Position numbers and translations under genes: made by a program
Part shown: positions 1 to 64,000 of the stretch, piece after piece
Numbering within the stretch: the stretch's first letter is position 1
How the letters are laid out: every line of letters starts with the position of its first letter
Assembly: GCA_041666325.1 (NCBI GenBank)
Contig: JBAYHC010000001.1
Location: forward strand, 201,708 to 265,707
From: Patescibacteria group bacterium
GTDB taxonomy: Bacteria > Patescibacteriota > UBA1384 > XYA2-FULL-43-10 > 1-14-0-10-43-13
DNA: 64,000 nucleotides
Reading direction: 5' to 3'
Notes under the pieces: model-generated
What the model was told of the DNA's origin: nothing
The model's database searches: none
The model's input: only the letters and a program-made list of their open reading frames with translations

Positions 1-186
1 AACATTCTCCAGCTCTAGAAGCGTTTCCCAAAGTTGCAGCCAGGACAGATCTCTGATGAACCAAAGCATTCTCTGATCTTTTGCAGCTCTTAGTTTTGAA
101 CATATTGACCCGTACCATTTCAAATAAGAGTATGCTATCATCATTGTAATAATGTACAAGTTGTAACCGTTGGTTACATATTTTGT

Positions 187-705
187 ATGACAAAGTATGC
201 ACCTACCAAAGATAATATAGTAAGAAGAAGGAGAGATATGGAGAACGATATAGATACAATTATTGGCCTCAATGTGATTCTCAAGGGAAACATTAAAAAC
301 AAAGGGTCAATCCAGGTAAATGGAACTATTGAGGGTGAGGTTCGTAGCGATGAGCACATTAACATAGGCGAAACAGCTAAGGTTAAGGGTCCTGTAATCG
401 CTAAAACAGTAGAGGTTTCCGGAGAGGTTTCTGGCCTCATCGAAGCCTCAGAGCGGCTGGAAATTCACCCAACCGGTAGAGTTACAGGAGATATTAACGC
501 CAAGAGCTTAATCATCCAGAACGGCGCTATATTTGTTGGCAAGAGCATCATGCCTTCGAAGGGATCAGTCGGAGATTTAGGCAAGGCTGAGACAACAATC
601 GAAGAAGTTTTCGCAGACTCAGACAAAGAAGACAAGAAGGATAAGGGACAGGAAGAGGACAAAGAGGAGAAAGAAAAAGACCCTCTTGGATTTTTCCGGA
701 AATAA
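187..705 (+). CDS. Bactofilin (polymer-forming cytoskeletal protein, DUF583 repeats) with acidic K/E/D-rich C-terminal tail
   Basis: Repeated beta-helix-like motifs (NVILKGNIKNKGSIQVNGTIEGEV / ETAKVKGPV / VEVSGEVSGLIEA / TGRVTGDINAKSLIIQNGAIFVG) typical of bactofilins; recognised from sequence only. Confidence 0.7.
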   Translation: MTKYAPTKDNIVRRRRDMENDIDTIIGLNVILKGNIKNKGSIQVNGTIEGEVRSDEHINIGETAKVKGPVIAKTVEVSGEVSGLIEASERLEIHPTGRVTGDINAKSLIIQNGAIFVGKSIMPSKGSVGDLGKAETTIEEVFADSDKEDKKDKGQEEDKEEKEKDPLGFFRK

Positions 706-776
706 AGGATATTAACCTCGGGGCACCGTTCGATCCTGAGCAACTCACGGTCAAGGGAAGCCCCGAACCCCTGGAA

Positions 777-817
777 CGTCCCGACAATTATCGGGACGGG
801 GTATTAAACCCTTTTTT
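777..817 (+). terminator. Tandem GC hairpins (gtcccgacaattatcgggac; gggtattaaaccc) followed by a T6 run: intrinsic terminator or attenuator
   Basis: Stem-loops plus U-tract read directly from the sequence, downstream of the bactofilin stop and about 150 nt upstream of the next plus-strand gene. Confidence 0.55.
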
Positions 818-974
818 ACGAGCTGGAAACTCCCTGTGGGCACTGATTCTACGGCTATCTGTATCTTGTAATAACAAGCTAACTAGGCGAAAGGCGAGAA
901 GCGAAAGTGTAGTCGCAATTGTTGTTAATGGATTTGTTTCTTGCGCCTGATAACTTACGCCTCTCCAATATCTT

Positions 975-1751
975 GTGTACTACTATATTTTTGATATAAG
1001 AAAATGCAATAAGCGCTCTCAAGTTGAGGACATCAAAACTTATCTTGGGGGGCTGGGGATCTCAGGGGAGTTCACCTATCCAACAGCTGCTCAAGCACCA
1101 GAAGAGCTAGTTGACTTGGCTTTGGCTAAACGCTACTCAACCATCGTAGCTATCGGGGGAGATGATCTCGCGACAGCTATCGCCAACCGCCTACTCGGCA
1201 GAAAAGAAGCATTGGGTATAATTCCTCTTGGAGCATCGGAGTATCTCTCTGAGCTGATCGGCACCAGTAATTGGCGAGAAGCAGCAGAGGCACTGCGTTT
1301 TCGTAAAATTTCAGAAATCAGGATGGGTCAAACAGCTGCCGGAAATTCCTTCTTAACACACATAGATCTCGATATTGGTTACCCCATAGAAGTAACGCTC
1401 GAATTTAAGGATTTTCTAGTTCAAACCAAAGCCGAGAATCTGATAGTGGCAAATGTTTACCCTGGCGTTAAAAAGAGAGGCATCGACTATCTCGATGTCC
1501 TTATCAAGAGTGCAGAACCAAAGGATGGGCCAATGCTCTCTCGCCTCGCCTCAATCTTTGGAGCAAAGAAAAACAATAAAGACAAATTAATTTCATTGTT
1601 TAGGGCCAGATCACTTCGGATTTTTACCAAAACACCATTAGCACTGATAAGCAACGGCAAAACGATTGCCAAGACTCCGCAACTAGTAGAAAGCTCCGAT
1701 GAGCCTCTCCGACTGATAACAGCCCGAAAAGGGGCACATCCGTGGGAGTGA
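975..1751 (+). CDS. Diacylglycerol-kinase-family (DAGK_cat / YegS-like) lipid kinase homolog with a degenerate GGDG motif (GGDD)
   Basis: IVAIGGDDLATAIANRLL...LGIIPLGASEYLSELIG matches the IVAxGGDGT...LGIIPxGTGNDFAR signature in divergent form. The N-terminus is short, so the start is uncertain. Confidence 0.5.
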   Translation: MYYYIFDIRKCNKRSQVEDIKTYLGGLGISGEFTYPTAAQAPEELVDLALAKRYSTIVAIGGDDLATAIANRLLGRKEALGIIPLGASEYLSELIGTSNWREAAEALRFRKISEIRMGQTAAGNSFLTHIDLDIGYPIEVTLEFKDFLVQTKAENLIVANVYPGVKKRGIDYLDVLIKSAEPKDGPMLSRLASIFGAKKNNKDKLISLFRARSLRIFTKTPLALISNGKTIAKTPQLVESSDEPLRLITARKGAHPWE

Positions 1752-1819
1752 AAAAGTAGAGGGTAGAGAGCAGATAGTAGAAGGGAGAAAGGAGAAAGTA
1801 GAGGGGGCGACTGTGCAAG

Positions 1820-2176
1820 CTACTTGTTCTTTCTATAGCTAATAAATGCAGAGATCTGACTTGCTACTTGCTCAAGTTTGGTGCTTAGTTCAATGTACTG
1901 TGATTGAGAACAGTATCCTAATTCTTTGGCTAAAACTAGTAATGTATCCAACTCATTGCAAGACCCCAGTGAGATATAGAGAAATTGTATCAGCTCTTTA
2001 TTTCCATTCCTGCCATATCCTTCGGCTATGTTTACCGGAATAGAAACCACCGCTCTATTTATTTGAGAAGCCAAACCATATATCTCTGAATGAGGAAATT
2101 GTCTGGTAATTTTGTAGCACAAGAGAACAAGGCCAATGCCTTCTTGCCATATTTTTAGATCTTTGTATCCCCTCAT
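1820..2176 (-). CDS. Four-helix-bundle protein (TIGR02436, 23S rRNA intervening-sequence protein family)
   Basis: About 118 aa with KIWQEGIGLVLLCYKIT...IAEGYGR...LYISLGSCNELDTLL, characteristic of this family. Confidence 0.6.
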   Translation of the reverse strand: MRGYKDLKIWQEGIGLVLLCYKITRQFPHSEIYGLASQINRAVVSIPVNIAEGYGRNGNKELIQFLYISLGSCNELDTLLVLAKELGYCSQSQYIELSTKLEQVASQISAFISYRKNK

Positions 2177-2227
2177 TTCTCACTGCTCTTTCCTTTCTAC
2201 CTTCTCCCCTCTCCCTTCCACCTTCTA

Positions 2228-3901
2228 CTATTTAAGCTGTAGTACCGCTCCCTCCCCCTCATGCTCATCGAGAGGTTTTTCTTTAAGAATAGGCAGCGAG
2301 AAGAAAAATTCCGTTCCCTTGCCCTCACCCTCACTCTCAAACCAAATCTTGCCTTTGTGTAGTTCGATTAGATTTTTGGAAATATACATACCAAGCCCAG
2401 TACCCTTGACTTGGTCCTTCAAAACATCAACCTGAGAGAATTTCTGAAAAATTCGATCGCGCTTCTCCTTGGGCACTCCGCAGCCGTTGTCCTTGACTGA
2501 CACGACAATATTGTCGCCTTCTTTCCAGGCCCGAACTTTAATTTTGCCACCCGGATCAGTGTATTTGATAGAGTTGCCCAGCATATTGATAACAACCTCG
2601 GTGATTCTGGTCTTGTCAAACCAGGTCTTGGGCAGGGCATCTTCGGACTTGTCATAAACCAATGTGTGCCGCATCTCCTTCACCTTAGACCCAACCTCCA
2701 TTACAGCCTGGTTGATGATATCCTCCATCTGCGACTCCTCGTAAATAAGATGAACTCTGTTCGACTCTATCCTGGAGACATTGAGCAGATCTCGCACAAG
2801 TGAGGCCAGTCTTTTGGACGAAGTATAGACACTGTCAAGATATTTCTTGGCTTGATCCGGAATCTTGCCGCCCATGCCCTCATCCAAAATCATAGAAAGA
2901 TAACCCTCGATAGCAGCTATTGGAGTATTGAGCTCGTGCGATGCCATCGACATAAAGTTGTCCTTGGCCTTGTCCAAATCCTGCAAATGTTTATTAGCCT
3001 CATCGAGCCTTTTAGCTAATTTTGAAATGTCTTCCTTCTGTTTTATCTCACGCTGGACGCTCCTAACTAGCTGATACCCACTGTAGCTTGCGGTAAACCA
3101 TATGAAAAAATTGATTGCTCCCTCAGTCATGCTCTCCGATATTACCATCCGAACCAGCAGAGCGAGAGATAACACGATAACAATCGCCTCCGTCGCAATC
3201 ACTTTAATGTCAAACAGGTGATGCTTCGTGATTGCATAAGCAGTAAACCCAAGCATGAAAACAACAGAGTAGTCCCCCAGCCAATAATAGTTATCGCCAG
3301 GTCTGAAAACCGGCCAAATCACGTTGAAAATTGTGTTAAAAAATGCCACTGCAATCACACCGTACGAAAATAATCTTATTTGCGATTTTTCGTTCAAGCT
3401 AGCCAACTTGTATGATTTGACTAAGCGCCATATGACTAACAATGCGGTTATCACCGCGTAAGCATAGAAGATTAGTTCATATTCACCCATGGTCCAAACT
3501 AATAGGCTATTAGACAAATTCATATCTGCAACAATAAGATTTGTTGCGGCAGATACAATAGCAAACGACACACCGACAGAAACAAAAAGCAGATCGACAG
3601 TTCTCCATCTTGCTTGGTTTTTCGGGAAATTAAGAATAAACGCATAAATTGAAACCAGGAATAAGGCAACGGAGGCAAAATTTAGCCTAGCTAACAACAG
3701 AGAAAACCGGGATAGGCTCGGGTAATATACCAAAAAACCGAGACTGGCCCAAAGCAAAACCGCCAATGACGTTAGAAAGAAATAACGATTTTGAGGCTGA
3801 CGCTTATTTGTGTGGTAAACAGCAAAGCCAAGCAACAATGAGGCTAAAGCAACAGCCGCAAGCACAAACTCCTGAATCAGTTTTATGTCAATTTTTTCCA
3901 T
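2228..3901 (-). CDS. Sensor histidine kinase with a multi-pass membrane sensor domain plus HisKA/HATPase_c
   Basis: About 7 N-terminal hydrophobic helices; H-box MSMASHELNTPIAAIEGY; N/G boxes NMLGNSIKYT, DNGCGVP, GTGLGMYISKNLIELHKG. The start was moved to the internal MEKIDIK to avoid overlap with the upstream gene. Confidence 0.8.
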   Translation of the reverse strand: MEKIDIKLIQEFVLAAVALASLLLGFAVYHTNKRQPQNRYFFLTSLAVLLWASLGFLVYYPSLSRFSLLLARLNFASVALFLVSIYAFILNFPKNQARWRTVDLLFVSVGVSFAIVSAATNLIVADMNLSNSLLVWTMGEYELIFYAYAVITALLVIWRLVKSYKLASLNEKSQIRLFSYGVIAVAFFNTIFNVIWPVFRPGDNYYWLGDYSVVFMLGFTAYAITKHHLFDIKVIATEAIVIVLSLALLVRMVISESMTEGAINFFIWFTASYSGYQLVRSVQREIKQKEDISKLAKRLDEANKHLQDLDKAKDNFMSMASHELNTPIAAIEGYLSMILDEGMGGKIPDQAKKYLDSVYTSSKRLASLVRDLLNVSRIESNRVHLIYEESQMEDIINQAVMEVGSKVKEMRHTLVYDKSEDALPKTWFDKTRITEVVINMLGNSIKYTDPGGKIKVRAWKEGDNIVVSVKDNGCGVPKEKRDRIFQKFSQVDVLKDQVKGTGLGMYISKNLIELHKGKIWFESEGEGKGTEFFFSLPILKEKPLDEHEGEGAVLQLK

Positions 3902-4721
3902 TGATTTGATATATAAAAAACACAAGCGCCCAAATGAAATATTCGAGATCAATTAACAATGAAGAATAGGACTTATTGGCTCTGGACCAAAATAATTCAC
4001 AGGAACTAGCTAATATAGGCACGAGTATTAACACAGACGCAAGCGGCATAAAGCGGAGCAACACTGCAACTATTATTATAAATGCGCCAAGTCCATTTAG
4101 CAATTGTAAAACGAGGAATAGTCTATCGCCTCCGAGTACAGTAGCGAAGGTCTTCAGCCCCTTTTCTTTATCCTCGTCCATATCTTTAAGATCATAATAT
4201 GAAGTATTCATCAGGTCGCGGATAAATACTAAAACCATAATGATGATTACAGCATAATTAAACGGAAGAGAATAATAAAAGACATAAAATGGAATGATTA
4301 AATTCCAACCAACCGCCACGTAGAAATCTTTGAAACCAAGTATATAGTGCGTTAGTCCTTTAAACAAAACTGTATACAGAAGACCCCAAACCATTATTAG
4401 GATTGCTATCGATAATCCAATCGAATTGCCATGAACGCCTACAAACCAGAGCGTTCCAACGGTGAAACAAAGAATAAACAGCGTGAAAATAATATGCTTG
4501 TGCAGAGTACTTTCATAAACATCTTTTGCCTCCCACCTTCTCGGCTCCTCGAAATAATTGAAAAGATAAACTGCTGTGGGAATCAGGAACATAATAAACA
4601 AAAAGTCCCACTCGAGGGGACCTGACAACAAGAATGACACAGCGTATATTTCCGCCATCGCGCCAAGGGCAGTGACCAGGGCAATCTTAATGTGTCTGAA
4701 TGTTTTATTTTCCTTCGTCAT
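3888..4721 (-). CDS. UbiA-superfamily-like polytopic membrane protein (paralog 1). Second Asp-rich motif YDLKDMDEDKEKGLKT is present; the first motif is degenerate
   Basis: 8-9 predicted TM helices and a YDxxDxxxDxxxGxKT motif; a clear paralog of the ORF at 6949-7797. Confidence 0.45.
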   Translation of the reverse strand: MTKENKTFRHIKIALVTALGAMAEIYAVSFLLSGPLEWDFLFIMFLIPTAVYLFNYFEEPRRWEAKDVYESTLHKHIIFTLFILCFTVGTLWFVGVHGNSIGLSIAILIMVWGLLYTVLFKGLTHYILGFKDFYVAVGWNLIIPFYVFYYSLPFNYAVIIIMVLVFIRDLMNTSYYDLKDMDEDKEKGLKTFATVLGGDRLFLVLQLLNGLGAFIIIVAVLLRFMPLASVLILVPILASSCELFWSRANKSYSSLLIDLEYFIWALVFFIYQINGKN

Positions 4722-4737
4722 CAGCTGTAAACCTTAA

Positions 4738-5010
4738 TCACTTGTCTCTCCCATGTTTTAGGTAGCCTATCCCAAGCAAAAATACTCCCGGAACGTTAAT
4801 CACCCCAACAACAATAATCGGCCATTCGGTTAATGCAAGACCATAATTCAGCCAAGCCAACTCATTAATAATTAATGCGATTACTAATGGCCCGCTAAAA
4901 TCTTCGGCGCTCTTTGTGCGCCATATTTTTATGACCTGCATGTAGAGACCAAATGTAATAATGATGCTCGCAACAAGAGTTATGATTCGACTTGTGTCAA
5001 GATAATTCAT
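4738..5010 (-). CDS. SemiSWEET / PQ-loop (MtN3) family small sugar transporter
   Basis: 90 aa with 3 TM helices; MQVIKIWRTKSAEDFS resembles the LPQVxRVxxTKSTxDIS PQ-loop motif of bacterial SemiSWEETs. Confidence 0.6.
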   Translation of the reverse strand: MNYLDTSRIITLVASIIITFGLYMQVIKIWRTKSAEDFSGPLVIALIINELAWLNYGLALTEWPIIVVGVINVPGVFLLGIGYLKHGRDK

Positions 5011-5143
5011 ATTGAGTTTAGCTTTATTGCCTTCGCCAGCATTCCTTATCGTGTTTTTATCATTCTAACCCCCAAAGCGCACATTTTGCAAGCGATTACG
5101 AATAAAGTAATTGCTTGTTTATGATGATATAATGGTCACAACC

Positions 5144-6952
5144 ATGGCCAAACTGCTCTCTCAAATTAAATCACCTAAGGACTTAAAAAAATTATCGCTA
5201 AGTCAACTTGATGATTTGGCTGTGGAAATACGTTCATTTCTCTTGCAAACACTCGCTCAAAATGGCGGCCACTTGGCCCCGAACCTAGGAACAGTTGAAC
5301 TAACCTTGGCATTGCACTATTTTTATAACTCGCCCAAAGACAAAATGATCTGGGATGTTGGTCACCAGGCTTACACCCACAAAATAATCACGGGCAGACT
5401 CAATGATTTCGCCACCCTGCGCAAGATGGGCGGGCTGAGCGGATATCTCAAGATTACAGAAAGCAAGCACGATTCCTTTGGCGCCGGACACGCCGGTACC
5501 TCGATTTCGGCCTCACTCGGTTTCGCCGAAGCCAGAGATCGTTTAAAAAAGAATCATCAGGTTGTTGCCATTATCGGAGACGGAAGTCTAAACTGCGGAC
5601 TAGCCTATGAGGGTCTAAACAACATTGGAAGCCTCAACTCAAATATCACCGTAATACTAAACGACAATAAGTGGTCTATCTCAAAGAACGTCGGTGGCAT
5701 GGCAAAATACCTGGAAAAACTCTCTGGTATTGATGTAGCAAAGAAGAAAAACGCGGATATCGAGTCGATCTTTGAGTCTCTTGGCTTCAAATACTTCGGT
5801 CCGATCAACGGCCACAACATTGAGGAACTAGTTAACGCATTTCAGAAAGCTAGTATCACACCAGGACCAAAGCTGATACACGTCATAACCAAAAAGGGCG
5901 CCGGCTACAGCCACTCAGAGAACATGCCCGACAAATATCATTCAGTGAACCCCTTCATTCTTGAGTCTGGTGAAAGCATAAAGCGAACAAACAGCCTCAC
6001 ATTCACTAACGCTTTTGCTGATGCGCTAATACGAATAGCAACGACAAACAAGAAAGTCATCGCAATTACAGCAGCCATGCCTGCCGGTACGGGCGTTGAT
6101 AAGTTCGCGGAGAAATTTCCTGATCATTTTTATGATACTGGAATCGCAGAAGAACACGCTGTCATATTCGCTGCTGCACTCGCCCTCGAAGGCTTCATCC
6201 CGGTAGTAGCAATTTATTCAACTTTTCTCCAGCGCGCCTACGATCAAATAATCCACGATGTCGCGTTGCAAAAAATCCCTGTCATCTTTGCTATCGATCG
6301 AGCAGGCATTGTCGGGGCTGATGGCCCCACACATCATGGCATCTTCGACCTGTCTTACCTGCGCCACATTCCAAATCTTGTCGTGCTGGCACCAAAAAAC
6401 GAGAACGAATTACAACACATGCTTTATTCTGCCACTATGTACAAAGAGGGTCCGATCGCAATTCGATATCCGCGCGGCAGCGGAGCAGGACAAGTCTTGA
6501 GCTCAGAGCTAAGCATGATAGCAATAGGTAAAGCAGAAAAAATGACCAACGGATCTGATGTTGCAATCCTTGCGATAGGCTCTATGGTTTACCCTTCACT
6601 GGAAGCGGCAGAAATGCTAAGAAGCGAAAACATCCACGCTACAGTCTATAATGCCCGCAGCGCAAAACCGATTGATCCGAAGATGATTCAGGAAGCGCTC
6701 AAAATTGGAACCATTATCACTGCAGAAGAAAACATCCTTGAGGGTGGATTTGGCTCGGCAGTCTTAGAGGAACTCGAGAAGTCGGGGCACCTCTCAAACA
6801 TATCGGTGCGCCGGCTGGGCATTGAGAAATTTATTGAGCACGGAGAGGTAGGCGAACTCAAGGAGAAATATGGCCTTACAAGCAATCGAATTTACCTAGA
6901 AGCCAGAGACCTAATCTCTTCAAGGAATCAAACATCCGTCTTTTCGGCCTAA
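5144..6952 (+). CDS. dxs: 1-deoxy-D-xylulose-5-phosphate synthase
   Basis: N-terminus MAKLLSQIKSPKDLKKLS, GHQAYTHKIITGR, the TPP motif IIGDGSL and full-length transketolase-like architecture. The start was chosen at the internal Met matching the canonical DXS N-terminus. Confidence 0.9.
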   Translation: MAKLLSQIKSPKDLKKLSLSQLDDLAVEIRSFLLQTLAQNGGHLAPNLGTVELTLALHYFYNSPKDKMIWDVGHQAYTHKIITGRLNDFATLRKMGGLSGYLKITESKHDSFGAGHAGTSISASLGFAEARDRLKKNHQVVAIIGDGSLNCGLAYEGLNNIGSLNSNITVILNDNKWSISKNVGGMAKYLEKLSGIDVAKKKNADIESIFESLGFKYFGPINGHNIEELVNAFQKASITPGPKLIHVITKKGAGYSHSENMPDKYHSVNPFILESGESIKRTNSLTFTNAFADALIRIATTNKKVIAITAAMPAGTGVDKFAEKFPDHFYDTGIAEEHAVIFAAALALEGFIPVVAIYSTFLQRAYDQIIHDVALQKIPVIFAIDRAGIVGADGPTHHGIFDLSYLRHIPNLVVLAPKNENELQHMLYSATMYKEGPIAIRYPRGSGAGQVLSSELSMIAIGKAEKMTNGSDVAILAIGSMVYPSLEAAEMLRSENIHATVYNARSAKPIDPKMIQEALKIGTIITAEENILEGGFGSAVLEELEKSGHLSNISVRRLGIEKFIEHGEVGELKEKYGLTSNRIYLEARDLISSRNQTSVFSA

Positions 6953-7797
6953 ACAAAGAGGTAGTGCGAGAAGACCAATATCGGAAACCATAACAAGTAC
7001 TCCCCATCACAGTAAACATAGGAAAATATGGTCAGGTCTCTCTCTCCTTTTGATTTCTCAACATAGTAGGAGAAATAGGGCACGATCAATAATATCATTA
7101 GAGAATAATACGGCAACTGATTTTCGTAGACTCCAAATATTATCGGCAGAGCAGAGAGTAAATTGATGGCATTAATGAAGGTATAAAATTTCTGTCGAGG
7201 CAAAATTACCGCAAAAGTTTTAAGTTTTTTTCGACCATCATCAACCACATCCTTCAAGTCATAGAAAACAGTTGCAACAAAAAGCCTTATATATATAAAA
7301 ATGATCAATGAGACTGCCGCGTAGTCGACCCGAACGTGGGCATGAACGTTGTAGGCAAAAAGCAATAGCAGGTAGACCGCCGGCACAAAAAAATCTTTGA
7401 AACCGGTAATTTTGCGGCTAAGTTGTTTGAAGTACACACCGTAAGCAAAGCCGAGTGCATACATAGTTAGCCACAAGCCGATCACTGCGATTTTCCCCTG
7501 ATACGCCAGTATGCCCAGCGAACCTAAGAAGTATCCAATGATCATCACCTGAGTCAGTATTTTGTGTTTCAAAAGATAGTCAGCCCTCCCTGGATTGGTA
7601 CAAATATCTGACTTTATCTCTTTGTATCTATCGAAAAGATAAATCGAATGAACACCGAAGTATGTAATCAGAAGATAAAGGCTGTCAGGGGCCCGATCGA
7701 GCATAAGAGAATAGCTGCCGACAATGCATGCTGCACCCAAAGACATGATGTGACCACCAAAAATAAACTCATCTTTAATTCTCTTAAAGATATTCAT
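6949..7797 (-). CDS. UbiA-superfamily-like polytopic membrane protein (paralog 2); motif YDLKDVVDDGRKKLKT
   Basis: Shares GFKDF(F/Y)V and (Y/F)IR...YDLKDxxDDxxKxLKTFA blocks with the 3888-4721 protein; 8-9 TM helices. Confidence 0.45.
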   Translation of the reverse strand: MNIFKRIKDEFIFGGHIMSLGAACIVGSYSLMLDRAPDSLYLLITYFGVHSIYLFDRYKEIKSDICTNPGRADYLLKHKILTQVMIIGYFLGSLGILAYQGKIAVIGLWLTMYALGFAYGVYFKQLSRKITGFKDFFVPAVYLLLLFAYNVHAHVRVDYAAVSLIIFIYIRLFVATVFYDLKDVVDDGRKKLKTFAVILPRQKFYTFINAINLLSALPIIFGVYENQLPYYSLMILLIVPYFSYYVEKSKGERDLTIFSYVYCDGEYLLWFPILVFSHYLFV

Positions 7798-8265
7798 CTT
7801 AGTCCTGTTCGATTAATTATTATCTGTGCACACTCAAAATAACCATCTTCACCTCATGAAATGATTAGTGCCGCAGAACCCTACAGAGATGTTGGAAACA
7901 CCTTACATCTCTACTAAAGTCAGAGGCACTAGGAAAAAATGACGACTTTTTAATGATAGCGTCCAGCATGATCATGATCAAGTGATCGTTATCAACATAC
8001 GGCATTTTCTGAGCAAGCGCTTGATGTTTTGTAATTATTGTTCAACAATCAGCCCCTGATTCGGGCTCTAACGACTCACTGTAACTTTGTCAGCATTGAC
8101 ATACATGAATTTTTATGTTACTATTTATACATATAGTTTTAGATTAATGTTTATGCAACACAGCATAAATGATAATATATAGGCATCAAATCTTTATTGA
8201 GCCCGTGTTAAATTGAACTGCATTTGATAAAGGCCATAATAACTAACCACTAATAGGACTTATCA

Positions 8266-9336
8266 ATGGACGCCAAAACACAACTACAAGAGTACAAGCA
8301 AAAATTAGATATTGAGCTCAATAAATACTTGACCGCAAAAGTTCAAGAGGCAGATAGAATATCTCCACTGACCAGAGAACTAATGGAGTACATTGCCGAC
8401 CTAACGCTCCGTGGCGGAAAGCGAATCAGGGCCGCACTCATGTACTATAGCTATGTTGCCCATGGCGGCAAGAACACTGATGAGGTGCTTTTGGCTTCGA
8501 TGTCGATGGAACTCTCAGAGACATACCTTCTTATCCACGACGACATTATGGATAATGACTCACTACGCCGTGGAGGTATGACGATCAATACGTCATATCG
8601 TCAAATCGGAGAGAACCTTTATCACGACAAGATCAATACACGCAATTTTGGTAATTCCATGGCCATGCTTGCAGGTAATGTTGCTTGTGCTCTCAGCAAC
8701 GAACTCATAGCGCGCTCAAATTTTGACAAAAAAGATATCGTCCGAGCACTAGATGAGCTTAACCGGGTCTATGTTGTCGAGCAGTACGGCCAAATGCTTG
8801 ACGTTCTTTCACAGTTAAGGGAAAACATTACAACCAAAGATGTACTATTGGTTCACCAATTAAAAACTGCCCCCTATACATTTGAGGGTCCACTCAGAAT
8901 CGGGGCCATTTTAGCCGGCGCCGACGAGAAATCACTGCAGAAATTAAGCGACTACGCCATTCCGCTAGGAATTGCGTTTCAAATTCAGGACGATATCCTC
9001 GGCATGTTCGGATCAGAGGAAAAATTAGGCAAACCGGTAATCTCAGATCTAAAGGAGGGCAAAAAAACCCTTCTTATTCTGAAAGCATTGGATAGGGCGA
9101 CAGCCAGGCAGAGAGAGATAATCGAGATCAATCTTGGCAACAAGAAGACTACGATGAATGGACTGAAGGATGTCAGAGAAGTGATCAATCAAACAAAATC
9201 TCTCGACTATTCAAAGGCAATGGCCAAGAAGCTAGTCGAGGAAGCCGTCTCAGCCATGAACTTACTCAAATTAAAAAAAGAAGGAAGTGTATTCCTTCAA
9301 AATATCGCAGATTATATGATTAACCGAGAATACTAG
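8266..9336 (+). CDS. Polyprenyl diphosphate synthase (GGPP/FPP synthase family, IdsA/IspA-like)
   Basis: First Asp-rich motif LIHDDIMDNDSLRRG and second Asp-rich motif FQIQDDILG of trans-isoprenyl diphosphate synthases. Confidence 0.85.
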   Translation: MDAKTQLQEYKQKLDIELNKYLTAKVQEADRISPLTRELMEYIADLTLRGGKRIRAALMYYSYVAHGGKNTDEVLLASMSMELSETYLLIHDDIMDNDSLRRGGMTINTSYRQIGENLYHDKINTRNFGNSMAMLAGNVACALSNELIARSNFDKKDIVRALDELNRVYVVEQYGQMLDVLSQLRENITTKDVLLVHQLKTAPYTFEGPLRIGAILAGADEKSLQKLSDYAIPLGIAFQIQDDILGMFGSEEKLGKPVISDLKEGKKTLLILKALDRATARQREIIEINLGNKKTTMNGLKDVREVINQTKSLDYSKAMAKKLVEEAVSAMNLLKLKKEGSVFLQNIADYMINREY

Positions 9337-9854
9337 TCCTCTTTTTGCTCTCTGAACTGTTTCAGTCTTGGCCAAGCATCCTTGAACCAATAAGTAAAAC
9401 TTTGAGGATTGTTCTCAATCTCTTTCTCTAGTTCATCTGTCGAGACCCATCTCCAGTCTTCGGCCTCTTCTGGATTGGGTTCAGGAGAATCATCGCAAGT
9501 ACCAACAAAAACGTGATCTATCTCATTCTCCGTTAGGTCTCCCAATTCAGCCCTATACGCAAAAACAAACGCTTCACTGAGTGGGCAATCAAAACCCATC
9601 TCTTCTTTTAGCCGGCGATGAGCAGCTAACTCAGTCTTCTCGCCTGGAGACGGATGACTGCAGCATGTGTTTGTCCACAAACCGCCAGAATGATATTTAT
9701 TTATTGCCCGCTGCTGAAGCATCAACTCGTTGGCAGAATTAAAAACAAAGATTGAAAAGGCTCGATGTTGCAATCCTTTTTTGTGAGCCGCCATCTTCTC
9801 CTCTTCTCCAATGGGGGCGTCATCCTCATTAACCAATATAACTTTGTTTTCCAT
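9333..9854 (-). CDS. idi: Isopentenyl-diphosphate delta-isomerase, type 1 (Nudix fold)
   Basis: HRAFSIFVFNSANELMLQQRAINKYHSGGLWTNTCCSHPSPGE...EEMGF matches the type-1 IDI core; the start is placed at MENKVIL. Confidence 0.8.
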   Translation of the reverse strand: MENKVILVNEDDAPIGEEEKMAAHKKGLQHRAFSIFVFNSANELMLQQRAINKYHSGGLWTNTCCSHPSPGEKTELAAHRRLKEEMGFDCPLSEAFVFAYRAELGDLTENEIDHVFVGTCDDSPEPNPEEAEDWRWVSTDELEKEIENNPQSFTYWFKDAWPRLKQFREQKED

Positions 9855-10065
9855 AGTGTATTCTCTGTTAAAAAATGACATATTCTAATACATAATGCAA
9901 CAACATGTTTTGCGCAATTCAATTTGCCGCCATCGGATCAATGACTAGGCCACTTCTGCAATGTTGGATACAATAGCGATGGCACCAATGGCTCAGAAAC
10001 ACTCCGATTGTAGATGCCGCAAAATGGTGGTAAAATTTATTAACCAACCAACCTAGAAAAGCCCT

Positions 10066-10869
10066 ATGTCTATGTCTAAATCCTCCAGCGCCTATCTTTA
10101 TATTTTCTATTATCATTTTTTGACGATTTTGGCGTATCCGTACGAGCTTCTGATTACCGTCATAGAGCCGGCGGCCGAAATTGGCTTTTTGGTTCTATTC
10201 TGGGGCATGGTTGCCAGGGGCTCCAGCCATCCAATAGACTTAATTAGCATGGTTGCTTATTTTATTATGGTACAATTTGTCTCAATCTGGTCGCTCAATC
10301 CTGGCGGACTCAATTTCTCAAACTATATTGGCTACAGGATAAAATCAGGCATACTTTCCCAAAGCTTAATACGCCCGATACGCACCTTGCCTGCCCTATT
10401 ATTCGAGCACAGAGGATACTTTTTTGTTGACATGATTTTCTCTGTCATACTGCTGGCTCTTGCGATTAAACTATTAGGTGGAATAGAGTTGAATCAGCTT
10501 GTGATGTTCATAGTTTTTTCAATTCTCTCGTGCATCATTACATTTTCTCTCTGTGTGTTGATAGGTTCACTCGCATTTATTACCAAAGAGATAAGCAGTA
10601 TTAGACATAGTGTTTCTCATCTGGTACGCATCTTGTCTGGCGCCATGGTTCCCCTCAATTTTTTTCCAGAAGGGATCCGCCACTGGCTGAGCATTACCCC
10701 CTTTCCCAGCATGGTATTCGTACCTATCAGCGTTTTGCAGAACAAGCTTCCGCCCACTGTCCTGCTTTTTAATTTCAAGGTGGCCCTATTTTGGTCATTT
10801 CTTCTCCTCGGGGCGGCACTATTAATCTGGCAACGCAATATGAAAAAATATGAAGCAAACGGTATCTAA
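10066..10869 (+). CDS. ABC-2 family transporter permease subunit
   Basis: About 6 TM helices, located directly upstream of a second permease and an ABC ATPase. Confidence 0.5.
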   Translation: MSMSKSSSAYLYIFYYHFLTILAYPYELLITVIEPAAEIGFLVLFWGMVARGSSHPIDLISMVAYFIMVQFVSIWSLNPGGLNFSNYIGYRIKSGILSQSLIRPIRTLPALLFEHRGYFFVDMIFSVILLALAIKLLGGIELNQLVMFIVFSILSCIITFSLCVLIGSLAFITKEISSIRHSVSHLVRILSGAMVPLNFFPEGIRHWLSITPFPSMVFVPISVLQNKLPPTVLLFNFKVALFWSFLLLGAALLIWQRNMKKYEANGI

Positions 10870-11665
10870 CTTTTTCAAAATTAGAATGAGAATAGTTGGC
10901 ATAAACATCGCCAATACTTTTAATTTAGAAACTTCTTATCCGGCTGAGAATTGGGCCAACGCTTTCTCAACACTGCTGTACACGGCAAGCTATGTTATTT
11001 TTCTAAATGTTATTTTTGGCAACGTTGAAACACTGGCTGGCTACAGCTACAACGATATGTTGTTTTTTTCTCTGTTGAGCCAAACTGCGTTCTACACTCT
11101 ATACACCTGGAGCTTCGACAACATGGACAATCTGGTAAACAGCATCCATCAGGGTGAGCTAGACCTATTGTTAACAAAACCACTTCCAACCCTCTTTTAC
11201 GCAACAACACGAACATTTTCATTGCTTCGGCTTGCCAGAGATGCATTTTTACCGATAGCCATGATCGCTCTCCTGATTAGCTGGTCTGACTTAAATTTGT
11301 CTACAGAGAGAGCTATCGCAGGGCTGATTATATTTATATGCGGACAATGGGTACTGCACGTTTTTCAGTTTCTGCTAATATTGCCCGCTTTCTGGAATGG
11401 ACAATCCCAGGCACTGCTCCGACTGTCATATACGCTAAGTGAGCCCAATGTCCCACTTGAGGGTCTGACAAAGTTCTGGCGATTTTTTCTACTGACCGCG
11501 CTTCCCGTCTGCCTGCCAGTGGCCGCCTCTGTTTCCGTCATCCTTGGGCGCAGTAATGCTGTTCCAATGGTCATATGGTCATTATTTTTGGCCGCAGTAG
11601 CAACCGTAGTTCGTTTTTTCGCTTGGCGCAGAGCACTTCTGGCTTATAACTCAGCCTCATCTTAG
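10850..11665 (+). CDS. ABC-2 family transporter permease subunit (second)
   Basis: Polytopic membrane protein in an operon with the flanking permease and ATPase. Confidence 0.5.
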   Translation: MKQTVSNFFKIRMRIVGINIANTFNLETSYPAENWANAFSTLLYTASYVIFLNVIFGNVETLAGYSYNDMLFFSLLSQTAFYTLYTWSFDNMDNLVNSIHQGELDLLLTKPLPTLFYATTRTFSLLRLARDAFLPIAMIALLISWSDLNLSTERAIAGLIIFICGQWVLHVFQFLLILPAFWNGQSQALLRLSYTLSEPNVPLEGLTKFWRFFLLTALPVCLPVAASVSVILGRSNAVPMVIWSLFLAAVATVVRFFAWRRALLAYNSASS

Positions 11666-11685
11666 TATTAAACAACAAGGTACCA

Positions 11686-12684
11686 ATGAATAACGTGATA
11701 GAGGTAAATAATCTGAAAAAAAGTTTCCGTGTCCGGCAACAGGGCGGAATGCTGAAAGCGATGTTTCGACCGGAGTACAAAACCGTCCATGCAGTCAAGG
11801 ATGTTAGTTTCAAGGTTGCCAAGGGCGAGGCGGTTGCTTTTTTGGGACCAAACGGCGCCGGCAAAACTACCACGATCAAGATGATGACCGGCCTTGTTCA
11901 TCCAAGCGAGGGTACGGTAAGTGTCTTGGACTCTGATCCGTTCCGCAGAAAACCTGAATTCCTACAAAGAATTGGCCTAGTCATGGGAAACAAAGTCGCA
12001 CTAAACTGGGATCTAACTGCCAAACAAAGCTTCAATCTAGTCAAGAATATCTACAACCTTGAATCAGGATTTACCAAGAAACGTATATCAGAGCTTGCCA
12101 AATTATTAGACGTGACAAATCTCCTGGATGTTCAGATACGAAATCTATCTCTTGGAGAGCGAATGAAAATGGAACTAATCGGATCAATTCTCCACAAACC
12201 AGAGATATTGTTTTTGGACGAGCCAACGATTGGTCTCGACATATTAACCAAAAAACGGATCCGACACTTTCTTAAAGATATTCAAAAGAATGAGAGCACT
12301 ACCCTTATCCTAACCAGCCACGACATTGACGACATTGAGGCTGTCTGTGATCGAGTGATTATCATCAATAAGGGAGAGAAGTGCTATGACGACAGTATCG
12401 ATTCTCTTGTAGAAAAATATCAACAAAACCGCTATCTGCGATTTGTTTTGGAGAATCCCCTTGGCAACGACCAGGTTTCCAAACTAAGAAACCTGGGTAC
12501 ACTGGAAAAGAATAGCGATAACGGAGAAACAAACCCTAGTGAAGCGATCTACCTGTTCAAGACAAGCATTACCAACATGGTTCCACTTATCACGCATGTC
12601 TTGACCTCAAATACTGTTCTCGACATGAAAATAGAGTCAGTACCGCTGGAGGACGTGATCGCTGACCTGTTCAGAGCAAGCTAA
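11686..12684 (+). CDS. ABC transporter ATP-binding protein
   Basis: Walker A GPNGAGKTT, signature LSLGERMKM, Walker B LFLDEPTIGLD and the H-loop TSHD. Confidence 0.85.
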   Translation: MNNVIEVNNLKKSFRVRQQGGMLKAMFRPEYKTVHAVKDVSFKVAKGEAVAFLGPNGAGKTTTIKMMTGLVHPSEGTVSVLDSDPFRRKPEFLQRIGLVMGNKVALNWDLTAKQSFNLVKNIYNLESGFTKKRISELAKLLDVTNLLDVQIRNLSLGERMKMELIGSILHKPEILFLDEPTIGLDILTKKRIRHFLKDIQKNESTTLILTSHDIDDIEAVCDRVIIINKGEKCYDDSIDSLVEKYQQNRYLRFVLENPLGNDQVSKLRNLGTLEKNSDNGETNPSEAIYLFKTSITNMVPLITHVLTSNTVLDMKIESVPLEDVIADLFRAS

Positions 12685-12748
12685 TATGCAGAGCGAGGGC
12701 AAGAGTAACAGTTGGCCTCTTTGGCCACATTGGTTATAGAAAGGATAT

Positions 12749-14062
12749 TTGATGGACAAAGTAACCCCAAAGATCCCGGCGGGATTCATGGAACTGCTCC
12801 CGGGCGAGCAGATTGAATTCAACCGGATGTTTGACGTCATTCGAAAAACATACGAATTGTACGGTTTCCTGCCAATTGAAACTCCAGCAATTGAGTATGC
12901 GAGCGTGCTGCTAGCAAAAGCAGGAGGCGAAACCGAAAAGCAAATCTATCGATTCGAACGAGGCGACAAGGAATACTGCCTTCATTTCGATTTGACGATT
13001 CCATTGGCTCGATATGTTGCAGCTCACTATCCTGACCTGACATTTCCATTTCGCCGATACCAGCAGCAAAAGGTGTGGCGGGCAGAAAGGCCACAGCGAG
13101 GCCGCTTTCGAGAATTCTATCAGTGTGACATTGACACAATCGGAACGACTGACCCCTTGGCCGACGCTGAGATTGTCTCTGTTGTCAACGCCGTCTTCTC
13201 TGCCCTGGGCTTTGAGCACTTCACTGTCCATATCAATAATCGCAAAATATTAAACGGGTACATGGAGCATCTTGGTCTCTCAGACAAAAGCCAAGACATA
13301 CTGCGCTTAATCGATAAACTTGAAAAGCAGGGCCAAGAGACAGTGAGAGCAGAGCTGATAAACCTGAAAATCCCAAATGACGTGGCCGATCAAGTTTTGG
13401 AATTTGTTGGTAGCTCTGGCTCACCGGCTGAAACCATTGATTCACTAAAATCACTCAACATAAAGAATGAGATGTTTAGAACAGGTATCAGGGAGCTGGA
13501 AGACCTTCTTCAGGGAATCAAACTTTTTGAGGTTCCAAGCACACGTTACACAGTTGACCTCACAATTGCCCGAGGACTGGATTATTATACAGGAACAGTT
13601 TACGAGACAACGCTCGATGACTACCCAGAAATTGGCAGTGTCTGCTCTGGGGGCCGCTATGACAATCTCGCAAATCACTACACAAACGTCAGCCTGCCAG
13701 GCGTCGGCGCATCCATAGGCTTAACTAGACTATTTGATCAACTCAGGGATGCCGGGCTTCTAAAGGCATCTACTCTCACTGTCGCAAAAGTATTGGTTGT
13801 ACCGATTGAGCCAAAACATTTGCCTCAGGGACTCAAGATCGCTACAGACTTCCGCCAACTTGGCATTCCGACAGAAATACGGACAGCCGAGGCCAAGCTT
13901 GGGGCGCACCTCAAATATGCCAACAAGATGCGATTTCCATTCGTCGCTTTCGTCGGAATGGATGAGTCTGGTATCGATGAGATTATTCTCAAAAACATGA
14001 CAACGACCGAACAACAAACGCTTTCCATCAAACAGGCGGCAGACAAGATCATGCATGAATAA
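12749..14062 (+). CDS. hisS: Histidine--tRNA ligase
   Basis: Class II aaRS motifs and a HisRS-specific N-terminus (GFMELLPGEQIEFNRMFDVIRKTYELYGFLPIETPAIEY); the RYDNL region; a C-terminal anticodon-binding domain. Confidence 0.9.
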   Translation: MMDKVTPKIPAGFMELLPGEQIEFNRMFDVIRKTYELYGFLPIETPAIEYASVLLAKAGGETEKQIYRFERGDKEYCLHFDLTIPLARYVAAHYPDLTFPFRRYQQQKVWRAERPQRGRFREFYQCDIDTIGTTDPLADAEIVSVVNAVFSALGFEHFTVHINNRKILNGYMEHLGLSDKSQDILRLIDKLEKQGQETVRAELINLKIPNDVADQVLEFVGSSGSPAETIDSLKSLNIKNEMFRTGIRELEDLLQGIKLFEVPSTRYTVDLTIARGLDYYTGTVYETTLDDYPEIGSVCSGGRYDNLANHYTNVSLPGVGASIGLTRLFDQLRDAGLLKASTLTVAKVLVVPIEPKHLPQGLKIATDFRQLGIPTEIRTAEAKLGAHLKYANKMRFPFVAFVGMDESGIDEIILKNMTTTEQQTLSIKQAADKIMHE

Positions 14063-14680
14063 TTAGCGGGCATCTAGAAAACCTAAAAAACTTTTACGAT
14101 GCGAGGCAGAGGGACCATTAGATCTAAGTATATCCATGTGGTCCCTGGTACCGTAGCCCTTATTCTGAGCAAATCCGAATCGTGGCATCTCATCATGAAG
14201 CTGGATCATGAGACTGTCTCGATAGACTTTAGCTATAATTGAAGCAGCGGCAATAGATAACGATTTTGACTCGCCTTTTTCGATGCATAAAAAATCATAC
14301 GCAAATTCACCCCCGAAGTGTCGTCCGTCGATCAGAGCAAATTGGCACCCCTTTAGTCCATTCAGAGCCCTCTCGAAGGCCAGAACATTAGCGCGACCAA
14401 CACCAAGTTGATCAATCTCATCGACATCAACTAGCCCGAATGCGAAATCAAGTGCTCTCGCCTTGATTAGTCCAGAGAGCCTCTGCCGTTTGGCTGGAGA
14501 AATCTTCTTCGAGTCATCAACCTCATGTAATAATTCTTCTGTGTCGTTTAGATGATCAAAAACAACCGCAGCCGCAACCAATGGCCCGGCCAGAGAACCC
14601 CTCCCAACTTCATCTACCCCAGCAATTAGATCTATTTGCCGCTCTCGTTTGATTTTATGCTCTATCTCAAAGTTTGGCAT
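14063..14680 (-). CDS. rnhB: Ribonuclease HII
   Basis: The DEVGRGSLAGPLVAAAVV catalytic motif and an RNase HII length of about 205 aa. Confidence 0.9.
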   Translation of the reverse strand: MPNFEIEHKIKRERQIDLIAGVDEVGRGSLAGPLVAAAVVFDHLNDTEELLHEVDDSKKISPAKRQRLSGLIKARALDFAFGLVDVDEIDQLGVGRANVLAFERALNGLKGCQFALIDGRHFGGEFAYDFLCIEKGESKSLSIAAASIIAKVYRDSLMIQLHDEMPRFGFAQNKGYGTRDHMDILRSNGPSASHRKSFLGFLDAR

Positions 14681-14683
14681 GGG

Positions 14684-15859
14684 CTATGGCCTCGATGTCT
14701 CGTCAATCAATCTTTTGTAGAGATTAGGAAAACGATCTAGCGATCTATCCATATCATGTTCCATCATCCCGACTCTCGCAGCATGGCCAAAATCTTTCAG
14801 CAGGTTTTTGTCCTCAAGCAATTTTACAATTTTGCCGGCCATCTCAGAGAAACTATCTGGCGTGAATAGGTAGCCACTTCTAGCGTCAGCGACAAATTCA
14901 GGAAAAGATCCGGCTCTTGCAGCAACAATGGGAAGACCGGCAGCCATAGCCTCAAGCATGACTATGCTCTGCGTTTCAATTTTTGAGGGAGAAGCAAAAA
15001 GGTCAGCGGACTGATAAACACTGCACAACTTTGCAGAGCCATGATCAAAGGAGCCCAAGAAAGAGATATTCTTGCTAGCTCCAACCTCGTGCGCCAACAT
15101 CTTCATCTCTTCTAAACTATCCCCTGCCCCGACAATGGCAAAGTTAACATCCATCCGCTTGGCAACTAGCGGTACGGCGCGAATCAAGACTGCCAAGCTT
15201 TTATCCTTGTCAATCCTGCCGACATAGAGAACGGTTGGTTTGTCGGGAAGACCCAATATCTTCCTCGACTCGGTCTTATCCCCGGGGCAAAATCGTTTGA
15301 TATCGACACCATTAGACATCACTTTTATCTCTGTCTTTGAACCCCACAATTTGATCAGGTTCTCCGCTGTTTCTGACGGCGTGGTAATAATACTGCAACG
15401 GTCATACAACGAGACAATGTTTCTCCTGACCAAAGGGATAATCAGGAAATTTAAAAATTGGAACTTCTTGAGATAAGAGAGAATAAAATCCATACTAAAA
15501 TGATTAGTTACAACAACGGGGAGCTTGCTTTTCTGACAGATCCTCGCAACGAGACGGGAGATGGGGGCAGGATCTTGCAGATGGGCCACATCTGGTTTAA
15601 TGTTAGAAATGAAACTGTTTACCTCGGAGTAAGGGGCCACGGTTATCCTAAAACCCTTGCGAAAAGGATTTGGTAGGGAGCGGAACTTGATCACTTGATA
15701 ACCCAAGCTCCTATCAACTTCTGTCCTAAATCTATCGTTCGATGTAATGACAGTCACCTCATGTTTAGCATCATGAAGATAACCGGCCAAGTTTTTGGCA
15801 AACACTGCAACTCCGGATATATTTGGAGGAAACGATTCACTGCAAATGATAATTTTCAT
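14684..15859 (-). CDS. Glycosyltransferase family 4 (GT-B fold, GT1 domain)
   Basis: N-terminal KIIICSESFPPNISGVAVFAKNL and a C-terminal E-X7-E-like region (LEAMAAGLPIVAARAGSFPEFV). Confidence 0.8.
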   Translation of the reverse strand: MKIIICSESFPPNISGVAVFAKNLAGYLHDAKHEVTVITSNDRFRTEVDRSLGYQVIKFRSLPNPFRKGFRITVAPYSEVNSFISNIKPDVAHLQDPAPISRLVARICQKSKLPVVVTNHFSMDFILSYLKKFQFLNFLIIPLVRRNIVSLYDRCSIITTPSETAENLIKLWGSKTEIKVMSNGVDIKRFCPGDKTESRKILGLPDKPTVLYVGRIDKDKSLAVLIRAVPLVAKRMDVNFAIVGAGDSLEEMKMLAHEVGASKNISFLGSFDHGSAKLCSVYQSADLFASPSKIETQSIVMLEAMAAGLPIVAARAGSFPEFVADARSGYLFTPDSFSEMAGKIVKLLEDKNLLKDFGHAARVGMMEHDMDRSLDRFPNLYKRLIDETSRP

Positions 15860-16008
15860 AGCGTCTCTATCTTACCCAATTCGCTTGAACAGGGCAATGC
15901 ATTGAAATCGCTCGGCATGAAACCGGCTGCGATGCCGCCTTATCATTCCCAGTGTTGACTTTTAACCATAAATTACCTATAATCTTTCAAGGAGGTGAAC
16001 ATAAAAGT

Positions 16009-16326
16009 ATGACACACCAAGATTTGTACAAACTTCTTCAAACAGTTCAAAAAAACGTCCGCTGCCCTCAATGCGGCAAGCAGTATGATTTTGAACAAAT
16101 AAGCATCAGAGGAATTGTTGAATCTGTGATCTTTCTTGAGTTGAACTGCAACGCACATATGCCGCTTCTTGCTACTGTTACGTTGACGAAAGATCCCATG
16201 CCAAAAACCAAAAAACATAAGGCTGGTGAAAAGATCAATCCAAATGACGTTCTCGAAACTTACCAGTTCCTCAAGAACTTCTCGGGCAGCTTAGAACAAA
16301 TTTTTAAAAAAAGCACCCAGAAGTAA
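16009..16326 (+). CDS. Hypothetical small protein with a C-x2-C zinc-ribbon-like motif
   Basis: A strong RBS (aaggagg) 8 nt upstream of the ATG at 16009; CPQCGKQYDF motif; no recognisable family. Confidence 0.4.
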   Translation: MTHQDLYKLLQTVQKNVRCPQCGKQYDFEQISIRGIVESVIFLELNCNAHMPLLATVTLTKDPMPKTKKHKAGEKINPNDVLETYQFLKNFSGSLEQIFKKSTQK

Positions 16327-16390
16327 TCACTTCATTCATTAATATCTAATTTTTTAACAGAAGCCATTAGGCCGATCAAAGAGGAAACCT

Positions 16391-17059
16391 ATGACAGAGT
16401 TCAAACTAGAGGCAAAAACGCGCGAAACAGACGGTCGCAAAACCAGACAAGCCGGCCTCATACCGTGTGTGGTTTATGGAAAAAATATTGAAAATGTTGT
16501 AATCGCCTTTGATAAGGTCAATTTCAATCGACTGTTCCGCGAAGCCGGAACGTCCAATTTGATCGATCTTTCAGTTGACGACAAAACATCTTTTAAAACA
16601 CTTGTGCAAGACGTTCAGCGCAATCCTATCACCCTTGACGTTGTCCATGTGGACCTCTTGAAGATCAACATGAAGGAAAAGATCAGCACAGAAATTCCAT
16701 TGGAGTTTGTTGGCGAATCTCCAGCTGTTGTTGACCTAAGCGGCTCTCTGATCACGGCTAGGGACTCAGTTGAAATTGAATGTCTGCCGGCAGACTTACC
16801 ATCTGAGATCAAAGTTGACATCTCTATCCTTGACGACTTTGAGAAAGATATCCGCATCAAGGATATCGTTGTACCGGCCGGTGTTGAAATTCTAAACGAC
16901 GAAGAAGAAGTGGTTGTCCATGTCGAGCCACCTCGTGATGAGGCAGACATCGAAGCCGATCTCGCAACACCAGTTGAGGAAAACGTTGAAGAAGTTGAAG
17001 TTGAAACAGCGAAAAAGGAAGACGAAGCTGAGGGCGAACAAAAAGAATCCAAAGAGTAG
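16391..17059 (+). CDS. rplY: 50S ribosomal protein L25 / general stress protein Ctc
   Basis: N-terminal EAKTRETDGRKTRQAGLIPCVVYGK and an acidic C-terminal tail. Confidence 0.85.
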   Translation: MTEFKLEAKTRETDGRKTRQAGLIPCVVYGKNIENVVIAFDKVNFNRLFREAGTSNLIDLSVDDKTSFKTLVQDVQRNPITLDVVHVDLLKINMKEKISTEIPLEFVGESPAVVDLSGSLITARDSVEIECLPADLPSEIKVDISILDDFEKDIRIKDIVVPAGVEILNDEEEVVVHVEPPRDEADIEADLATPVEENVEEVEVETAKKEDEAEGEQKESKE

Positions 17060-17062
17060 TTC

Positions 17063-17117
17063 CAAAGCACTAAACAAAAAATCATCCCGAGTTCGGGATG
17101 ATTTTTTGTTTAGTGCT
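17063..17117. terminator. Bidirectional intrinsic terminator between convergent rplY and thrS: a perfect 24-bp inverted repeat (agcactaaacaaaaaatcatcccg / cgggatgattttttgtttagtgct)
   Basis: A GC stem flanked by an A-run and a T-run on both strands, seen directly in the sequence. Confidence 0.7.
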
Positions 17118-17120
17118 CAA

Positions 17121-18908
17121 TTAATATCTAATCTGAATCTCACTTATCAATTTTTCAATAGCCATCGGTCCCTTGTCGCCCTCACCATAACGCCGAACAG
17201 CGACCTTGTTGTCACCGACTTCTTTGTCGCCAACAATTAGCATATAGGGAATCTTCTGTATCTCAGCGTCACGGATCTTGCGTCCGATCGACTCACTTCT
17301 TAAATCTATCTCAACCCTTACGCCTCGCACCTGTAAACTTTCGCCTATACTATTTGCATATTCCTGATGCCGGTCAGCAATCGGCAAGACAATGGCCTGG
17401 ACTGGGGCAAGCCACACCGGAAATGCTCCGGCGTAGTGCTCAATAAGTAAACCGATAAAGCGCTCAAATGAGCCAAACAACGCACGGTGGAGCATATATG
17501 GCTGTTCCTCTTCGCCTTTTTCATTAACAAAGGTCATGTTGAAACGCTCCGGCAAGTTGAAATCGAATTGCAGAGTCGACAACTGCCACTCGCGCCCAAG
17601 AACATCCCGGACCTTGAAATCAAGTTTTGGCCCGTAAAAAGCAGCCTCACCCAACTCCTCTTTGAAGGACAAGCTTTTTTCAGTGGCGACTTCGCGCAAA
17701 ACTTGCTCCGTGAACTCCCAGCCTTCATCGTTTCCGGCATACTTACTCTTATTGGCTGGATCACGAAGCGAGAGATAGACATTGACGGAATCCAAATCGA
17801 AGCCGAATGATTTGTAAATAAACAAAATAAAATCAACGACCCGCTTAAGCTCGCCTTTCACCTGATCTTTGCGGCAAACGATATGAGCATCGTCTTGAGT
17901 AAAGCCACGAACGCGCGTTAGCCCAGAAAGTTCGCCTGTCTTTTCAAATCGATAGACCGTGCCTATCTCAGCCCAACGAAAAGGAAATTCTCGATAAGAG
18001 TGGGGCGAATTCTTGTAAATCTGAACATGAAATGGACAGTTCATCGGCTTCAAAAGATACTCTTCAGATTTTTCCACCTTACGCTCAAGCTGACGGTCTT
18101 CCAGACTCTGACCGGCTTCCATTGGCGGATACATGCTTGAATTATAGAAGCCCCAATGACCTGATTTTTCCCACAAACGACGATTGCCAATATGAGGACT
18201 GCGAACAAGTTGGTACCCATTTTTCAGGTGCTCTTTGTACCAGAAATCCTCGATCACACGCCAAATAATAGCACCTCTTGGGTGCCACAAGACTAGCCCA
18301 AGGCCGACCTCTTCATCAATATGAAATAAGTCAAGCTCTCGTCCAAGTTTACGATGATCCCGTTTCTCCGCTTCCTCACGGTTTTTCAGATATTGCTCAA
18401 TACCTTCCCTTGATTCGAAGGCCAGGCCATAAATCCGGGTCATCATCGAGTTCTTCTCGCTCCCCTTCCAATATGCTCCGGCAATTTTGTCCAATTTCCA
18501 GCCAGCACCCTTGAGGTCCTTGGTCGATTCGACATGAGGACCAGCGCAAAGATCAACAAAATCGCCACTCTGATAAATCGAAACTTCTGTCTCGCCACTT
18601 GCTTCTAAATCTTTAATCAATTCAACCTTATATGGCTGGTTTTCAAACTGCTTACTCGCGGACCTGCTTACAAGCTTACTGGCCTTGAAGCTTGCGCCTG
18701 AATTAATAATCTCCCTCATCTTCTTCTCTAGCTTCGGTAAATCCTCAGCAGATAGCGCCATTGGCAATTCAAAATCATAATAAAAACCTGTATCGATGGC
18801 CGGACCGATCCCAAGTTTGACTTCGGGAAACATGTCCACAACTGCCATAGCCAGAACATGGCTTAATGAGTGACGCACTGTCTCAATTGGATATTTTTTT
18901 TGCTCCAT
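17121..18908 (-). CDS. thrS: Threonine--tRNA ligase (short form lacking the N-terminal TGS extension)
   Basis: Class II core with HRALFGSFERFIGLLIEHYAGAFPVWLAPVQ and a C-terminal anticodon-binding domain. Confidence 0.9.
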   Translation of the reverse strand: MEQKKYPIETVRHSLSHVLAMAVVDMFPEVKLGIGPAIDTGFYYDFELPMALSAEDLPKLEKKMREIINSGASFKASKLVSRSASKQFENQPYKVELIKDLEASGETEVSIYQSGDFVDLCAGPHVESTKDLKGAGWKLDKIAGAYWKGSEKNSMMTRIYGLAFESREGIEQYLKNREEAEKRDHRKLGRELDLFHIDEEVGLGLVLWHPRGAIIWRVIEDFWYKEHLKNGYQLVRSPHIGNRRLWEKSGHWGFYNSSMYPPMEAGQSLEDRQLERKVEKSEEYLLKPMNCPFHVQIYKNSPHSYREFPFRWAEIGTVYRFEKTGELSGLTRVRGFTQDDAHIVCRKDQVKGELKRVVDFILFIYKSFGFDLDSVNVYLSLRDPANKSKYAGNDEGWEFTEQVLREVATEKSLSFKEELGEAAFYGPKLDFKVRDVLGREWQLSTLQFDFNLPERFNMTFVNEKGEEEQPYMLHRALFGSFERFIGLLIEHYAGAFPVWLAPVQAIVLPIADRHQEYANSIGESLQVRGVRVEIDLRSESIGRKIRDAEIQKIPYMLIVGDKEVGDNKVAVRRYGEGDKGPMAIEKLISEIQIRY

Positions 18909-18921
18909 TCCAGTTTCCTTT

Positions 18922-18986
18922 TGTCATCCTGAACTTGATTCAGGATCCACTATCTTATAGATTCCGGATCAAGTCCGGAATGACAC
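18922..18986. repeat. Small palindromic element with terminal inverted repeats TGTCATCC...GGAATGACA, enclosing two hairpins; it lies in the thrS 5' leader
   Basis: The inverted repeats and two inner stem-loops (cctgaacttgattcagg; ccggatcaagtccgg) are seen in the sequence. A second copy lies at 20864-20972. Confidence 0.4.
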
Positions 18987-19257
18987 AGGGCATACAAAAA
19001 GACCCTATGGTACAGGAGTCTCTTGGAGACGGTTCCATCCTGCTTGGGTCTTAATTCACCTGTTCGCTCAGGCCTGCGTTGTGTCTCCAGGTTGGTGAAT
19101 CCTATCAACAACACAAATAATAATGTACTGATACTATACCAACTATCTGACTCAAGTGCAATATTTCGGTTGCAGCAATTAATTAGCATCTAATTAACTC
19201 TTGTAACCGGGCGCCCCGCGGATCGGGGCGCCACGTGATGTGACTTGTCGGCAGCCC

Positions 19258-20415
19258 TTAGTGGGTTGCCTCCTCCACCCGCACCTGCGGGCGTTCTGCT
19301 GGCCTCCAGGCCGGCTTGGTCTTCGACTTGACGGTCGTCATCCAGTCCCCATTGCTGTCCTGGGTGACGTAGATGACGGTACCGTCGACCTTGGCCGGGG
19401 CGATGGAGGCCTTCTTGGTCTTCTTGGCCCCAGGCACCGGTGCGCCAGTGATCCGACTGTCGCGGAGACGGTCCCGCGCGAACTCATCTGGCACCTCGCC
19501 AACCAACTTGTAGTCAAGAGCGTTGGCCGAGGCGCCTTGCCTCGTCTCCTTGGTAATGTAGACGATCACTCCGGCCCAGGCCGGGGTATCGAGACCGTAG
19601 CCACTCGCCTCACCGACCGACTTGACGTTCAGGTGTGTCCAGCCATAGTCGTCGGCCTTAATGCGATAGACCCGATGGTTGTCGACGTCGACGTAGCTGG
19701 GCCACTGTGATAGCGGCAGCCACGGCGACGCAAACCGCTGGTTGTGGGTGGTCAAGAGGTTGATGTCCACACCCTTCCCCACCACCACACCGAACTCGCT
19801 GAGGCCATTGAGCCTGACAGCCGCCTCCTCGAGGCAGCCGACTGGCTCGCGCTCCTGTCCCCAGGACGCCTCAGGCACGCCCTGGCTGCCAGCGGTCGTT
19901 TCGTTCGGCACCGCCCGGCGCAGAGTGGCCACGTTGTTGGTCTGGCCATCGCTCAGGGGCGCGCTCAACGAAAGCTCGATCTCGGTGCTGCCGTCAGCTT
20001 TCCTGCTCTGGCCGATGGCGCGCACCAGGTAGAGATTCCCCCCCATCTTGAGGCCGGCGTAGCGCCCCGCGAAGGGGAACCAACCCGGGCCATCGAACAG
20101 GTCGGCCAGGTCGGGATCGAGTTTGCTGGGGTCTACCACGGTCGTTACCACCTCGACACCACCCTCGCTCGGTTGCCTCTGCAGGTCAACGGCGAAGGTA
20201 GCGGTCAGGTGCTTGTCGCCGACCTGGTTGAAGATGATCAGGTCGCCCTTGACCTTGGGCGCTTCCGGCGAATTCGGCGCGGGCGGCTCAAGGTTGCCGG
20301 AAGCCTGCTGCGGGGTTGGTGCCTTCGGCGCCGTATCCCCAGTTGAACCCTTCTTGCAGCCGGCCGCCAGCGTGGCGGCGGCGATCAGCGGGACAACAAA
20401 CCAGGTGTAACGCAT
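19258..20415 (-). CDS. Lipoprotein of unknown function encoded on a compositionally foreign (about 65% GC) segment
   Basis: Signal peptide plus lipobox (VVPLIAAATLAAGC). The region 19.2-20.5 kb is far more GC-rich than its flanks, and a GC-only hairpin (ggcgccccgcggatcggggcgcc) follows the stop. The start was chosen at the second Met. Confidence 0.55.
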   Translation of the reverse strand: MRYTWFVVPLIAAATLAAGCKKGSTGDTAPKAPTPQQASGNLEPPAPNSPEAPKVKGDLIIFNQVGDKHLTATFAVDLQRQPSEGGVEVVTTVVDPSKLDPDLADLFDGPGWFPFAGRYAGLKMGGNLYLVRAIGQSRKADGSTEIELSLSAPLSDGQTNNVATLRRAVPNETTAGSQGVPEASWGQEREPVGCLEEAAVRLNGLSEFGVVVGKGVDINLLTTHNQRFASPWLPLSQWPSYVDVDNHRVYRIKADDYGWTHLNVKSVGEASGYGLDTPAWAGVIVYITKETRQGASANALDYKLVGEVPDEFARDRLRDSRITGAPVPGAKKTKKASIAPAKVDGTVIYVTQDSNGDWMTTVKSKTKPAWRPAERPQVRVEEATH

Positions 20416-20817
20416 CTCCGATCTCCTTCCCGAACTTCTCACGGTCTCGCCAAGGGGGCGGACCGATGCCTACCGATCAAGTTACTATCGGCCTGCAATA
20501 AGCACGAAGATCGCACTTACGAACAAGCCGATCGTAGTAATTGTCAAAGATCACGAAACCAACCCTCACCAAAAAACCGTATTAGTATATCATACTTTTT
20601 CACTTTTGTCAACATTTGTCACCGTGAACCCAGAAATTGGAGGCTAAAACTTAGCTAATTCCGTCATCCTGAACGAGTGGTAACGAAGTGAAGGATCTAG
20701 CGAAGCGAAATGAAAAAGGCTCAATACACACGGCTGCGCCTAGACTTTTCGCCTCCGGCTCAGAATGACTTAATAAATTGGATCAAATTTCTGAGTTCAG
20801 GGTTGTCAATGTGAAAA

Positions 20818-21005
20818 CCCGTGAATCAAAAAACTGATTGTCTCTGGAGTTGATTTGTTTCTATGTCATCCCAGACTTCCGCCCAGACCTCGGCTCGGTC
20901 TGATCGAGGCGGGTGATCTGGGATCCAGTCTCAAATTGCTTCTGGATCCTCGGGTCAAGCCCGAGGATGACAGCCTGGAAAAGAAAAAGTTTTTAGATTC
21001 ACGGG
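20818..21005. repeat. MITE-like element of about 188 bp, bounded by 18-bp imperfect terminal inverted repeats (cccgtgaatcaaaaaact / agtttttagattcacggg), with an inner TGTCATCC...GGATGACA palindromic module
   Basis: The terminal inverted repeats match 17 of 18 positions as reverse complements. The inner element (20864-20972) is related to the one in the thrS leader. Confidence 0.4.
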
Positions 21006-21059
21006 CAAACCAAAAAATAGCCTGCTTTGAAGCGGCAATAAAATCATGATTAGACCAAT

Positions 21060-21470
21060 CTATTTTTCTTGCAAGACACTCTTAGCAAGAGATCTGTACT
21101 GTTCACGCATTGGCGCGTCTCTCAGCGCGTCTGCATCAAGCCAGGCATACTCGCTGTGCTCATCGCTTAGCCGAACATTACTCAGGTCTGCCTCACACCG
21201 GAAAACCAAGACGATAAATTGATAGTTTGTCGAGTCGACCGTGGCCGCAAAATCCCAAGCATCGATAATGTTTCCCATCACAACGTTATCGACACCCAAT
21301 TCCTCTTGGAATTCTCGCTTCAAGGTTTCTTCGGGGTGCTCTCCAAAGTCAATCCGGCCGCCAGGCAGCTCCCAATTACCCCGTTGATCGCGAACCATGA
21401 AAATGCGACCGTCCTTTTTGACCAGCGCCTTGACTGTAACTCGTTGAATATTGTGATTATTGCTTGTCAT
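21060..21470 (-). CDS. NUDIX hydrolase
   Basis: Nudix box GGRIDFGEHPEETLKREFQEELGV. Confidence 0.8.
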   Translation of the reverse strand: MTSNNHNIQRVTVKALVKKDGRIFMVRDQRGNWELPGGRIDFGEHPEETLKREFQEELGVDNVVMGNIIDAWDFAATVDSTNYQFIVLVFRCEADLSNVRLSDEHSEYAWLDADALRDAPMREQYRSLAKSVLQEK

Positions 21471-22026
21471 ATTTCATGACTTCATCATTAAGCACTTCCA
21501 AATTCACGCCACATTGGGCGAAAACCCGGCGCGATTCTTGTGCATTGTGGTAACGATTTTGGCAAACAACCCGTTTAATGCCAGCATTAACCATCATCTT
21601 GGCACAAACCGGACACGGCTCGAGTTTCATATAGATCGTACCACCATCGATAGAAACACCCTTCTTGGCGGCTTGAGCAATAGCGTTTTGTTCGGCATGG
21701 ACTGTCCGAACACAGTGCTCAGAAACAGAACCGTCCGGATTCAATCGTTTTTGATATTGGTGGCCGGCATCATCACAATGGTCATCGCCAGCAGCAGAAC
21801 CAACATAACCCGTTACCAATATTTGCCTGTCTTTAACAATCACGCAGCCAGTCCGACCGCGATCGCACGTGCCGCGCTGCGAAACAGCATTGACCACTTC
21901 CATAAAATACTCATCCCAAGTAGGACGAACATGTTTGTGTGTCGGTATGTCACTATCTTCTAGCTTGGCTTTTCTCTGCGGCATATGTGCCCTCCAAGTG
22001 AATAATGAGTTATGAATCTTGGACAA
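21457..22026 (-). CDS. comEB: dCMP deaminase (ComEB-like cytidine/deoxycytidylate deaminase)
   Basis: Zinc-binding HAEQNAI and PCPVCAKMM motifs; TWDEYFM N-terminal block. Confidence 0.8.
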   Translation of the reverse strand: MSKIHNSLFTWRAHMPQRKAKLEDSDIPTHKHVRPTWDEYFMEVVNAVSQRGTCDRGRTGCVIVKDRQILVTGYVGSAAGDDHCDDAGHQYQKRLNPDGSVSEHCVRTVHAEQNAIAQAAKKGVSIDGGTIYMKLEPCPVCAKMMVNAGIKRVVCQNRYHNAQESRRVFAQCGVNLEVLNDEVMKYDKQ

Positions 22027-22041
22027 CGGTAATGCTTCGCC

Positions 22042-22584
22042 CTAATTCTTGATTTCAGCAATTAACTTGTCCACTTTTGCGTATAGCTCTTCAATTGTTC
22101 CATCATTAATCAACTCAATGTCAGCTAACTCATAACATCTATTCATGTTCATTGCCCCTTCTTTGCCATCGGCCTGCTTAGCCTCAATCTCCCTCAGCTC
22201 TTCCATGTTTTTGATATCGCCCTCTCGACCACGTTTAATGATTCGGTCGAGTCGCATCTCGATTGGAGCATCGAGTTTAACTAAAACAAAATCGGACCTC
22301 TGACGCAGCACCTCAATCTCGCCCACCTGGCGAATTGAGGTAATAACGGCATCGCTATCACCAATTTCCTCCAAAGCTTTCTGAGTCAAATAGCCATGAC
22401 CCTTTTCGTTGCGCAAATTATTGCCATAACGGGTCATGTTGGGAATATCAATCTCTTCTCCCTCAGACCGCATAATACCTCGCAAAACGTCCGACAGTGA
22501 CACAGCCCTAAATCCCTTGCCGCGCAAGTAATCCAAAACGGTGTCCTTACCCGAAGCAATCGAACCAACGATACCAATTATCAT
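22042..22584 (-). CDS. P-loop nucleotide/nucleoside kinase family protein (dephospho-CoA-kinase / dNMP-kinase-like)
   Basis: P-loop GIVGSIASGKDT; small size of 180 aa; located inside a dTMP-synthesis gene cluster. Confidence 0.45.
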   Translation of the reverse strand: MIIGIVGSIASGKDTVLDYLRGKGFRAVSLSDVLRGIMRSEGEEIDIPNMTRYGNNLRNEKGHGYLTQKALEEIGDSDAVITSIRQVGEIEVLRQRSDFVLVKLDAPIEMRLDRIIKRGREGDIKNMEELREIEAKQADGKEGAMNMNRCYELADIELINDGTIEELYAKVDKLIAEIKN

Positions 22585-22637
22585 AAAACTCCTGTTTACA
22601 AAATCCTAGAACACCAGACGCTAAATTCTTTACAAGA

Positions 22638-23504
22638 TTAAACTTTTCTATATTCCGTGTCTATGCCGGTGGTACCATCAGACATTTTAATCTCCCTGTA
22701 ATCATCAAACAGGTGCGGCGCAATTTCCTTGAGCGCACGATAAACCATAACAGCCAACTTTCTTATTTCAATCTCTGCGTGTTCGCTACCTCGCATCTCG
22801 ATGAAGTGGCGCCAGGCTCTAATATTGGCACTCACAACAATTGGTGCCTCAGCCGCATTCAGCAGCAATGTTCTGGCACACTGCTGGACTTTTTTGCGCA
22901 GATCAGTCTTTCGCTCAGCCGACAGTACTCCGGCGCCATTTGATTGACGGTCCATCAGTTTCTTGGCCAGATCTTCATACGCCCTCGCAGATGCATCAAT
23001 TGATTCCTCAAAAAGAGCATGAAGATCAGCGTCGTCGATAAACTCTGGCCGCTCAACAAAACGCAAAACCGAACCGGAAACATAGCGCTGGCTTACCTGA
23101 GAGTAAGCAAACCCAGAGCGATGACGAACAAGTTCATGGGTGAGGGTGCGGGAAATCCCATAAAACAGGAATGAAACATCGGCATGCTCTAGCACAGAAC
23201 CATGCCCCGACAACTTGATGTTTGTGAAATATTTGCCAGCATCGGCATTGGTTGATCTCTTTGGGCCATAACTAACATAGCAGATTTGGCCCGCTGCCTT
23301 AACTAGCTGCTCGATGTCCGGAATTTTGGTTGGATCGTCGAGATATTTGTCAAATTCAAGATCTTTGTCGAATCCTTGCAAGAACTTGCGCATACCAGAC
23401 AGGTTTGTCTCTGTCTTTGCAATCATTACTACCCCTGGCTCCTTCAGGTATGGTGTGCCGTTTTTTGTTTTATAGACCTTTGTGTGATATGCCGGATAGT
23501 TCAT
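22638..23504 (-). CDS. thyX: Flavin-dependent thymidylate synthase
   Basis: ThyX motif RHRSGFAYSQVSQRY (RHRxxxxxxxS). Confidence 0.9.
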   Translation of the reverse strand: MNYPAYHTKVYKTKNGTPYLKEPGVVMIAKTETNLSGMRKFLQGFDKDLEFDKYLDDPTKIPDIEQLVKAAGQICYVSYGPKRSTNADAGKYFTNIKLSGHGSVLEHADVSFLFYGISRTLTHELVRHRSGFAYSQVSQRYVSGSVLRFVERPEFIDDADLHALFEESIDASARAYEDLAKKLMDRQSNGAGVLSAERKTDLRKKVQQCARTLLLNAAEAPIVVSANIRAWRHFIEMRGSEHAEIEIRKLAVMVYRALKEIAPHLFDDYREIKMSDGTTGIDTEYRKV

Positions 23505-23535
23505 CCTACTCCATTCTTACCCCTAGTTCATAATA

Positions 23536-24780
23536 TTATTCGATGCCTGGCACAGGAAAGGCCTGGGTCATTTCCTGAATTTCTTCCCTTACCTCAGTTA
23601 AGTTTTCCTCATCACTGATGTTTTGTGCTACCTTATTAAACAGTTCGGCAATTCGCTGCATCTCCTTGACCCCCATACCACGAGTAGTTAGGGCAGCTGT
23701 GCCAACCCGAACCCCTGATGTAATTGTGGGCGGCTGCGGATCGCCCGGAACTCCATTTTTGTTGACACTAATACCGGCATTCTCGAGTGCATCCTGATAC
23801 TCCCTACCGGTAATACCCATGCTGCGCAAATCAATCAATATCAGATGGTTGTCAGTACCATCGGTTACAAGGCTGAAATCAAGAGCTTTTAGGGTGTCCG
23901 CGAAGCACTTCATGTTCTCGACAACGTTCTCAATGTACCCTTTGAAAGCAGGCTGTAAAGCCTCCCCAAAGGCCACGGCTTTGGCAGCGATGATATGTTC
24001 AAATGGCCCGCCTTGCAGCATTGGGAAAACCGCCTTGTCAATCTTTTTGGCCAGCTCCGGATCATTAGTCATGATGATACCGGACCGTGGGCCGCGCAAA
24101 GTTTTGTGAGTGGTTGAGGTCACGATATCAGCAATGCCGACAGGAGAAGGATGAACACCTGCAGCAATCAAGCCCGCAATGTGAGCTATATCAGCAAAAA
24201 GATAGGCGCCGACCTCATCGGCGATAATTCTAAACTTCTTGTAATCAAGAGCCCTTGGATACGCAGAGTACCCGGCCATGATTACCTGCGGCTTGACCGC
24301 CTTCGCCATCCTCATTATTTCCTCATAGTCAAGATAACCTGTTTCAGGGTCAACGCCATAGCTATGTGATTCATACCACCTGCCAGAGAAGGAAACCTTG
24401 GCACCATGAGTTAAGTGCCCCCCAGCGTCCATAGCCTGACCAAGAATACGGTCACCCAAATTCAATACGGCAGCATAGGCAGCCATATTAGCTGACGATC
24501 CAGAGTGCGGTTGTACATTGGCATATTTGCAACCAAAAAGCTTCTTCAACCGCTCGATTGCCAGTGTCTCCATTTCGTCGATATATTTACAGCCACCATA
24601 GTAGCGCTTGCCGGGATAACCTTCGGCGTATTTGTTGGTCAGTATTGAACCGGTTGCTTCAAGAACTGCCTCGGACACATAGTTCTCGGACGCAATCATC
24701 TCTAGTCCATCTTTTTGGCGCTGTTTTTCCTTCTCGATGATACCAAAGACCTCTTTGTCTTGTATTTGTAGTTGCTCCAT
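23536..24780 (-). CDS. glyA: Serine hydroxymethyltransferase
   Basis: TNKYAEGYPGKRYYGGC and the PLP-lysine region TTHKTLRGPRSG; the start is set at MEQLQIQDKEVF. Confidence 0.9.
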   Translation of the reverse strand: MEQLQIQDKEVFGIIEKEKQRQKDGLEMIASENYVSEAVLEATGSILTNKYAEGYPGKRYYGGCKYIDEMETLAIERLKKLFGCKYANVQPHSGSSANMAAYAAVLNLGDRILGQAMDAGGHLTHGAKVSFSGRWYESHSYGVDPETGYLDYEEIMRMAKAVKPQVIMAGYSAYPRALDYKKFRIIADEVGAYLFADIAHIAGLIAAGVHPSPVGIADIVTSTTHKTLRGPRSGIIMTNDPELAKKIDKAVFPMLQGGPFEHIIAAKAVAFGEALQPAFKGYIENVVENMKCFADTLKALDFSLVTDGTDNHLILIDLRSMGITGREYQDALENAGISVNKNGVPGDPQPPTITSGVRVGTAALTTRGMGVKEMQRIAELFNKVAQNISDEENLTEVREEIQEMTQAFPVPGIE

Positions 24781-24787
24781 GTGTCTC

Positions 24788-25456
24788 CTATTTGCTAACC
24801 GCAATCGCAGCGGATTGTTTCTTTCGTAATCTCAAACTACCCTTAGATTCAAGAACTTTTTGCAAGTAAGCCCAGATATCCATCTCAATTTGCTCTATTT
24901 TTCTCTCACCGTCAATTAAAACGATTGGATCTTTGCGACGTCGATGCAGCCAAGCGTAAGTATCCCAGGCGATACCAAGCTTCTTCTCTTCTTCAAAAAG
25001 TTCGAATTCGTTCCTGCTTCTTGCGATGCGATTGATGCACTCAGATGGTTTCACCTTGATTAGGAATACGATATCAGGACTGATAAACTGGCCATTTATC
25101 TCTGCCAGCCATTTTCTTTCACAACCCACTGAGCCGAGCGCGATCGAAGAATAATAATACCTATCAGAAATAATAATATTGCCCTTTTCAAGGCTGGGAA
25201 CAATCTCCCGCTGCAGATGATGGGCTCTGTCGGCAGCAAAAAGGAGCTGGAGACACTCCGGTGAAGCCTTCCAGTCCTGAGTAAGAGCGCCCCTTATCAA
25301 GCCGCCAATTAAGTTATTGGTTGGCTCCTTGGTATCAAAAGCAAAATAGCCCAATTTATTTAATTTTTTAGTTAGCAAATCTACTTGGGTTGAAGATCCG
25401 GAGCCATCCAGGCCCTCGAAGGCAATAAAGAGTCCGGGAAATCCATGTTTGTTCAT
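24788..25456 (-). CDS. tmk: Thymidylate kinase
   Basis: P-loop IAFEGLDGSGSSTQ, a DRY-like DRYYYSS motif and a lid region. Confidence 0.85.
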   Translation of the reverse strand: MNKHGFPGLFIAFEGLDGSGSSTQVDLLTKKLNKLGYFAFDTKEPTNNLIGGLIRGALTQDWKASPECLQLLFAADRAHHLQREIVPSLEKGNIIISDRYYYSSIALGSVGCERKWLAEINGQFISPDIVFLIKVKPSECINRIARSRNEFELFEEEKKLGIAWDTYAWLHRRRKDPIVLIDGERKIEQIEMDIWAYLQKVLESKGSLRLRKKQSAAIAVSK

Positions 25457-25878
25457 TTCACCCCCGTCGAACCAAAGCCGCCCTGTCCGCGCAGACTTTC
25501 CGATAATTCACCAACCTCAACGATCTGTGCTGACACAATTGGCTGAATAAGAAGTTGAGCAATTTTATCGCCTCGCTCAAAAGTATGCGGCACTGTCGAT
25601 GAATTATGCATTATGATCCGATACTCGCCTCGATAGGTGTGTTCGATAACTCCGCCCATCGTAGTTATGCCGTATCTGAGCGGAATACTGCTTTTGTCCC
25701 AAACAAGAGAAACATATCCCTCGGGCAGCTCAATAGCAATACCTGTCGGCACAGGCACAATCTTGCCGGGCTCGACAATTGTTTCCTCAACCGCATACAA
25801 ATCCATGCCGGCATCTCCTGGCAGAGCATATTTAGGCAGAATCGCGTCGGGGTGCAGCTTTTTAACTTTAATCTCCAT
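25453..25878 (-). CDS. dut: dUTP diphosphatase
   Basis: GDAGMDLYA, the GVIEHTYRGE region and a C-terminal RGQGGFGSTG motif. Confidence 0.9.
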   Translation of the reverse strand: MEIKVKKLHPDAILPKYALPGDAGMDLYAVEETIVEPGKIVPVPTGIAIELPEGYVSLVWDKSSIPLRYGITTMGGVIEHTYRGEYRIIMHNSSTVPHTFERGDKIAQLLIQPIVSAQIVEVGELSESLRGQGGFGSTGVK

Positions 25879-26101
25879 GAGTCCTCCGATTAATTTTCCG
25901 ACGAAAAAAGCGCCTGTGCGCTTTTGTTTTGGAGTTTTGTTTTGTTTTTGCCCCCAAGTTGCCTGCAGTATTAATTATACTTAGCGAAAAATCAAAAACC
26001 AATAACGGTTTTCCACAACTATACATATTACTATCACCAGACTTAATCTTTTTAATTTTGCCATTAAACAGACTGGTGTTAAAATGAGATAGAATTAACT
26101 A

Positions 26102-26731
26102 TTGAATATTGGAAGAGAAATGAAATCAAAAACCATCCTACTGTCCTTAGCAGTTGTGATACTAATAGCGCCATCGCAAGCGACGGCTGCCAGCAAATCC
26201 GCTTCAACAACCGGCTCACAAGCTAGTAGCGGAGTGACAGCAAAGAAGACATTCAGCGACAAGTGTGCTAATGTGCAAACCAAACTGAAGACAAAAGCTC
26301 AGAATCATGGACTCAGCAAAGAAAAGCACCTTTCTGTCTACAACAATCTTCAGAACAGATTGACCAAATTCGCTGCAAGAGCCAAGAGTGCAGGATATGA
26401 TACAAGCAAGCTCGAATCAGATTTGGTCGAGCTCAAAGCCAGGGTTAACACCTTCAAGCTAAGCACAGAAGAGTATGATAAATCTGTGGCTCAGCTAAAA
26501 ACCAATATTTGTGGTCGCCCAGAGGACACCTTTCGTAATGATTTGAGTCAAACCAAAGAGCTATTAAAAAACGTCCATGCTAATGCTGCGCTTATCAGGA
26601 AGTTTGTCCAGGAAACTATAAAAGTTGATTTACAAGCACTCAAGAAGAGGGAAAGCACCGACAATCAAACCACTACTTCTGGCGCCGCTGCCGGAACATC
26701 AGGCTCGGAAGATGACTCTGACAATAACTAG
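26102..26731 (+). CDS. Secreted hypothetical protein (signal peptide, coiled-coil)
   Basis: N-terminal signal peptide MKSKTILLSLAVVILIAPSQATAAS; no recognisable family. Confidence 0.45.
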   Translation: MNIGREMKSKTILLSLAVVILIAPSQATAASKSASTTGSQASSGVTAKKTFSDKCANVQTKLKTKAQNHGLSKEKHLSVYNNLQNRLTKFAARAKSAGYDTSKLESDLVELKARVNTFKLSTEEYDKSVAQLKTNICGRPEDTFRNDLSQTKELLKNVHANAALIRKFVQETIKVDLQALKKRESTDNQTTTSGAAAGTSGSEDDSDNN

Positions 26732-26758
26732 CCCACGGCACAAAATCAAAGGAATACT

Positions 26759-27286
26759 ATGAATGAACAAATACCACAATCTAACCCGCAGTTCGATGGA
26801 CCAACAAACCCACAGCCAAACCAACAATCACCAGACCCGACAATCCAGCAGGCACCAACAGAGACAATTACTCCTCCGCAGACTGGCCCCTTGTCCGCTT
26901 CCAGCCGTGCTTCAGGAGCGAATTTAGGTAGCCGTATCCAGATTCCTGTAAACTTTGCCAAGAGCTCATCAAGCAAAAGGCCTATCCTGGTTATCGTTCT
27001 GCTCATTGTTTTGCTCGGCGGTGGATATTATGCTTACACAAATGTAGTCAATAAACCGCAAACATCTACCGATACATCAGCAACGCAAGCCCAAGGTGAA
27101 TCAGCCGAATCTGATGACATAACCACGACCGATGCGGCCGGAAAAACTGAAACCAAAAGTACTACATCAAATTCGGTTTCTATCAGCCCGGATAGTGAAA
27201 TCAAAAGCATAGATTCTGCTCTTACTACAATTGATGATGACGACCTAGCAGACAGCTCTCTGTCTGATTCTGAACTAGGTCTCTAG
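26759..27286 (+). CDS. Membrane-anchored hypothetical protein (Pro/Gln/Thr-rich N-terminus, single TM helix)
   Basis: TM segment ILVIVLLIVLLGGGYYAY; low-complexity flanking sequence. Confidence 0.4.
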   Translation: MNEQIPQSNPQFDGPTNPQPNQQSPDPTIQQAPTETITPPQTGPLSASSRASGANLGSRIQIPVNFAKSSSSKRPILVIVLLIVLLGGGYYAYTNVVNKPQTSTDTSATQAQGESAESDDITTTDAAGKTETKSTTSNSVSISPDSEIKSIDSALTTIDDDDLADSSLSDSELGL

Positions 27287-27409
27287 CACGCAGCCCATGC
27301 CGTTGAAAAATAATTGTTTTTTTGCTATAGTTTTTCATGTTGCCAGGTTCAATCTTGGGTAATTGCTTTCGGCCCTTGGCGGAAGTTAGGCAATAAGTAA
27401 TTTCCTAAT

Positions 27410-27486
27410 GCGCCCATAGCTCAGTTGGTTAGAGCGTTACATTGACATTGTAGAGGTCAGAGGTTCGAGTCCTCTTGGGCGCACCA
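27410..27486 (+). tRNA. tRNA-Val (anticodon GAC), CCA encoded
   Basis: Cloverleaf folded by hand: acceptor gcgccca/tgggcgc, D-arm gctc/gagc, anticodon loop ttGACat, T-arm aggttcgagtcct. Confidence 0.85.
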
Positions 27487-27556
27487 TAAAATTACGACAC
27501 TCTAAATATTGCACTACATCGACATTGTCGTGGCCTACACTCTAGGCACCAAAAAT

Positions 27557-27590
27557 ACCCAACCGAAAAAGGTTGGGTATTTTTGTATTT
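27557..27590 (+). terminator. Intrinsic terminator (acccaacc-gaaaaa-ggttgggt followed by a T-run)
   Basis: Hairpin plus U-tract located between the two tRNA genes. Confidence 0.7.
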
Positions 27591-27653
27591 ACAGCCTTTA
27601 TTGATTGAATAATTTAAGGTATTGTTTGTTCAGTGATAGAGAGCGAACATCTT

Positions 27654-27729
27654 GGCCGCTTAGCTCAGTTGGTAGAGCGCTGCATTCACATTGCAGATGT
27701 CACTGGTTCAAGTCCAGTAGCGGCCACCA
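27654..27729 (+). tRNA. tRNA-Val (anticodon CAC), CCA encoded
   Basis: Acceptor ggccgct/agcggcc, anticodon stem ctgca/tgcag, loop ttCACat, T-loop ggttcaagtcc. Confidence 0.85.
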
Positions 27730-27772
27730 TAATACATCCAACCACAACAACCGGACAACCGGTTTTTGCGTC

Positions 27773-28351
27773 TTATCTCGTTAAATCCATTACCGAGGGT
27801 GTAATATACACCTCTATGGCAGCAGAGAGCAGCAATAGCGGCAAGACTATCTTGGCATACTTTGACAAAGATATCTTATACGCGTCGCCAAAAGACTCGC
27901 GGTAAAAAAGCCTGCGAAATGACTTCCCTCCGAGCCAGAGACCATAGCTGGCCGATATAATCAGAGCAATCGATTCAGTAAAACCATGGGGCAACAGTCC
28001 CGACAGGGCAAAGCCAAGATCACGATTCGAGGCAACTATGGCTATCACGAGTCCGATCAGTTTACCGTTTGTGACCAGGAAATATATTGGCAATATTCCA
28101 AAAACAAAACCGAGCGATATTGCAAGCAGTGCCTTGATTGCATTGTTAAGAAATATAAACAAAAAGAGAGTCAAAGGCGGCAATTCGCGCAAAAATCCAA
28201 AGTCGGCAAAGTTTCGAATAACCGTTTCCCTTGCCTGCTCCAAGCCGTTTATCCCAACAATATAGCCAACGATTACCGAAACAAGAAACAGGATAATTGA
28301 TAGGAAATAATATCTTTTATTGATTTTACCCATGCCACTCCCCTGTGCCAA
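27773..28351 (-). CDS. SpoIIM-like / DUF95 family membrane protein
   Basis: Four to five TM helices and SpoIIM-like conserved blocks (IVGYIVG, NNAIKALLAISLGFVFGILPIYFLVTNG). Confidence 0.55.
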   Translation of the reverse strand: MAQGSGMGKINKRYYFLSIILFLVSVIVGYIVGINGLEQARETVIRNFADFGFLRELPPLTLFLFIFLNNAIKALLAISLGFVFGILPIYFLVTNGKLIGLVIAIVASNRDLGFALSGLLPHGFTESIALIISASYGLWLGGKSFRRLFYRESFGDAYKISLSKYAKIVLPLLLLSAAIEVYITPSVMDLTR

Positions 28352-28439
28352 AAGATTCTAAGCCCACAACAGTAACAAAGCAAATCAAAAAGGAAAAGTA
28401 GTGGAGCGAAGCCACTCATTTTTCTAAATATAGTACTAT

Positions 28440-28916
28440 TTAATTAAAATATCGACTTATAGTGCTGCCAACAATGTGCGAAGCAACAACGACAATACCC
28501 AATACCGTTAGATGCTCGAGTACCACTCCAACAGGAGACATCTTTTGCCTTTTGGCAAGACAATAGCTGAAGAAGGCCAAAACTAGCGCTCCCCAAACAA
28601 CACTGGCAATAACCGCCTGATACAGGGGCAGAAGTACCACAGGAATAACAAATGAAAGTGCAAAAATAATCTTCCCAACAAGAGTCGACAGCGTAGAAAG
28701 CCATATCTCTGCGGGGGTATGTTGATTTTCTGACTCCTCAGAGATATGAATACCAAGAGCATCAGACAGGGCATCAGCAACAGCGATTGTGAGTATGCCG
28801 CCGATAACTGCCAGCCTTGACTCTGTCCCTGAGCTCAGCCCGATCAGTAAGCCAAGAGTGGTCACCACACCAGATGTCAAACCGAAACTTAGGCCTGTCT
28901 TGATTGAGTGATTCAT
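28440..28916 (-). CDS. VIT1/CCC1-family (DUF125) membrane protein
   Basis: GLxFGLTSGVVTTLGLLIGL and AVADALSDALG blocks typical of the VIT family. Confidence 0.5.
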   Translation of the reverse strand: MNHSIKTGLSFGLTSGVVTTLGLLIGLSSGTESRLAVIGGILTIAVADALSDALGIHISEESENQHTPAEIWLSTLSTLVGKIIFALSFVIPVVLLPLYQAVIASVVWGALVLAFFSYCLAKRQKMSPVGVVLEHLTVLGIVVVASHIVGSTISRYFN

Positions 28917-29029
28917 ATCCCGCTCTCCTTAGATATTTAATGCTACCATATTGCCATATCAGAACTCATGTGTCTAGACAAAGAAAACCCCTCATTTGAG
29001 GGGTTTTCTTAATTTGATCTTATGCTGGT

Positions 29030-29770
29030 TTACTTCTTGGCTGAAATCTTTAATTTCTGTGTTTTCTGCGGGTGAGCCTTGGGAACGGTAATTGCAAGAA
29101 CTCCGTTTTCCATTTTAGCGTCAGCCTTCTCGGCCACCACGTCAGTCGGCAAGGAGAAACTCCTGGAAAACTTTCCGCTAAAGCTTTCTTTGTAGGTAAA
29201 GCCTTCTTCCTTTTCCTCTTTTTCCTCTTTTTTCTCGCCCGAGATAGTTACAACGCCATCAGAAGAAACCTCGATATCGATCTCCTCCTCCGAGATGCCT
29301 GGCAATTCGGCTCGAATAACAATATCTTCTTTGCGCTCCCTAACATCGATCTTAGGCACGGCCGATACTGCCATTTTGGGCGTAATAAAGCTATCCTCAA
29401 GCAAGCGATCAACTGCGTCGCGGAGAGAAACTGTTTCTCGTATTGGACGCCACATATCAATATCCCCTGGCATATTTTTCTCCTTTCCGGAAGCCAAAGA
29501 TTGGCTCCCTACTATTTTAATATTAACCGATTTTTCATCCGAATTGTTTTGCAACTCGTCTTGCAGATTGAAAAGCTCCTCAAAGGCAAGGTCAAAAAAA
29601 CGGCAAATCGAAACAGCAATTGGCAAAGAAGGCAAAAAACGACCCTGCTCTAAGGCAATTACAGATTGGCGCGAGATCCCTAGCGCATCAGCAAGCTCTT
29701 CTTGACTAAGGGCATGCTCACGCCTAATCTCTTTTAGTTTGTTTTCTAATGAAAAATTATCTTCATCCAT
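29030..29770 (-). CDS. Fusion protein: N-terminal XRE-family HTH domain plus C-terminal Hsp20/alpha-crystallin domain
   Basis: HTH block LKEIRREHALSQEELADALGISRQSVIALEQG; small heat-shock-protein core DIVIRAELPGISEEEIDIEVSSDGVVTISGEK...ENGVLAITVPK. Confidence 0.7.
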   Translation of the reverse strand: MDEDNFSLENKLKEIRREHALSQEELADALGISRQSVIALEQGRFLPSLPIAVSICRFFDLAFEELFNLQDELQNNSDEKSVNIKIVGSQSLASGKEKNMPGDIDMWRPIRETVSLRDAVDRLLEDSFITPKMAVSAVPKIDVRERKEDIVIRAELPGISEEEIDIEVSSDGVVTISGEKKEEKEEKEEGFTYKESFSGKFSRSFSLPTDVVAEKADAKMENGVLAITVPKAHPQKTQKLKISAKK

Positions 29771-29942
29771 AACTATAATGTAAAGTAAACTTTACATTTT
29801 GTCAACCCCCAGGCCTTGCTCTGTTCAAACCCGAATGCGGCCAAAGGATCAAGATCAGAAGTTTCTTGGCCAAAAAACACTGTTGAGATTAAACAAAAAA
29901 AACAGCGCCAAACGCTGTGCTGTCTCCGGCTCTGAACAACCT

Positions 29943-30491
29943 CTATGATTTCTCGTAGAGACGGACAAACGTATCTCTGCCTAAGTTGCGCACTGAGATC
30001 TCCTTCGCTGGCTTGTGTTTGCTGAACAAGAATGACAACGAAACAACTCTGGTTTCACTCGGAATGGTAGCAAAAAACCAGTCTTCAAGTTTGGAGAGAA
30101 CGCTATTCAAAAGGTAAAGATAGACAACATCAGCCTTCTTGAGATAATCCTCTGCGACTTTGAAGTCGCCAAAAAGGATCTTGATCTTATCCTGCTGGCC
30201 CGATAGTCTTACCATCAATATCGATTGTAAGTATGCATACGGAGAACGCTCTACGCCAACGCCTCTGGCGCCAAAATGTTTGGCCGCGATTATCAAGCTT
30301 CTCGCGTTGCCGCAACCCAGATCAACTACGAGCTCGCCCTTTTTGAGACCGGCCAACTCGAAGGCCTCGACCATTGCCTTCTTGTGGGAATAAACTGTTG
30401 GCGCACCCAAAAAGGTGGCATAGATTAGAGACACTTGCCAGAAGATCATGAACAGAAGCAGCAAGATAAGAAGTATTAGTATTGTCATCAT
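29943..30491 (-). CDS. Class I SAM-dependent methyltransferase with an N-terminal TM anchor
   Basis: Motif I VVDLGCGNARSLIIAA. Confidence 0.6.
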   Translation of the reverse strand: MMTILILLILLLLFMIFWQVSLIYATFLGAPTVYSHKKAMVEAFELAGLKKGELVVDLGCGNARSLIIAAKHFGARGVGVERSPYAYLQSILMVRLSGQQDKIKILFGDFKVAEDYLKKADVVYLYLLNSVLSKLEDWFFATIPSETRVVSLSFLFSKHKPAKEISVRNLGRDTFVRLYEKS

Positions 30492-30586
30492 CTAAAATAT
30501 TATACACTTTCATCATTTCGATTGCTACTATCAGAAAAATTAATTTTTCTGTATAATTACAAGCAATAGCTTACCGAGGAATATTT

Positions 30587-30814
30587 ATGGCCGATGACGA
30601 ACTAAAAAAAGCAATTGAGCGTCTCGCTGCACAAGAAAAAAAGCTGGCCTCTCTGCGCTGGAACTTCTGGCGCGGGGCAGCTTACGGATTCGGGTTTATC
30701 GTGGGATCAGCCTTGCTTGTTGCCCTTTTTGTCTGGGCACTTTCACTATTTGACACTGCTCCAATCATCGGTGAATATGTGGCCAAAATTGTTGATATCG
30801 TTAAAGGAAAATAA
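30587..30814 (+). CDS. Small membrane protein, hypothetical
   Basis: 75 aa with one TM helix and coiled-coil-like N-terminus; weak support. Confidence 0.3.
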   Translation: MADDELKKAIERLAAQEKKLASLRWNFWRGAAYGFGFIVGSALLVALFVWALSLFDTAPIIGEYVAKIVDIVKGK

Positions 30815-30962
30815 TCCACTAATCCAGCTCTTGGTCCAACTTACCTAGCCCTCACGCTTTTTCACTGCTCCAACCGGAGCGGTTTTCTTTTGAATGCCGC
30901 ATAGTTCTTGACTGCAGAGCATCTTTGCAGTAATCTTCTATAAGCTCGAAGGAGGTAGAGAC

Positions 30963-31589
30963 ATGCAAGTGCAGAGCCAACTTTACTGGCCGACTGTTTA
31001 CTTCATGAAGCTCGTTCATTTTCTTACGCGGCAGCACACGATTATTGAGGGCGAGTCGAACCTGCCGAAATCAGGCGGGTGTGTCTTCGCACCCAAGCAT
31101 CACTCGAATGGCGATCCACCCAAGCTCATCCAGAGTTTGAAGCGGCACATCTTCTTCATGGGGAAGATCGGGTTGTTCCGGCGAACGATAACCAGATTCT
31201 ATTACCTCCATGCCTCAGTGTTCCCGGTTAATGACAAAAGCAGGCGATCGATTATCGCAGCGTTAGATTTCGCCACTAGCTTGGCTAAAGAGGGCAAGGT
31301 TGTCGGCATCTTTCCCGAGGGCACCAAGACTCCAGGCACACAGCTTGGCAAAATCCATGGCGGCGCAATCAAGGTCTCGCGCGAAGCGAATGTGCCGCTC
31401 GTACCGATCGGCTTGGCCTATAGCGACAATTACCACGCCACATTCTGGAAGCCTCGGCAGCGCATCGCCATCGTTATCGGCAAACCGATTCTGCCCGAGG
31501 AACTTGAGGACACGGACCACCCAACACTTCTTCTTGAGGCGCGCCTTAACCAACTAATGAAGCGCGCGGATCAATTGCTTTCGCGCTAA
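30963..31589 (+). CDS. plsC: 1-acyl-sn-glycerol-3-phosphate acyltransferase
   Basis: The HxxxxD motif KHHSNGD and the FPEGTKT motif. Confidence 0.8.
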   Translation: MQVQSQLYWPTVYFMKLVHFLTRQHTIIEGESNLPKSGGCVFAPKHHSNGDPPKLIQSLKRHIFFMGKIGLFRRTITRFYYLHASVFPVNDKSRRSIIAALDFATSLAKEGKVVGIFPEGTKTPGTQLGKIHGGAIKVSREANVPLVPIGLAYSDNYHATFWKPRQRIAIVIGKPILPEELEDTDHPTLLLEARLNQLMKRADQLLSR

Positions 31590-31739
31590 TACCGACAGAC
31601 GGGCCACCCCGTCTTTTTGTTTCAATCACAAACAACATAGGATTGCGAAACAGCTGCGCAAGAGCTATCATTGAAGAGTGTTTGTTTGAGCAATGGTGCG
31701 ATATTATAACAAGAGCTTGATAACTAAGTCACGAGTGTT

Positions 31740-32576
31740 ATGACCTACCAACCAAAGCACGCCGCAGAAAAAATATATAAAGAGGGCGTTAAACGCATTT
31801 TTGAACATGTCCATATCGGCAAGGCCGATTTGCATATCCATTCAAATTTCTCTGACGCCAAGCCAAGCATCGAAGAGATACTTGAGTGGACTCAGAAAAA
31901 AACCGATCTTGATATCATCGCCATTACCGACCACGACACTATTGACGGCGCTCTTTTGGCTCAAAAAATCGCCAAGACCAAGAAATATCGATTTGAAATT
32001 GTTGTTGGGGAGGAGATCTCGACCAAAGAGGGACACGTTTTAGGACTATTTTTGACCGAAAAGATAAAACCTCACCTCACTGCCCACGAGACACTAAAAC
32101 AAATAAAATCACAGGGTGGTGTCTCTATTGCCGCTCATCCATTCAACTATACGCGCCTGAACGGCGGGAAAATGACGCTCAATGATGGCATCGGAATGAT
32201 TACGCTCTTCAAAGAGAAGGATCTTGTCGATGCGGTCGAGACAGTGAATGCTACCCCGACACGCAACAGGGAGAATTTAAGCGCACAGTTTATGAATGAT
32301 ACAGTGCTCTTCAGGGCAGAAACCGGAGGCAGTGATGCTCACATCCTTGACGCAATTGGCATGGGCCAAACATTGTTTGAGGGGAGACATGCAACGGAGC
32401 TTAAGGATGCACTTTTACACAATCAAACCAAGGCTATCAGCAAGCGCTGGCGTTTGATGGCACTGCTGCGATATCTCTATTTCTTCTTGCCCAAGGGTCT
32501 ACGCCTCTTTTTCTACACACTTTTCCACGGCAGAAGAGCCAAACGACCGGAAATGTTTATCAGCCAGGGGGTTTAG
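31740..32576 (+). CDS. PHP-domain phosphoesterase
   Basis: DLHIHSNFSD...IIAITDHDTIDG...AAHPF histidine/aspartate motifs of the PHP family. Confidence 0.75.
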   Translation: MTYQPKHAAEKIYKEGVKRIFEHVHIGKADLHIHSNFSDAKPSIEEILEWTQKKTDLDIIAITDHDTIDGALLAQKIAKTKKYRFEIVVGEEISTKEGHVLGLFLTEKIKPHLTAHETLKQIKSQGGVSIAAHPFNYTRLNGGKMTLNDGIGMITLFKEKDLVDAVETVNATPTRNRENLSAQFMNDTVLFRAETGGSDAHILDAIGMGQTLFEGRHATELKDALLHNQTKAISKRWRLMALLRYLYFFLPKGLRLFFYTLFHGRRAKRPEMFISQGV

Positions 32577-32625
32577 TCGACCAAAATACTAGGCAGAGCC
32601 AACATTGCTGTCACGAAGCAATCAG

Positions 32626-33015
32626 TCACCTAATAAAATCGAGATAGATTCCAATTATCAGGGCTATGCCAGAGGTGGCAAATATGAATATGTAGTTCCA
32701 TTGCTCTCTGGACGAGACGAGCGTCTCAAGGATATATTTCATCACGGCCTTATCGGCTTCATCTAAACCGTCAAGCCCAGCAACTTTCTTGACGAGTTGG
32801 TGATCGACAATCAATCGCTCTCGTTTTTCCGAGATAGCGTAACGATGAGCAAAATAAAAAATAAATCCGACCGTGCCAATATACCAGGCAACCTTGGTCC
32901 AGATGGGATCATAATTTGTAAGAACTATAATTGATCGATAGACAAAAGTAGCGACAATGCCAATCCAAAAATAGAAGAGCCGTTGATATCTTGAGTGCGG
33001 CTTAACTTCATCCAT
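32626..33015 (-). CDS. Hypothetical membrane protein
   Basis: Three TM helices; no recognised family. Confidence 0.35.
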   Translation of the reverse strand: MDEVKPHSRYQRLFYFWIGIVATFVYRSIIVLTNYDPIWTKVAWYIGTVGFIFYFAHRYAISEKRERLIVDHQLVKKVAGLDGLDEADKAVMKYILETLVSSREQWNYIFIFATSGIALIIGIYLDFIR

Positions 33016-33101
33016 CGTACCCCTCCTGCTAGCAAATAATTAGTGCTATTCTATCATCTTTTTACCAAGAGCGCACAGACAAATGGCAGCAACTCTGAGT
33101 A

Positions 33102-34913
33102 CTACCTGCGATTGCGATATCGTTCAGAGGAACCCAATATCTTCTTCCGGAGTCGCAAGTTTTTGGGAGTTACTTCCAGCAGCTCATCTTCTTCCAAAAA
33201 GTCGATACATTGCTCTAGGCTCATGATAGTTGGTGGCGTCAAGACTGTTGAGATATCAGAGTTAGATGCTCGAACATTTGTAAGCTTCTTTTCCTTGGTA
33301 ACATTTATTTCGATATCATCTTCGCGCAAATTTAGTCCAATAATCATACCCTCATATACTTCAGTTGCTGGCAGAATAAAGGTTGTGCCTCGATTCTGAG
33401 CATTCTCAAGCCCATAGGCAACGGCCTTGCCGCTATCATACGAAATAAGAACTCCATTTCGAAGCTTTGGAATGGCAGGACCTAATGGCTGCCAAGACAA
33501 AAAGAGTGTATTCATCACGGCTGTACCGCGCGAAAGTGTGAGCAGTTGGTTTCTAAGACCGAGCAAGCCACGAGTAGGAATCTCAAATACAAGTCGGGTT
33601 GAAACATCGGAATTTTCAGATTGATGCGTGAGCATTCCACGACGTCTTCCGACTTCACCAGTAATGCTGCTCGAATACTCGGATGGAACATCAACGGTCA
33701 ACTCCTCGACTGGCTCATACTCGACACCGTCGATCTTCTTGGTAATAACGTGGGGCTTACCGACTTGCAGTTCGTATCCCTCGCGACGCAATGTCTCGAT
33801 AAAAACTGAGAGGTGTAACTCTCCCCTGCCTGACAAAATGTATTCACCAGTGTCAGAGGTTGCCATTTTCATTGACACATTTGTCTCTAGCTCTTTCTTG
33901 ATTCGATCAAGCAACTGGCGAGCTGTGACAAACTTTCCCTCGCGTCCTGCGAAAGGTGAAGTATTTGCGTAAACGGCAATGTTTAATGTTGGCTCTTCGA
34001 TAGCAATTGTTGGCAAAGCTTCCGGATTAGAGGCATCAGCAATCGTATCACCAATTGAGGCATTTTTGACACCCGAAAGCGCGATGATATCTCCGGAAAC
34101 AGCATCACTAACATCAACACGGCGAAGTCCCTGGCTGATCATAACTTTCTCAATTCTTGTTGTCTCTGTTACCCCTTTTTCGTTGACCAGAGCGACAGAA
34201 AGTCCGGGCTTAGCTATGCCGCGAGTAATTTTACCGATGACGTACTTGCCAGAGTAGTTATCCCAATCAAGCGCCGAAACAAGTAGCTGGAATTTTCCCT
34301 CTACATCAGAAACAGGCGCTGGGACATGCTCAAGGATAGCGTCCAAAATTGGAGTAAGGTCAGCTGGTGCGGCCTCATCTTCGGGCAATTCATCCCAGGC
34401 CTTACCGTCTCGACCGATGGCATAATAGATCGGGAAATCAAGTTGAGCTTCATCTGTAGCAAGCTCCAGGAATAGATCGTATGTCTTATTGATTGTGGCC
34501 GGAATATCAGCATTAACTTTGTCGATTTTGTTAATAACGACAATTGGTTTCAGTCCAATTTCCAGGGCTTTTTTGAGCACAAATTTTGTTTGCGGCATGG
34601 GACCTTCTTGAGCATCAATAACAAGAATCGCACCCTCTGCCATATTGAGAGTTCGCTCTACTTCGCCACCAAAATCAGCGTGACCAGGAGTATCAATGAT
34701 GTTTACTTTCGTCTCTTTGTAAATAATAGCCGTATTCTTGGCCAAGATGGTAATGCCTCGCTCGCGCTCCTGGTCATTGGAATCCAGAATTAAAGTTTGC
34801 GAAAAAGCCGCTTCGTTTTCACGAAACGTCTTCGACTGTTTCAGGAGTCCGTCAACCAGGGTTGTCTTACCGTGGTCAACGTGGGCGATGATAGCTACAT
34901 TTCTAATATTCAT
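33102..34913 (-). CDS. typA: Translational GTPase TypA/BipA
   Basis: IRNVAIIAHVDHGKTTLVD, DTPGHADF and NKIDK G-motifs; EF-G-like domain architecture of about 600 aa. Confidence 0.9.
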   Translation of the reverse strand: MNIRNVAIIAHVDHGKTTLVDGLLKQSKTFRENEAAFSQTLILDSNDQERERGITILAKNTAIIYKETKVNIIDTPGHADFGGEVERTLNMAEGAILVIDAQEGPMPQTKFVLKKALEIGLKPIVVINKIDKVNADIPATINKTYDLFLELATDEAQLDFPIYYAIGRDGKAWDELPEDEAAPADLTPILDAILEHVPAPVSDVEGKFQLLVSALDWDNYSGKYVIGKITRGIAKPGLSVALVNEKGVTETTRIEKVMISQGLRRVDVSDAVSGDIIALSGVKNASIGDTIADASNPEALPTIAIEEPTLNIAVYANTSPFAGREGKFVTARQLLDRIKKELETNVSMKMATSDTGEYILSGRGELHLSVFIETLRREGYELQVGKPHVITKKIDGVEYEPVEELTVDVPSEYSSSITGEVGRRRGMLTHQSENSDVSTRLVFEIPTRGLLGLRNQLLTLSRGTAVMNTLFLSWQPLGPAIPKLRNGVLISYDSGKAVAYGLENAQNRGTTFILPATEVYEGMIIGLNLREDDIEINVTKEKKLTNVRASNSDISTVLTPPTIMSLEQCIDFLEEDELLEVTPKNLRLRKKILGSSERYRNRR

Positions 34914-34995
34914 AATAAAAATAGAGTGATTATTGTGCGAGAACTTTAAATATCGGACTATGTAATTCTACTTGTTTTGTCTGGTCATGTCAATG

Positions 34996-35982
34996 CTACT
35001 GACTAATCCAGATGTTTAGAAGCTGATCTCGATCCCCTGTCGCAATTTTGGTTTGACCGTTCGCCCGCAAAATTGACCTACCGTCCGAGGTTGCATCCCA
35101 CAAGCTTCCGCGCAGAAAAACATTGAGACCACAGCCAATACCGGCTATCTGCATTTTCCCGGCCATAGCATACTTGAGCCACGCTTCCTTCTCGGTAATG
35201 TTTTTATCGCCATGCCAGGGCTTGTCCCACACTCCCTGAGGCGAGAGATAGGATGGGACTGCGAGCAAGGTGGGCCCTTGAGCCTTAATTATTTCATAGC
35301 TTTTCTCATGCCATGAATCCGCGCATATAAGCACTGCCAGCTTCCCGGCAGAGAGGGAAAACACCGGCAGATCTTCAACTTTGCCTGGAGAAGTGAAGCC
35401 CCTTTCCTCGTCAATCAAGGACGCTTTCCGAATGACCGGACTAATTGCTCCGCCATCCGACCCATAAACAACCGAGGTATTGTAGAGTGACCCCGGAGAA
35501 GAAATTAGCACGCCATCCGATATCGCAGGATTAGACAGAACGATAGAGCCAGCCACGATGGTCACATCATACTTTTTGGCCAAGTAAGAAAAAGTATGAT
35601 TGTAGATTGAGCACATGGAATCTGACTTGAGTAAGAACAAAGCCTTTCTAATATTTCCAGTCTTCAACATCCATCTCCCAAACCCGATTGGATGCTGAAG
35701 GATTACCCGAATAATGACCGAGGATAGATTCTTGTAGTGATAGGCTGAGTCAGGCAGATTAGCTGCTACCAGCCAAGTACCGACATACTCCGGATAAACG
35801 ACAATTGTTTTTGGATTAAGTAATCCAGCTTTCTTCGAGGTCTCGAGATAGCCCTCCATTTTGGCCATATATCGATCGGCGGTCGCATAATCCATCGGTG
35901 AGACACATGGCTGAACACCAAGAATATTACCTTGTTCCGACCTCTCGCTAAAATTAACAATGTTTACGCTCTGCTTCGACAT
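34996..35982 (-). CDS. Carbon-nitrogen hydrolase (nitrilase superfamily) protein
   Basis: The candidate catalytic Cys context KLAVLICADSW; the overall assignment is tentative. Confidence 0.45.
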   Translation of the reverse strand: MSKQSVNIVNFSERSEQGNILGVQPCVSPMDYATADRYMAKMEGYLETSKKAGLLNPKTIVVYPEYVGTWLVAANLPDSAYHYKNLSSVIIRVILQHPIGFGRWMLKTGNIRKALFLLKSDSMCSIYNHTFSYLAKKYDVTIVAGSIVLSNPAISDGVLISSPGSLYNTSVVYGSDGGAISPVIRKASLIDEERGFTSPGKVEDLPVFSLSAGKLAVLICADSWHEKSYEIIKAQGPTLLAVPSYLSPQGVWDKPWHGDKNITEKEAWLKYAMAGKMQIAGIGCGLNVFLRGSLWDATSDGRSILRANGQTKIATGDRDQLLNIWISQ

Positions 35983-36055
35983 AAAATCTCTCTGTTTTTA
36001 CTTTGTCTTAAGTTAAGATAGTATGAAATGTTAAGTATTAGCAATAATTATACCT

Positions 36056-36523
36056 ATGACACTCTCCGGTCACATTGCAGTTACAACCATCACCATACAA
36101 TATATTCCAGATCTGGCCATTCTTCTAGCTGTCAATTTTCTGCTCCACCCCCTACTTGATGCCATACCTCACGCAGAGTGGACAACATTTCGAGATTCAA
36201 AACTAAAAATGATCCTCATCACCCTCATGGATACTGTGGCGGCAATATGGCTTACTCTGCTCGCATTTCAAAATCTGAGGCAACCTGCTTGGCTGATCGT
36301 TACAGCCATCATTATCGGACTCTGGCCAGATCTTCTCGATTTTGTGGCGGGAAAAAGATTAAAGCGTTTCCGCCACTGGCACCAGTTCTTCCACACCTGG
36401 CCGATTGCTCCCAATGATCCAGTTGGCTGGGAAAGAACAGCCACGGGCAATGTCCCCACCTGGTTAAAAGTTCTCTCCCAATCAATTCTGGTAGCACTAG
36501 CTTACTATCTCATAGTCAATTAA
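36056..36523 (+). CDS. Hypothetical membrane protein
   Basis: Four TM helices; no recognised family. Confidence 0.35.
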   Translation: MTLSGHIAVTTITIQYIPDLAILLAVNFLLHPLLDAIPHAEWTTFRDSKLKMILITLMDTVAAIWLTLLAFQNLRQPAWLIVTAIIIGLWPDLLDFVAGKRLKRFRHWHQFFHTWPIAPNDPVGWERTATGNVPTWLKVLSQSILVALAYYLIVN

Positions 36524-36684
36524 TCGACCAAAATAATTCAATTATCTCACCCTGGCAATCGGTTATTTTTTAACCGATTGCTTGATACTAGAAACAATCA
36601 GAAGCTTTATTTATAATAGCTTGGGGTATAAAAACCCATGGATGATAGCATTATCCATTATTTTATTTTTAACTGGCAATTATC

Positions 36685-37581
36685 ATGAAGCTAAGCATTA
36701 TCGGGACGATCGGATTAGATGATGTAAGGTCTCCCTTCGGAGAGGTGAACGGCGCTCTTGGCGGAAGCGGGGTGTACGCATCTTGCGCTGCCTCGTTTTT
36801 TGTCTCTCCTGCTCTCATTAGTATTATGGGAAAAGACATGCCGGAGGTATCACTGGCTACCCTCAAAAAAAGAGGTATCAATCTTGACGGCGTTGCGATA
36901 AGTGAAAAAACATTCCGCTGGACCGGCTCGTACGAATATGACATGAATGAAGCTAAAACACATAGAACCGAGCTCAACTCCCTGCAAGAATTCAAGCCCA
37001 CCCTTCTGCCAGCACACAAGGAGTCTGAGTTTCTTTTCTTGGGCAATATCGATCCCGATCTCCAACTCGAGGCTCTAAATCAAGTTTCGAGCAAGCCCTT
37101 CGTTGTAATTGACACGATGAACTACTGGATTTCAAGCAAGAAGGACGCACTCATTGAGGTAATAAAAAGGGTGAACTGCGTGGTTCTGAATGAGGGCGAG
37201 GCACGACAGCTCTTCGACACGCCCAACCTGATCAAAGCTGGCAAAGCGCTCCTGGAGCTTGGTCCAGAGTATGCCATTATCAAAAAAGGCGAACACGGAG
37301 CCCTACTCTTTTCCTTCAATGATTTCTTTTCTGCGCCAGGATACCCCCTCGAAGAGGTCAAGGACCCAACCGGTGCCGGAGATTCCTTCGCCGGAGGCAT
37401 GATCGGATACCTTGCAAAGATAGGCACGGTCACACCCCAAGAGATGAGAAAAGCGATTATCTATGGCAGTGCTATTGCCTCTTTCTGCGCCGAGGATTTT
37501 AGTCTTAACTACTTAGACAAAACTACTAATAAAGATGTAAAGGAGCGGTATGACACCTTCAAAAGTATTAGAAAGTTCTAA
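36685..37581 (+). CDS. PfkB-family carbohydrate/nucleoside kinase (possible adenosine kinase)
   Basis: PfkB signature [17 protein letters not shown]; adjacent to ahcY. Confidence 0.75.
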
Positions 37582-38893
37582 CTTCTCTGAAAAGATTGGA
37601 CGGTATAAAGTTCGAGATATCGCTCTTGCCGATTGGGGCAGAAAAGAGCTGATTTTGGCAGAGAAAGAGATGCCTGGACTTATGGCGCTCCGCAAAAAGT
37701 ATGCCGCCAAGAAGCCACTCGAGGGCGCTAGAATTAGCGGCTGCCTTCACATGACTATCCAGACCGCAGTTTTGATTGAGACGCTTGTAGAGCTAGGAGC
37801 GGAGGTTCGCTGGAGCAGCTGCAATATCTACTCAACCCAAGACCATGCTGCCGCCGCGATCGCCGCTGTTGGCATTCCAGTTTTTGCCTGGAAAGGCGAG
37901 ACAGAAGATGAATACTGGTGGTGTGTTGAAGAGTCATTGAAGTTTGGTGGAGGCAAAGGCCCGAACATGCTCCTAGATGATGGCGGCGACCTGACTTTGA
38001 TCGTTAATGATAAATACCCAGAAATGGCCGGGCAGACAATCGGGGTGTCCGAGGAAACAACGACTGGCGTTCATCGCCTCTATCAAATGATGGAAAAAGG
38101 CACGCTTAAGATGCCTGCCATTAATGTCAACGATTCCGTAACCAAATCAAAATTCGATAATAAATATGGCTGCCGCGAAAGCTTGGCAGATGGAATCAAA
38201 CGAGCAACAGACATCATGATCGCCGGCAAAACTGTGGTTATCGCTGGCTTTGGAGATGTTGGCAAGGGCTGCGCACAAAGTATGAGAGGCTTCGGCGCCA
38301 GAGTACTCGTAACGGAGATAGACCCGATCAATGCCCTTCAGGCAGCAATGGAAGGTTATGAAGTTGTCACAATGGAGACAGCAGCGCCGATGTCCGATAT
38401 TTTTGTCACCACAACCGGATGCTGCGATGTAATCACGGGCAAACATATGACGAAAATGAAGGATGGAGCCATAGTCTGCAACATAGGGCACTTCGATAGC
38501 GAAATAGATGTGAAGTGGCTCGAAAGCCAAGATGACATCAACGAGCAAAACATAAAGCCACAAGTAGACAAATTTATTTGGAAAAATGGTAAGTGCTTGA
38601 TACTTCTATCGCGCGGGCGCCTCGTAAATCTTGGCAACGCCCATGGTCACCCCAGCTTCGTGATGAGTACTTCATTTACCAATCAATGCCTAGCTCAAAT
38701 TGCTCTTTACACTGAAACTAATAAATACGAACGCGGCACGGTGTATACTCTGGCAAAAGAGCTCGATGAAGAAGTCGCGCGTCTGCATCTAGACAAATTA
38801 TCCGTCAAGCTAACAACCCTGACAGCTAAACAAGCCAAGTATCTTGGCCTCTCCCCGAAGGGTCCATTCAAGCCAGACCACTACCGATACTAA
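37550..38893 (+). CDS. ahcY: Adenosylhomocysteinase
   Basis: [26 protein letters not shown] and the NAD-binding [28 protein letters not shown]. Confidence 0.9.
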
Positions 38894-39030
38894 ATACCTG
38901 CCGTAATCCAGAAAAATAAAAAGACCGTACTCGGTCAGCGAGCCTTTCGGCTAGTTCTTGCCGCTATGATCTCGGACCCGAGACTATAGCGGACGGGTTA
39001 CAGAGCAACACGCAATCTCGCGCGCCCTCT

Positions 39031-39570
39031 CTATTGTCGACGGAAATCCCGCCACTTGGGAACGAAGATATCTGTTACCACCTGTGCGATGGCCGGATTG
39101 ACAAGACCTTCGATCGACCGACCCTCGACCAGACAATCCCGAACTTCACTTGCCGAAATCTTCGGGCTGGCAACACCGTCATACCTATTGATGATCTCGA
39201 ACTGACGACTAGCTGAAATGAAGAACTCGATATCTCCCCTTGAACCGCCAAAGAAGGTGGCTTCATGAAATGGATCAATGCCGCATGTCTCCAAGATATC
39301 ATCAAGGGCTAAGAGCCACTCTTCGTCACTCTGATAGTCCGGAAGACCGAGCACCTTGAGATTCGGATAGAGATGACGCAAAAGGTCACGCCTCTCTTTG
39401 TAAGAAAAGAAATGACGCATGGAAATCGGATGGTTGCAACTGCCAACAACAACCAAGCTGTTCGCTTCACCGCAAACATCTATCATGTGCGAAATGACCA
39501 CCTCGTGACCGGCGTGAACCGGCGAGAAACGCCCGACGTACACACCCTTCTTCGGCTGTGCCATGGTTTT
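39031..39570 (-). CDS. Nicotinamide/nicotinate mononucleotide adenylyltransferase (cytidylyltransferase fold)
   Basis: The (H/T)xGH motif GRFSPVHAGH and a C-terminal ISASEVRD (ISSTxIR-like) motif. Confidence 0.7.
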   Translation of the reverse strand, partial: KTMAQPKKGVYVGRFSPVHAGHEVVISHMIDVCGEANSLVVVGSCNHPISMRHFFSYKERRDLLRHLYPNLKVLGLPDYQSDEEWLLALDDILETCGIDPFHEATFFGGSRGDIEFFISASRQFEIINRYDGVASPKISASEVRDCLVEGRSIEGLVNPAIAQVVTDIFVPKWRDFRRQ

Positions 39571-39661
39571 CCCTTCCTCTGACAGGATGGCTCTATGGGA
39601 AGCCATCAGAAAGTGATTGTATTGTACCTATTTTTTCATAATTGTCAACCAAGATAAACAA

Positions 39662-39688
39662 GCACCGGATAAATCCGGTGCATTTTTC
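39662..39688 (+). terminator. Intrinsic terminator-like hairpin (gcaccggataaatccggtgc followed by attttt) at the left edge of the AT-rich island
   Basis: Seen in the sequence. Confidence 0.45.
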
Positions 39689-39885
39689 GTGGAGGACTTT
39701 GTTAAAATTATTGAACACTTTCTTTGGGAAACCTGTGGGAACGTTTGTATATATTCACTAATTCGATAACTTCTTGAGGTATAATTACTGCCAAAAGAGA
39801 CCGATTAATTTTAGTTTGCCTGTTTGGCCCGTTGAGACCTAGTGAATAGAGGAACTTTTTTGATTCGAAAATTAGGCACACATAC

Positions 39886-40221
39886 TCAGACACCCTTCCA
39901 GGTTGAAGTGTGGTTGTAGCTATTTTTAACATAAGGCAAAAGTTTAATCACGCTATCGGTATCAAATGGGATTTTTATCTTAAAGCCAATGGTTTTGTTG
40001 CCGATAATCTCCGGACCTGCTTGCCAATCTTGTTCTAGAATTTTTCGGTCTTCCGGAGTGACACGGGAAAGAATGAGAAAGTCGCCGTCAATCGAGGCAA
40101 ATTCACGGCCATTCACATAATATCTGGTCCGGCTCAGTTGCTTCTTCCGGGTTACACCTGGCCAGCGATACACTTCATTTTCAAAAATCCGCTGAGCTTT
40201 TATTGTCATGGTGTGCACCAT
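39886..40221 (-). CDS. Hypothetical protein
   Basis: An ORF of 111 aa with a plausible coding composition; no family recognised. Confidence 0.4.
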   Translation of the reverse strand: MVHTMTIKAQRIFENEVYRWPGVTRKKQLSRTRYYVNGREFASIDGDFLILSRVTPEDRKILEQDWQAGPEIIGNKTIGFKIKIPFDTDSVIKLLPYVKNSYNHTSTWKGV

Positions 40222-40337
40222 ACATAGCTATTTCAAGACAATTCTATCACAGCTACATCTGGTTGTATAAAACAGCAGGAGATGATGACCTTCGGGACAA
40301 TTTGATTGGGTGGGAACGCCGAAATACATTCGTATTT

Positions 40338-40380
40338 CCACCAAAAAATGACCTCAAATTTTGAAGTCATTTTTTGGTGG
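40338..40380. repeat. 43-nt near-perfect palindrome (ccaccaaaaaatgac...gtcattttttggtgg) downstream of the OLD-family gene
   Basis: The 15-bp arms are exact reverse complements and the central spacer is itself palindromic. Confidence 0.6.
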
Positions 40381-40587
40381 ACACGGGCGATAATTTTTGG
40401 AACACTTTCTTCGAAAAGATTTTTGAATGGGCTCCGCTGTTGCGCCAGATTAACCACACACAGAATATCCCAATTCTGGCCAGATAATCAGCCACCAGAT
40501 GCAAATAGAACACAGTATAGATATATTTAGCTTATCTAGATACGATCCCAAAGTTGTTGCCAATCTTCTCTGAAGGTATCAGCTCTA

Positions 40588-42582
40588 TCAATCTTTGAGC
40601 ACGTATTTCAAAATTTCTCTAATCGGTTTTTTGATTCCCCTGGCAGAGTTTAATGATTTCACTATCCCTATCGCAAATTCCACTTTATCGGTAACCGAAC
40701 CGCCCCCAGAAAAGCAATTTTCCAAACAGCCATTTTCTAGAACAAAAATCATTTCCTGTTCTCTAAGATTTTTAAGGAGGTTTTTAATATTGGCAGATAA
40801 GATAATTCTTTTTCTGATAGAAATTGCCCTGGTTTTGATAATTTTATCTGTAAGAGAATCAACTGCTTTTAGAAAATCTTCTTTTGGAAGCTCTTTTTTG
40901 GTTTTAATTAGATTAAACAAGCTAGCTCCGTCATAACTTCTAATCAGAACGTCCTTTAGTTTGGTAGTATTAAGACTATACAAATTATCGATCTCAGTAG
41001 ATATTGAGCTAAGTTCGGTCTTAATCTGATCGGATTGCAACAATGACCTTTCTTTTGATAAGTCCTTTAAAATATCAAGGTCTGCCACGATGTAGTTTTT
41101 AATTTTCCAGGTGTTCAGGAACTTTCTATACTTTAAAAGGTTATTTTTGCTTCCAACTGGCAATACCTCAATGACCTCATCGGATCGATGAACTCCTCTA
41201 AGCAATGAAAGCGACTTGGAAAATACCAGCTGGTCAGAGATGCCCTCCACGAGGATGACCTTATCAGCAAAGAAAACTTTTTCGTTGTTCGAAGAATTAA
41301 TTATTTGCAGAAGGTCTTTTACTGATGAACTATCGAGTAGTGACTTATTCGGCTTCAGAATCTTGCTACAATCATTATGTTTGTATATACGATATGTTGA
41401 CTGAATAATCGGCGGTACGATGATCTGAGGTGAATGAGTAATAATCAAGAATTGCAAATTGTACGTAACTGAAAGCTCTTGTATTAAATCTGTCAGCACC
41501 TTTTGCCACTGTGTGTGTTGGTGCAGCTCTGGCTCGTCTAGCAAAACCAAACCGTCTTTCAGTTCTGAAAGAACAATCCCCGAGATTAAACTAAAAAATT
41601 CTTTCTCGCCAGAACTCAATTTGATCGGCATTCCATTTAGGCGAAAGAATCGTAAACGATATTCGTGATGATAAATAATTTTTTGATCGATTACCTCGAA
41701 AGACATTGAGAGGTATCTCTCTAGCACTTTTCTGAATGCAGTCAAAATTTTACTGTTTTTATTTTGGTCATACAATCTAACGATGTGCTGGTAACTAGTA
41801 TCAACTATGCCGATATAAGTATCCTTGGACTGGTTTAGACCTTTTGCAAAATTCTTGTCAATATTGTTCTGTGTTAAATCAACAACGATTTCTTTCTGAA
41901 CCTGATTTACGTTTCGGTGGGGACCTATGTATCTAAAATTTGGAGCAATTTTAATATTGCTTGAGAGAGCCGATATCTCGTACAAAACATTAAAGTATGG
42001 AAGAATTTCAAAAAACCGTTGAACAATTTCCGACAACTCTGGCTTGTCAGAATAAGCGCCAATAATTGAGTTGCTAGCTATCACAATTTTTAAAGTAGTT
42101 CCAATCAAAGATTCAAAGACATCATCGTAAAAAAATCTCTCGATACTGTTGGCCACCTGTCCCGAATCTTGGAAATCCTTTTTAAGAAATAAAACTAAGT
42201 CTTCCTTAAATTTCGCAATTTCTTTCAAAATATTGATGTCTTCTTCCTTAATTGAAAAATATAGTTCCAGCGATGACTCTTCGGAGGTATGAGAGTAGTG
42301 CCTTTCAAACATCTCTGCAATTAGGTTGGGATCCCAATTATCAAACTGTAGCTTATAATGATAACCATAGTTAGCTGAGTTCGGGTTGGCCCGTTCTGTG
42401 TTATAAGTGATCGTAACGTGCTTATAGATTACTGAAGAAATCGCCCCTTGTATTAATTCAAACAGATTGCTCTTACCTCCACCGTTTGGTCCAACGAAAA
42501 CGTTGAGTCCGTCTCCAAAAAGTACCTCTTCGGCTGGATAGTAGCTTTTCAGGTTTTTGACAATCGCCCTATTTAGTTTCAT
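40588..42582 (-). CDS. OLD-family nuclease: N-terminal ABC-type ATPase (AAA_21-like) fused to a C-terminal Toprim domain
   Basis: Walker A GPNGGGKSNLFE, Walker B LVLLDEPELHQH, H-loop ITHSP; Toprim motifs ILVEGISDQ and VADLD. Confidence 0.75.
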   Translation of the reverse strand: MKLNRAIVKNLKSYYPAEEVLFGDGLNVFVGPNGGGKSNLFELIQGAISSVIYKHVTITYNTERANPNSANYGYHYKLQFDNWDPNLIAEMFERHYSHTSEESSLELYFSIKEEDINILKEIAKFKEDLVLFLKKDFQDSGQVANSIERFFYDDVFESLIGTTLKIVIASNSIIGAYSDKPELSEIVQRFFEILPYFNVLYEISALSSNIKIAPNFRYIGPHRNVNQVQKEIVVDLTQNNIDKNFAKGLNQSKDTYIGIVDTSYQHIVRLYDQNKNSKILTAFRKVLERYLSMSFEVIDQKIIYHHEYRLRFFRLNGMPIKLSSGEKEFFSLISGIVLSELKDGLVLLDEPELHQHTQWQKVLTDLIQELSVTYNLQFLIITHSPQIIVPPIIQSTYRIYKHNDCSKILKPNKSLLDSSSVKDLLQIINSSNNEKVFFADKVILVEGISDQLVFSKSLSLLRGVHRSDEVIEVLPVGSKNNLLKYRKFLNTWKIKNYIVADLDILKDLSKERSLLQSDQIKTELSSISTEIDNLYSLNTTKLKDVLIRSYDGASLFNLIKTKKELPKEDFLKAVDSLTDKIIKTRAISIRKRIILSANIKNLLKNLREQEMIFVLENGCLENCFSGGGSVTDKVEFAIGIVKSLNSARGIKKPIREILKYVLKD

Positions 42583-42599
42583 TATTTCTCTCAGAATGA

Positions 42600-43442
42600 T
42601 TAATGGACGTAGATTTCTTTGCTTTTTATTCTATCTTTTAGATTTACTCTCTCAACGACACTTCTCAACAGTTGCTCGCTATGGGAATATACAAATCGGT
42701 CACAATTTAAGGCAACGTTATCGTTGATATGGCGACAATGTCTTCTGTCTGCTTTGTAAAAGGCAACATCCTTTCCCTCATCAAACATAGCAAGATAGAA
42801 ACTCTTTGAAAGCGGAATTGCTTTCACGGCACCTTTTGTAATAACGCCAACCCCACGATAAGGGCTGTTTTCAACGGGCGAAAACAAGACAAATGGATTA
42901 TCTGAAGTAATGTATGCACTGCTTTGAGGAGCAAAAATAATTCTCCAGCTCATATGCGCAAAATACGAAGCCATTTCAGCGCTGATCTCTAGTAAAAGCT
43001 TTATTTCATATTCTCTGCTCTGTTCAACCTTCACTTCAAGCCTATTGCCACCAGGCCTCTCAAACATTTGAGCCAATTTGGTTAATGCCGCTTCAGATAG
43101 TTCTTTGGTATGCTTTGAAAAATAAGGGACACGGTTCTTTTGCAAGGCGACGAAAAACGATAATTGTGCTTTTTCTTTTTCGCTCAGTGACTCACTCTTT
43201 TCGATTTTGCCGATGACGGCACTGGCGTCACCCTCAATTTCTGAAAACTTTTTCTCTAGATCATAGTGATACTTGCCATCTTCCCCAAGATAGCGATAGT
43301 AATTTGAAATAACAGCTGTGTCCTTAATGCCCAAGTGCTTATATTCATTTGTGGTCCTATCATAAACCCAAATATACCCATCTGTTGCAAAACGAGATAG
43401 GACCATTTGCGGTAAGAAATGATGTCTTTTTGGTTCACCCAT
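42600..43442 (-). CDS. DUF4238-family protein
   Basis: About 280 aa with an N-terminal HHFLPQ motif typical of DUF4238 (HHY[IV]PQ); lies 17 nt upstream of the OLD-family gene on the same strand. Confidence 0.55.
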   Translation of the reverse strand: MGEPKRHHFLPQMVLSRFATDGYIWVYDRTTNEYKHLGIKDTAVISNYYRYLGEDGKYHYDLEKKFSEIEGDASAVIGKIEKSESLSEKEKAQLSFFVALQKNRVPYFSKHTKELSEAALTKLAQMFERPGGNRLEVKVEQSREYEIKLLLEISAEMASYFAHMSWRIIFAPQSSAYITSDNPFVLFSPVENSPYRGVGVITKGAVKAIPLSKSFYLAMFDEGKDVAFYKADRRHCRHINDNVALNCDRFVYSHSEQLLRSVVERVNLKDRIKSKEIYVH

Positions 43443-43524
43443 AGGTTAATTCAGCAACAAGGAACGAAATAAGCGCTTACTCTAATTTGGTTTTTGTATT
43501 ACTAAGCATTCCGATTGCTAGCCG

Positions 43525-44112
43525 CTACTCATACAGCTTTAATCTAATGGAGTCAATTTTCCTCAGTAGGTCGTGTTGAGTCGAAACCATTTGCTGAATT
43601 TGAAGCTCTGTATATCTAGCCCTTCTGTTTTTGAAGGGATCATTTGTGACAGCCATCTTGTATTTCAGGAAGCAATTTTCAAGATTATCATCGAAGCAAA
43701 AATCTTCAATAATTTTCGCTTCTGTGAATTTTTTTATATCGTTAAGCTGATGCATTGCGCAGTTGAAATCGTAGTCAACTCGCCCTGCTTTTTGATCTGA
43801 CGGGTTGCTGGTGTAATCATTCGCTGAATTCAAAGTTTTTTCAATTGCACTGCGAAAATCTGCCAAGAATCCCAAAACAATTTCTTTTTTCTTGGAACTA
43901 TCACTTACACTCTCACTTATATAGTGGGTCACAAACAAGGCGACAATAATCGTTACAAGCAGATTAAGCAAGTTGGAAAAAGAAAAATCCCAGAACTTAT
44001 CTGGCAAAATATTCCATCGAAGCACAAGAGCAGAAATGACAAAGCCAATAACAAAAAAGATAAAGGAAAGCGATATTCGAGCCGAATTTTTCCTGATTAT
44101 CCTTTTCATCAA
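43525..44112 (-). CDS. Hypothetical protein with two N-terminal TM helices
   Basis: TM helices ISLSFIFFVIGFVISALVL and LLNLLVTIIVALFVTHYI; its start overlaps the stop of the upstream STAS-like gene. Confidence 0.45.
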   Translation of the reverse strand: MMKRIIRKNSARISLSFIFFVIGFVISALVLRWNILPDKFWDFSFSNLLNLLVTIIVALFVTHYISESVSDSSKKKEIVLGFLADFRSAIEKTLNSANDYTSNPSDQKAGRVDYDFNCAMHQLNDIKKFTEAKIIEDFCFDDNLENCFLKYKMAVTNDPFKNRRARYTELQIQQMVSTQHDLLRKIDSIRLKLYE

Positions 44113-44414
44113 GCATTCTCTATATAACTTTCTATCTCGCGTTTTAGAATCGAATTTGTTGTGATTAAATTTATTCTGTTCTGCACTGCATTCTTGTCTT
44201 TAATCACCCTGACAAGGCCGCCGAAGGCCTCCTCGAAGAAGGAAGTCGGGTATCCTGCTAAGCCATCCAGATATACGTTGATAATTTCGTTTGATTTTGT
44301 TTGGAATAATGGCTCGAGAAATTTTTCTCTGAATTCCTCACCAGAAAAATCACTCTTTTGCTTAAATCTTCCACCAGGAGAAATCGTAAAATCTTTAATG
44401 AAGACGTTTTTCAT
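44109..44414 (-). CDS. DUF4325 (STAS-like, anti-sigma-factor-antagonist-like) protein
   Basis: About 100 aa with VYLDGLAGYPTSFFEEAFGGLV resembling the STAS-like DUF4325 core; lies directly downstream of a GHKL ATPase. Confidence 0.5.
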   Translation of the reverse strand: MKNVFIKDFTISPGGRFKQKSDFSGEEFREKFLEPLFQTKSNEIINVYLDGLAGYPTSFFEEAFGGLVRVIKDKNAVQNRINLITTNSILKREIESYIENA

Positions 44415-44430
44415 TTCAAAATTCCTAAAA

Positions 44431-45441
44431 TTAAAGTTGAAAATCCCACGAAAACAAAGTTCCTCGAAAGCCTTCTTTTATAGAGATGTGTTGGCTAAAG
44501 TGCACAGCACTAATAAAACCACGATTGGATACTATTTTCAAATTATCTATTTTCTTTCTATTCGAAATCTCATATATTTGGGGCAGCCCCTTACCTCTAT
44601 TTTTTTGTTTGGTTCTAGATCTCTTGAATTTTCCCTCAAGCGCGGATCTAATTAAGTCGGCGTCAGATCTAATAAGATATTTGAGTACAATTTCAGCAAA
44701 GTTCTTTCTCACGGTTGTCGGAATCCCTTGTCCATTATCCAGGAACGCAAAACTTATCTTGCGAATATCTGCGTTGTAATATGCAGCGGTCCACCATTTG
44801 GGAAGCGGCGAATCAGATAGATACGCGTGCTCGTTGGTGTTATTCATTAGTTCAACAAGCGTTTCATATATTCCTTCCGTGGACCTCTTGGGACCATTCA
44901 TTTTGCTTGCAACAAATTCAACAACCTTTAAGACAACGGCGCCCTGTGTCCTCTCGCCTGATTGTATTGAAAAGATATCATCATTCATTCGAGGGGGATC
45001 CCCTCTTACGAGTTTGACGAATTTATAGAATCCGGAATCACGGAATATCATCCTGCATTTTTCCTCTCGCGGCTCATTCCCCTGAATGCTAGGGGCCACC
45101 CGTTTAGTGCCGAAAAACTCGAGGAGAGACAGGAGATACAGGATTGCGTCAAGGGTAATTTCACTCACAACCGAAAGATCAAGAAAAACAGAATAGCCCT
45201 TGTTGACGTTATTCTCAATTCTTCCACAAAATTCCAGAAAATGTTGGTGATCATTCAAGATACTGAAAACAGAAGGGGCGATAACTCTCTTGAAAATTCG
45301 AGATAGTTTAGTTGCTTTAATAAGTCCACGCTTCTTGCGCTTTCTTATTAAGTTCTTTTTAGCGATTATCCTAGATCGCTTCTTCCATTTTTCGGTGACC
45401 TTTTTCATTTGGTATAATAGTATCAAACGAGGGCTAGTCAT
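44431..45441 (-). CDS. GHKL (HATPase_c) ATPase with a basic N-terminal extension
   Basis: N-box ELMNNTNEHA, G1 DNGQGIP, G2 GKGLPQI. Confidence 0.65.
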   Translation of the reverse strand: MTSPRLILLYQMKKVTEKWKKRSRIIAKKNLIRKRKKRGLIKATKLSRIFKRVIAPSVFSILNDHQHFLEFCGRIENNVNKGYSVFLDLSVVSEITLDAILYLLSLLEFFGTKRVAPSIQGNEPREEKCRMIFRDSGFYKFVKLVRGDPPRMNDDIFSIQSGERTQGAVVLKVVEFVASKMNGPKRSTEGIYETLVELMNNTNEHAYLSDSPLPKWWTAAYYNADIRKISFAFLDNGQGIPTTVRKNFAEIVLKYLIRSDADLIRSALEGKFKRSRTKQKNRGKGLPQIYEISNRKKIDNLKIVSNRGFISAVHFSQHISIKEGFRGTLFSWDFQL

Positions 45442-45469
45442 ACTACCTAACTAACCCATTTGTCTTCTT

Positions 45470-46000
45470 ATGCAATGCCAATTTGAAAAATCAGACGGTA
45501 AGCAGTGTGGGGGCTACTCAGTGAGCAGCAGCCATTTTTGCTTTTCGCACGATCCAAAAAGCAAGAAAAAGCACTTGAGGGCAGCTAAGAAGGGTGGATT
45601 GGCTTTGAAGAGTAATAGTACTGTTTTAGCGGAAGAAATTGATCTAAGTTCGTCTGAAGGGCTAGAGAACGTACTAAAAGATACGCTTAGCAGAGTAAGA
45701 CGCGTAAACCCTGATGGCTCAATCGAATTAAAAGCGGCTTATTGTATAACCCTCATTGTGTCAAAACTTCAAGAAATACATCTGAAAAGCTACCCAGAAG
45801 ACAGGCTTAAGGAAATTGAACGCAGAGAATTTGAACTAAGGGAGCAAGAGCGCGCAAGAGAAGCATCACACCAGAGACATAGTCGGCTTTGGGAAGAAAA
45901 CCCAGAAAAAGCAGCCGAAGAGATAATGGTTCACACTAACCTGCTGCTGAAACGCGCGTTAAGAGACCGTGAGTCAAGAAAACTCGGTATGAATATATAA
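45470..46000 (+). CDS. Hypothetical protein: N-terminal Cys/His cluster and charged coiled-coil C-terminus
   Basis: CQFEKSDGKQCGGYSVSSSHFCFSHD and an ERREFELREQERAREA-type charged segment. Confidence 0.4.
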   Translation: MQCQFEKSDGKQCGGYSVSSSHFCFSHDPKSKKKHLRAAKKGGLALKSNSTVLAEEIDLSSSEGLENVLKDTLSRVRRVNPDGSIELKAAYCITLIVSKLQEIHLKSYPEDRLKEIERREFELREQERAREASHQRHSRLWEENPEKAAEEIMVHTNLLLKRALRDRESRKLGMNI

Positions 46001-46004
46001 ACCT

Positions 46005-46607
46005 TTAATCCAATTCCTGAATAGCACTCTTTAGGGCTTCCGCGTTTACTGATTTGATGCCCTCCCTCATCAAAGCTTTCAATGAAATGCTTTTCTTGTT
46101 TTTGATAAGCTCGATTAGCCTATCCTTTGTGAAGACGAAAAATTCCCATTGAGTGAGATCTAAGGGGTTAGCCGTATCGTGGGAGTCTGCCGAGAAGTAA
46201 CAAATAACGAATAAATCCGCATTAAAGCTTGGCGTCTCTTCCATAATCCCCGTCAATGGGTTCCATTTACGGGTTGGAGATAGAGCTACTTTAGGCTCAG
46301 ATAACCGCTTTTGAGCCCACGCCTGGAGTTGAGACATTGTTTTGATTTCAATGGTTTTGCCCTCTTTTGTTTTGAGATCGTACGCATCCCAAGGGATTCT
46401 TGGTTTATCATCACAACCCAAAAGAACAGCCACAACATATTCAGCAAGCACTGCTCTCGTAGTGTTTTGCATTAAGTCAGAGTACGCCCATTGCCAAAAA
46501 TCAACGATAGTTCGGTTTAAGCAATTGCTTGTTTCGTTATTATAAAAAGCAGAACCACATTCCAGTTTAGAGACTGGCTTTGGGGTCAGTAAAAGATCTT
46601 TATTCAT
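46005..46607 (-). CDS. PD-(D/E)xK nuclease-fold-like protein, hypothetical
   Basis: Candidate motif WDAYDL...(x11)...IEIKT, i.e. D...ExK; otherwise unrecognised. Confidence 0.45.
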   Translation of the reverse strand: MNKDLLLTPKPVSKLECGSAFYNNETSNCLNRTIVDFWQWAYSDLMQNTTRAVLAEYVVAVLLGCDDKPRIPWDAYDLKTKEGKTIEIKTMSQLQAWAQKRLSEPKVALSPTRKWNPLTGIMEETPSFNADLFVICYFSADSHDTANPLDLTQWEFFVFTKDRLIELIKNKKSISLKALMREGIKSVNAEALKSAIQELD

Positions 46608-46917
46608 TTTTTCCTTGGTCGGATTTGTTTTGTGGCAGAGAGCAAAAAGCCCGCCGCCACTAGCAGCCCCGTAGGGCTACACGTACATCTTTCGATGCAC
46701 GACCGACCAAGGTCCGTGACGACGAGCTCACTACCTTGGTCGGAATTTTCCACCGTGCTCACTATTATCTAATGAGGTTAGGTGGTTTCTCGGTTGTGTT
46801 AACGACAGGAATTATAAAATTCCCTTATGCTTAATATAGCAGAAATTAGTCATTCCCTCAACCTTATCCACAGATATCAGTTTGAATATATTTATACATT
46901 AATGTATAAATTAAATA

Positions 46918-47682
46918 ATGGAAAAAGAAGGCACTGAAAAATTTAGCGATTTATGTAAGAAAAAATACTCGGCCAAAGAGGTTGGCATCTCTTATAGAAT
47001 TTTAAGCAGCTGGAGCTCTCTTGGCCTAATCAACCACCTGAGAGACAAAGAAAATGATTGGCATCGTTTTTCGGCTTTTGATCTGATTGAGATAAGAGTA
47101 TATGACGAGCTTCGGCAGGTTGGCTTTTCTGTGGAGAAGCTCTTAAAAATCAAGAAATTTTTACGCGCACAGTCAGTTCTAGCCATATTTTTCTCTGATT
47201 CGAATTTATCAAAAGAGTACGTCGAGGACCTTGGCAAGTCTACAATATTAGTTGAATCAATCTTGAGAACTGCAGCAGGAGAAAACATTTTTCTTGTTAT
47301 TGATAAAGATGCAGCAAATCCTATGTTTGCAGAAGAAACGATCGTGTATGAATTATTAGCGCAAGCGAATTCTATTTATAATGAGTATGGTGGCAACTAT
47401 TTGGTTCTGAGTGTCCGAACAATTCTTGAGAATGTTAGTGTACCATACGAAAAATCTAATCATAAGCTCGGAAAAGTGCTGACAGCAATTCTTGATTCCG
47501 AAGAACAATCAGAGATTAAACTTTTCGTTCAAGACTGTGAATTAAAGAAAGCAAAGCATACTCTATATGATGTTCCCCTTGGTACGAATATTACAGCTCT
47601 TATAAAACAACCCAACAGAAAAACTTCATTCAGCTCCAACAATAACGGTTCCGTCAAAATGAAAATTGAAGCTGAACTATAA
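46918..47682 (+). CDS. MerR-family HTH protein (possible excisionase or regulator of the element)
   Basis: YSAKEVGISYRILSSW...FSAFDLIEIRVYDELRQVGFSVEKLLKI resembles a MerR HTH; located upstream of the recombinase. Confidence 0.5.
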   Translation: MEKEGTEKFSDLCKKKYSAKEVGISYRILSSWSSLGLINHLRDKENDWHRFSAFDLIEIRVYDELRQVGFSVEKLLKIKKFLRAQSVLAIFFSDSNLSKEYVEDLGKSTILVESILRTAAGENIFLVIDKDAANPMFAEETIVYELLAQANSIYNEYGGNYLVLSVRTILENVSVPYEKSNHKLGKVLTAILDSEEQSEIKLFVQDCELKKAKHTLYDVPLGTNITALIKQPNRKTSFSSNNNGSVKMKIEAEL

Positions 47683-47761
47683 AAACTAGAATCCCTAGTT
47701 TCTTTTACCAACAGTTCAAGTAGCAGCGATCCTACTACGCGATCGAATCTGGTATGAGAAA

Positions 47762-47902
47762 ATGTTATCAATCGACGAGTGTAGAGATTATTTAAAAGAA
47801 TATAATTTAAGCGACGAAGAGATCGAAAGAATGAGGAACAATCTGCAAGGAATAGTTGAAAGTGTACTCGATTCCTATATCGAAGGATTCAAAAATGATT
47901 AA
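47762..47902 (+). CDS. Possible small acidic helical ORF (46 aa) overlapping the recombinase start
   Basis: MLSIDECRDYLKEYNLSDEEIERMRNNLQGIVESVLDSYIEGFKND; found by hand and not in the ORF track; weak support. Confidence 0.25.
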   Translation: MLSIDECRDYLKEYNLSDEEIERMRNNLQGIVESVLDSYIEGFKND

Positions 47903-49487
47903 CGATACAAACAAGGCACTAATTTATTGTCGGGTTTCTTCCCCGCGCCAGATTAAGGAGGGTCACGGCTTAGAAAACCAAGAACACAGGTGTAGACAGT
48001 ACGCAGTGGAGAAGAAGCTCAAAGTTGTCGAGGTATTCTCTGAAGACGAGAGCGCTAGCGGTGGCCTTTTTGACCGTCCTGCAATGAAAGAACTGCTCAA
48101 TTTTCTTGACAGGAATCAGTCAGAAAGATACTTCGTAATATTCGATGATCTAAAACGTTTTGCGAGAGATGTAGAGGTTCATTTTAGACTAAAGACTGAA
48201 TTGGTTAAACTGCGTGCAGTAAAGCTACGCTGTCTCAATTTTAATTTCGACGACAGCCCTGAAGGCAGGTTCGTTGAAACTATGTTTGCAGCCTGTGCTC
48301 AGCTCGAAAGAGAACAAAATAAGAGGCAGGTAATACAAAAACAAAAAGCACGACTGGAAAATGGCTACTGGACTTTTTATCCGCCAGCTGGCTATGAGTA
48401 TAAAAAATCGAGGGTGCACGGCAAGCTTCTATACCAAGTGCATCCATTGGCAGAAACGTTAGGCAAGGTCATCGAAGACTTCGCGACGAATCGTCTAATT
48501 GGGAAGGTAGACGTCGTCAGAAGGCTTGTAGAACTAGGTATTCTAAAAGAAAGTGCACCAGAAACAACTAATTTTAATTTTGTTAGAAGATTGCTAAGTA
48601 ATCCCATCTATGCGGGATTCATTGAATATAAACCTTGGCAAGTTCCAATAAGGAAAGGCCATCACAAGGCAGTTATTACCGAGGAAGTACACAGATTAGC
48701 TTTAAATAAAATGGAGAAACCTGAAAGAATGCCAAGGAATACTGATTCTTTGGAATGGCCATTAAGGAGACTGGTCGATTGCTCCATTTGTGGTAAACAA
48801 TACACCGGGAGTGCAAACCGAAGTAAGAATCCCGACAAACACTATCCGCATTATACGTGTAATAATAAATATTGCACTGCTAGTCCTAAAAACATCACTA
48901 AAGAAATCGTAGAGGAAAAATTCCTTAAACTTCTCAAGTCAATCGGGGCAGACAAACCTGTATTGGATTTGGCGAGGGCAATGATACTTCAGATGTGGAA
49001 GGAAAAGGAAAAAAATTTCAATACAAAGAAATCAAATGGTCTTAAGAGGATCGGGCAGATTGATGTAGAAATTGAGAGCTTTTTAAGCAGAATTCCGAAG
49101 GCAAAATCAGAGTCACTAGTTGCACTATATGAATCAAAAATTGACAAACTCGAGAATGAGAAAAAAGAAATTGAAAAAAGCTTGAAAAACAAAAAAGAAC
49201 CCAACCTAAACGAAGCAATAGATTTGGTTCTTAATTTCCTTGGAACACCCGCTGAATTCTGGAAATATGCAGACCTAGAAAGAAAAATATTAATTCATAG
49301 CCTGATTTTCATTAAAAACCCAGAATTCTCTCTAGAAACAGGTTTTGGAACACCTAATTTGTCTCTACCATTCTACATAAAGCACTATGTAATGGACCAG
49401 GATGATACGTTGGTGGAGGTGGAGGGAGTTGCACCCTCGTCCAAGAGGTTAAAAACTGCCTATTGTAGCAAGCTTAGCTCCGGTTGA
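47895..49487 (+). CDS. Large serine recombinase (resolvase domain, recombinase domain and zinc ribbon)
   Basis: Catalytic ALIYCRVSSPRQ; a recombinase-domain region; a C-terminal CSICGK...CNNKYC zinc ribbon. The start is set at the ATG preceded by aagga. Confidence 0.85.
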   Translation: MINDTNKALIYCRVSSPRQIKEGHGLENQEHRCRQYAVEKKLKVVEVFSEDESASGGLFDRPAMKELLNFLDRNQSERYFVIFDDLKRFARDVEVHFRLKTELVKLRAVKLRCLNFNFDDSPEGRFVETMFAACAQLEREQNKRQVIQKQKARLENGYWTFYPPAGYEYKKSRVHGKLLYQVHPLAETLGKVIEDFATNRLIGKVDVVRRLVELGILKESAPETTNFNFVRRLLSNPIYAGFIEYKPWQVPIRKGHHKAVITEEVHRLALNKMEKPERMPRNTDSLEWPLRRLVDCSICGKQYTGSANRSKNPDKHYPHYTCNNKYCTASPKNITKEIVEEKFLKLLKSIGADKPVLDLARAMILQMWKEKEKNFNTKKSNGLKRIGQIDVEIESFLSRIPKAKSESLVALYESKIDKLENEKKEIEKSLKNKKEPNLNEAIDLVLNFLGTPAEFWKYADLERKILIHSLIFIKNPEFSLETGFGTPNLSLPFYIKHYVMDQDDTLVEVEGVAPSSKRLKTAYCSKLSSG

Positions 49488-49959
49488 TTTATTCGAACAG
49501 GAGATAAGACCGGAACGGAAATCTACTGCTCTATCTCGAGTATATCTTAGGGCTTCACGCTAGAGAATCGATTGCCCGCAACTCGAAGTATGACACTCAT
49601 ACCCTCTAGTCGAGTAGCTAGAGGATGAGCGGTTGCCGTTATTTAAGCAGCAACTGGCGCAAGAGCAAAGCCGCTAAAAGCTGCTTTAACTCTGCTAACA
49701 AGTGAGTTTGCACTTGAGATTTTCCGGCAATTAAGGCTGCCAAGATCACCTGCTTGCTAGATCAGTTTTTAAAGTTCCTATTGTCGAAGCTAATACACCC
49801 CCGAACACATCTTATTATACCTAATATTGACAAAAAATCAACTTGCTCGACTCCGATTCTTGCAGTGGTCAAACCAAAACTAGACAATGTCGTTTCGAAA
49901 TGGTATAAATCTGTGGGCAGCAGAATACCTACTATTCTGCTGGATGAAGGAGAGACAAA

Positions 49960-50442
49960 GTGGGAAAAAGACAGACATATGGCAATCTTCCGCCAGATGC
50001 ACGCTTTAAGTCGCCCGAAGAGCGCCGCCGATTTGCAGAAGATCAGGTTGAGACTTTGGTTGCATTGGGACTTTCTGATCACCATGCTCGCCGCATTCTC
50101 CGCGGTGCCGGCCCCAGCGAAGCAGTTATGGTGGGCCGGTGGATTATAGATATCCAAACAAAGATTGATGGAGGCAGGGTCAGCGCTAGCGCACTGCGAT
50201 CCAATCTTACCCTGTTCTTGAGCAGCGATGATTGTGATGATGTTCTTGGCAATATCTGTTTGCTTGGCATAGAAGCCCCCTGCTGCCATCCAAACGCAGC
50301 ATATCGATATGTCCGCGCCCTCCGGGCATACATGGATTCCGAGTACAATGTTACCGAGGCAGTTCAAGATCACCGAATGCGATCACAGTCACGACGCCAA
50401 CCCTGGGGCACTTATGTTCCAGACCGTAGCCCGTGGTTGTAG
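49960..50442 (+). CDS. Hypothetical protein on a locally GC-richer (about 50%) segment
   Basis: The ORF is followed immediately by a strong intrinsic terminator. Overlapping opposite-strand ORFs also exist, as expected for a GC-rich stretch. Confidence 0.35.
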   Translation: MGKRQTYGNLPPDARFKSPEERRRFAEDQVETLVALGLSDHHARRILRGAGPSEAVMVGRWIIDIQTKIDGGRVSASALRSNLTLFLSSDDCDDVLGNICLLGIEAPCCHPNAAYRYVRALRAYMDSEYNVTEAVQDHRMRSQSRRQPWGTYVPDRSPWL

Positions 50443-50458
50443 GCGCCATTTTGTCCCA

Positions 50459-50486
50459 GAGTGGGTTTCCCCCACTCGTTTTTTTT
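50459..50486 (+). terminator. Intrinsic terminator (gagtgggtttcccccactc followed by T8)
   Basis: Seen in the sequence. Confidence 0.7.
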
Positions 50487-50498
50487 ACAGATGACCGC

Positions 50499-50933
50499 TT
50501 ACGCATCCTTGGTCGTTGGCCGGTGTCGATCCAGGACCTCTGAAACTTTTTTGATCACATCAATCGGCAAAACGTCTGACTTGACAATGAACTCGTCAGC
50601 GCCAAGTTCTTTGGCTTTGGCGTACTTGTCAGCCTCAAGTAGAACCGTATAAATTATGACCGGAATATCCTTCGTCACATCACTCTGCTTTAGAACTTGC
50701 AGAACCTCAAAGCCATTCAGACCGGGCATCATTATATCAAGGATGATCAAATGCGGATGGTTTTCCTCGGCCATCCGTACTGCTTCCTTGCCATCATGAG
50801 CCACCTCAACGATTGCTCCTTCCTGCTTGAATCTGTCTGCGTACATCTCAAGAAGTGTTAGGTCATCGTCTGCAATCAGAATTACTTTTCCATCCAACAT
50901 AGGACCTCCTAAAATTTGCTTTGACAATAACAC
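50499..50933 (-). CDS. Stand-alone response-regulator receiver (CheY-like) protein
   Basis: LIADDD...ILDIMMPGLNG...K; the phospho-acceptor Asp and conserved Lys are in context. Confidence 0.8.
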   Translation of the reverse strand: MLLSKQILGGPMLDGKVILIADDDLTLLEMYADRFKQEGAIVEVAHDGKEAVRMAEENHPHLIILDIMMPGLNGFEVLQVLKQSDVTKDIPVIIYTVLLEADKYAKAKELGADEFIVKSDVLPIDVIKKVSEVLDRHRPTTKDA

Positions 50934-51032
50934 TCCGCTAGTATAAAATCAAATACCACCAATAATTCGGCGGGGCAATAACAATAGCTTAAAGAATGAG
51001 TAGGCAGAGTTACCCGCGCCTTATCCTTCATC

Positions 51033-51989
51033 ATGAACCATACACCAGTATTATTAAATGAGGTCCTGAATATATTTAGCTATCTCAACGCGAGAGATGG
51101 TTATTTTGTTGATGGAACACTCGGTGCTGGCGGACATAGTATCGCAATAGCAAAGCAAATGCTGGGCAGAAGAAGCAAGGCGAAAGTTATAGGGATAGAC
51201 AAAGATAGCAGCGCGCTCGAACTTGCAAAGAAAAATATTGAGAACGCTGGATTATCGAGCTTATTCACCTTCGTCCATGATGATTTTTGGAATATTAGGC
51301 AAATTCTCAGTAGCCTGGACATAGATAAGATCGAGGGTGCACTGATAGATCTTGGCGTTTCATCGATGCAGCTCGATCAACCGGAGCGAGGATTCACCTT
51401 CCAGGATGAAAGCGCACCACTCGATATGCGTATGGATCAAAGTCAATCCAGGGACGCTGCCTATATCGTCAACAATTACACTCACGGCGAATTAGAAAAA
51501 CTATTTTCTGAGATTGGCGAAGAACGATATGCCAGATCAATAGCCAAGAATATTACAACCTCCCGCAAGAACAACCAAATACAAAATGTCGGTGATCTGT
51601 TGGCTATAATCAAGCTCTCTGTTCCGCCGAAAGTCCGCTTCGGCAGCAAAAAACACTTTGCAACTAATGTCTTTCGCGCACTCCGGATAGAGGTGAACGA
51701 AGAACTCACGCATCTCGACAAAGCAGTAGAAGAATACGTTGATTTGATGACCCCAGGCGCAAGACTGGCTATCATAACATTTCATTCAAGCGAGGACAGG
51801 ATTATCAAGGAAGTATTTCGCCGGCTTGACAACCCGTGCATCTGTCCACCAGATATGCCAACGTGCGGTTGCGGACGCAAACCAACCGTCTCGCTACTCA
51901 AGAAAAAACCGATTGAACCGAGCGAAGAGGAGGTGCGTGAAAACCCACGATCACGCAGTTCAAAGATGAGGGTAATAGAAAAGCTATAG
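51033..51989 (+). CDS. rsmH: 16S rRNA (cytosine1402-N4)-methyltransferase
   Basis: HTPVLLNEVL, DGTLGAGGHS and ITFHSSEDRI motifs. Confidence 0.85.
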   Translation: MNHTPVLLNEVLNIFSYLNARDGYFVDGTLGAGGHSIAIAKQMLGRRSKAKVIGIDKDSSALELAKKNIENAGLSSLFTFVHDDFWNIRQILSSLDIDKIEGALIDLGVSSMQLDQPERGFTFQDESAPLDMRMDQSQSRDAAYIVNNYTHGELEKLFSEIGEERYARSIAKNITTSRKNNQIQNVGDLLAIIKLSVPPKVRFGSKKHFATNVFRALRIEVNEELTHLDKAVEEYVDLMTPGARLAIITFHSSEDRIIKEVFRRLDNPCICPPDMPTCGCGRKPTVSLLKKKPIEPSEEEVRENPRSRSSKMRVIEKL

Positions 51990-52051
51990 CCGGTTCTCAC
52001 CATAACTATTCTCAGAAATGCACTTTGTAATCTGATGACCGGACAAAAGAC

Positions 52052-52666
52052 ATGACCGAAATCGCAGAAAATAATACCCCTAAGCCGACATTGTTATTAC
52101 ACGCCTGCTGTGCACCGTGCTCAACTTCGGTGTACGAAAGACTATCGAATAACTACGACCTCACGGTTTATTGGTATAACCCGAATATATTTCCGTTTGA
52201 CGAACACAACAAGCGCCTCGAAGAAATCAAAAAACTGTCCGGCATTTTTGATTTCGCCCTTGTCATAGATCCCGAGACTACCAATCATCAGCAGTGGAAC
52301 AGCGAGACAGTACAACGGCTATCAACTGCTCCCGAGGGCGGCGCCAGGTGCTGGCTATGTTATCACATGCGCCTAGAAAAAGTTGCCAAATACGCGGTCG
52401 AAAAAGGATTTAGCTACTTTTCTTCAACCCTGTCGGTTTCCCCTCACAAAAATGCAGCGAAGATAATTGAGATTGGCAAATCGATAGAGACTAAAACAGG
52501 CCCCCGCTTCTTGGCAGAGGATTTTAAAAAGAAGGATGGCTATAAACGCTCAATCGAGATCTCAAAAGAGCTGAATCTATATCGTCAAGATTACTGCGGC
52601 TGTGAATACAGCCTCGCCCTCACATCAAAAACGAACCAGCAACCAAGGGTAGCACCGCTGACCTAA
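52052..52666 (+). CDS. queH: Epoxyqueuosine reductase QueH (DUF208)
   Basis: LLLHACCAPCS and CGCEYS cysteine motifs. Confidence 0.8.
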   Translation: MTEIAENNTPKPTLLLHACCAPCSTSVYERLSNNYDLTVYWYNPNIFPFDEHNKRLEEIKKLSGIFDFALVIDPETTNHQQWNSETVQRLSTAPEGGARCWLCYHMRLEKVAKYAVEKGFSYFSSTLSVSPHKNAAKIIEIGKSIETKTGPRFLAEDFKKKDGYKRSIEISKELNLYRQDYCGCEYSLALTSKTNQQPRVAPLT

Positions 52667-52701
52667 ACGCAATAAAGACCAAAAGATAGCACTAATTGTG
52701 G

Positions 52702-53133
52702 TTATACGCTTGAACTCTTGGAGCTTTTGTCTTGGTTGATAAATTTTTCATAGGACTCTTTGTCGTTGTATTCCAAAAAAGTCTCATGATGCGGCGGAGT
52801 GTGTCCACCACTATCTCTGTGCTTGATGGCACACCAATACTTCTCTGTTTCGCCAGCTATTCTGGTGGCGTATGGCATGAAACCATTGGCGTAACCGCAA
52901 TAAGTACACCAAATTTTATCAACAAAACTGAGGTAGGACAGCTTTTGTCGATCAATCTTAATGTAGTAGCTCCGCTTGATCAAAGGGATCCCGTAGAGGG
53001 GGAAAGCAGCATGGTGATAGACCTCAATGCAGATATCAAGGATTGCTATCGGTACAACCATACCCAAGATAAACGGCATAGCAAGCACGTGCCGCAAACG
53101 CTTGTAACGAAGTTTTGAGACCTTGTTGTACAT
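52702..53133 (-). CDS. Hypothetical membrane protein with a Cys/His cluster
   Basis: An ORF with one or two TM helices and WCTYCGY...HTPPHH; no family recognised. Confidence 0.35.
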   Translation of the reverse strand: MYNKVSKLRYKRLRHVLAMPFILGMVVPIAILDICIEVYHHAAFPLYGIPLIKRSYYIKIDRQKLSYLSFVDKIWCTYCGYANGFMPYATRIAGETEKYWCAIKHRDSGGHTPPHHETFLEYNDKESYEKFINQDKSSKSSSV

Positions 53134-53389
53134 GTACGAGCTATACTAAACTATCTTGAGGCTAAAATCAACTATCTAGATCGGCCGGAAGTCTTGACAC
53201 ACCCGAGAGCGTGCCACCAACCGAGAACGAAAACAGGTTTCTGTCAGAGCAAACACAGCGACGCCGCTTCCTGGAAAACGCCTATACACGCGCTGGCTTA
53301 TCCATCACACTTGCGATGGCCCTATGTGTTAGCCGCAACTTGCAGCAACTTCACAACTAGCGCCCCGACCACAGATCGCCTCTCTGGCA

Positions 53390-53418
53390 GCACTCCGCTC
53401 GAGTGCCATTATTTTTTA
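53390..53418 (+). terminator. Intrinsic terminator (gcactccgctcgagtgc followed by a T-run) ending a GC-rich non-coding segment
   Basis: Seen in the sequence. Confidence 0.5.
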
Positions 53419-53516
53419 TGAGCTTATCTCCGGACACAGGGTTTTTTGAACCCAAAAATTACTTTTATGTACGAAAATAGCACAAAAAAGTAAGATGGGA
53501 GTAACGAACTAGAATA

Positions 53517-53678
53517 CTATTTTTCGTTTTTTTCGACGAACTTCTTGATTGCTTCGATATTCTCTAGAACTAATTTAGCCTTCTTGATGCCAAACTGAAA
53601 TGGATACTTATCCTCTTCATCAGCTTTCAAAACAATCATTGGATTGCCTTTGAACTCGGACTCTTCAACAATAGCCAT
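53517..53678 (-). CDS. Small protein (53 aa), hypothetical
   Basis: A perfect RBS aggagga 7 nt upstream of the ATG; MAIVEESEFKGNPMIVLKADEEDKYPFQFGIKKAKLVLENIEAIKKFVEKNEK; found by hand and below the ORF-track size cutoff. Confidence 0.45.
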   Translation of the reverse strand: MAIVEESEFKGNPMIVLKADEEDKYPFQFGIKKAKLVLENIEAIKKFVEKNEK

Positions 53679-53858
53679 AACAAATCCTCCTAAAAATGTT
53701 CTTCAAATTTTACCCTATCCCATCATACCAAAAATATTGCGATGAGTTTAGCCATCTATAACGTTGATAAACTACCGAGCCATATAGCCGCTACCGCAGA
53801 ACGATGATTCGGCAAAGTGAATACGACCTTCTCGCCCAACTTATAAAAGACAACATCA

Positions 53859-54227
53859 TTGCTCGCGTATAAGTTTGGCAATTGCAAGATGTGGAGTATA
53901 ATATACATAAATATCAATGGAGGGGAAATGAAAAGTTCTAAATCAGTTAATTACGCTAAGCGTGGCTGGTTGTGGCTAGCAGCGACGATTCTTTTGTATT
54001 TTCTTTATTGGCTCGCAGCACTCCTGGCATCACAGTATTGGAGAGAAGAAAACTTTAAGTTAATAGTTGTTGCACTCATCTATATAGCTGTTACCACAAC
54101 CTTTTTATCTCTTCTCAATTTTATAGTCACCGCCAAGAGTAGACCTGTCTACTACCTGCTAGTGCTACTAAATATGGTCCTAATAACAATTCTGGTCTGG
54201 ATTTCTTTGATCGCACGCTCCTATTAG
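53859..54227 (+). CDS. Hypothetical membrane protein
   Basis: Three TM helices. Confidence 0.4.
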   Translation: MLAYKFGNCKMWSIIYININGGEMKSSKSVNYAKRGWLWLAATILLYFLYWLAALLASQYWREENFKLIVVALIYIAVTTTFLSLLNFIVTAKSRPVYYLLVLLNMVLITILVWISLIARSY

Positions 54228-57200
54228 TCCTCTTTTGAGAGTCTTTTTATCAATGCCAATATCGATGGCTTGCTTTTGATGATTACGAGGCCGCCGAAGA
54301 ACCACCCGACAGATCCAAAGATCACCCCAAAGAGGATAACAGTGTATATCGGAGGATTTTTGGAGGGCGGACCAGATGAAACAAGCGGGTCAACAACATT
54401 TTCCGCCCTCTCCGGTTCAGCATCGCCGGATCTCTTGTATCCCTTATCCTCTGCCCTGGCAGTAGCCGGATCAACAGAGACTGCTTCAGTAATCAAGTTA
54501 GCCACTGCAGCCTCGGCTGACGAGACAAGTGATTCAACGATCATTTCACTTGACTGGCCCTTGTTTGACACCGAAGAATCTGACTGAACTTGCGTCTGCC
54601 CCTGAGCTTGTGCCTGTTCCTGGTCTTGACTGGGTGCAATTGACGCCGGCTGATCAACTTTCTCGACAATGCCGGAAGGACAACTTTTGCTAAAGCGAAC
54701 CACTGTCTCAGATTTATTGCCCGCAAGATCAATAACAATCAATTTGAGAGTGCCATCACCTGCGTCAACATCGGACAAAGAAAGATGCTTAGAAAATTTA
54801 CCGGAAGCCACGTCAGCACCGTCTATGTACTCATCGTTCACGAATACTCCAATAGGCTCAGCACCAAGTGAACCGCTATACTTTCCCTCAATCTGGATAT
54901 CGTCACAGAAAATCCCTCCGCTCAAAGGACTTGCCAAACTTAGCGCCGGAGGCTGAAAAAAGTTACTTACATCAATAGAATATTTTTTCTCAGCAATATT
55001 ACCAAACGCATCCTCAGCAAGCAGGGTCAATACATGACTGCCGCTCGGATAAAGAGAAAAATTTACAGTATTGTCGAAACCGTCACTGGCGGTAGTATCA
55101 TCAAAGAGGATTGTTTGATCGTCCAGGTAGCCGGAGACTGTCAGAGTTTTGTTGTTGTCAACCGAATTGATTTGAAGCAATACAGATCCGCTTAGGCCCA
55201 CTAGCTCTGTCGGGGCAGCCAATTCAACCACGGGCTTTTCTGTATCAGCGTTAATCTCTGTCGAGAGAGTATAGAGCGAAAAGTGGCTAAGTGAAGCAAG
55301 TACTTTCTTGTTTGCTTTATCAATGTCGCTCGCAACTTTGTTCCAGGAATTGCTTATCGCATCGAATGTGAAGACAGATAGAGCATCCTCATTCGTAACC
55401 AAATCGGACGCGCTATAGTCAATCTCCAGATTCGCACTTGAGTCAGAATCAAGTGCGCCCTCAAAGTTGTAGACGGGTGACAAATACCCACCTGCCGGAG
55501 CAGGCACAAGCAGGCCATTTATGTCCTTCGTCTCAGCCCTGAATTCACCGGTTGTTTTGGCAGAGATCGAGGCGCTAGCAAGATCAACCTTCTTCTCTCC
55601 GGCCAGAACGATGTCCGTGTTTTCGACCATGTTTACAAATATTGGTTGTGACCAAGATTTTTTACCTCCTTTGTTCTCGGCCTCGATACGCACATAGATC
55701 TCGCTACCTTCAGGCTGGTATGAGCTACCCAATGAATCATTAACTTCCTTCAGGATTTCCCCTCCCCTACCTATGAAGCGGATCGTGCCCATCTCACCCA
55801 TGGCAGCACTGATGACTCCGCTATCGGTGGAGATCTTAATTCTTGGTGCATCAGTCCCCTGTAGGGCGTAAAAATTACCCAACTTCATATTGGACATGAT
55901 CTCGTCCTGGGTATTTTCCCTGGCGAACACTGCCACAGAGGCCCCATCAAAACCCGGATTTCGAGGTGTAAAGTCGTCCCCCGCCGTTGCCCATACTTTC
56001 TTGCGAGCGACGAGCAACTTATCCCATTTTTTAAATGCACTAGCCCGTCCATGAGCATCACGACCTAAAACTTCTGGTACCTCGAGATATTTCCCTGCAG
56101 CATCTATCCCACTATTATATGCCTCGATTGCATGATAGCCGTTCAGATTGATTAATTCACCAAAACTCCAATTATAGTAGAAAGAATCAGGATGCGCTAA
56201 GCTAACAAATCCATCCTGAGCATAAAACTGGTCGATTCGAGTTTGGCTTTCCGCTGTTTCATCGGCCCCTTCGCTAATTCCAACACCCAAGATATGAGTA
56301 CCGAAATATCCTTGTGTATCCTCCTCACTATTTTCGATGAACGTGATGCCGGGGATATTTGGGTTGGATGCGATCTCATTGTGCTCTGTGAGCGCAATGA
56401 AGTCATATCCCGCATCCCGATACTTCTTAACCGTAAATTCCGGCTTGATGTTTTTCTTTCCAATATCCGGAATGTAGTGACTGTGAGTTTGGCCGATGTA
56501 TTCCTCATAATCATCGCCGGACTGGTAGGGGCTATTGAGCTCTATGCGCGAATCTGCCACCACTGTTGTCGGGCCCGAGGACAGGGCGTAGATGTTGCGG
56601 TAATTATAGTCAGCAGCAAGGAAGAGACCATCAGCATGGATCAAATGAAGCAATCCGGTATTTTCCGCTACGGGATAGGTCTTAATTGAACCATCCGTCG
56701 TAAGCACTTCATAAATTTTGTTTTTGTCAACGAAGTACAGCCTGTCATCAACCTTCACAACATCAACCCGTGTATCGATCTTAAAATCAGATGCTATCGA
56801 TTTCTCAATAATTTTTTGACCTGTCTTATAGTTATAAGAGTTGAAAAAAGTCTGCTTCGGATTAGAAAACACGCTTTGAGTAAAGAAGTAGACCTTATCA
56901 TCAGCGATAATCGGCATAGTCGACTGAGTGTTGTTCTGTAATCCGGGAAGACTTAGGGTACTCGATCCGGTAGCTAAATCAATCTTAGTAATATAGCCCT
57001 TATTGTCGGCAATCAAGCCGAAGCCATCAGGTGTAATCGCAACCGAGCTATTTGGCTTTCGTCCATTCTTCCTAAACTCCCAATTCATCACTCCGTCGGA
57101 CAGACGATAGCTTTGCACCAGGATATGGCTGCCCTTGTCTGATGTTGTAATAATACTCTCACCCCAAATGCTCAGGGGTAGCGTATTGGCTGGAATATCA

Positions 57201-57745
57201 ACGCTCCAGCTCAAGCTCCCGTCCGTCAAACCCCTTGACTCTAGCACCATCGCTTTTGTAGCCGTAGATTGCCGCACAACATAAATCGCGTCACCTCCCA
57301 CAACCGGGTTGGTAAAAACTTGATTACTGCCAGCACTTTTCCTCCAAACTTCCTCTCCGCTTGATGATTTAAGAAGCGCAAGATCACTGCTTGGCACGAC
57401 CAGGAATTCACCCGACACAACCACCGAAGACTCCATGTCGCCAACGCCAGTTTTTCTCCACTGCTCTTGGCCTGTGTTTTTGTCGAAAGCATAGACAAGC
57501 CAGTCATCGGTTGAAATATTGTTTTCAGCAAAATAGAGAATACCGTTCTGATAAGCAGGCATCAAAAAATTAACCAAACCGGGGGTTTTGTTCCATTGAT
57601 GTTTGAGTTCCACACCCGTACCCTCACTAGCAAAAACAACACTCTCTTGGTCACCGCTGTTACCCAAATACAAACCAATCGAAATGTGATTTAGTGAGAT
57701 CCACAGAATTATAATGAGAGCGAATACTCTTCGCATTGAATACAT
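54224..57745 (-). CDS. Giant cell-surface protein: signal peptide, PQQ-like beta-propeller repeats, a PHP phosphoesterase domain, Ig-like/beta-rich repeats, a low-complexity linker and a C-terminal TM anchor
   Basis: N-terminal signal MRRVFALIIILWISL; a PHP-like IALTEHNE block; the C-terminal TM segment IYTVILFGVIFGSVGWFFGGLVII. Confidence 0.65.
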   Translation of the reverse strand: MYSMRRVFALIIILWISLNHISIGLYLGNSGDQESVVFASEGTGVELKHQWNKTPGLVNFLMPAYQNGILYFAENNISTDDWLVYAFDKNTGQEQWRKTGVGDMESSVVVSGEFLVVPSSDLALLKSSSGEEVWRKSAGSNQVFTNPVVGGDAIYVVRQSTATKAMVLESRGLTDGSLSWSVDIPANTLPLSIWGESIITTSDKGSHILVQSYRLSDGVMNWEFRKNGRKPNSSVAITPDGFGLIADNKGYITKIDLATGSSTLSLPGLQNNTQSTMPIIADDKVYFFTQSVFSNPKQTFFNSYNYKTGQKIIEKSIASDFKIDTRVDVVKVDDRLYFVDKNKIYEVLTTDGSIKTYPVAENTGLLHLIHADGLFLAADYNYRNIYALSSGPTTVVADSRIELNSPYQSGDDYEEYIGQTHSHYIPDIGKKNIKPEFTVKKYRDAGYDFIALTEHNEIASNPNIPGITFIENSEEDTQGYFGTHILGVGISEGADETAESQTRIDQFYAQDGFVSLAHPDSFYYNWSFGELINLNGYHAIEAYNSGIDAAGKYLEVPEVLGRDAHGRASAFKKWDKLLVARKKVWATAGDDFTPRNPGFDGASVAVFARENTQDEIMSNMKLGNFYALQGTDAPRIKISTDSGVISAAMGEMGTIRFIGRGGEILKEVNDSLGSSYQPEGSEIYVRIEAENKGGKKSWSQPIFVNMVENTDIVLAGEKKVDLASASISAKTTGEFRAETKDINGLLVPAPAGGYLSPVYNFEGALDSDSSANLEIDYSASDLVTNEDALSVFTFDAISNSWNKVASDIDKANKKVLASLSHFSLYTLSTEINADTEKPVVELAAPTELVGLSGSVLLQINSVDNNKTLTVSGYLDDQTILFDDTTASDGFDNTVNFSLYPSGSHVLTLLAEDAFGNIAEKKYSIDVSNFFQPPALSLASPLSGGIFCDDIQIEGKYSGSLGAEPIGVFVNDEYIDGADVASGKFSKHLSLSDVDAGDGTLKLIVIDLAGNKSETVVRFSKSCPSGIVEKVDQPASIAPSQDQEQAQAQGQTQVQSDSSVSNKGQSSEMIVESLVSSAEAAVANLITEAVSVDPATARAEDKGYKRSGDAEPERAENVVDPLVSSGPPSKNPPIYTVILFGVIFGSVGWFFGGLVIIKSKPSILALIKRLSKED

Positions 57746-57906
57746 TTCCCCTCTGCAACGGTTCTCTTCTATACAACCATTACTAACACAACAAAAATTT
57801 TATAACAACACCCAAAGCCATCTTTTTTGATCTTTAGCTTTATCTGTTCCAGCGCTTTGTGCTAAACTGCTTACGAGCTATCTAACTTAATCTGGAGAAC
57901 TAATCG

Positions 57907-58203
57907 ATGAGAGAAACTTCTAATGAAAATTGTTGCGATCATAAAAAAAGGGCTTTATTAAATTTCAAAAAAGCCCAAAGCCACATAGGCAAAATTGCAA
58001 AAATGATTGAGGATGACAATTACTGCATCGATATTATGCAGCAAAACCTTGCCGTGATTGGACTCCTGCGTTCTGCCCATGACTATCTTATGGAAGGTCA
58101 CTTAAATACTTGCTTTAAGAGAGCAATTGATTCCAACAATGACAAAAAGAAAAGAGAGATGATAGAAGAGATCTTGAGCGTAGCAAAACTACACAGAAAG
58201 TAA
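57907..58203 (+). CDS. CsoR/RcnR-family (DUF156) metal-sensing transcriptional repressor
   Basis: A Cys...His/Cys ligand pattern (CCDHKKR...YCIDIMQQ...H...C). Confidence 0.7.
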   Translation: MRETSNENCCDHKKRALLNFKKAQSHIGKIAKMIEDDNYCIDIMQQNLAVIGLLRSAHDYLMEGHLNTCFKRAIDSNNDKKKREMIEEILSVAKLHRK

Positions 58204-58273
58204 GACACAAGCAACAAAGGGGTTGGGCAAAGTAAAAACAATCGAGAGCAAATCTCGACCATCTTGTGGCTTG

Positions 58274-58717
58274 CTAATAGTTCTTCATCTTACGACCAAT
58301 CTCTCGCTCTTGGTCTTTTTTCTTGAGATTTTCCCGTTTGTCAAACTTCTTCAGGCCCTTGCCCACACCAAGCTCAATTTTTGCCTTTCCCCTTGTCAAA
58401 TATAGCTTCAAGGGCAGAAGCGCCATGCCCTGTTCTTGTGATTTGCCGACCAAACGCCTGATTTGCTCTTTGTGCAAAAGTAACTTTCTAGTTCTTTGGG
58501 TGTCATCCGGCAAATTAAAGGTTGCACCAATCCAAAAGATCTCACCACTGATTACCTTGGCATATGAGCTTGTCATATTAACTCGACCCGCACGAATAGC
58601 CTTGATTTCATCCCCTGTTAGAGAGATTCCAACCTCAAGTGTCTCTAGAATTTCATAATCGAATCGAGCTTTTTTGTTGAAAAATTCAACTTTTTTTCTT
58701 TTGGTATCGTTCATCAA
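58274..58717 (-). CDS. smpB: SsrA-binding protein
   Basis: NKKARFDYEILETLEVGISLTGDEIKAIR...LLLHKEQIRRL. Confidence 0.9.
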   Translation of the reverse strand: MMNDTKRKKVEFFNKKARFDYEILETLEVGISLTGDEIKAIRAGRVNMTSSYAKVISGEIFWIGATFNLPDDTQRTRKLLLHKEQIRRLVGKSQEQGMALLPLKLYLTRGKAKIELGVGKGLKKFDKRENLKKKDQEREIGRKMKNY

Positions 58718-58790
58718 TTTATTATAGACAAAAAATTATTTAACTGAATACACAGTTAGGCGTTATTAGTATTCAACTCACCCTGACTGG

Positions 58791-59795
58791 CTATGGCTTC
58801 TTAATGCTTCTCTTAACCGTTGGCCATTCCTGAGCCACAACTGAGATTGAAGCAGCAAGAGGGACAGCAAGTATTGCACCAACAAGCCCGAAGAGCTTTG
58901 CCCCAACAAGGAAGGCAAAAATTACAATCACAGGAGATAGGCCAACCGCTTTTTGCATTACCTTGGGAACAATGAAAGCGCTCTCCAGCTGCTGAACGGC
59001 AAAGTAAAAGACGATAATGAGCAAAGCCTGAAGTGGAGACTCGGTGAAAGCAACTGCAGCAGCCAGAACGCCCGCAATAATTGGTCCTATCGTTGGAACA
59101 AGCTCCAATATACCTGATATCACTGCCAGAACCAAAGCGAATGGTATACCAATAATCAATAAACCGACCAGATCAATCAAAGCAATGATTCCGCCCAGCA
59201 GCAATTGGCCACGGAACCAGCTACCAAGCTTCTGACCGATCTTATTAAAAAGATCTACAATTTTATCTTTTTGCTCGACAGGAAAAAGTGAAACGACAAA
59301 GTTGGAGAACCCTTCTTTGTCAATCAGGAGATAGGCAGTCAAAACAAAGGCCATCAACAGCGTGATGATTCCGCCGAATATGCCCGCGGTTATCGAGAAA
59401 AGATTCTCAGTAACTTTAGTCAAGGATTGCGAAATATTAGAAAGATTTTTTTCAAAAGCGGGAAGAAAGTCTCTCAGTTGGTCAAAGCGCTCAGAATAAA
59501 CAGGCAGTTGTCCGACAAGCTGAGAGAACTGGGCCACAACAGGAGGAACAACCAGGTAGATAACAACCGAGGAAATGAGGAGAATTATGGCAAACATAAG
59601 TACAACAGCCAGAGATCGGTTCATCTTCTTTTCCCACCTATTGATCACAGGATTGAAGGTAGCAACAAGAATAGTAACGAAGAAAAAAAGAGCGAGTATG
59701 TCTCGAATTAAGAAAAGGAAATAAAAAATAAGCAATATTACAATCGTTTTTGCGATAGCCCAAATCGAAATATCAAGCTTTATTCTCTCCTCCAT
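58791..59795 (-). CDS. AI-2E family transporter (PerM-like)
   Basis: An eight-TM topology and an AI-2E family length and profile. Confidence 0.7.
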   Translation of the reverse strand: MEERIKLDISIWAIAKTIVILLIFYFLFLIRDILALFFFVTILVATFNPVINRWEKKMNRSLAVVLMFAIILLISSVVIYLVVPPVVAQFSQLVGQLPVYSERFDQLRDFLPAFEKNLSNISQSLTKVTENLFSITAGIFGGIITLLMAFVLTAYLLIDKEGFSNFVVSLFPVEQKDKIVDLFNKIGQKLGSWFRGQLLLGGIIALIDLVGLLIIGIPFALVLAVISGILELVPTIGPIIAGVLAAAVAFTESPLQALLIIVFYFAVQQLESAFIVPKVMQKAVGLSPVIVIFAFLVGAKLFGLVGAILAVPLAASISVVAQEWPTVKRSIKKP

Positions 59796-59861
59796 ACGTG
59801 CTCCTTTCTAGTTTGTACATGTTGTGTCTGACAATGAGACAGCTAGTTGAAAAATTAATCA

Positions 59862-60506
59862 CTATTCAACCACTATCTTAGCATATTGGAATAAAGGTAT
59901 GTTAGTGCCGCTGATCGTCATGTTTTCTATCTCTGAAATAGAGATCTTGGTGTTCTTGTCTGAGATTTGATCGACAATACCACCCTTGCGCTCCATGGCA
60001 GATTTTAGCAATTTACTGTTGCCCATAACTTTTATCTCGTAGTTTTCGAGACTTGCAAATTGGCTCAAGCTATCGCTCAAAACCAACCGCTTGTCGTTGA
60101 CAGAGATAATGTCAGCTCCAATATTTTTGATCGCATTGATTAAGTCAATCACCTGGGGGGCAGCAAGTCTTCCGTTGATACTTATCGAGATACCTTGACC
60201 GGTCATTCCCTCTTCGCCGGTAATAATCGAAAGGCGTCGGGCGTCGCTCTGGTACTTCTCGTATGAGCTCTGCTTTGAAAAAGCAGCATCCTTATAAACG
60301 GAAAGGTCGTGCGTTAAGTCAAAAACCTCACGCCTTAAATCGGCGTTATTTTTGGTCAGCTTTGCCACCTCTAGGGCAATCACTTCGTTGTTTTCCGGCT
60401 GCACCACCTTACGATACTCACTGCCCGAGTAGAACTGAGAGACAATAAATACGCCAAGAGAGAAACAGGTCACAGAAAGGATAATAATATCTATTTTCTT
60501 AAACAT
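59862..60506 (-). CDS. DUF881-family protein
   Basis: An N-terminal TM helix plus the DUF881 core; paired with an upstream paralog. Confidence 0.55.
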   Translation of the reverse strand: MFKKIDIIILSVTCFSLGVFIVSQFYSGSEYRKVVQPENNEVIALEVAKLTKNNADLRREVFDLTHDLSVYKDAAFSKQSSYEKYQSDARRLSIITGEEGMTGQGISISINGRLAAPQVIDLINAIKNIGADIISVNDKRLVLSDSLSQFASLENYEIKVMGNSKLLKSAMERKGGIVDQISDKNTKISISEIENMTISGTNIPLFQYAKIVVE

Positions 60507-60507
60507 A

Positions 60508-61224
60508 TCAATTTAGATTTGTTTTAACTTCGAAACTACCATCATACACTGGCAAGGTAATGTCCTGGTTTTTTGAAATTTCAAAAATTAAACCCTGGTC
60601 CCTCTTGCGGTCATGGACAGAGGTCAGAATTCGTGGATTTGAGATTTGGCTGTAAAGTTCATCCGGATTGCCGATTGCTTCGATCCTGAATGGATTCGAA
60701 ATTCTAGTATTGTTTACAAGGATAGTATTAACAATACAGTCTATGGCAGTATTGGTGACGATTCTTTGACCATTGATGGAAATACCCTCGGCGCCCGCCC
60801 CCCAAAGAGCATTAACAGTATCACGCAGATCACCAGCATGAACAATGGAATCAGCAGACAAAGACCCATAGCTACTATCATCGTAAGTAATAATTAGCCC
60901 TGCCCCGTTTAATTTTGTTAGCCCAGCTTGGGCTTTCTTGTAATTTAGCTCTGATATTTGTTGCTTGCTAAGGCCGATGTCCTCACTGTCCTTCTGCGCT
61001 CTTTCGATCTGAAGTTGGAGGTCTTTGATCTCGGATTTCAATTGATCCTGCTCCTCATAGAGAGCCTCTTTCGTTTCCTTCAGGCTGGAGTAGGGAGCTA
61101 TCGGGTTAGAAACACGAACTGGGAGTGATCGCCACTGGGCTGCAATCAGAACACCTATCATCAGCCCGAGTGCCACCATCAAAGATCGTGACGCAATCAT
61201 TTTTGCTCGCTTGTGTTTGTCCAT
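60508..61224 (-). CDS. DUF881-family protein
   Basis: GLIITYDDSSYGSL and an ISINGQRIV-type block. Confidence 0.55.
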   Translation of the reverse strand: MDKHKRAKMIASRSLMVALGLMIGVLIAAQWRSLPVRVSNPIAPYSSLKETKEALYEEQDQLKSEIKDLQLQIERAQKDSEDIGLSKQQISELNYKKAQAGLTKLNGAGLIITYDDSSYGSLSADSIVHAGDLRDTVNALWGAGAEGISINGQRIVTNTAIDCIVNTILVNNTRISNPFRIEAIGNPDELYSQISNPRILTSVHDRKRDQGLIFEISKNQDITLPVYDGSFEVKTNLN

Positions 61225-61532
61225 GCATGTGAGTGAATCAGGTTTATCTCACCGATAATGACTATCCCTGACTCGCGGTATTATCAATTATATGGTACCC
61301 CCAGTAAGATTTGCACTTACGACCTTTCCCTTAGGACGGGACTGCTCTATCTGCTGAGCTATGGGGGCAAAAGTTATCTAACTTGGCCAACCTGCACTAA
61401 TCAATTTCTGACCCGATCTACGGGTACAAGCAAGACAGAAAGGAACAATTTCCTGTTCTTTCTTTCTGTTATCGAACGCTTTCGTCGCACTTTGATTTAC
61501 TATACCAGATATGATATATTTTTTCGAGAGCT

Positions 61533-61609
61533 CGGGGTGTAGCGTAGCCTGGTAGCGCGCAGGATTCGGGTTCCTGAGGTCGAGAGTTCAAATCTCTCCA
61601 CCCCGACCA
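61533..61609 (+). tRNA. tRNA-Pro (anticodon CGG), CCA encoded
   Basis: Acceptor cggggtg/caccccg, anticodon stem cagga/tcctg, loop ttCGGgt, T-arm gagag-ttcaaat-ctctc. Confidence 0.85.
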
Positions 61610-61800
61610 CAAAATCAAGATTTGAACCAGGAAGGGGTCGGGAAATCTTTCGTAGATGACCCTGTGGGCATGAGTTTCCTGCTCGAGGAAGGTTGGGAAA
61701 CCGAGGGTTTCCCAAAGCGAGACTTAGAAACGAGCTTGTGAAAATCTCTCCACCCGACCGAATATGGTCTCGAGCAATCTAGGCCATTTTTTGAACCGTA

Positions 61801-61833
61801 AAACAAAAAGTCACCCGCACTATTGAGGGTGAC
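61801..61833 (-). terminator. Intrinsic terminator of hup (gtcaccctcaatagtgcgggtgac followed by a T-run on the minus strand)
   Basis: Seen in the sequence. Confidence 0.6.
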
Positions 61834-61852
61834 CCTTTGTTGTAAACGATTA

Positions 61853-62125
61853 TTACTTAATCGTTGAGCGAAGAGATCTGCTTGGTTTGAATCTAGGCAT
61901 CTTGGTCGCCGCAATGTTTATGGGCTGACCAGTGCGTGGGTTAACTCCCGTTCTGGCTTTTCGTTGTCCGACATCGAAGGTTCCGAAACCAGTAAGTGTT
62001 ACTTTTTTATTCTGAGATAATTCACTTGAAATTGCATCGAGCATTGTCTGGATACCAACCTCTGCTTCGCGACGAGAAAGACCAGTTTTTCGTGCTACTT
62101 CATTGATTAATTCACTTTTATTCAT
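61853..62125 (-). CDS. hup: HU-family DNA-binding protein
   Basis: MNKSELINEVA...GFGTF...RTGRNPRTG-like arm. Confidence 0.9.
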   Translation of the reverse strand: MNKSELINEVARKTGLSRREAEVGIQTMLDAISSELSQNKKVTLTGFGTFDVGQRKARTGVNPRTGQPINIAATKMPRFKPSRSLRSTIK

Positions 62126-62162
62126 TGTAACTATTCACCTCCTCTCAGTGACATCTAATAAC

Positions 62163-62969
62163 TTACACCGGATAAACGCAGGAAATCCTTTCAACGGTTA
62201 TAGCCTTTTTCGTTTCTCTATCTATAGATACGAGCACGGCGTTGAAAATGCTATCTCCACTTGCCACTTTATGTGATTTAGATAGCTGTGTCAAGAACTT
62301 TTCAATAATGATTTCCTTGTCCATCCCGATAACGGAGTCGTATGCGCCGCACATGCCCGCATCGGTGATGAATGCCGTTCCTTTGCCGAGAATTCTCTCG
62401 TCGGCTGTTTGAACATGTGTGTGGGTACCAACTACAGCCGAGACAAACCCATCGAGATAGTTCGCTAAAGCAATTTTCTCGCTCGTCGCCTCAGCATGAA
62501 AGTCAACAAATATTAGACTACCCGCAGCCTTTTCTGCAATACCCTTACCCCAGGTAAAAGGATCCTCAACCTCATCCTTCATAAACACACGACCGATTAA
62601 ATTAACTATTGTGATCTTCTCACCATCAACGGTCAGCTCGATCACACCTCTCCCGGGTGCACTTTCTGGGTAATTGGCAGGTCTTGCCACATAGGTCTTT
62701 TCATCGTTTAGATATGGTATAAACTCAACTTTATCCCAGATGTGATTACCGGAGGTAAAAACGTCGACACCAGCTCGACTCATCTCCTCATATTTACTGA
62801 ACGTCATGCCAAAACCAGCGGCTAGATTTTCACCGTTGGCAATCACCAGATTGACCCCTCTCTCTTTGCGAATTTTTGGAAGCAAGTCAGCAACCGCTCT
62901 TCTGCCTGGCCGGCCGACTATGTCGCCAAGGAATAAGATTTTAAAATCTTTCTTTTCTGTCACAATCAA
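62163..62969 (-). CDS. ymdB: YmdB-like (TIGR00282) metallophosphoesterase
   Basis: ILFLGDIVGRPGRRAV and GNHIWD motifs. Confidence 0.8.
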   Translation of the reverse strand: MIVTEKKDFKILFLGDIVGRPGRRAVADLLPKIRKERGVNLVIANGENLAAGFGMTFSKYEEMSRAGVDVFTSGNHIWDKVEFIPYLNDEKTYVARPANYPESAPGRGVIELTVDGEKITIVNLIGRVFMKDEVEDPFTWGKGIAEKAAGSLIFVDFHAEATSEKIALANYLDGFVSAVVGTHTHVQTADERILGKGTAFITDAGMCGAYDSVIGMDKEIIIEKFLTQLSKSHKVASGDSIFNAVLVSIDRETKKAITVERISCVYPV

Positions 62970-63045
62970 ACTTCTTTCTGATTAAAACTGCAGCCCAAAA
63001 TATATCACAACATATCATACTTTTGATATTTTCTGGAGTCCTCTA

Positions 63046-64000
63046 TTATTTGGCGTATTCAATAGCCCGAGTCTCACGGATAACGGTTATTTTGACCTGG
63101 CCTGGATATTGAACCTCGTCCTCGATCTTCTTGGCGATGTCCCTCGACATCTTCTCTGCTGTCAAGTCATCAATTTCTTGTGGAATAACTATTACCCTAA
63201 CCTCGCGACCGGCCTGGACAGCATAAGACTTTTCGACACCTGAGAAAGAATTGGCAACTCGCTCCAGCTCCTGTAACCGCTTAACATAAAGTTCGAAAGA
63301 TTCGCGCCTTGAACCGGGACGTGAAGCTGATATAGCATCAGCAACCTGAACAAGTATGGCGGCAATACTCTCTGGCTGAACATCCTCGTGGTGAGCTTCA
63401 ACTGCGTGTATTAGATCAGCAGGAAGCTTAAATTTGCGACAGATATCAGCAGAGATAACAGCATGAGAGCCTGGCACCTCATGGTCAACTGCTTTACCAA
63501 GATCGTGCAAGAGACATGCTTTTTTAACAAGCGTGACATCGGCGCCCACTTCTTCGGCGAGCAATGCCCCAATACGCGCTACCTCCAACGAGTGATGAAG
63601 TTGGTTTTGACCAAAAGAAGTTCTAAACTTCAATCGCCCGAGTATCTGCATAATCTCTTGTGGCAGGCCAGTCACACCCACCTCATAGCAGGCCTCTTCA
63701 CCGGATTTTTTAATATCGGCAGCGACAACTTTCTTCGACTTCTCAAAAACCTCCTCAATTCGGGAAGGATGGATTCGCCCGTCAGATACAAGTTCCATAA
63801 GTGTTACTCTGGCAACTTGACGTCGGACAGGATCGAATGTCGAGATTACAACGGCTTCTGGGGTATCGTCAATAATGAGATCAACTCCCGTCACCTTCTC
63901 GAAGGTCTGAATGTTTCTTCCTTCTTTGCCAATTATGCGACCCTTCATCTCCTCACTTGGCAAATGAATGGCAGAGATCGTCGCTTCGGAAGCTGTTTCC
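63046..64000 (-). CDS. rny: Ribonuclease Y, C-terminal KH and HD domains; the 5' part of the gene lies beyond the window end
   Basis: A KH motif IIGKEGRNIQ and HD-domain HHSLEVA...LLHDLGK; the ORF continues past coordinate 64000. Confidence 0.8.
   Translation of the reverse strand, partial: ETASEATISAIHLPSEEMKGRIIGKEGRNIQTFEKVTGVDLIIDDTPEAVVISTFDPVRRQVARVTLMELVSDGRIHPSRIEEVFEKSKKVVAADIKKSGEEACYEVGVTGLPQEIMQILGRLKFRTSFGQNQLHHSLEVARIGALLAEEVGADVTLVKKACLLHDLGKAVDHEVPGSHAVISADICRKFKLPADLIHAVEAHHEDVQPESIAAILVQVADAISASRPGSRRESFELYVKRLQELERVANSFSGVEKSYAVQAGREVRVIVIPQEIDDLTAEKMSRDIAKKIEDEVQYPGQVKITVIRETRAIEYAK

Follow-up and report, generated by a model that had tools for sequence, protein, structure and literature searches.

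Three tightly spaced genes on the minus strand of a Patescibacteria contig, designated here A, B and C and lying in a window of 64,000 nucleotides (the whole stretch of DNA analysed), raise the question of what a GHKL protein, a small STAS-like protein and a membrane protein do together beside an OLD gene. An earlier note on this DNA had suggested either a sensor, antagonist and membrane-effector abortive-infection module or a regulator of the neighbouring nuclease. The first suggestion is also the best explanation reached here, and it has a characterised relative in VapKSC, which consists of the kinase VapK, the STAS antitoxin VapS and the PIN toxin VapC (Chambers et al., EMBO J 2026, PMC13373217). 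VapKSC and CapK/CapS, the latter an HTH-STAS-GHKL kinase with a STAS-wHTH repressor (PMC13373217), are the closest known systems to the triad. The second suggestion is not sustained, because protein B is a bare STAS domain without a wHTH for DNA binding.

Organization of the locus

The features of the triad are collected in Table 1. Direct reading of the sequence gives 16 nt between A and B, one fewer than had been reported, with the AGGA element of this spacer 8 nt ahead of the ATG of gene B. Genes B and C meet at the sequence GCTTGATG, where the 4-nt overlap described earlier holds if C starts at TTG and is replaced by a 1-nt TGATG overlap if C starts at the ATG of the public gene call P0023 (194 aa). 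For protein A the probable start is Met12 (position 45408), which would make it 325 aa long; this start agrees with the public call P0001 and with the N-termini of homologues. Downstream of the triad and co-directional with it are a DUF4238 gene (Pfam, E=1.4e-44) and an OLD gene (AAA_15 plus an OLD-like TOPRIM); the spacers, read directly, are 82 nt from C to DUF4238 and 17 nt from DUF4238 to OLD. No clear terminator was seen in the former, and a promoter/terminator scan of the locus gave background level only.

Table 1. Positions in the window of the three genes and their predicted features
Feature	Position	Strand	Description	Basis
Gene A	44431..45441	(-)	Polybasic helix, STAS domain and predicted RsbW/SpoIIAB-type GHKL serine kinase	336-aa ORF
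A, aa 12-48	45298..45408	(-)	Polybasic N-terminal helix (KKVTEKWKKRSRIIAKKNLIRKRKKRGLIK...)	AF2 helix 4-37
A, aa 50-140	45022..45294	(-)	Internal STAS domain, beta-alpha repeats	
A, aa 156-336	44434..44976	(-)	GHKL (Bergerat-fold) kinase domain	Alignment A1, AF2, hhalign
A-B spacer	44415..44430	(-)	16 nt with AGGA Shine-Dalgarno-like element	Sequence read directly
Gene B	44109..44414	(-)	101 aa, DUF4325 STAS-like, putative VapS/CapS-like kinase substrate	
B, Thr57-Ser58 codons	44241..44246	(-)	Candidate phospho-acceptor, [S/T]-S-F motif	
Gene C	43525..44112	(-)	195 aa (194 from ATG), inner-membrane protein, putative effector	
C, aa 13-65	43918..44076	(-)	TM hairpin	Hydropathy, AF2 helices 3-32 and 45-102, alignment A4
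C, aa 66-195	43528..43917	(-)	Predicted cytoplasmic four-helix bundle; conserved A-T-x-x-x-F loop (T156, F160)	

The kinase

Protein A lacks a HisKA domain, as the earlier note had stated, and the description that suits it best is a predicted protein serine kinase, not a sensor ATPase. The HATPase_c boxes that had been called clear stand at the level of motifs, since the residues of the N box (E197/N201/H205), G1 (D235-x-G237-x-G239), G2 (R282-G283-K-G285) and G3 (G327-T328) are 94-100% conserved in an alignment of 150 family representatives, whereas the match to Pfam HATPase_c falls below significance (E=0.15, 13 bits against a cutoff of 26.4). For 11 of 20 homologues of A, matches to HATPase_c or HATPase_c_2 were likewise sub-threshold only (best 0.0029), and searches of Pfam, NCBIfam and PADLOC with A returned nothing significant. 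The ATP lid (approximately residues 275-283) has low pLDDT in the AF2 model. In fold searches the C-terminal half of A groups with SpoIIAB/RsbW and matches solved RsbW/SpoIIAB structures, the anti-sigma factors SpoIIAB, RsbW and UsfX being structurally nearest to the kinase domain; together with the STAS-like character of B, this bears out the proposed resemblance to RsbW/RsbV. Sequence searches of the PDB found nothing for A, for the A1 profile or for the B profile, and the VapS-VapC entry 9Z7O is apparently missing from the searched set or too distant.

The N-terminal STAS domain and the polybasic helix of A had both been missed. Conserved residues of the STAS domain are P56, S60, D98, Y102, G121, P124 and G137-F138, and the basic N-terminal extension is found family-wide (median 64 aa, net charge +15.5, 31% K+R). 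The kinase family is large, with approximately 5,100 cluster representatives at 50% identity.

The GHKL domain of A can be aligned by hhalign to those of VapK and CapK, and the family alignment finds VapK with an E of 8e-6 over 261 columns and CapK with 2e-7. Against the family HMM, VapK reaches 19.4 bits (19-22 bits for VapK and CapK), and it does not cluster with the family. Judged by sequence, the family of A is distinct from VapK/CapK and distantly related to them, the link to VapK being detectable in profile-to-sequence comparison only. The VapK, CapK, VapS and CapS sequences were read by OCR from a PDF table, in which VapK is about 5 N-terminal residues short of the deposited model; residues are therefore mapped in the numbering of that model, in which VapK F54 was located. 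This residue maps by hhalign to E94 of A, in a column that is variable (N/E/K/S/Y/V/T/I) among the 150 representatives. Because the aromatic residue for ssDNA activation (VapK F54, CapK W68; PMC13373217) is not conserved in the family of A, its trigger may differ.

The DUF4325 protein

Protein B, previously described as a 101-aa STAS/DUF4325-like protein, does match Pfam DUF4325 (PF14213) with E=8.3e-11 (41.9 bits against a cutoff of 23), and DUF4325 is its only domain; VapS is itself a DUF4325 protein (Pfam, E=2.7e-17). B directly follows the kinase in all loci with sufficient sequence and shows the highest conservation among the three proteins (median identity 43.5%), and its Ser58-Phe59 is invariant in all 32 distinct triad partners. 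CapK phosphorylates CapS at S54, and S48 is the phospho-acceptor of VapS (PMC13373217). Ser58 of B aligns exactly with CapS Ser54, whose VapS equivalent, Ser48, falls on residue 57 or 58 of B depending on the method. In the hhalign comparison B terminates at residue 101, the end of the STAS domain, leaving the tail of VapS unmatched.

The membrane protein

The two N-terminal TM helices attributed to C correspond to hydrophobic segments at residues 13-31 and 43-65, which form a hairpin with a short loop containing a conserved F-F/W, and basic residues flanking the hairpin on both sides suggest an N-in/C-in topology. Searches of Pfam, NCBIfam, PADLOC and PHROG families gave no match to C. In fold searches with a medium-confidence predicted model the bundle matches only generic four-helix bundles, and neither these searches nor those with the sequence revealed a resemblance to known toxins or pore formers; a PIN match was likewise absent. 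A single-sequence homology search with C returned only itself, and a profile search found 11 distant relatives. C is the fastest-evolving component, with a median identity of 23.8% against 43.5% for B.

Distribution and genomic context

Homologous triads occur at approximately 50 independent loci, including prophages, in at least seven phyla, and the grouping of A, B and C is therefore not due to chance; the three genes are thus conserved together elsewhere, as had been supposed. The groups represented are Patescibacteria, Bacteroidota, Bdellovibrionota, Ignavibacteria, Deltaproteobacteria, Spirochaetes and Firmicutes. The order is kinase, DUF4325 protein and TM protein, usually with overlapping stop and start codons, and a closely coupled third gene, coding for 134-212 aa with one or two N-terminal TM helices, is found at 39 of 40 viral and other loci and at 10 of 10 genomic ones, the latter from a contig scan with a narrower alignment and a single pattern that undersamples genomic prevalence. 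Streptococcus prophages carry only the kinase and DUF4325 pair, which evidently can serve another or a non-adjacent output.

The flanks of the triad are variable, which marks it as an autonomous cassette: the downstream genes are different at each locus, with phage structural or housekeeping genes common among them. The neighbours of the homologous triads inspected are PIN, GmrSD, SIR2_2, AbiGi or phage structural genes, with OLD and DUF4238, the defence neighbours at the present locus, beside none of them; GmrSD, SIR2_2 and AbiGi likewise count as defence neighbours. The five-gene block proposed previously is thus real as a co-directional arrangement and does not hold as a functional unit; OLD and DUF4238 are separate defence genes that share a tmRNA-integrated island with the triad and are not its conserved partners. 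In PADLOC-DB v2 these neighbours are matched (Old, 1e-26; DUF4238-Pers, 2.9e-7), whereas A, B and C have no match at E<=0.1. A PIN gene lies downstream of L001, the closest homologous triad; a VapC-like identity was considered for it and rejected, since it belongs to an ordinary VapBC-like pair of a 54-aa protein and a PIN protein, and similarity of the latter to the VapC of VapKSC was not found.

The mobile, defence-like setting that had been proposed is borne out. In Marinobacter phage AS1 the triad is directly downstream of the CI repressor and co-directional with it, and in phage KIRK the arrangement sits between CI and the integrase; further copies precede the terminase, lie between holin and amidase by AbiGi, or adjoin an ImmA-like module. 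Such placements in phages are lysogeny-expressed or moron-like, and many other copies lie, like the present one, on chromosomes or non-phage islands. No att-like direct repeats were found flanking the island, an absence that is hardly surprising for a serine recombinase. Consistent with the earlier note, Pfam scanning of the island genes found no sigma factor, nor a PP2C phosphatase, and neither is annotated at the homologous loci; a resetting phosphatase is absent from the cassette.

A model for the triad and its alternatives

The steps of the mechanism proposed here are drawn from homology to the systems in which CapK/CapS and VapKSC were studied experimentally. In the resting cell, unphosphorylated B would be bound to the cytoplasmic bundle of C and would thereby keep C silent. 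Phage infection or DNA damage would then provide a signal that activates A, the likeliest candidate being a nucleic acid bound to the basic helix and/or the STAS-GHKL groove. Active A would phosphorylate B at Ser58 (or Thr57), phospho-B would release C, and free C would oligomerise and compromise the membrane, with growth stopping before the phage cycle is completed. The triad may thus be an autonomous, horizontally mobile kinase-gated toxin-antitoxin or abortive-infection switch that is related to VapKSC and has a membrane effector, a proposal that we give an even chance of being correct. In its favour are the domain identities, the conservation of the triad with its variable flanks, the placements in phages, the defence neighbours and the homology to the characterised systems. 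The distant kinship to VapK/CapK, the variable column at the activating aromatic residue, the lack of a VapS-type helix in B, the toxin-unlike character of C, the Streptococcus prophages with only the kinase and DUF4325 pair and the lack of a phosphatase are points against it.

The polarity could instead be that of a classical partner switch, in which A would sequester C as RsbW holds sigma-B, and unphosphorylated B would compete for A and free C; phospho-B would then be the OFF state, and the trigger a drop in kinase activity, for example by ATP depletion during infection. SpoIIAB, RsbW and UsfX bind their output proteins directly, the internal STAS domain and basic helix of A are extra surfaces that might bind C, and no phosphatase is encoded. 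However, in both characterised relatives the output is held by the STAS protein and set free by phosphorylation (PMC13373217), and the translational coupling of B and C looks like that of an antitoxin and a toxin; we consider this polarity unlikely. The function of C might also be non-lethal, either superinfection exclusion or sensing, for instance through a block on DNA entry or through detection of envelope perturbation; the phospho-switch of A and B would tune the activity or availability of C, and lysogens would be protected without killing. Exclusion genes typically occupy prophage sites by CI or the integrase, fast evolution is expected of a part that contacts phage proteins, and C lacks toxin-like features, but why an exclusion protein should need a kinase and a STAS protein is not obvious, the closest system studied experimentally is a toxin-antitoxin, and the copies outside phages are many, which leaves a non-lethal C rather improbable. 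A similarly small likelihood is assigned to a prophage immunity-operon device, as opposed to a simple toxin-antitoxin, in which the fast-evolving C would be the phage-contacting component (exclusion or DNA-entry sensor) and nucleic acid arriving at the membrane would be detected by the polybasic helix of A.

Two further explanations leave C without a role. Transcriptional control of the CapK/CapS type, by which A and B would regulate the DUF4238 and OLD genes on DNA damage, accords with the position of the triad upstream of these co-directional genes across an 82-nt spacer lacking a clear terminator, with the location of CapK/CapS upstream of immune operons (PMC13373217) and with a triad followed by GmrSD at another locus (L005). 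It is very improbable, given that B lacks the wHTH that defines CapS, that A lacks the HTH of CapK, and that the downstream genes change from locus to locus. The least credible explanation is an ordinary RsbW/RsbV-type stress module whose sigma factor is encoded elsewhere in the host genome: the folds resemble SpoIIAB/RsbW and STAS antagonists, but neither a sigma factor nor a PP2C phosphatase is among the island genes scanned, occurrence on mobile elements and phages of unrelated phyla is hard to fit to a host-specific sigma factor, and the conserved membrane partner is unexplained.

Implications

The triad is unannotated though common in prophages; its kinase family is annotated as hypothetical only and is missed by PADLOC, and it is present in many prophages, including those of the human-associated Dialister invisus. 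If the kinase-gated model is correct, the CapKS/VapKSC phospho-switch extends to a much larger family (the roughly 5,100 clusters above), the same switch gates not only a nuclease but also a membrane effector, and the triad becomes a well-defined candidate for defence-system catalogues that gives a function to DUF4325 and phrog_3364. The polybasic helix and the missing ssDNA-stacking aromatic point to an infection signal possibly different from that of VapK. If the immunity-operon reading is correct, the triad would represent phosphorylation-controlled Rex-like exclusion with a trigger unlike the ssDNA stacking of CapK/VapK. The locus is also an example of several defence systems gathered in a compact island at a tmRNA gene, here in a Patescibacteria bacterium with a small genome.

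Comparison with known systems

The triad differs from RsbW-RsbV and SpoIIAB-SpoIIAA in having neither a sigma factor nor a PP2C phosphatase, in the fusion of the kinase to its own STAS domain, in its output, presumably a membrane protein, and in its location on mobile elements and phages. SiaABCD of Pseudomonas aeruginosa (SiaB-SiaC), one of the partner switches with non-sigma outputs, differs from the triad in that it includes a PP2C phosphatase, has a diguanylate cyclase as its output and lies on the chromosome; it is not known to be associated with phages. RexA/RexB of phage lambda is a prophage cassette co-transcribed with CI, in which a cytoplasmic sensor acts with a membrane effector that collapses the membrane potential. 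The triad of Marinobacter phage AS1 occupies the same position by CI, but the likeness is an analogy only: no sequence or fold relation is known, and Rex is not known to have a kinase or STAS component.

Like A, CapK is a STAS-GHKL kinase that carries an additional module at its N-terminus; this module is an HTH in CapK and a single long polybasic helix in A. The substrate motif L-[DE]-G-x5-[ST]-S-F of CapS and B aligns residue-for-residue around Ser54. However, CapS (approximately 181-184 aa) has a C-terminal wHTH that lets it repress adjacent operons (PMC13373217), which B lacks, so that B is no repressor, and CapK/CapS lacks the conserved third gene of the triad.

VapKSC confers approximately 2 logs of protection against phage Bas42 (PMC13373217). 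In VapS, the phosphomimetic S48E substitution abolishes VapC binding and neutralisation, and the C-terminal helix (residues 94-116), which reaches the active site of the toxin, is required for VapC inhibition (PMC13373217). This inhibitory helix is absent from B, VapK lacks the N-terminal polybasic extension of A, and the effector is a PIN RNase in VapKSC and a protein with a TM hairpin and a four-helix bundle in the triad. Both are nevertheless three-gene operons in the order kinase, small STAS protein and effector, often close to other defence genes; VapK and A both combine STAS and GHKL domains without HisKA or HTH, and VapS and B are both DUF4325 proteins in which STAS helix 2 begins with a conserved serine.

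Gene Organization and Genomic Context

Open reading frame (ORF) calling places the three minus-strand genes of the triad, A (kinase), B (DUF4325 STAS-like partner) and C (membrane protein), at the positions proposed in the earlier note. The tight spacing described there holds for the B-C junction, GCTTGATG, in which a TTG start gives a 4-nt overlap and the ATG start used by the public gene call of C gives a TGATG stop/start overlap; the A-B spacer, read directly from the sequence, is 16 nt rather than 17 nt, with AGGA located 8 nt 5′ of the B start codon. Translation of A most likely begins at Met12 (325 aa), because the public call P0001 and the N-termini of homologues agree there; residues are numbered here on the 336-aa ORF.

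Features of the island, of protein A and of a two-gene phage cassette
Feature	Position	Strand	Description
Gene A	44431..45441	-	ORF, 336 aa
Gene B	44109..44414	-	ORF, 101 aa
Gene C	43525..44112	-	ORF, 195 aa
DUF4238 gene + OLD-family ATPase-TOPRIM nuclease gene	40588-43442	-	17 nt apart
Large serine recombinase ORF	47856-49487	+	3′ end overlaps tmRNA 3′ end by 77 nt
tmRNA gene	49411-49802	-	island integration site
A, polybasic helix	aa about 12-48		
A, STAS domain	aa about 50-140		
A, RsbW-type serine kinase domain	aa about 156-336		
A, N box	E197/N201/H205-A206		
A, G1 box	D235-x-G237-x-G239-I-P		
A, G2 box	R282-G283-K-G285-L-P		
A, G3 box	G327-T328		
Two-gene version, locus L013	2764-4263		Streptococcus phage phiGBSVK-E1; kinase 298 aa + DUF4325 99 aa, no TM gene

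The triad lies within a low-GC stretch (~0.38 vs 0.45, about 40 to 49.5 kb) of the Patescibacteria genome that supplied the window. It ends with the large serine recombinase ORF, whose 3′ end overlaps that of the tmRNA gene, and is an integrated island at that gene (~40200-49802); no direct repeats flanking it were found. Its cargo comprises the triad, OLD and DUF4238 genes, three unknown ORFs and a MerR-like protein. The DUF4238 gene, separated from C by 82 nt, encodes 280 aa (Pfam E=1.4e-44; PADLOC DUF4238-Pers 2.9e-7), and the OLD-family nuclease has 664 aa (PADLOC Old 1e-26). The island also contains a full-length match to the Rfam LOOT RNA model (RF03000; 46662-46784, minus strand; 71.5 bits vs a gathering score of 46.4), directly 5′ of a 200-aa minus-strand ORF (46005..46607), with a terminator-like hairpin (46667-46653) at its 3′ end; the literature search yielded almost nothing on this RNA. 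Elsewhere in the window, GC peaks at 0.57 at 19-21 kb (background about 0.44), and no Rfam family was detected within ~18000-22000.

Domain Architecture of the Three Proteins

The HATPase_c boxes that the earlier note had called clear in A are real: these Bergerat-fold motifs are nearly invariant among 20 aligned homologues and again among 150 cluster representatives. No library threshold is reached, however (Pfam HATPase_c, E=0.15), and A has no match in NCBIfam, PADLOC or, by sequence, the PDB. AF2, given the alignment, yields a confident model (pLDDT 85.5, pTM 0.79), whose sole disordered stretch, 275-283, is where the ATP lid is expected. From the conserved motifs and this model, A is therefore a three-part protein, in which the basic N-terminal extension is a family trait (median 64 aa, net charge +15.5, 31% K+R among 150 representatives). 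Asp98 (codon 45148-45150) occupies the STAS position equivalent to the canonical phospho-serine and is 89% conserved as Asp in the family, whereas VapK, the kinase of the characterised VapKSC system, has Asn58 there; Asp98 could be a built-in phosphomimic that holds the internal STAS of A out of the active site.

B consists of a DUF4325 STAS-like domain alone (Pfam E=8.3e-11), as its earlier assignment had anticipated, and is the best conserved of the three proteins (median identity 43.5% among 32 distinct partners at homologous loci), with the motif L-D-G-x2-G-Y-x-[S/T]57-S58-F59-x-E-E-x-F-G-G-L, in which Ser58 and Phe59 are invariant. B also matches positions 343-437 of phrog_5816, a 441-position phage profile (PHROGs) without assigned function; because the size of this profile corresponds to kinase plus partner, the match points to kinase-DUF4325 fusions in some phages.

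Hydropathy agrees with the two N-terminal TM helices proposed for C (13-31 and 43-65), and basic residues occur at the N-terminus and after TM2. In a model of medium confidence (pLDDT 75), TM2 extends into a long helix, which together with three others makes up a four-helix bundle; the bundle would be cytoplasmic because the two-TM hairpin has positive flanks. No Pfam, NCBIfam, PADLOC or PHROG family was found for C or 26 homologous third-gene products. The best BFVD match of the C model, a 168-aa protein from Caudovirales sp. ct0FJ5, is uncharacterised; since this virus also carries a kinase-family member, and the third gene of the related locus L057 encodes exactly 168 aa, the fold of C is probably conserved even at 16% identity.

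Conservation of the Triad

The triad is a conserved unit, with its genes kept together elsewhere in the same order. All nine homologues with annotated contexts comprise a kinase, a DUF4325 protein and a 168-191-aa protein without a Pfam record, and the flanks differ each time (a VapBC-like pair; HTH and integrase; resolvase and GmrSD; SIR2_2; phage replication genes and terminase; holin and amidase beside AbiGi; an ImmA-like module). When genes were called in 33 viral and 10 reference-genome contigs sampled with the kinase alignment, a DUF4325-like gene directly followed the kinase at every locus with enough sequence, and the third gene, whose start usually overlaps the preceding stop codon, had in 39/40 and 10/10 cases a product of 134-212 aa whose N-terminal part contains one or two TM helices. 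The genomic loci belong to Patescibacteria, Bacteroidota, Bdellovibrionota, Ignavibacteria, Deltaproteobacteria, Spirochaetes and Firmicutes. At the closest homologous locus, in another Patescibacteria genome (L001), the triad is followed by overlapping genes for 54 aa and a 214-aa PIN-domain protein (7932-8721; Pfam E=3e-6); identity of the latter with VapC of VapKSC was ruled out, the two genes being an ordinary VapBC-like pair unrelated to it.

A word-indexed search recovered only 22 clusters of the kinase family, whereas an exhaustive profile search gave 5,147 representatives of clusters at E<=1e-3 (1,686 at E<=1e-30), with nearly full-length matches for most of the top 150. By these sequence searches the family is a large one that has simply gone unannotated; its PHROGs entry, phrog_3364, reads "unknown function".

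Marinobacter phage AS1 carries a triad of 371, 112 and 159 aa, the third protein having a single TM, immediately 3′ of a CI-like repressor gene, on the same strand and opposite Cro. For Francisella phage KIRK, a published table places three proteins between CI and integrase: a hypothetical one of 293 aa, a DUF4325 protein of 112 aa and a TM protein of 125 aa. Genes at such positions are expressed in lysogens, lambda rexAB being an example. Streptococcus prophages, including phiGBSVK-E1 and the Javan and LYGO9 phages, carry only the kinase (HATPase_c_2 E=2e-5) and DUF4325 genes; in phiGBSVK-E1 the pair follows the lysin at the prophage end, and a 66-aa CsbD-like protein (E=4.6e-12) is encoded 110 nt further on. 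At L057/L058 and in the cluster of P0018, the cassette occurs in prophages of human-associated Dialister invisus (WP_418477583.1) and on hundreds of metagenome contigs, immediately 5′ of the genes for the small and large terminase subunits.

Proposed Mechanism and Comparison with Known Systems

A single study bearing directly on the triad emerged from the literature search (Chambers et al., EMBO J 2026; PMC13373217); its appendix supplied the sequences of VapK, VapS, CapK and CapS. CapK, an ssDNA-activated HTH-STAS-GHKL kinase, phosphorylates Ser54 of CapS (STAS-wHTH), whereupon the repressor dimer dissociates and adjacent immune operons are de-repressed (PMC13373217). The related VapKSC operon, of three genes, protects against phage Bas42 by about 2 logs; in it the small STAS antitoxin VapS is the proposed substrate of VapK (STAS-GHKL) (PMC13373217). 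VapS is a DUF4325 protein (E=2.7e-17), and VapK and CapK, like A, have no Pfam match. When VapK is aligned with the kinase family of A, both domains are covered (261 columns, E 7.8e-6); CapK aligns with it too (E 1.7e-7). These two score only 19-22 bits against the HMM of the A family, which, judged from these comparisons, is a distinct family of the same plan and not an orthologue. Ser58 of B aligns exactly with CapS Ser54, and, according to the method used, VapS Ser48 falls at position 57 or at position 58 of B.

What was observed directly for the triad is which domains it has, which motifs are conserved, and in what order and contexts its genes occur; every biochemical step of its action we infer. 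Because of the homology to characterised kinase-STAS systems, B is proposed to be an antitoxin-like keeper of C, and A a kinase activated by a trigger; B, once phosphorylated at Ser58 (or Thr57), would set C free to damage the membrane, and infection would be aborted. In three respects the VapKSC model should be carried over to the triad only with caution. VapK needs an aromatic residue, F54, for activation by ssDNA; its position, taken from the deposited model, corresponds to Glu94 of A, in a column that varies across the family. B lacks the C-terminal helix by which VapS blocks VapC. The strongly basic N-terminal helix of the A family is missing from VapK, and CapK has an HTH in its place. 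The trigger of A is therefore likely a nucleic-acid signal sensed otherwise than in CapK and VapK.

Two other readings, partner switching of opposite polarity, in which A would hold C, and a function of the fast-evolving C in exclusion or sensing that does not kill the cell, are both rather unlikely. Regulation of DUF4238/OLD by the triad in the manner of CapKS is highly improbable and fits the data poorly: the five-gene block drawn in the earlier note dissolves on comparison, neither gene adjoining the triad at any inspected homologous locus. Given this absence, their 17-nt mutual coupling and their matches to known defence models, the two genes, which may be a unit in themselves, are best regarded as cargo of the island distinct from the triad. 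A conventional sigma-factor switch, likewise a poor fit, is the least probable reading.

Release of a membrane effector through phosphorylation of B would belong to a kind of system, a STAS-GHKL kinase with a STAS substrate gating an immune output, already described in 2026. VapK and VapKSC appear in no other paper found by the literature search; a PIN clade "transcriptionally coupled to DUF4325" in an older survey is probably VapC. A transmembrane component is never mentioned in PMC13373217, and the triad, plentiful in prophages, is absent from defence catalogues. What is new is the other kinase family and the membrane protein replacing the PIN toxin, probably together with a trigger different from that of VapK and CapK, so that the triad is a natural and useful extension of kinase-STAS systems rather than a surprise to the specialist.
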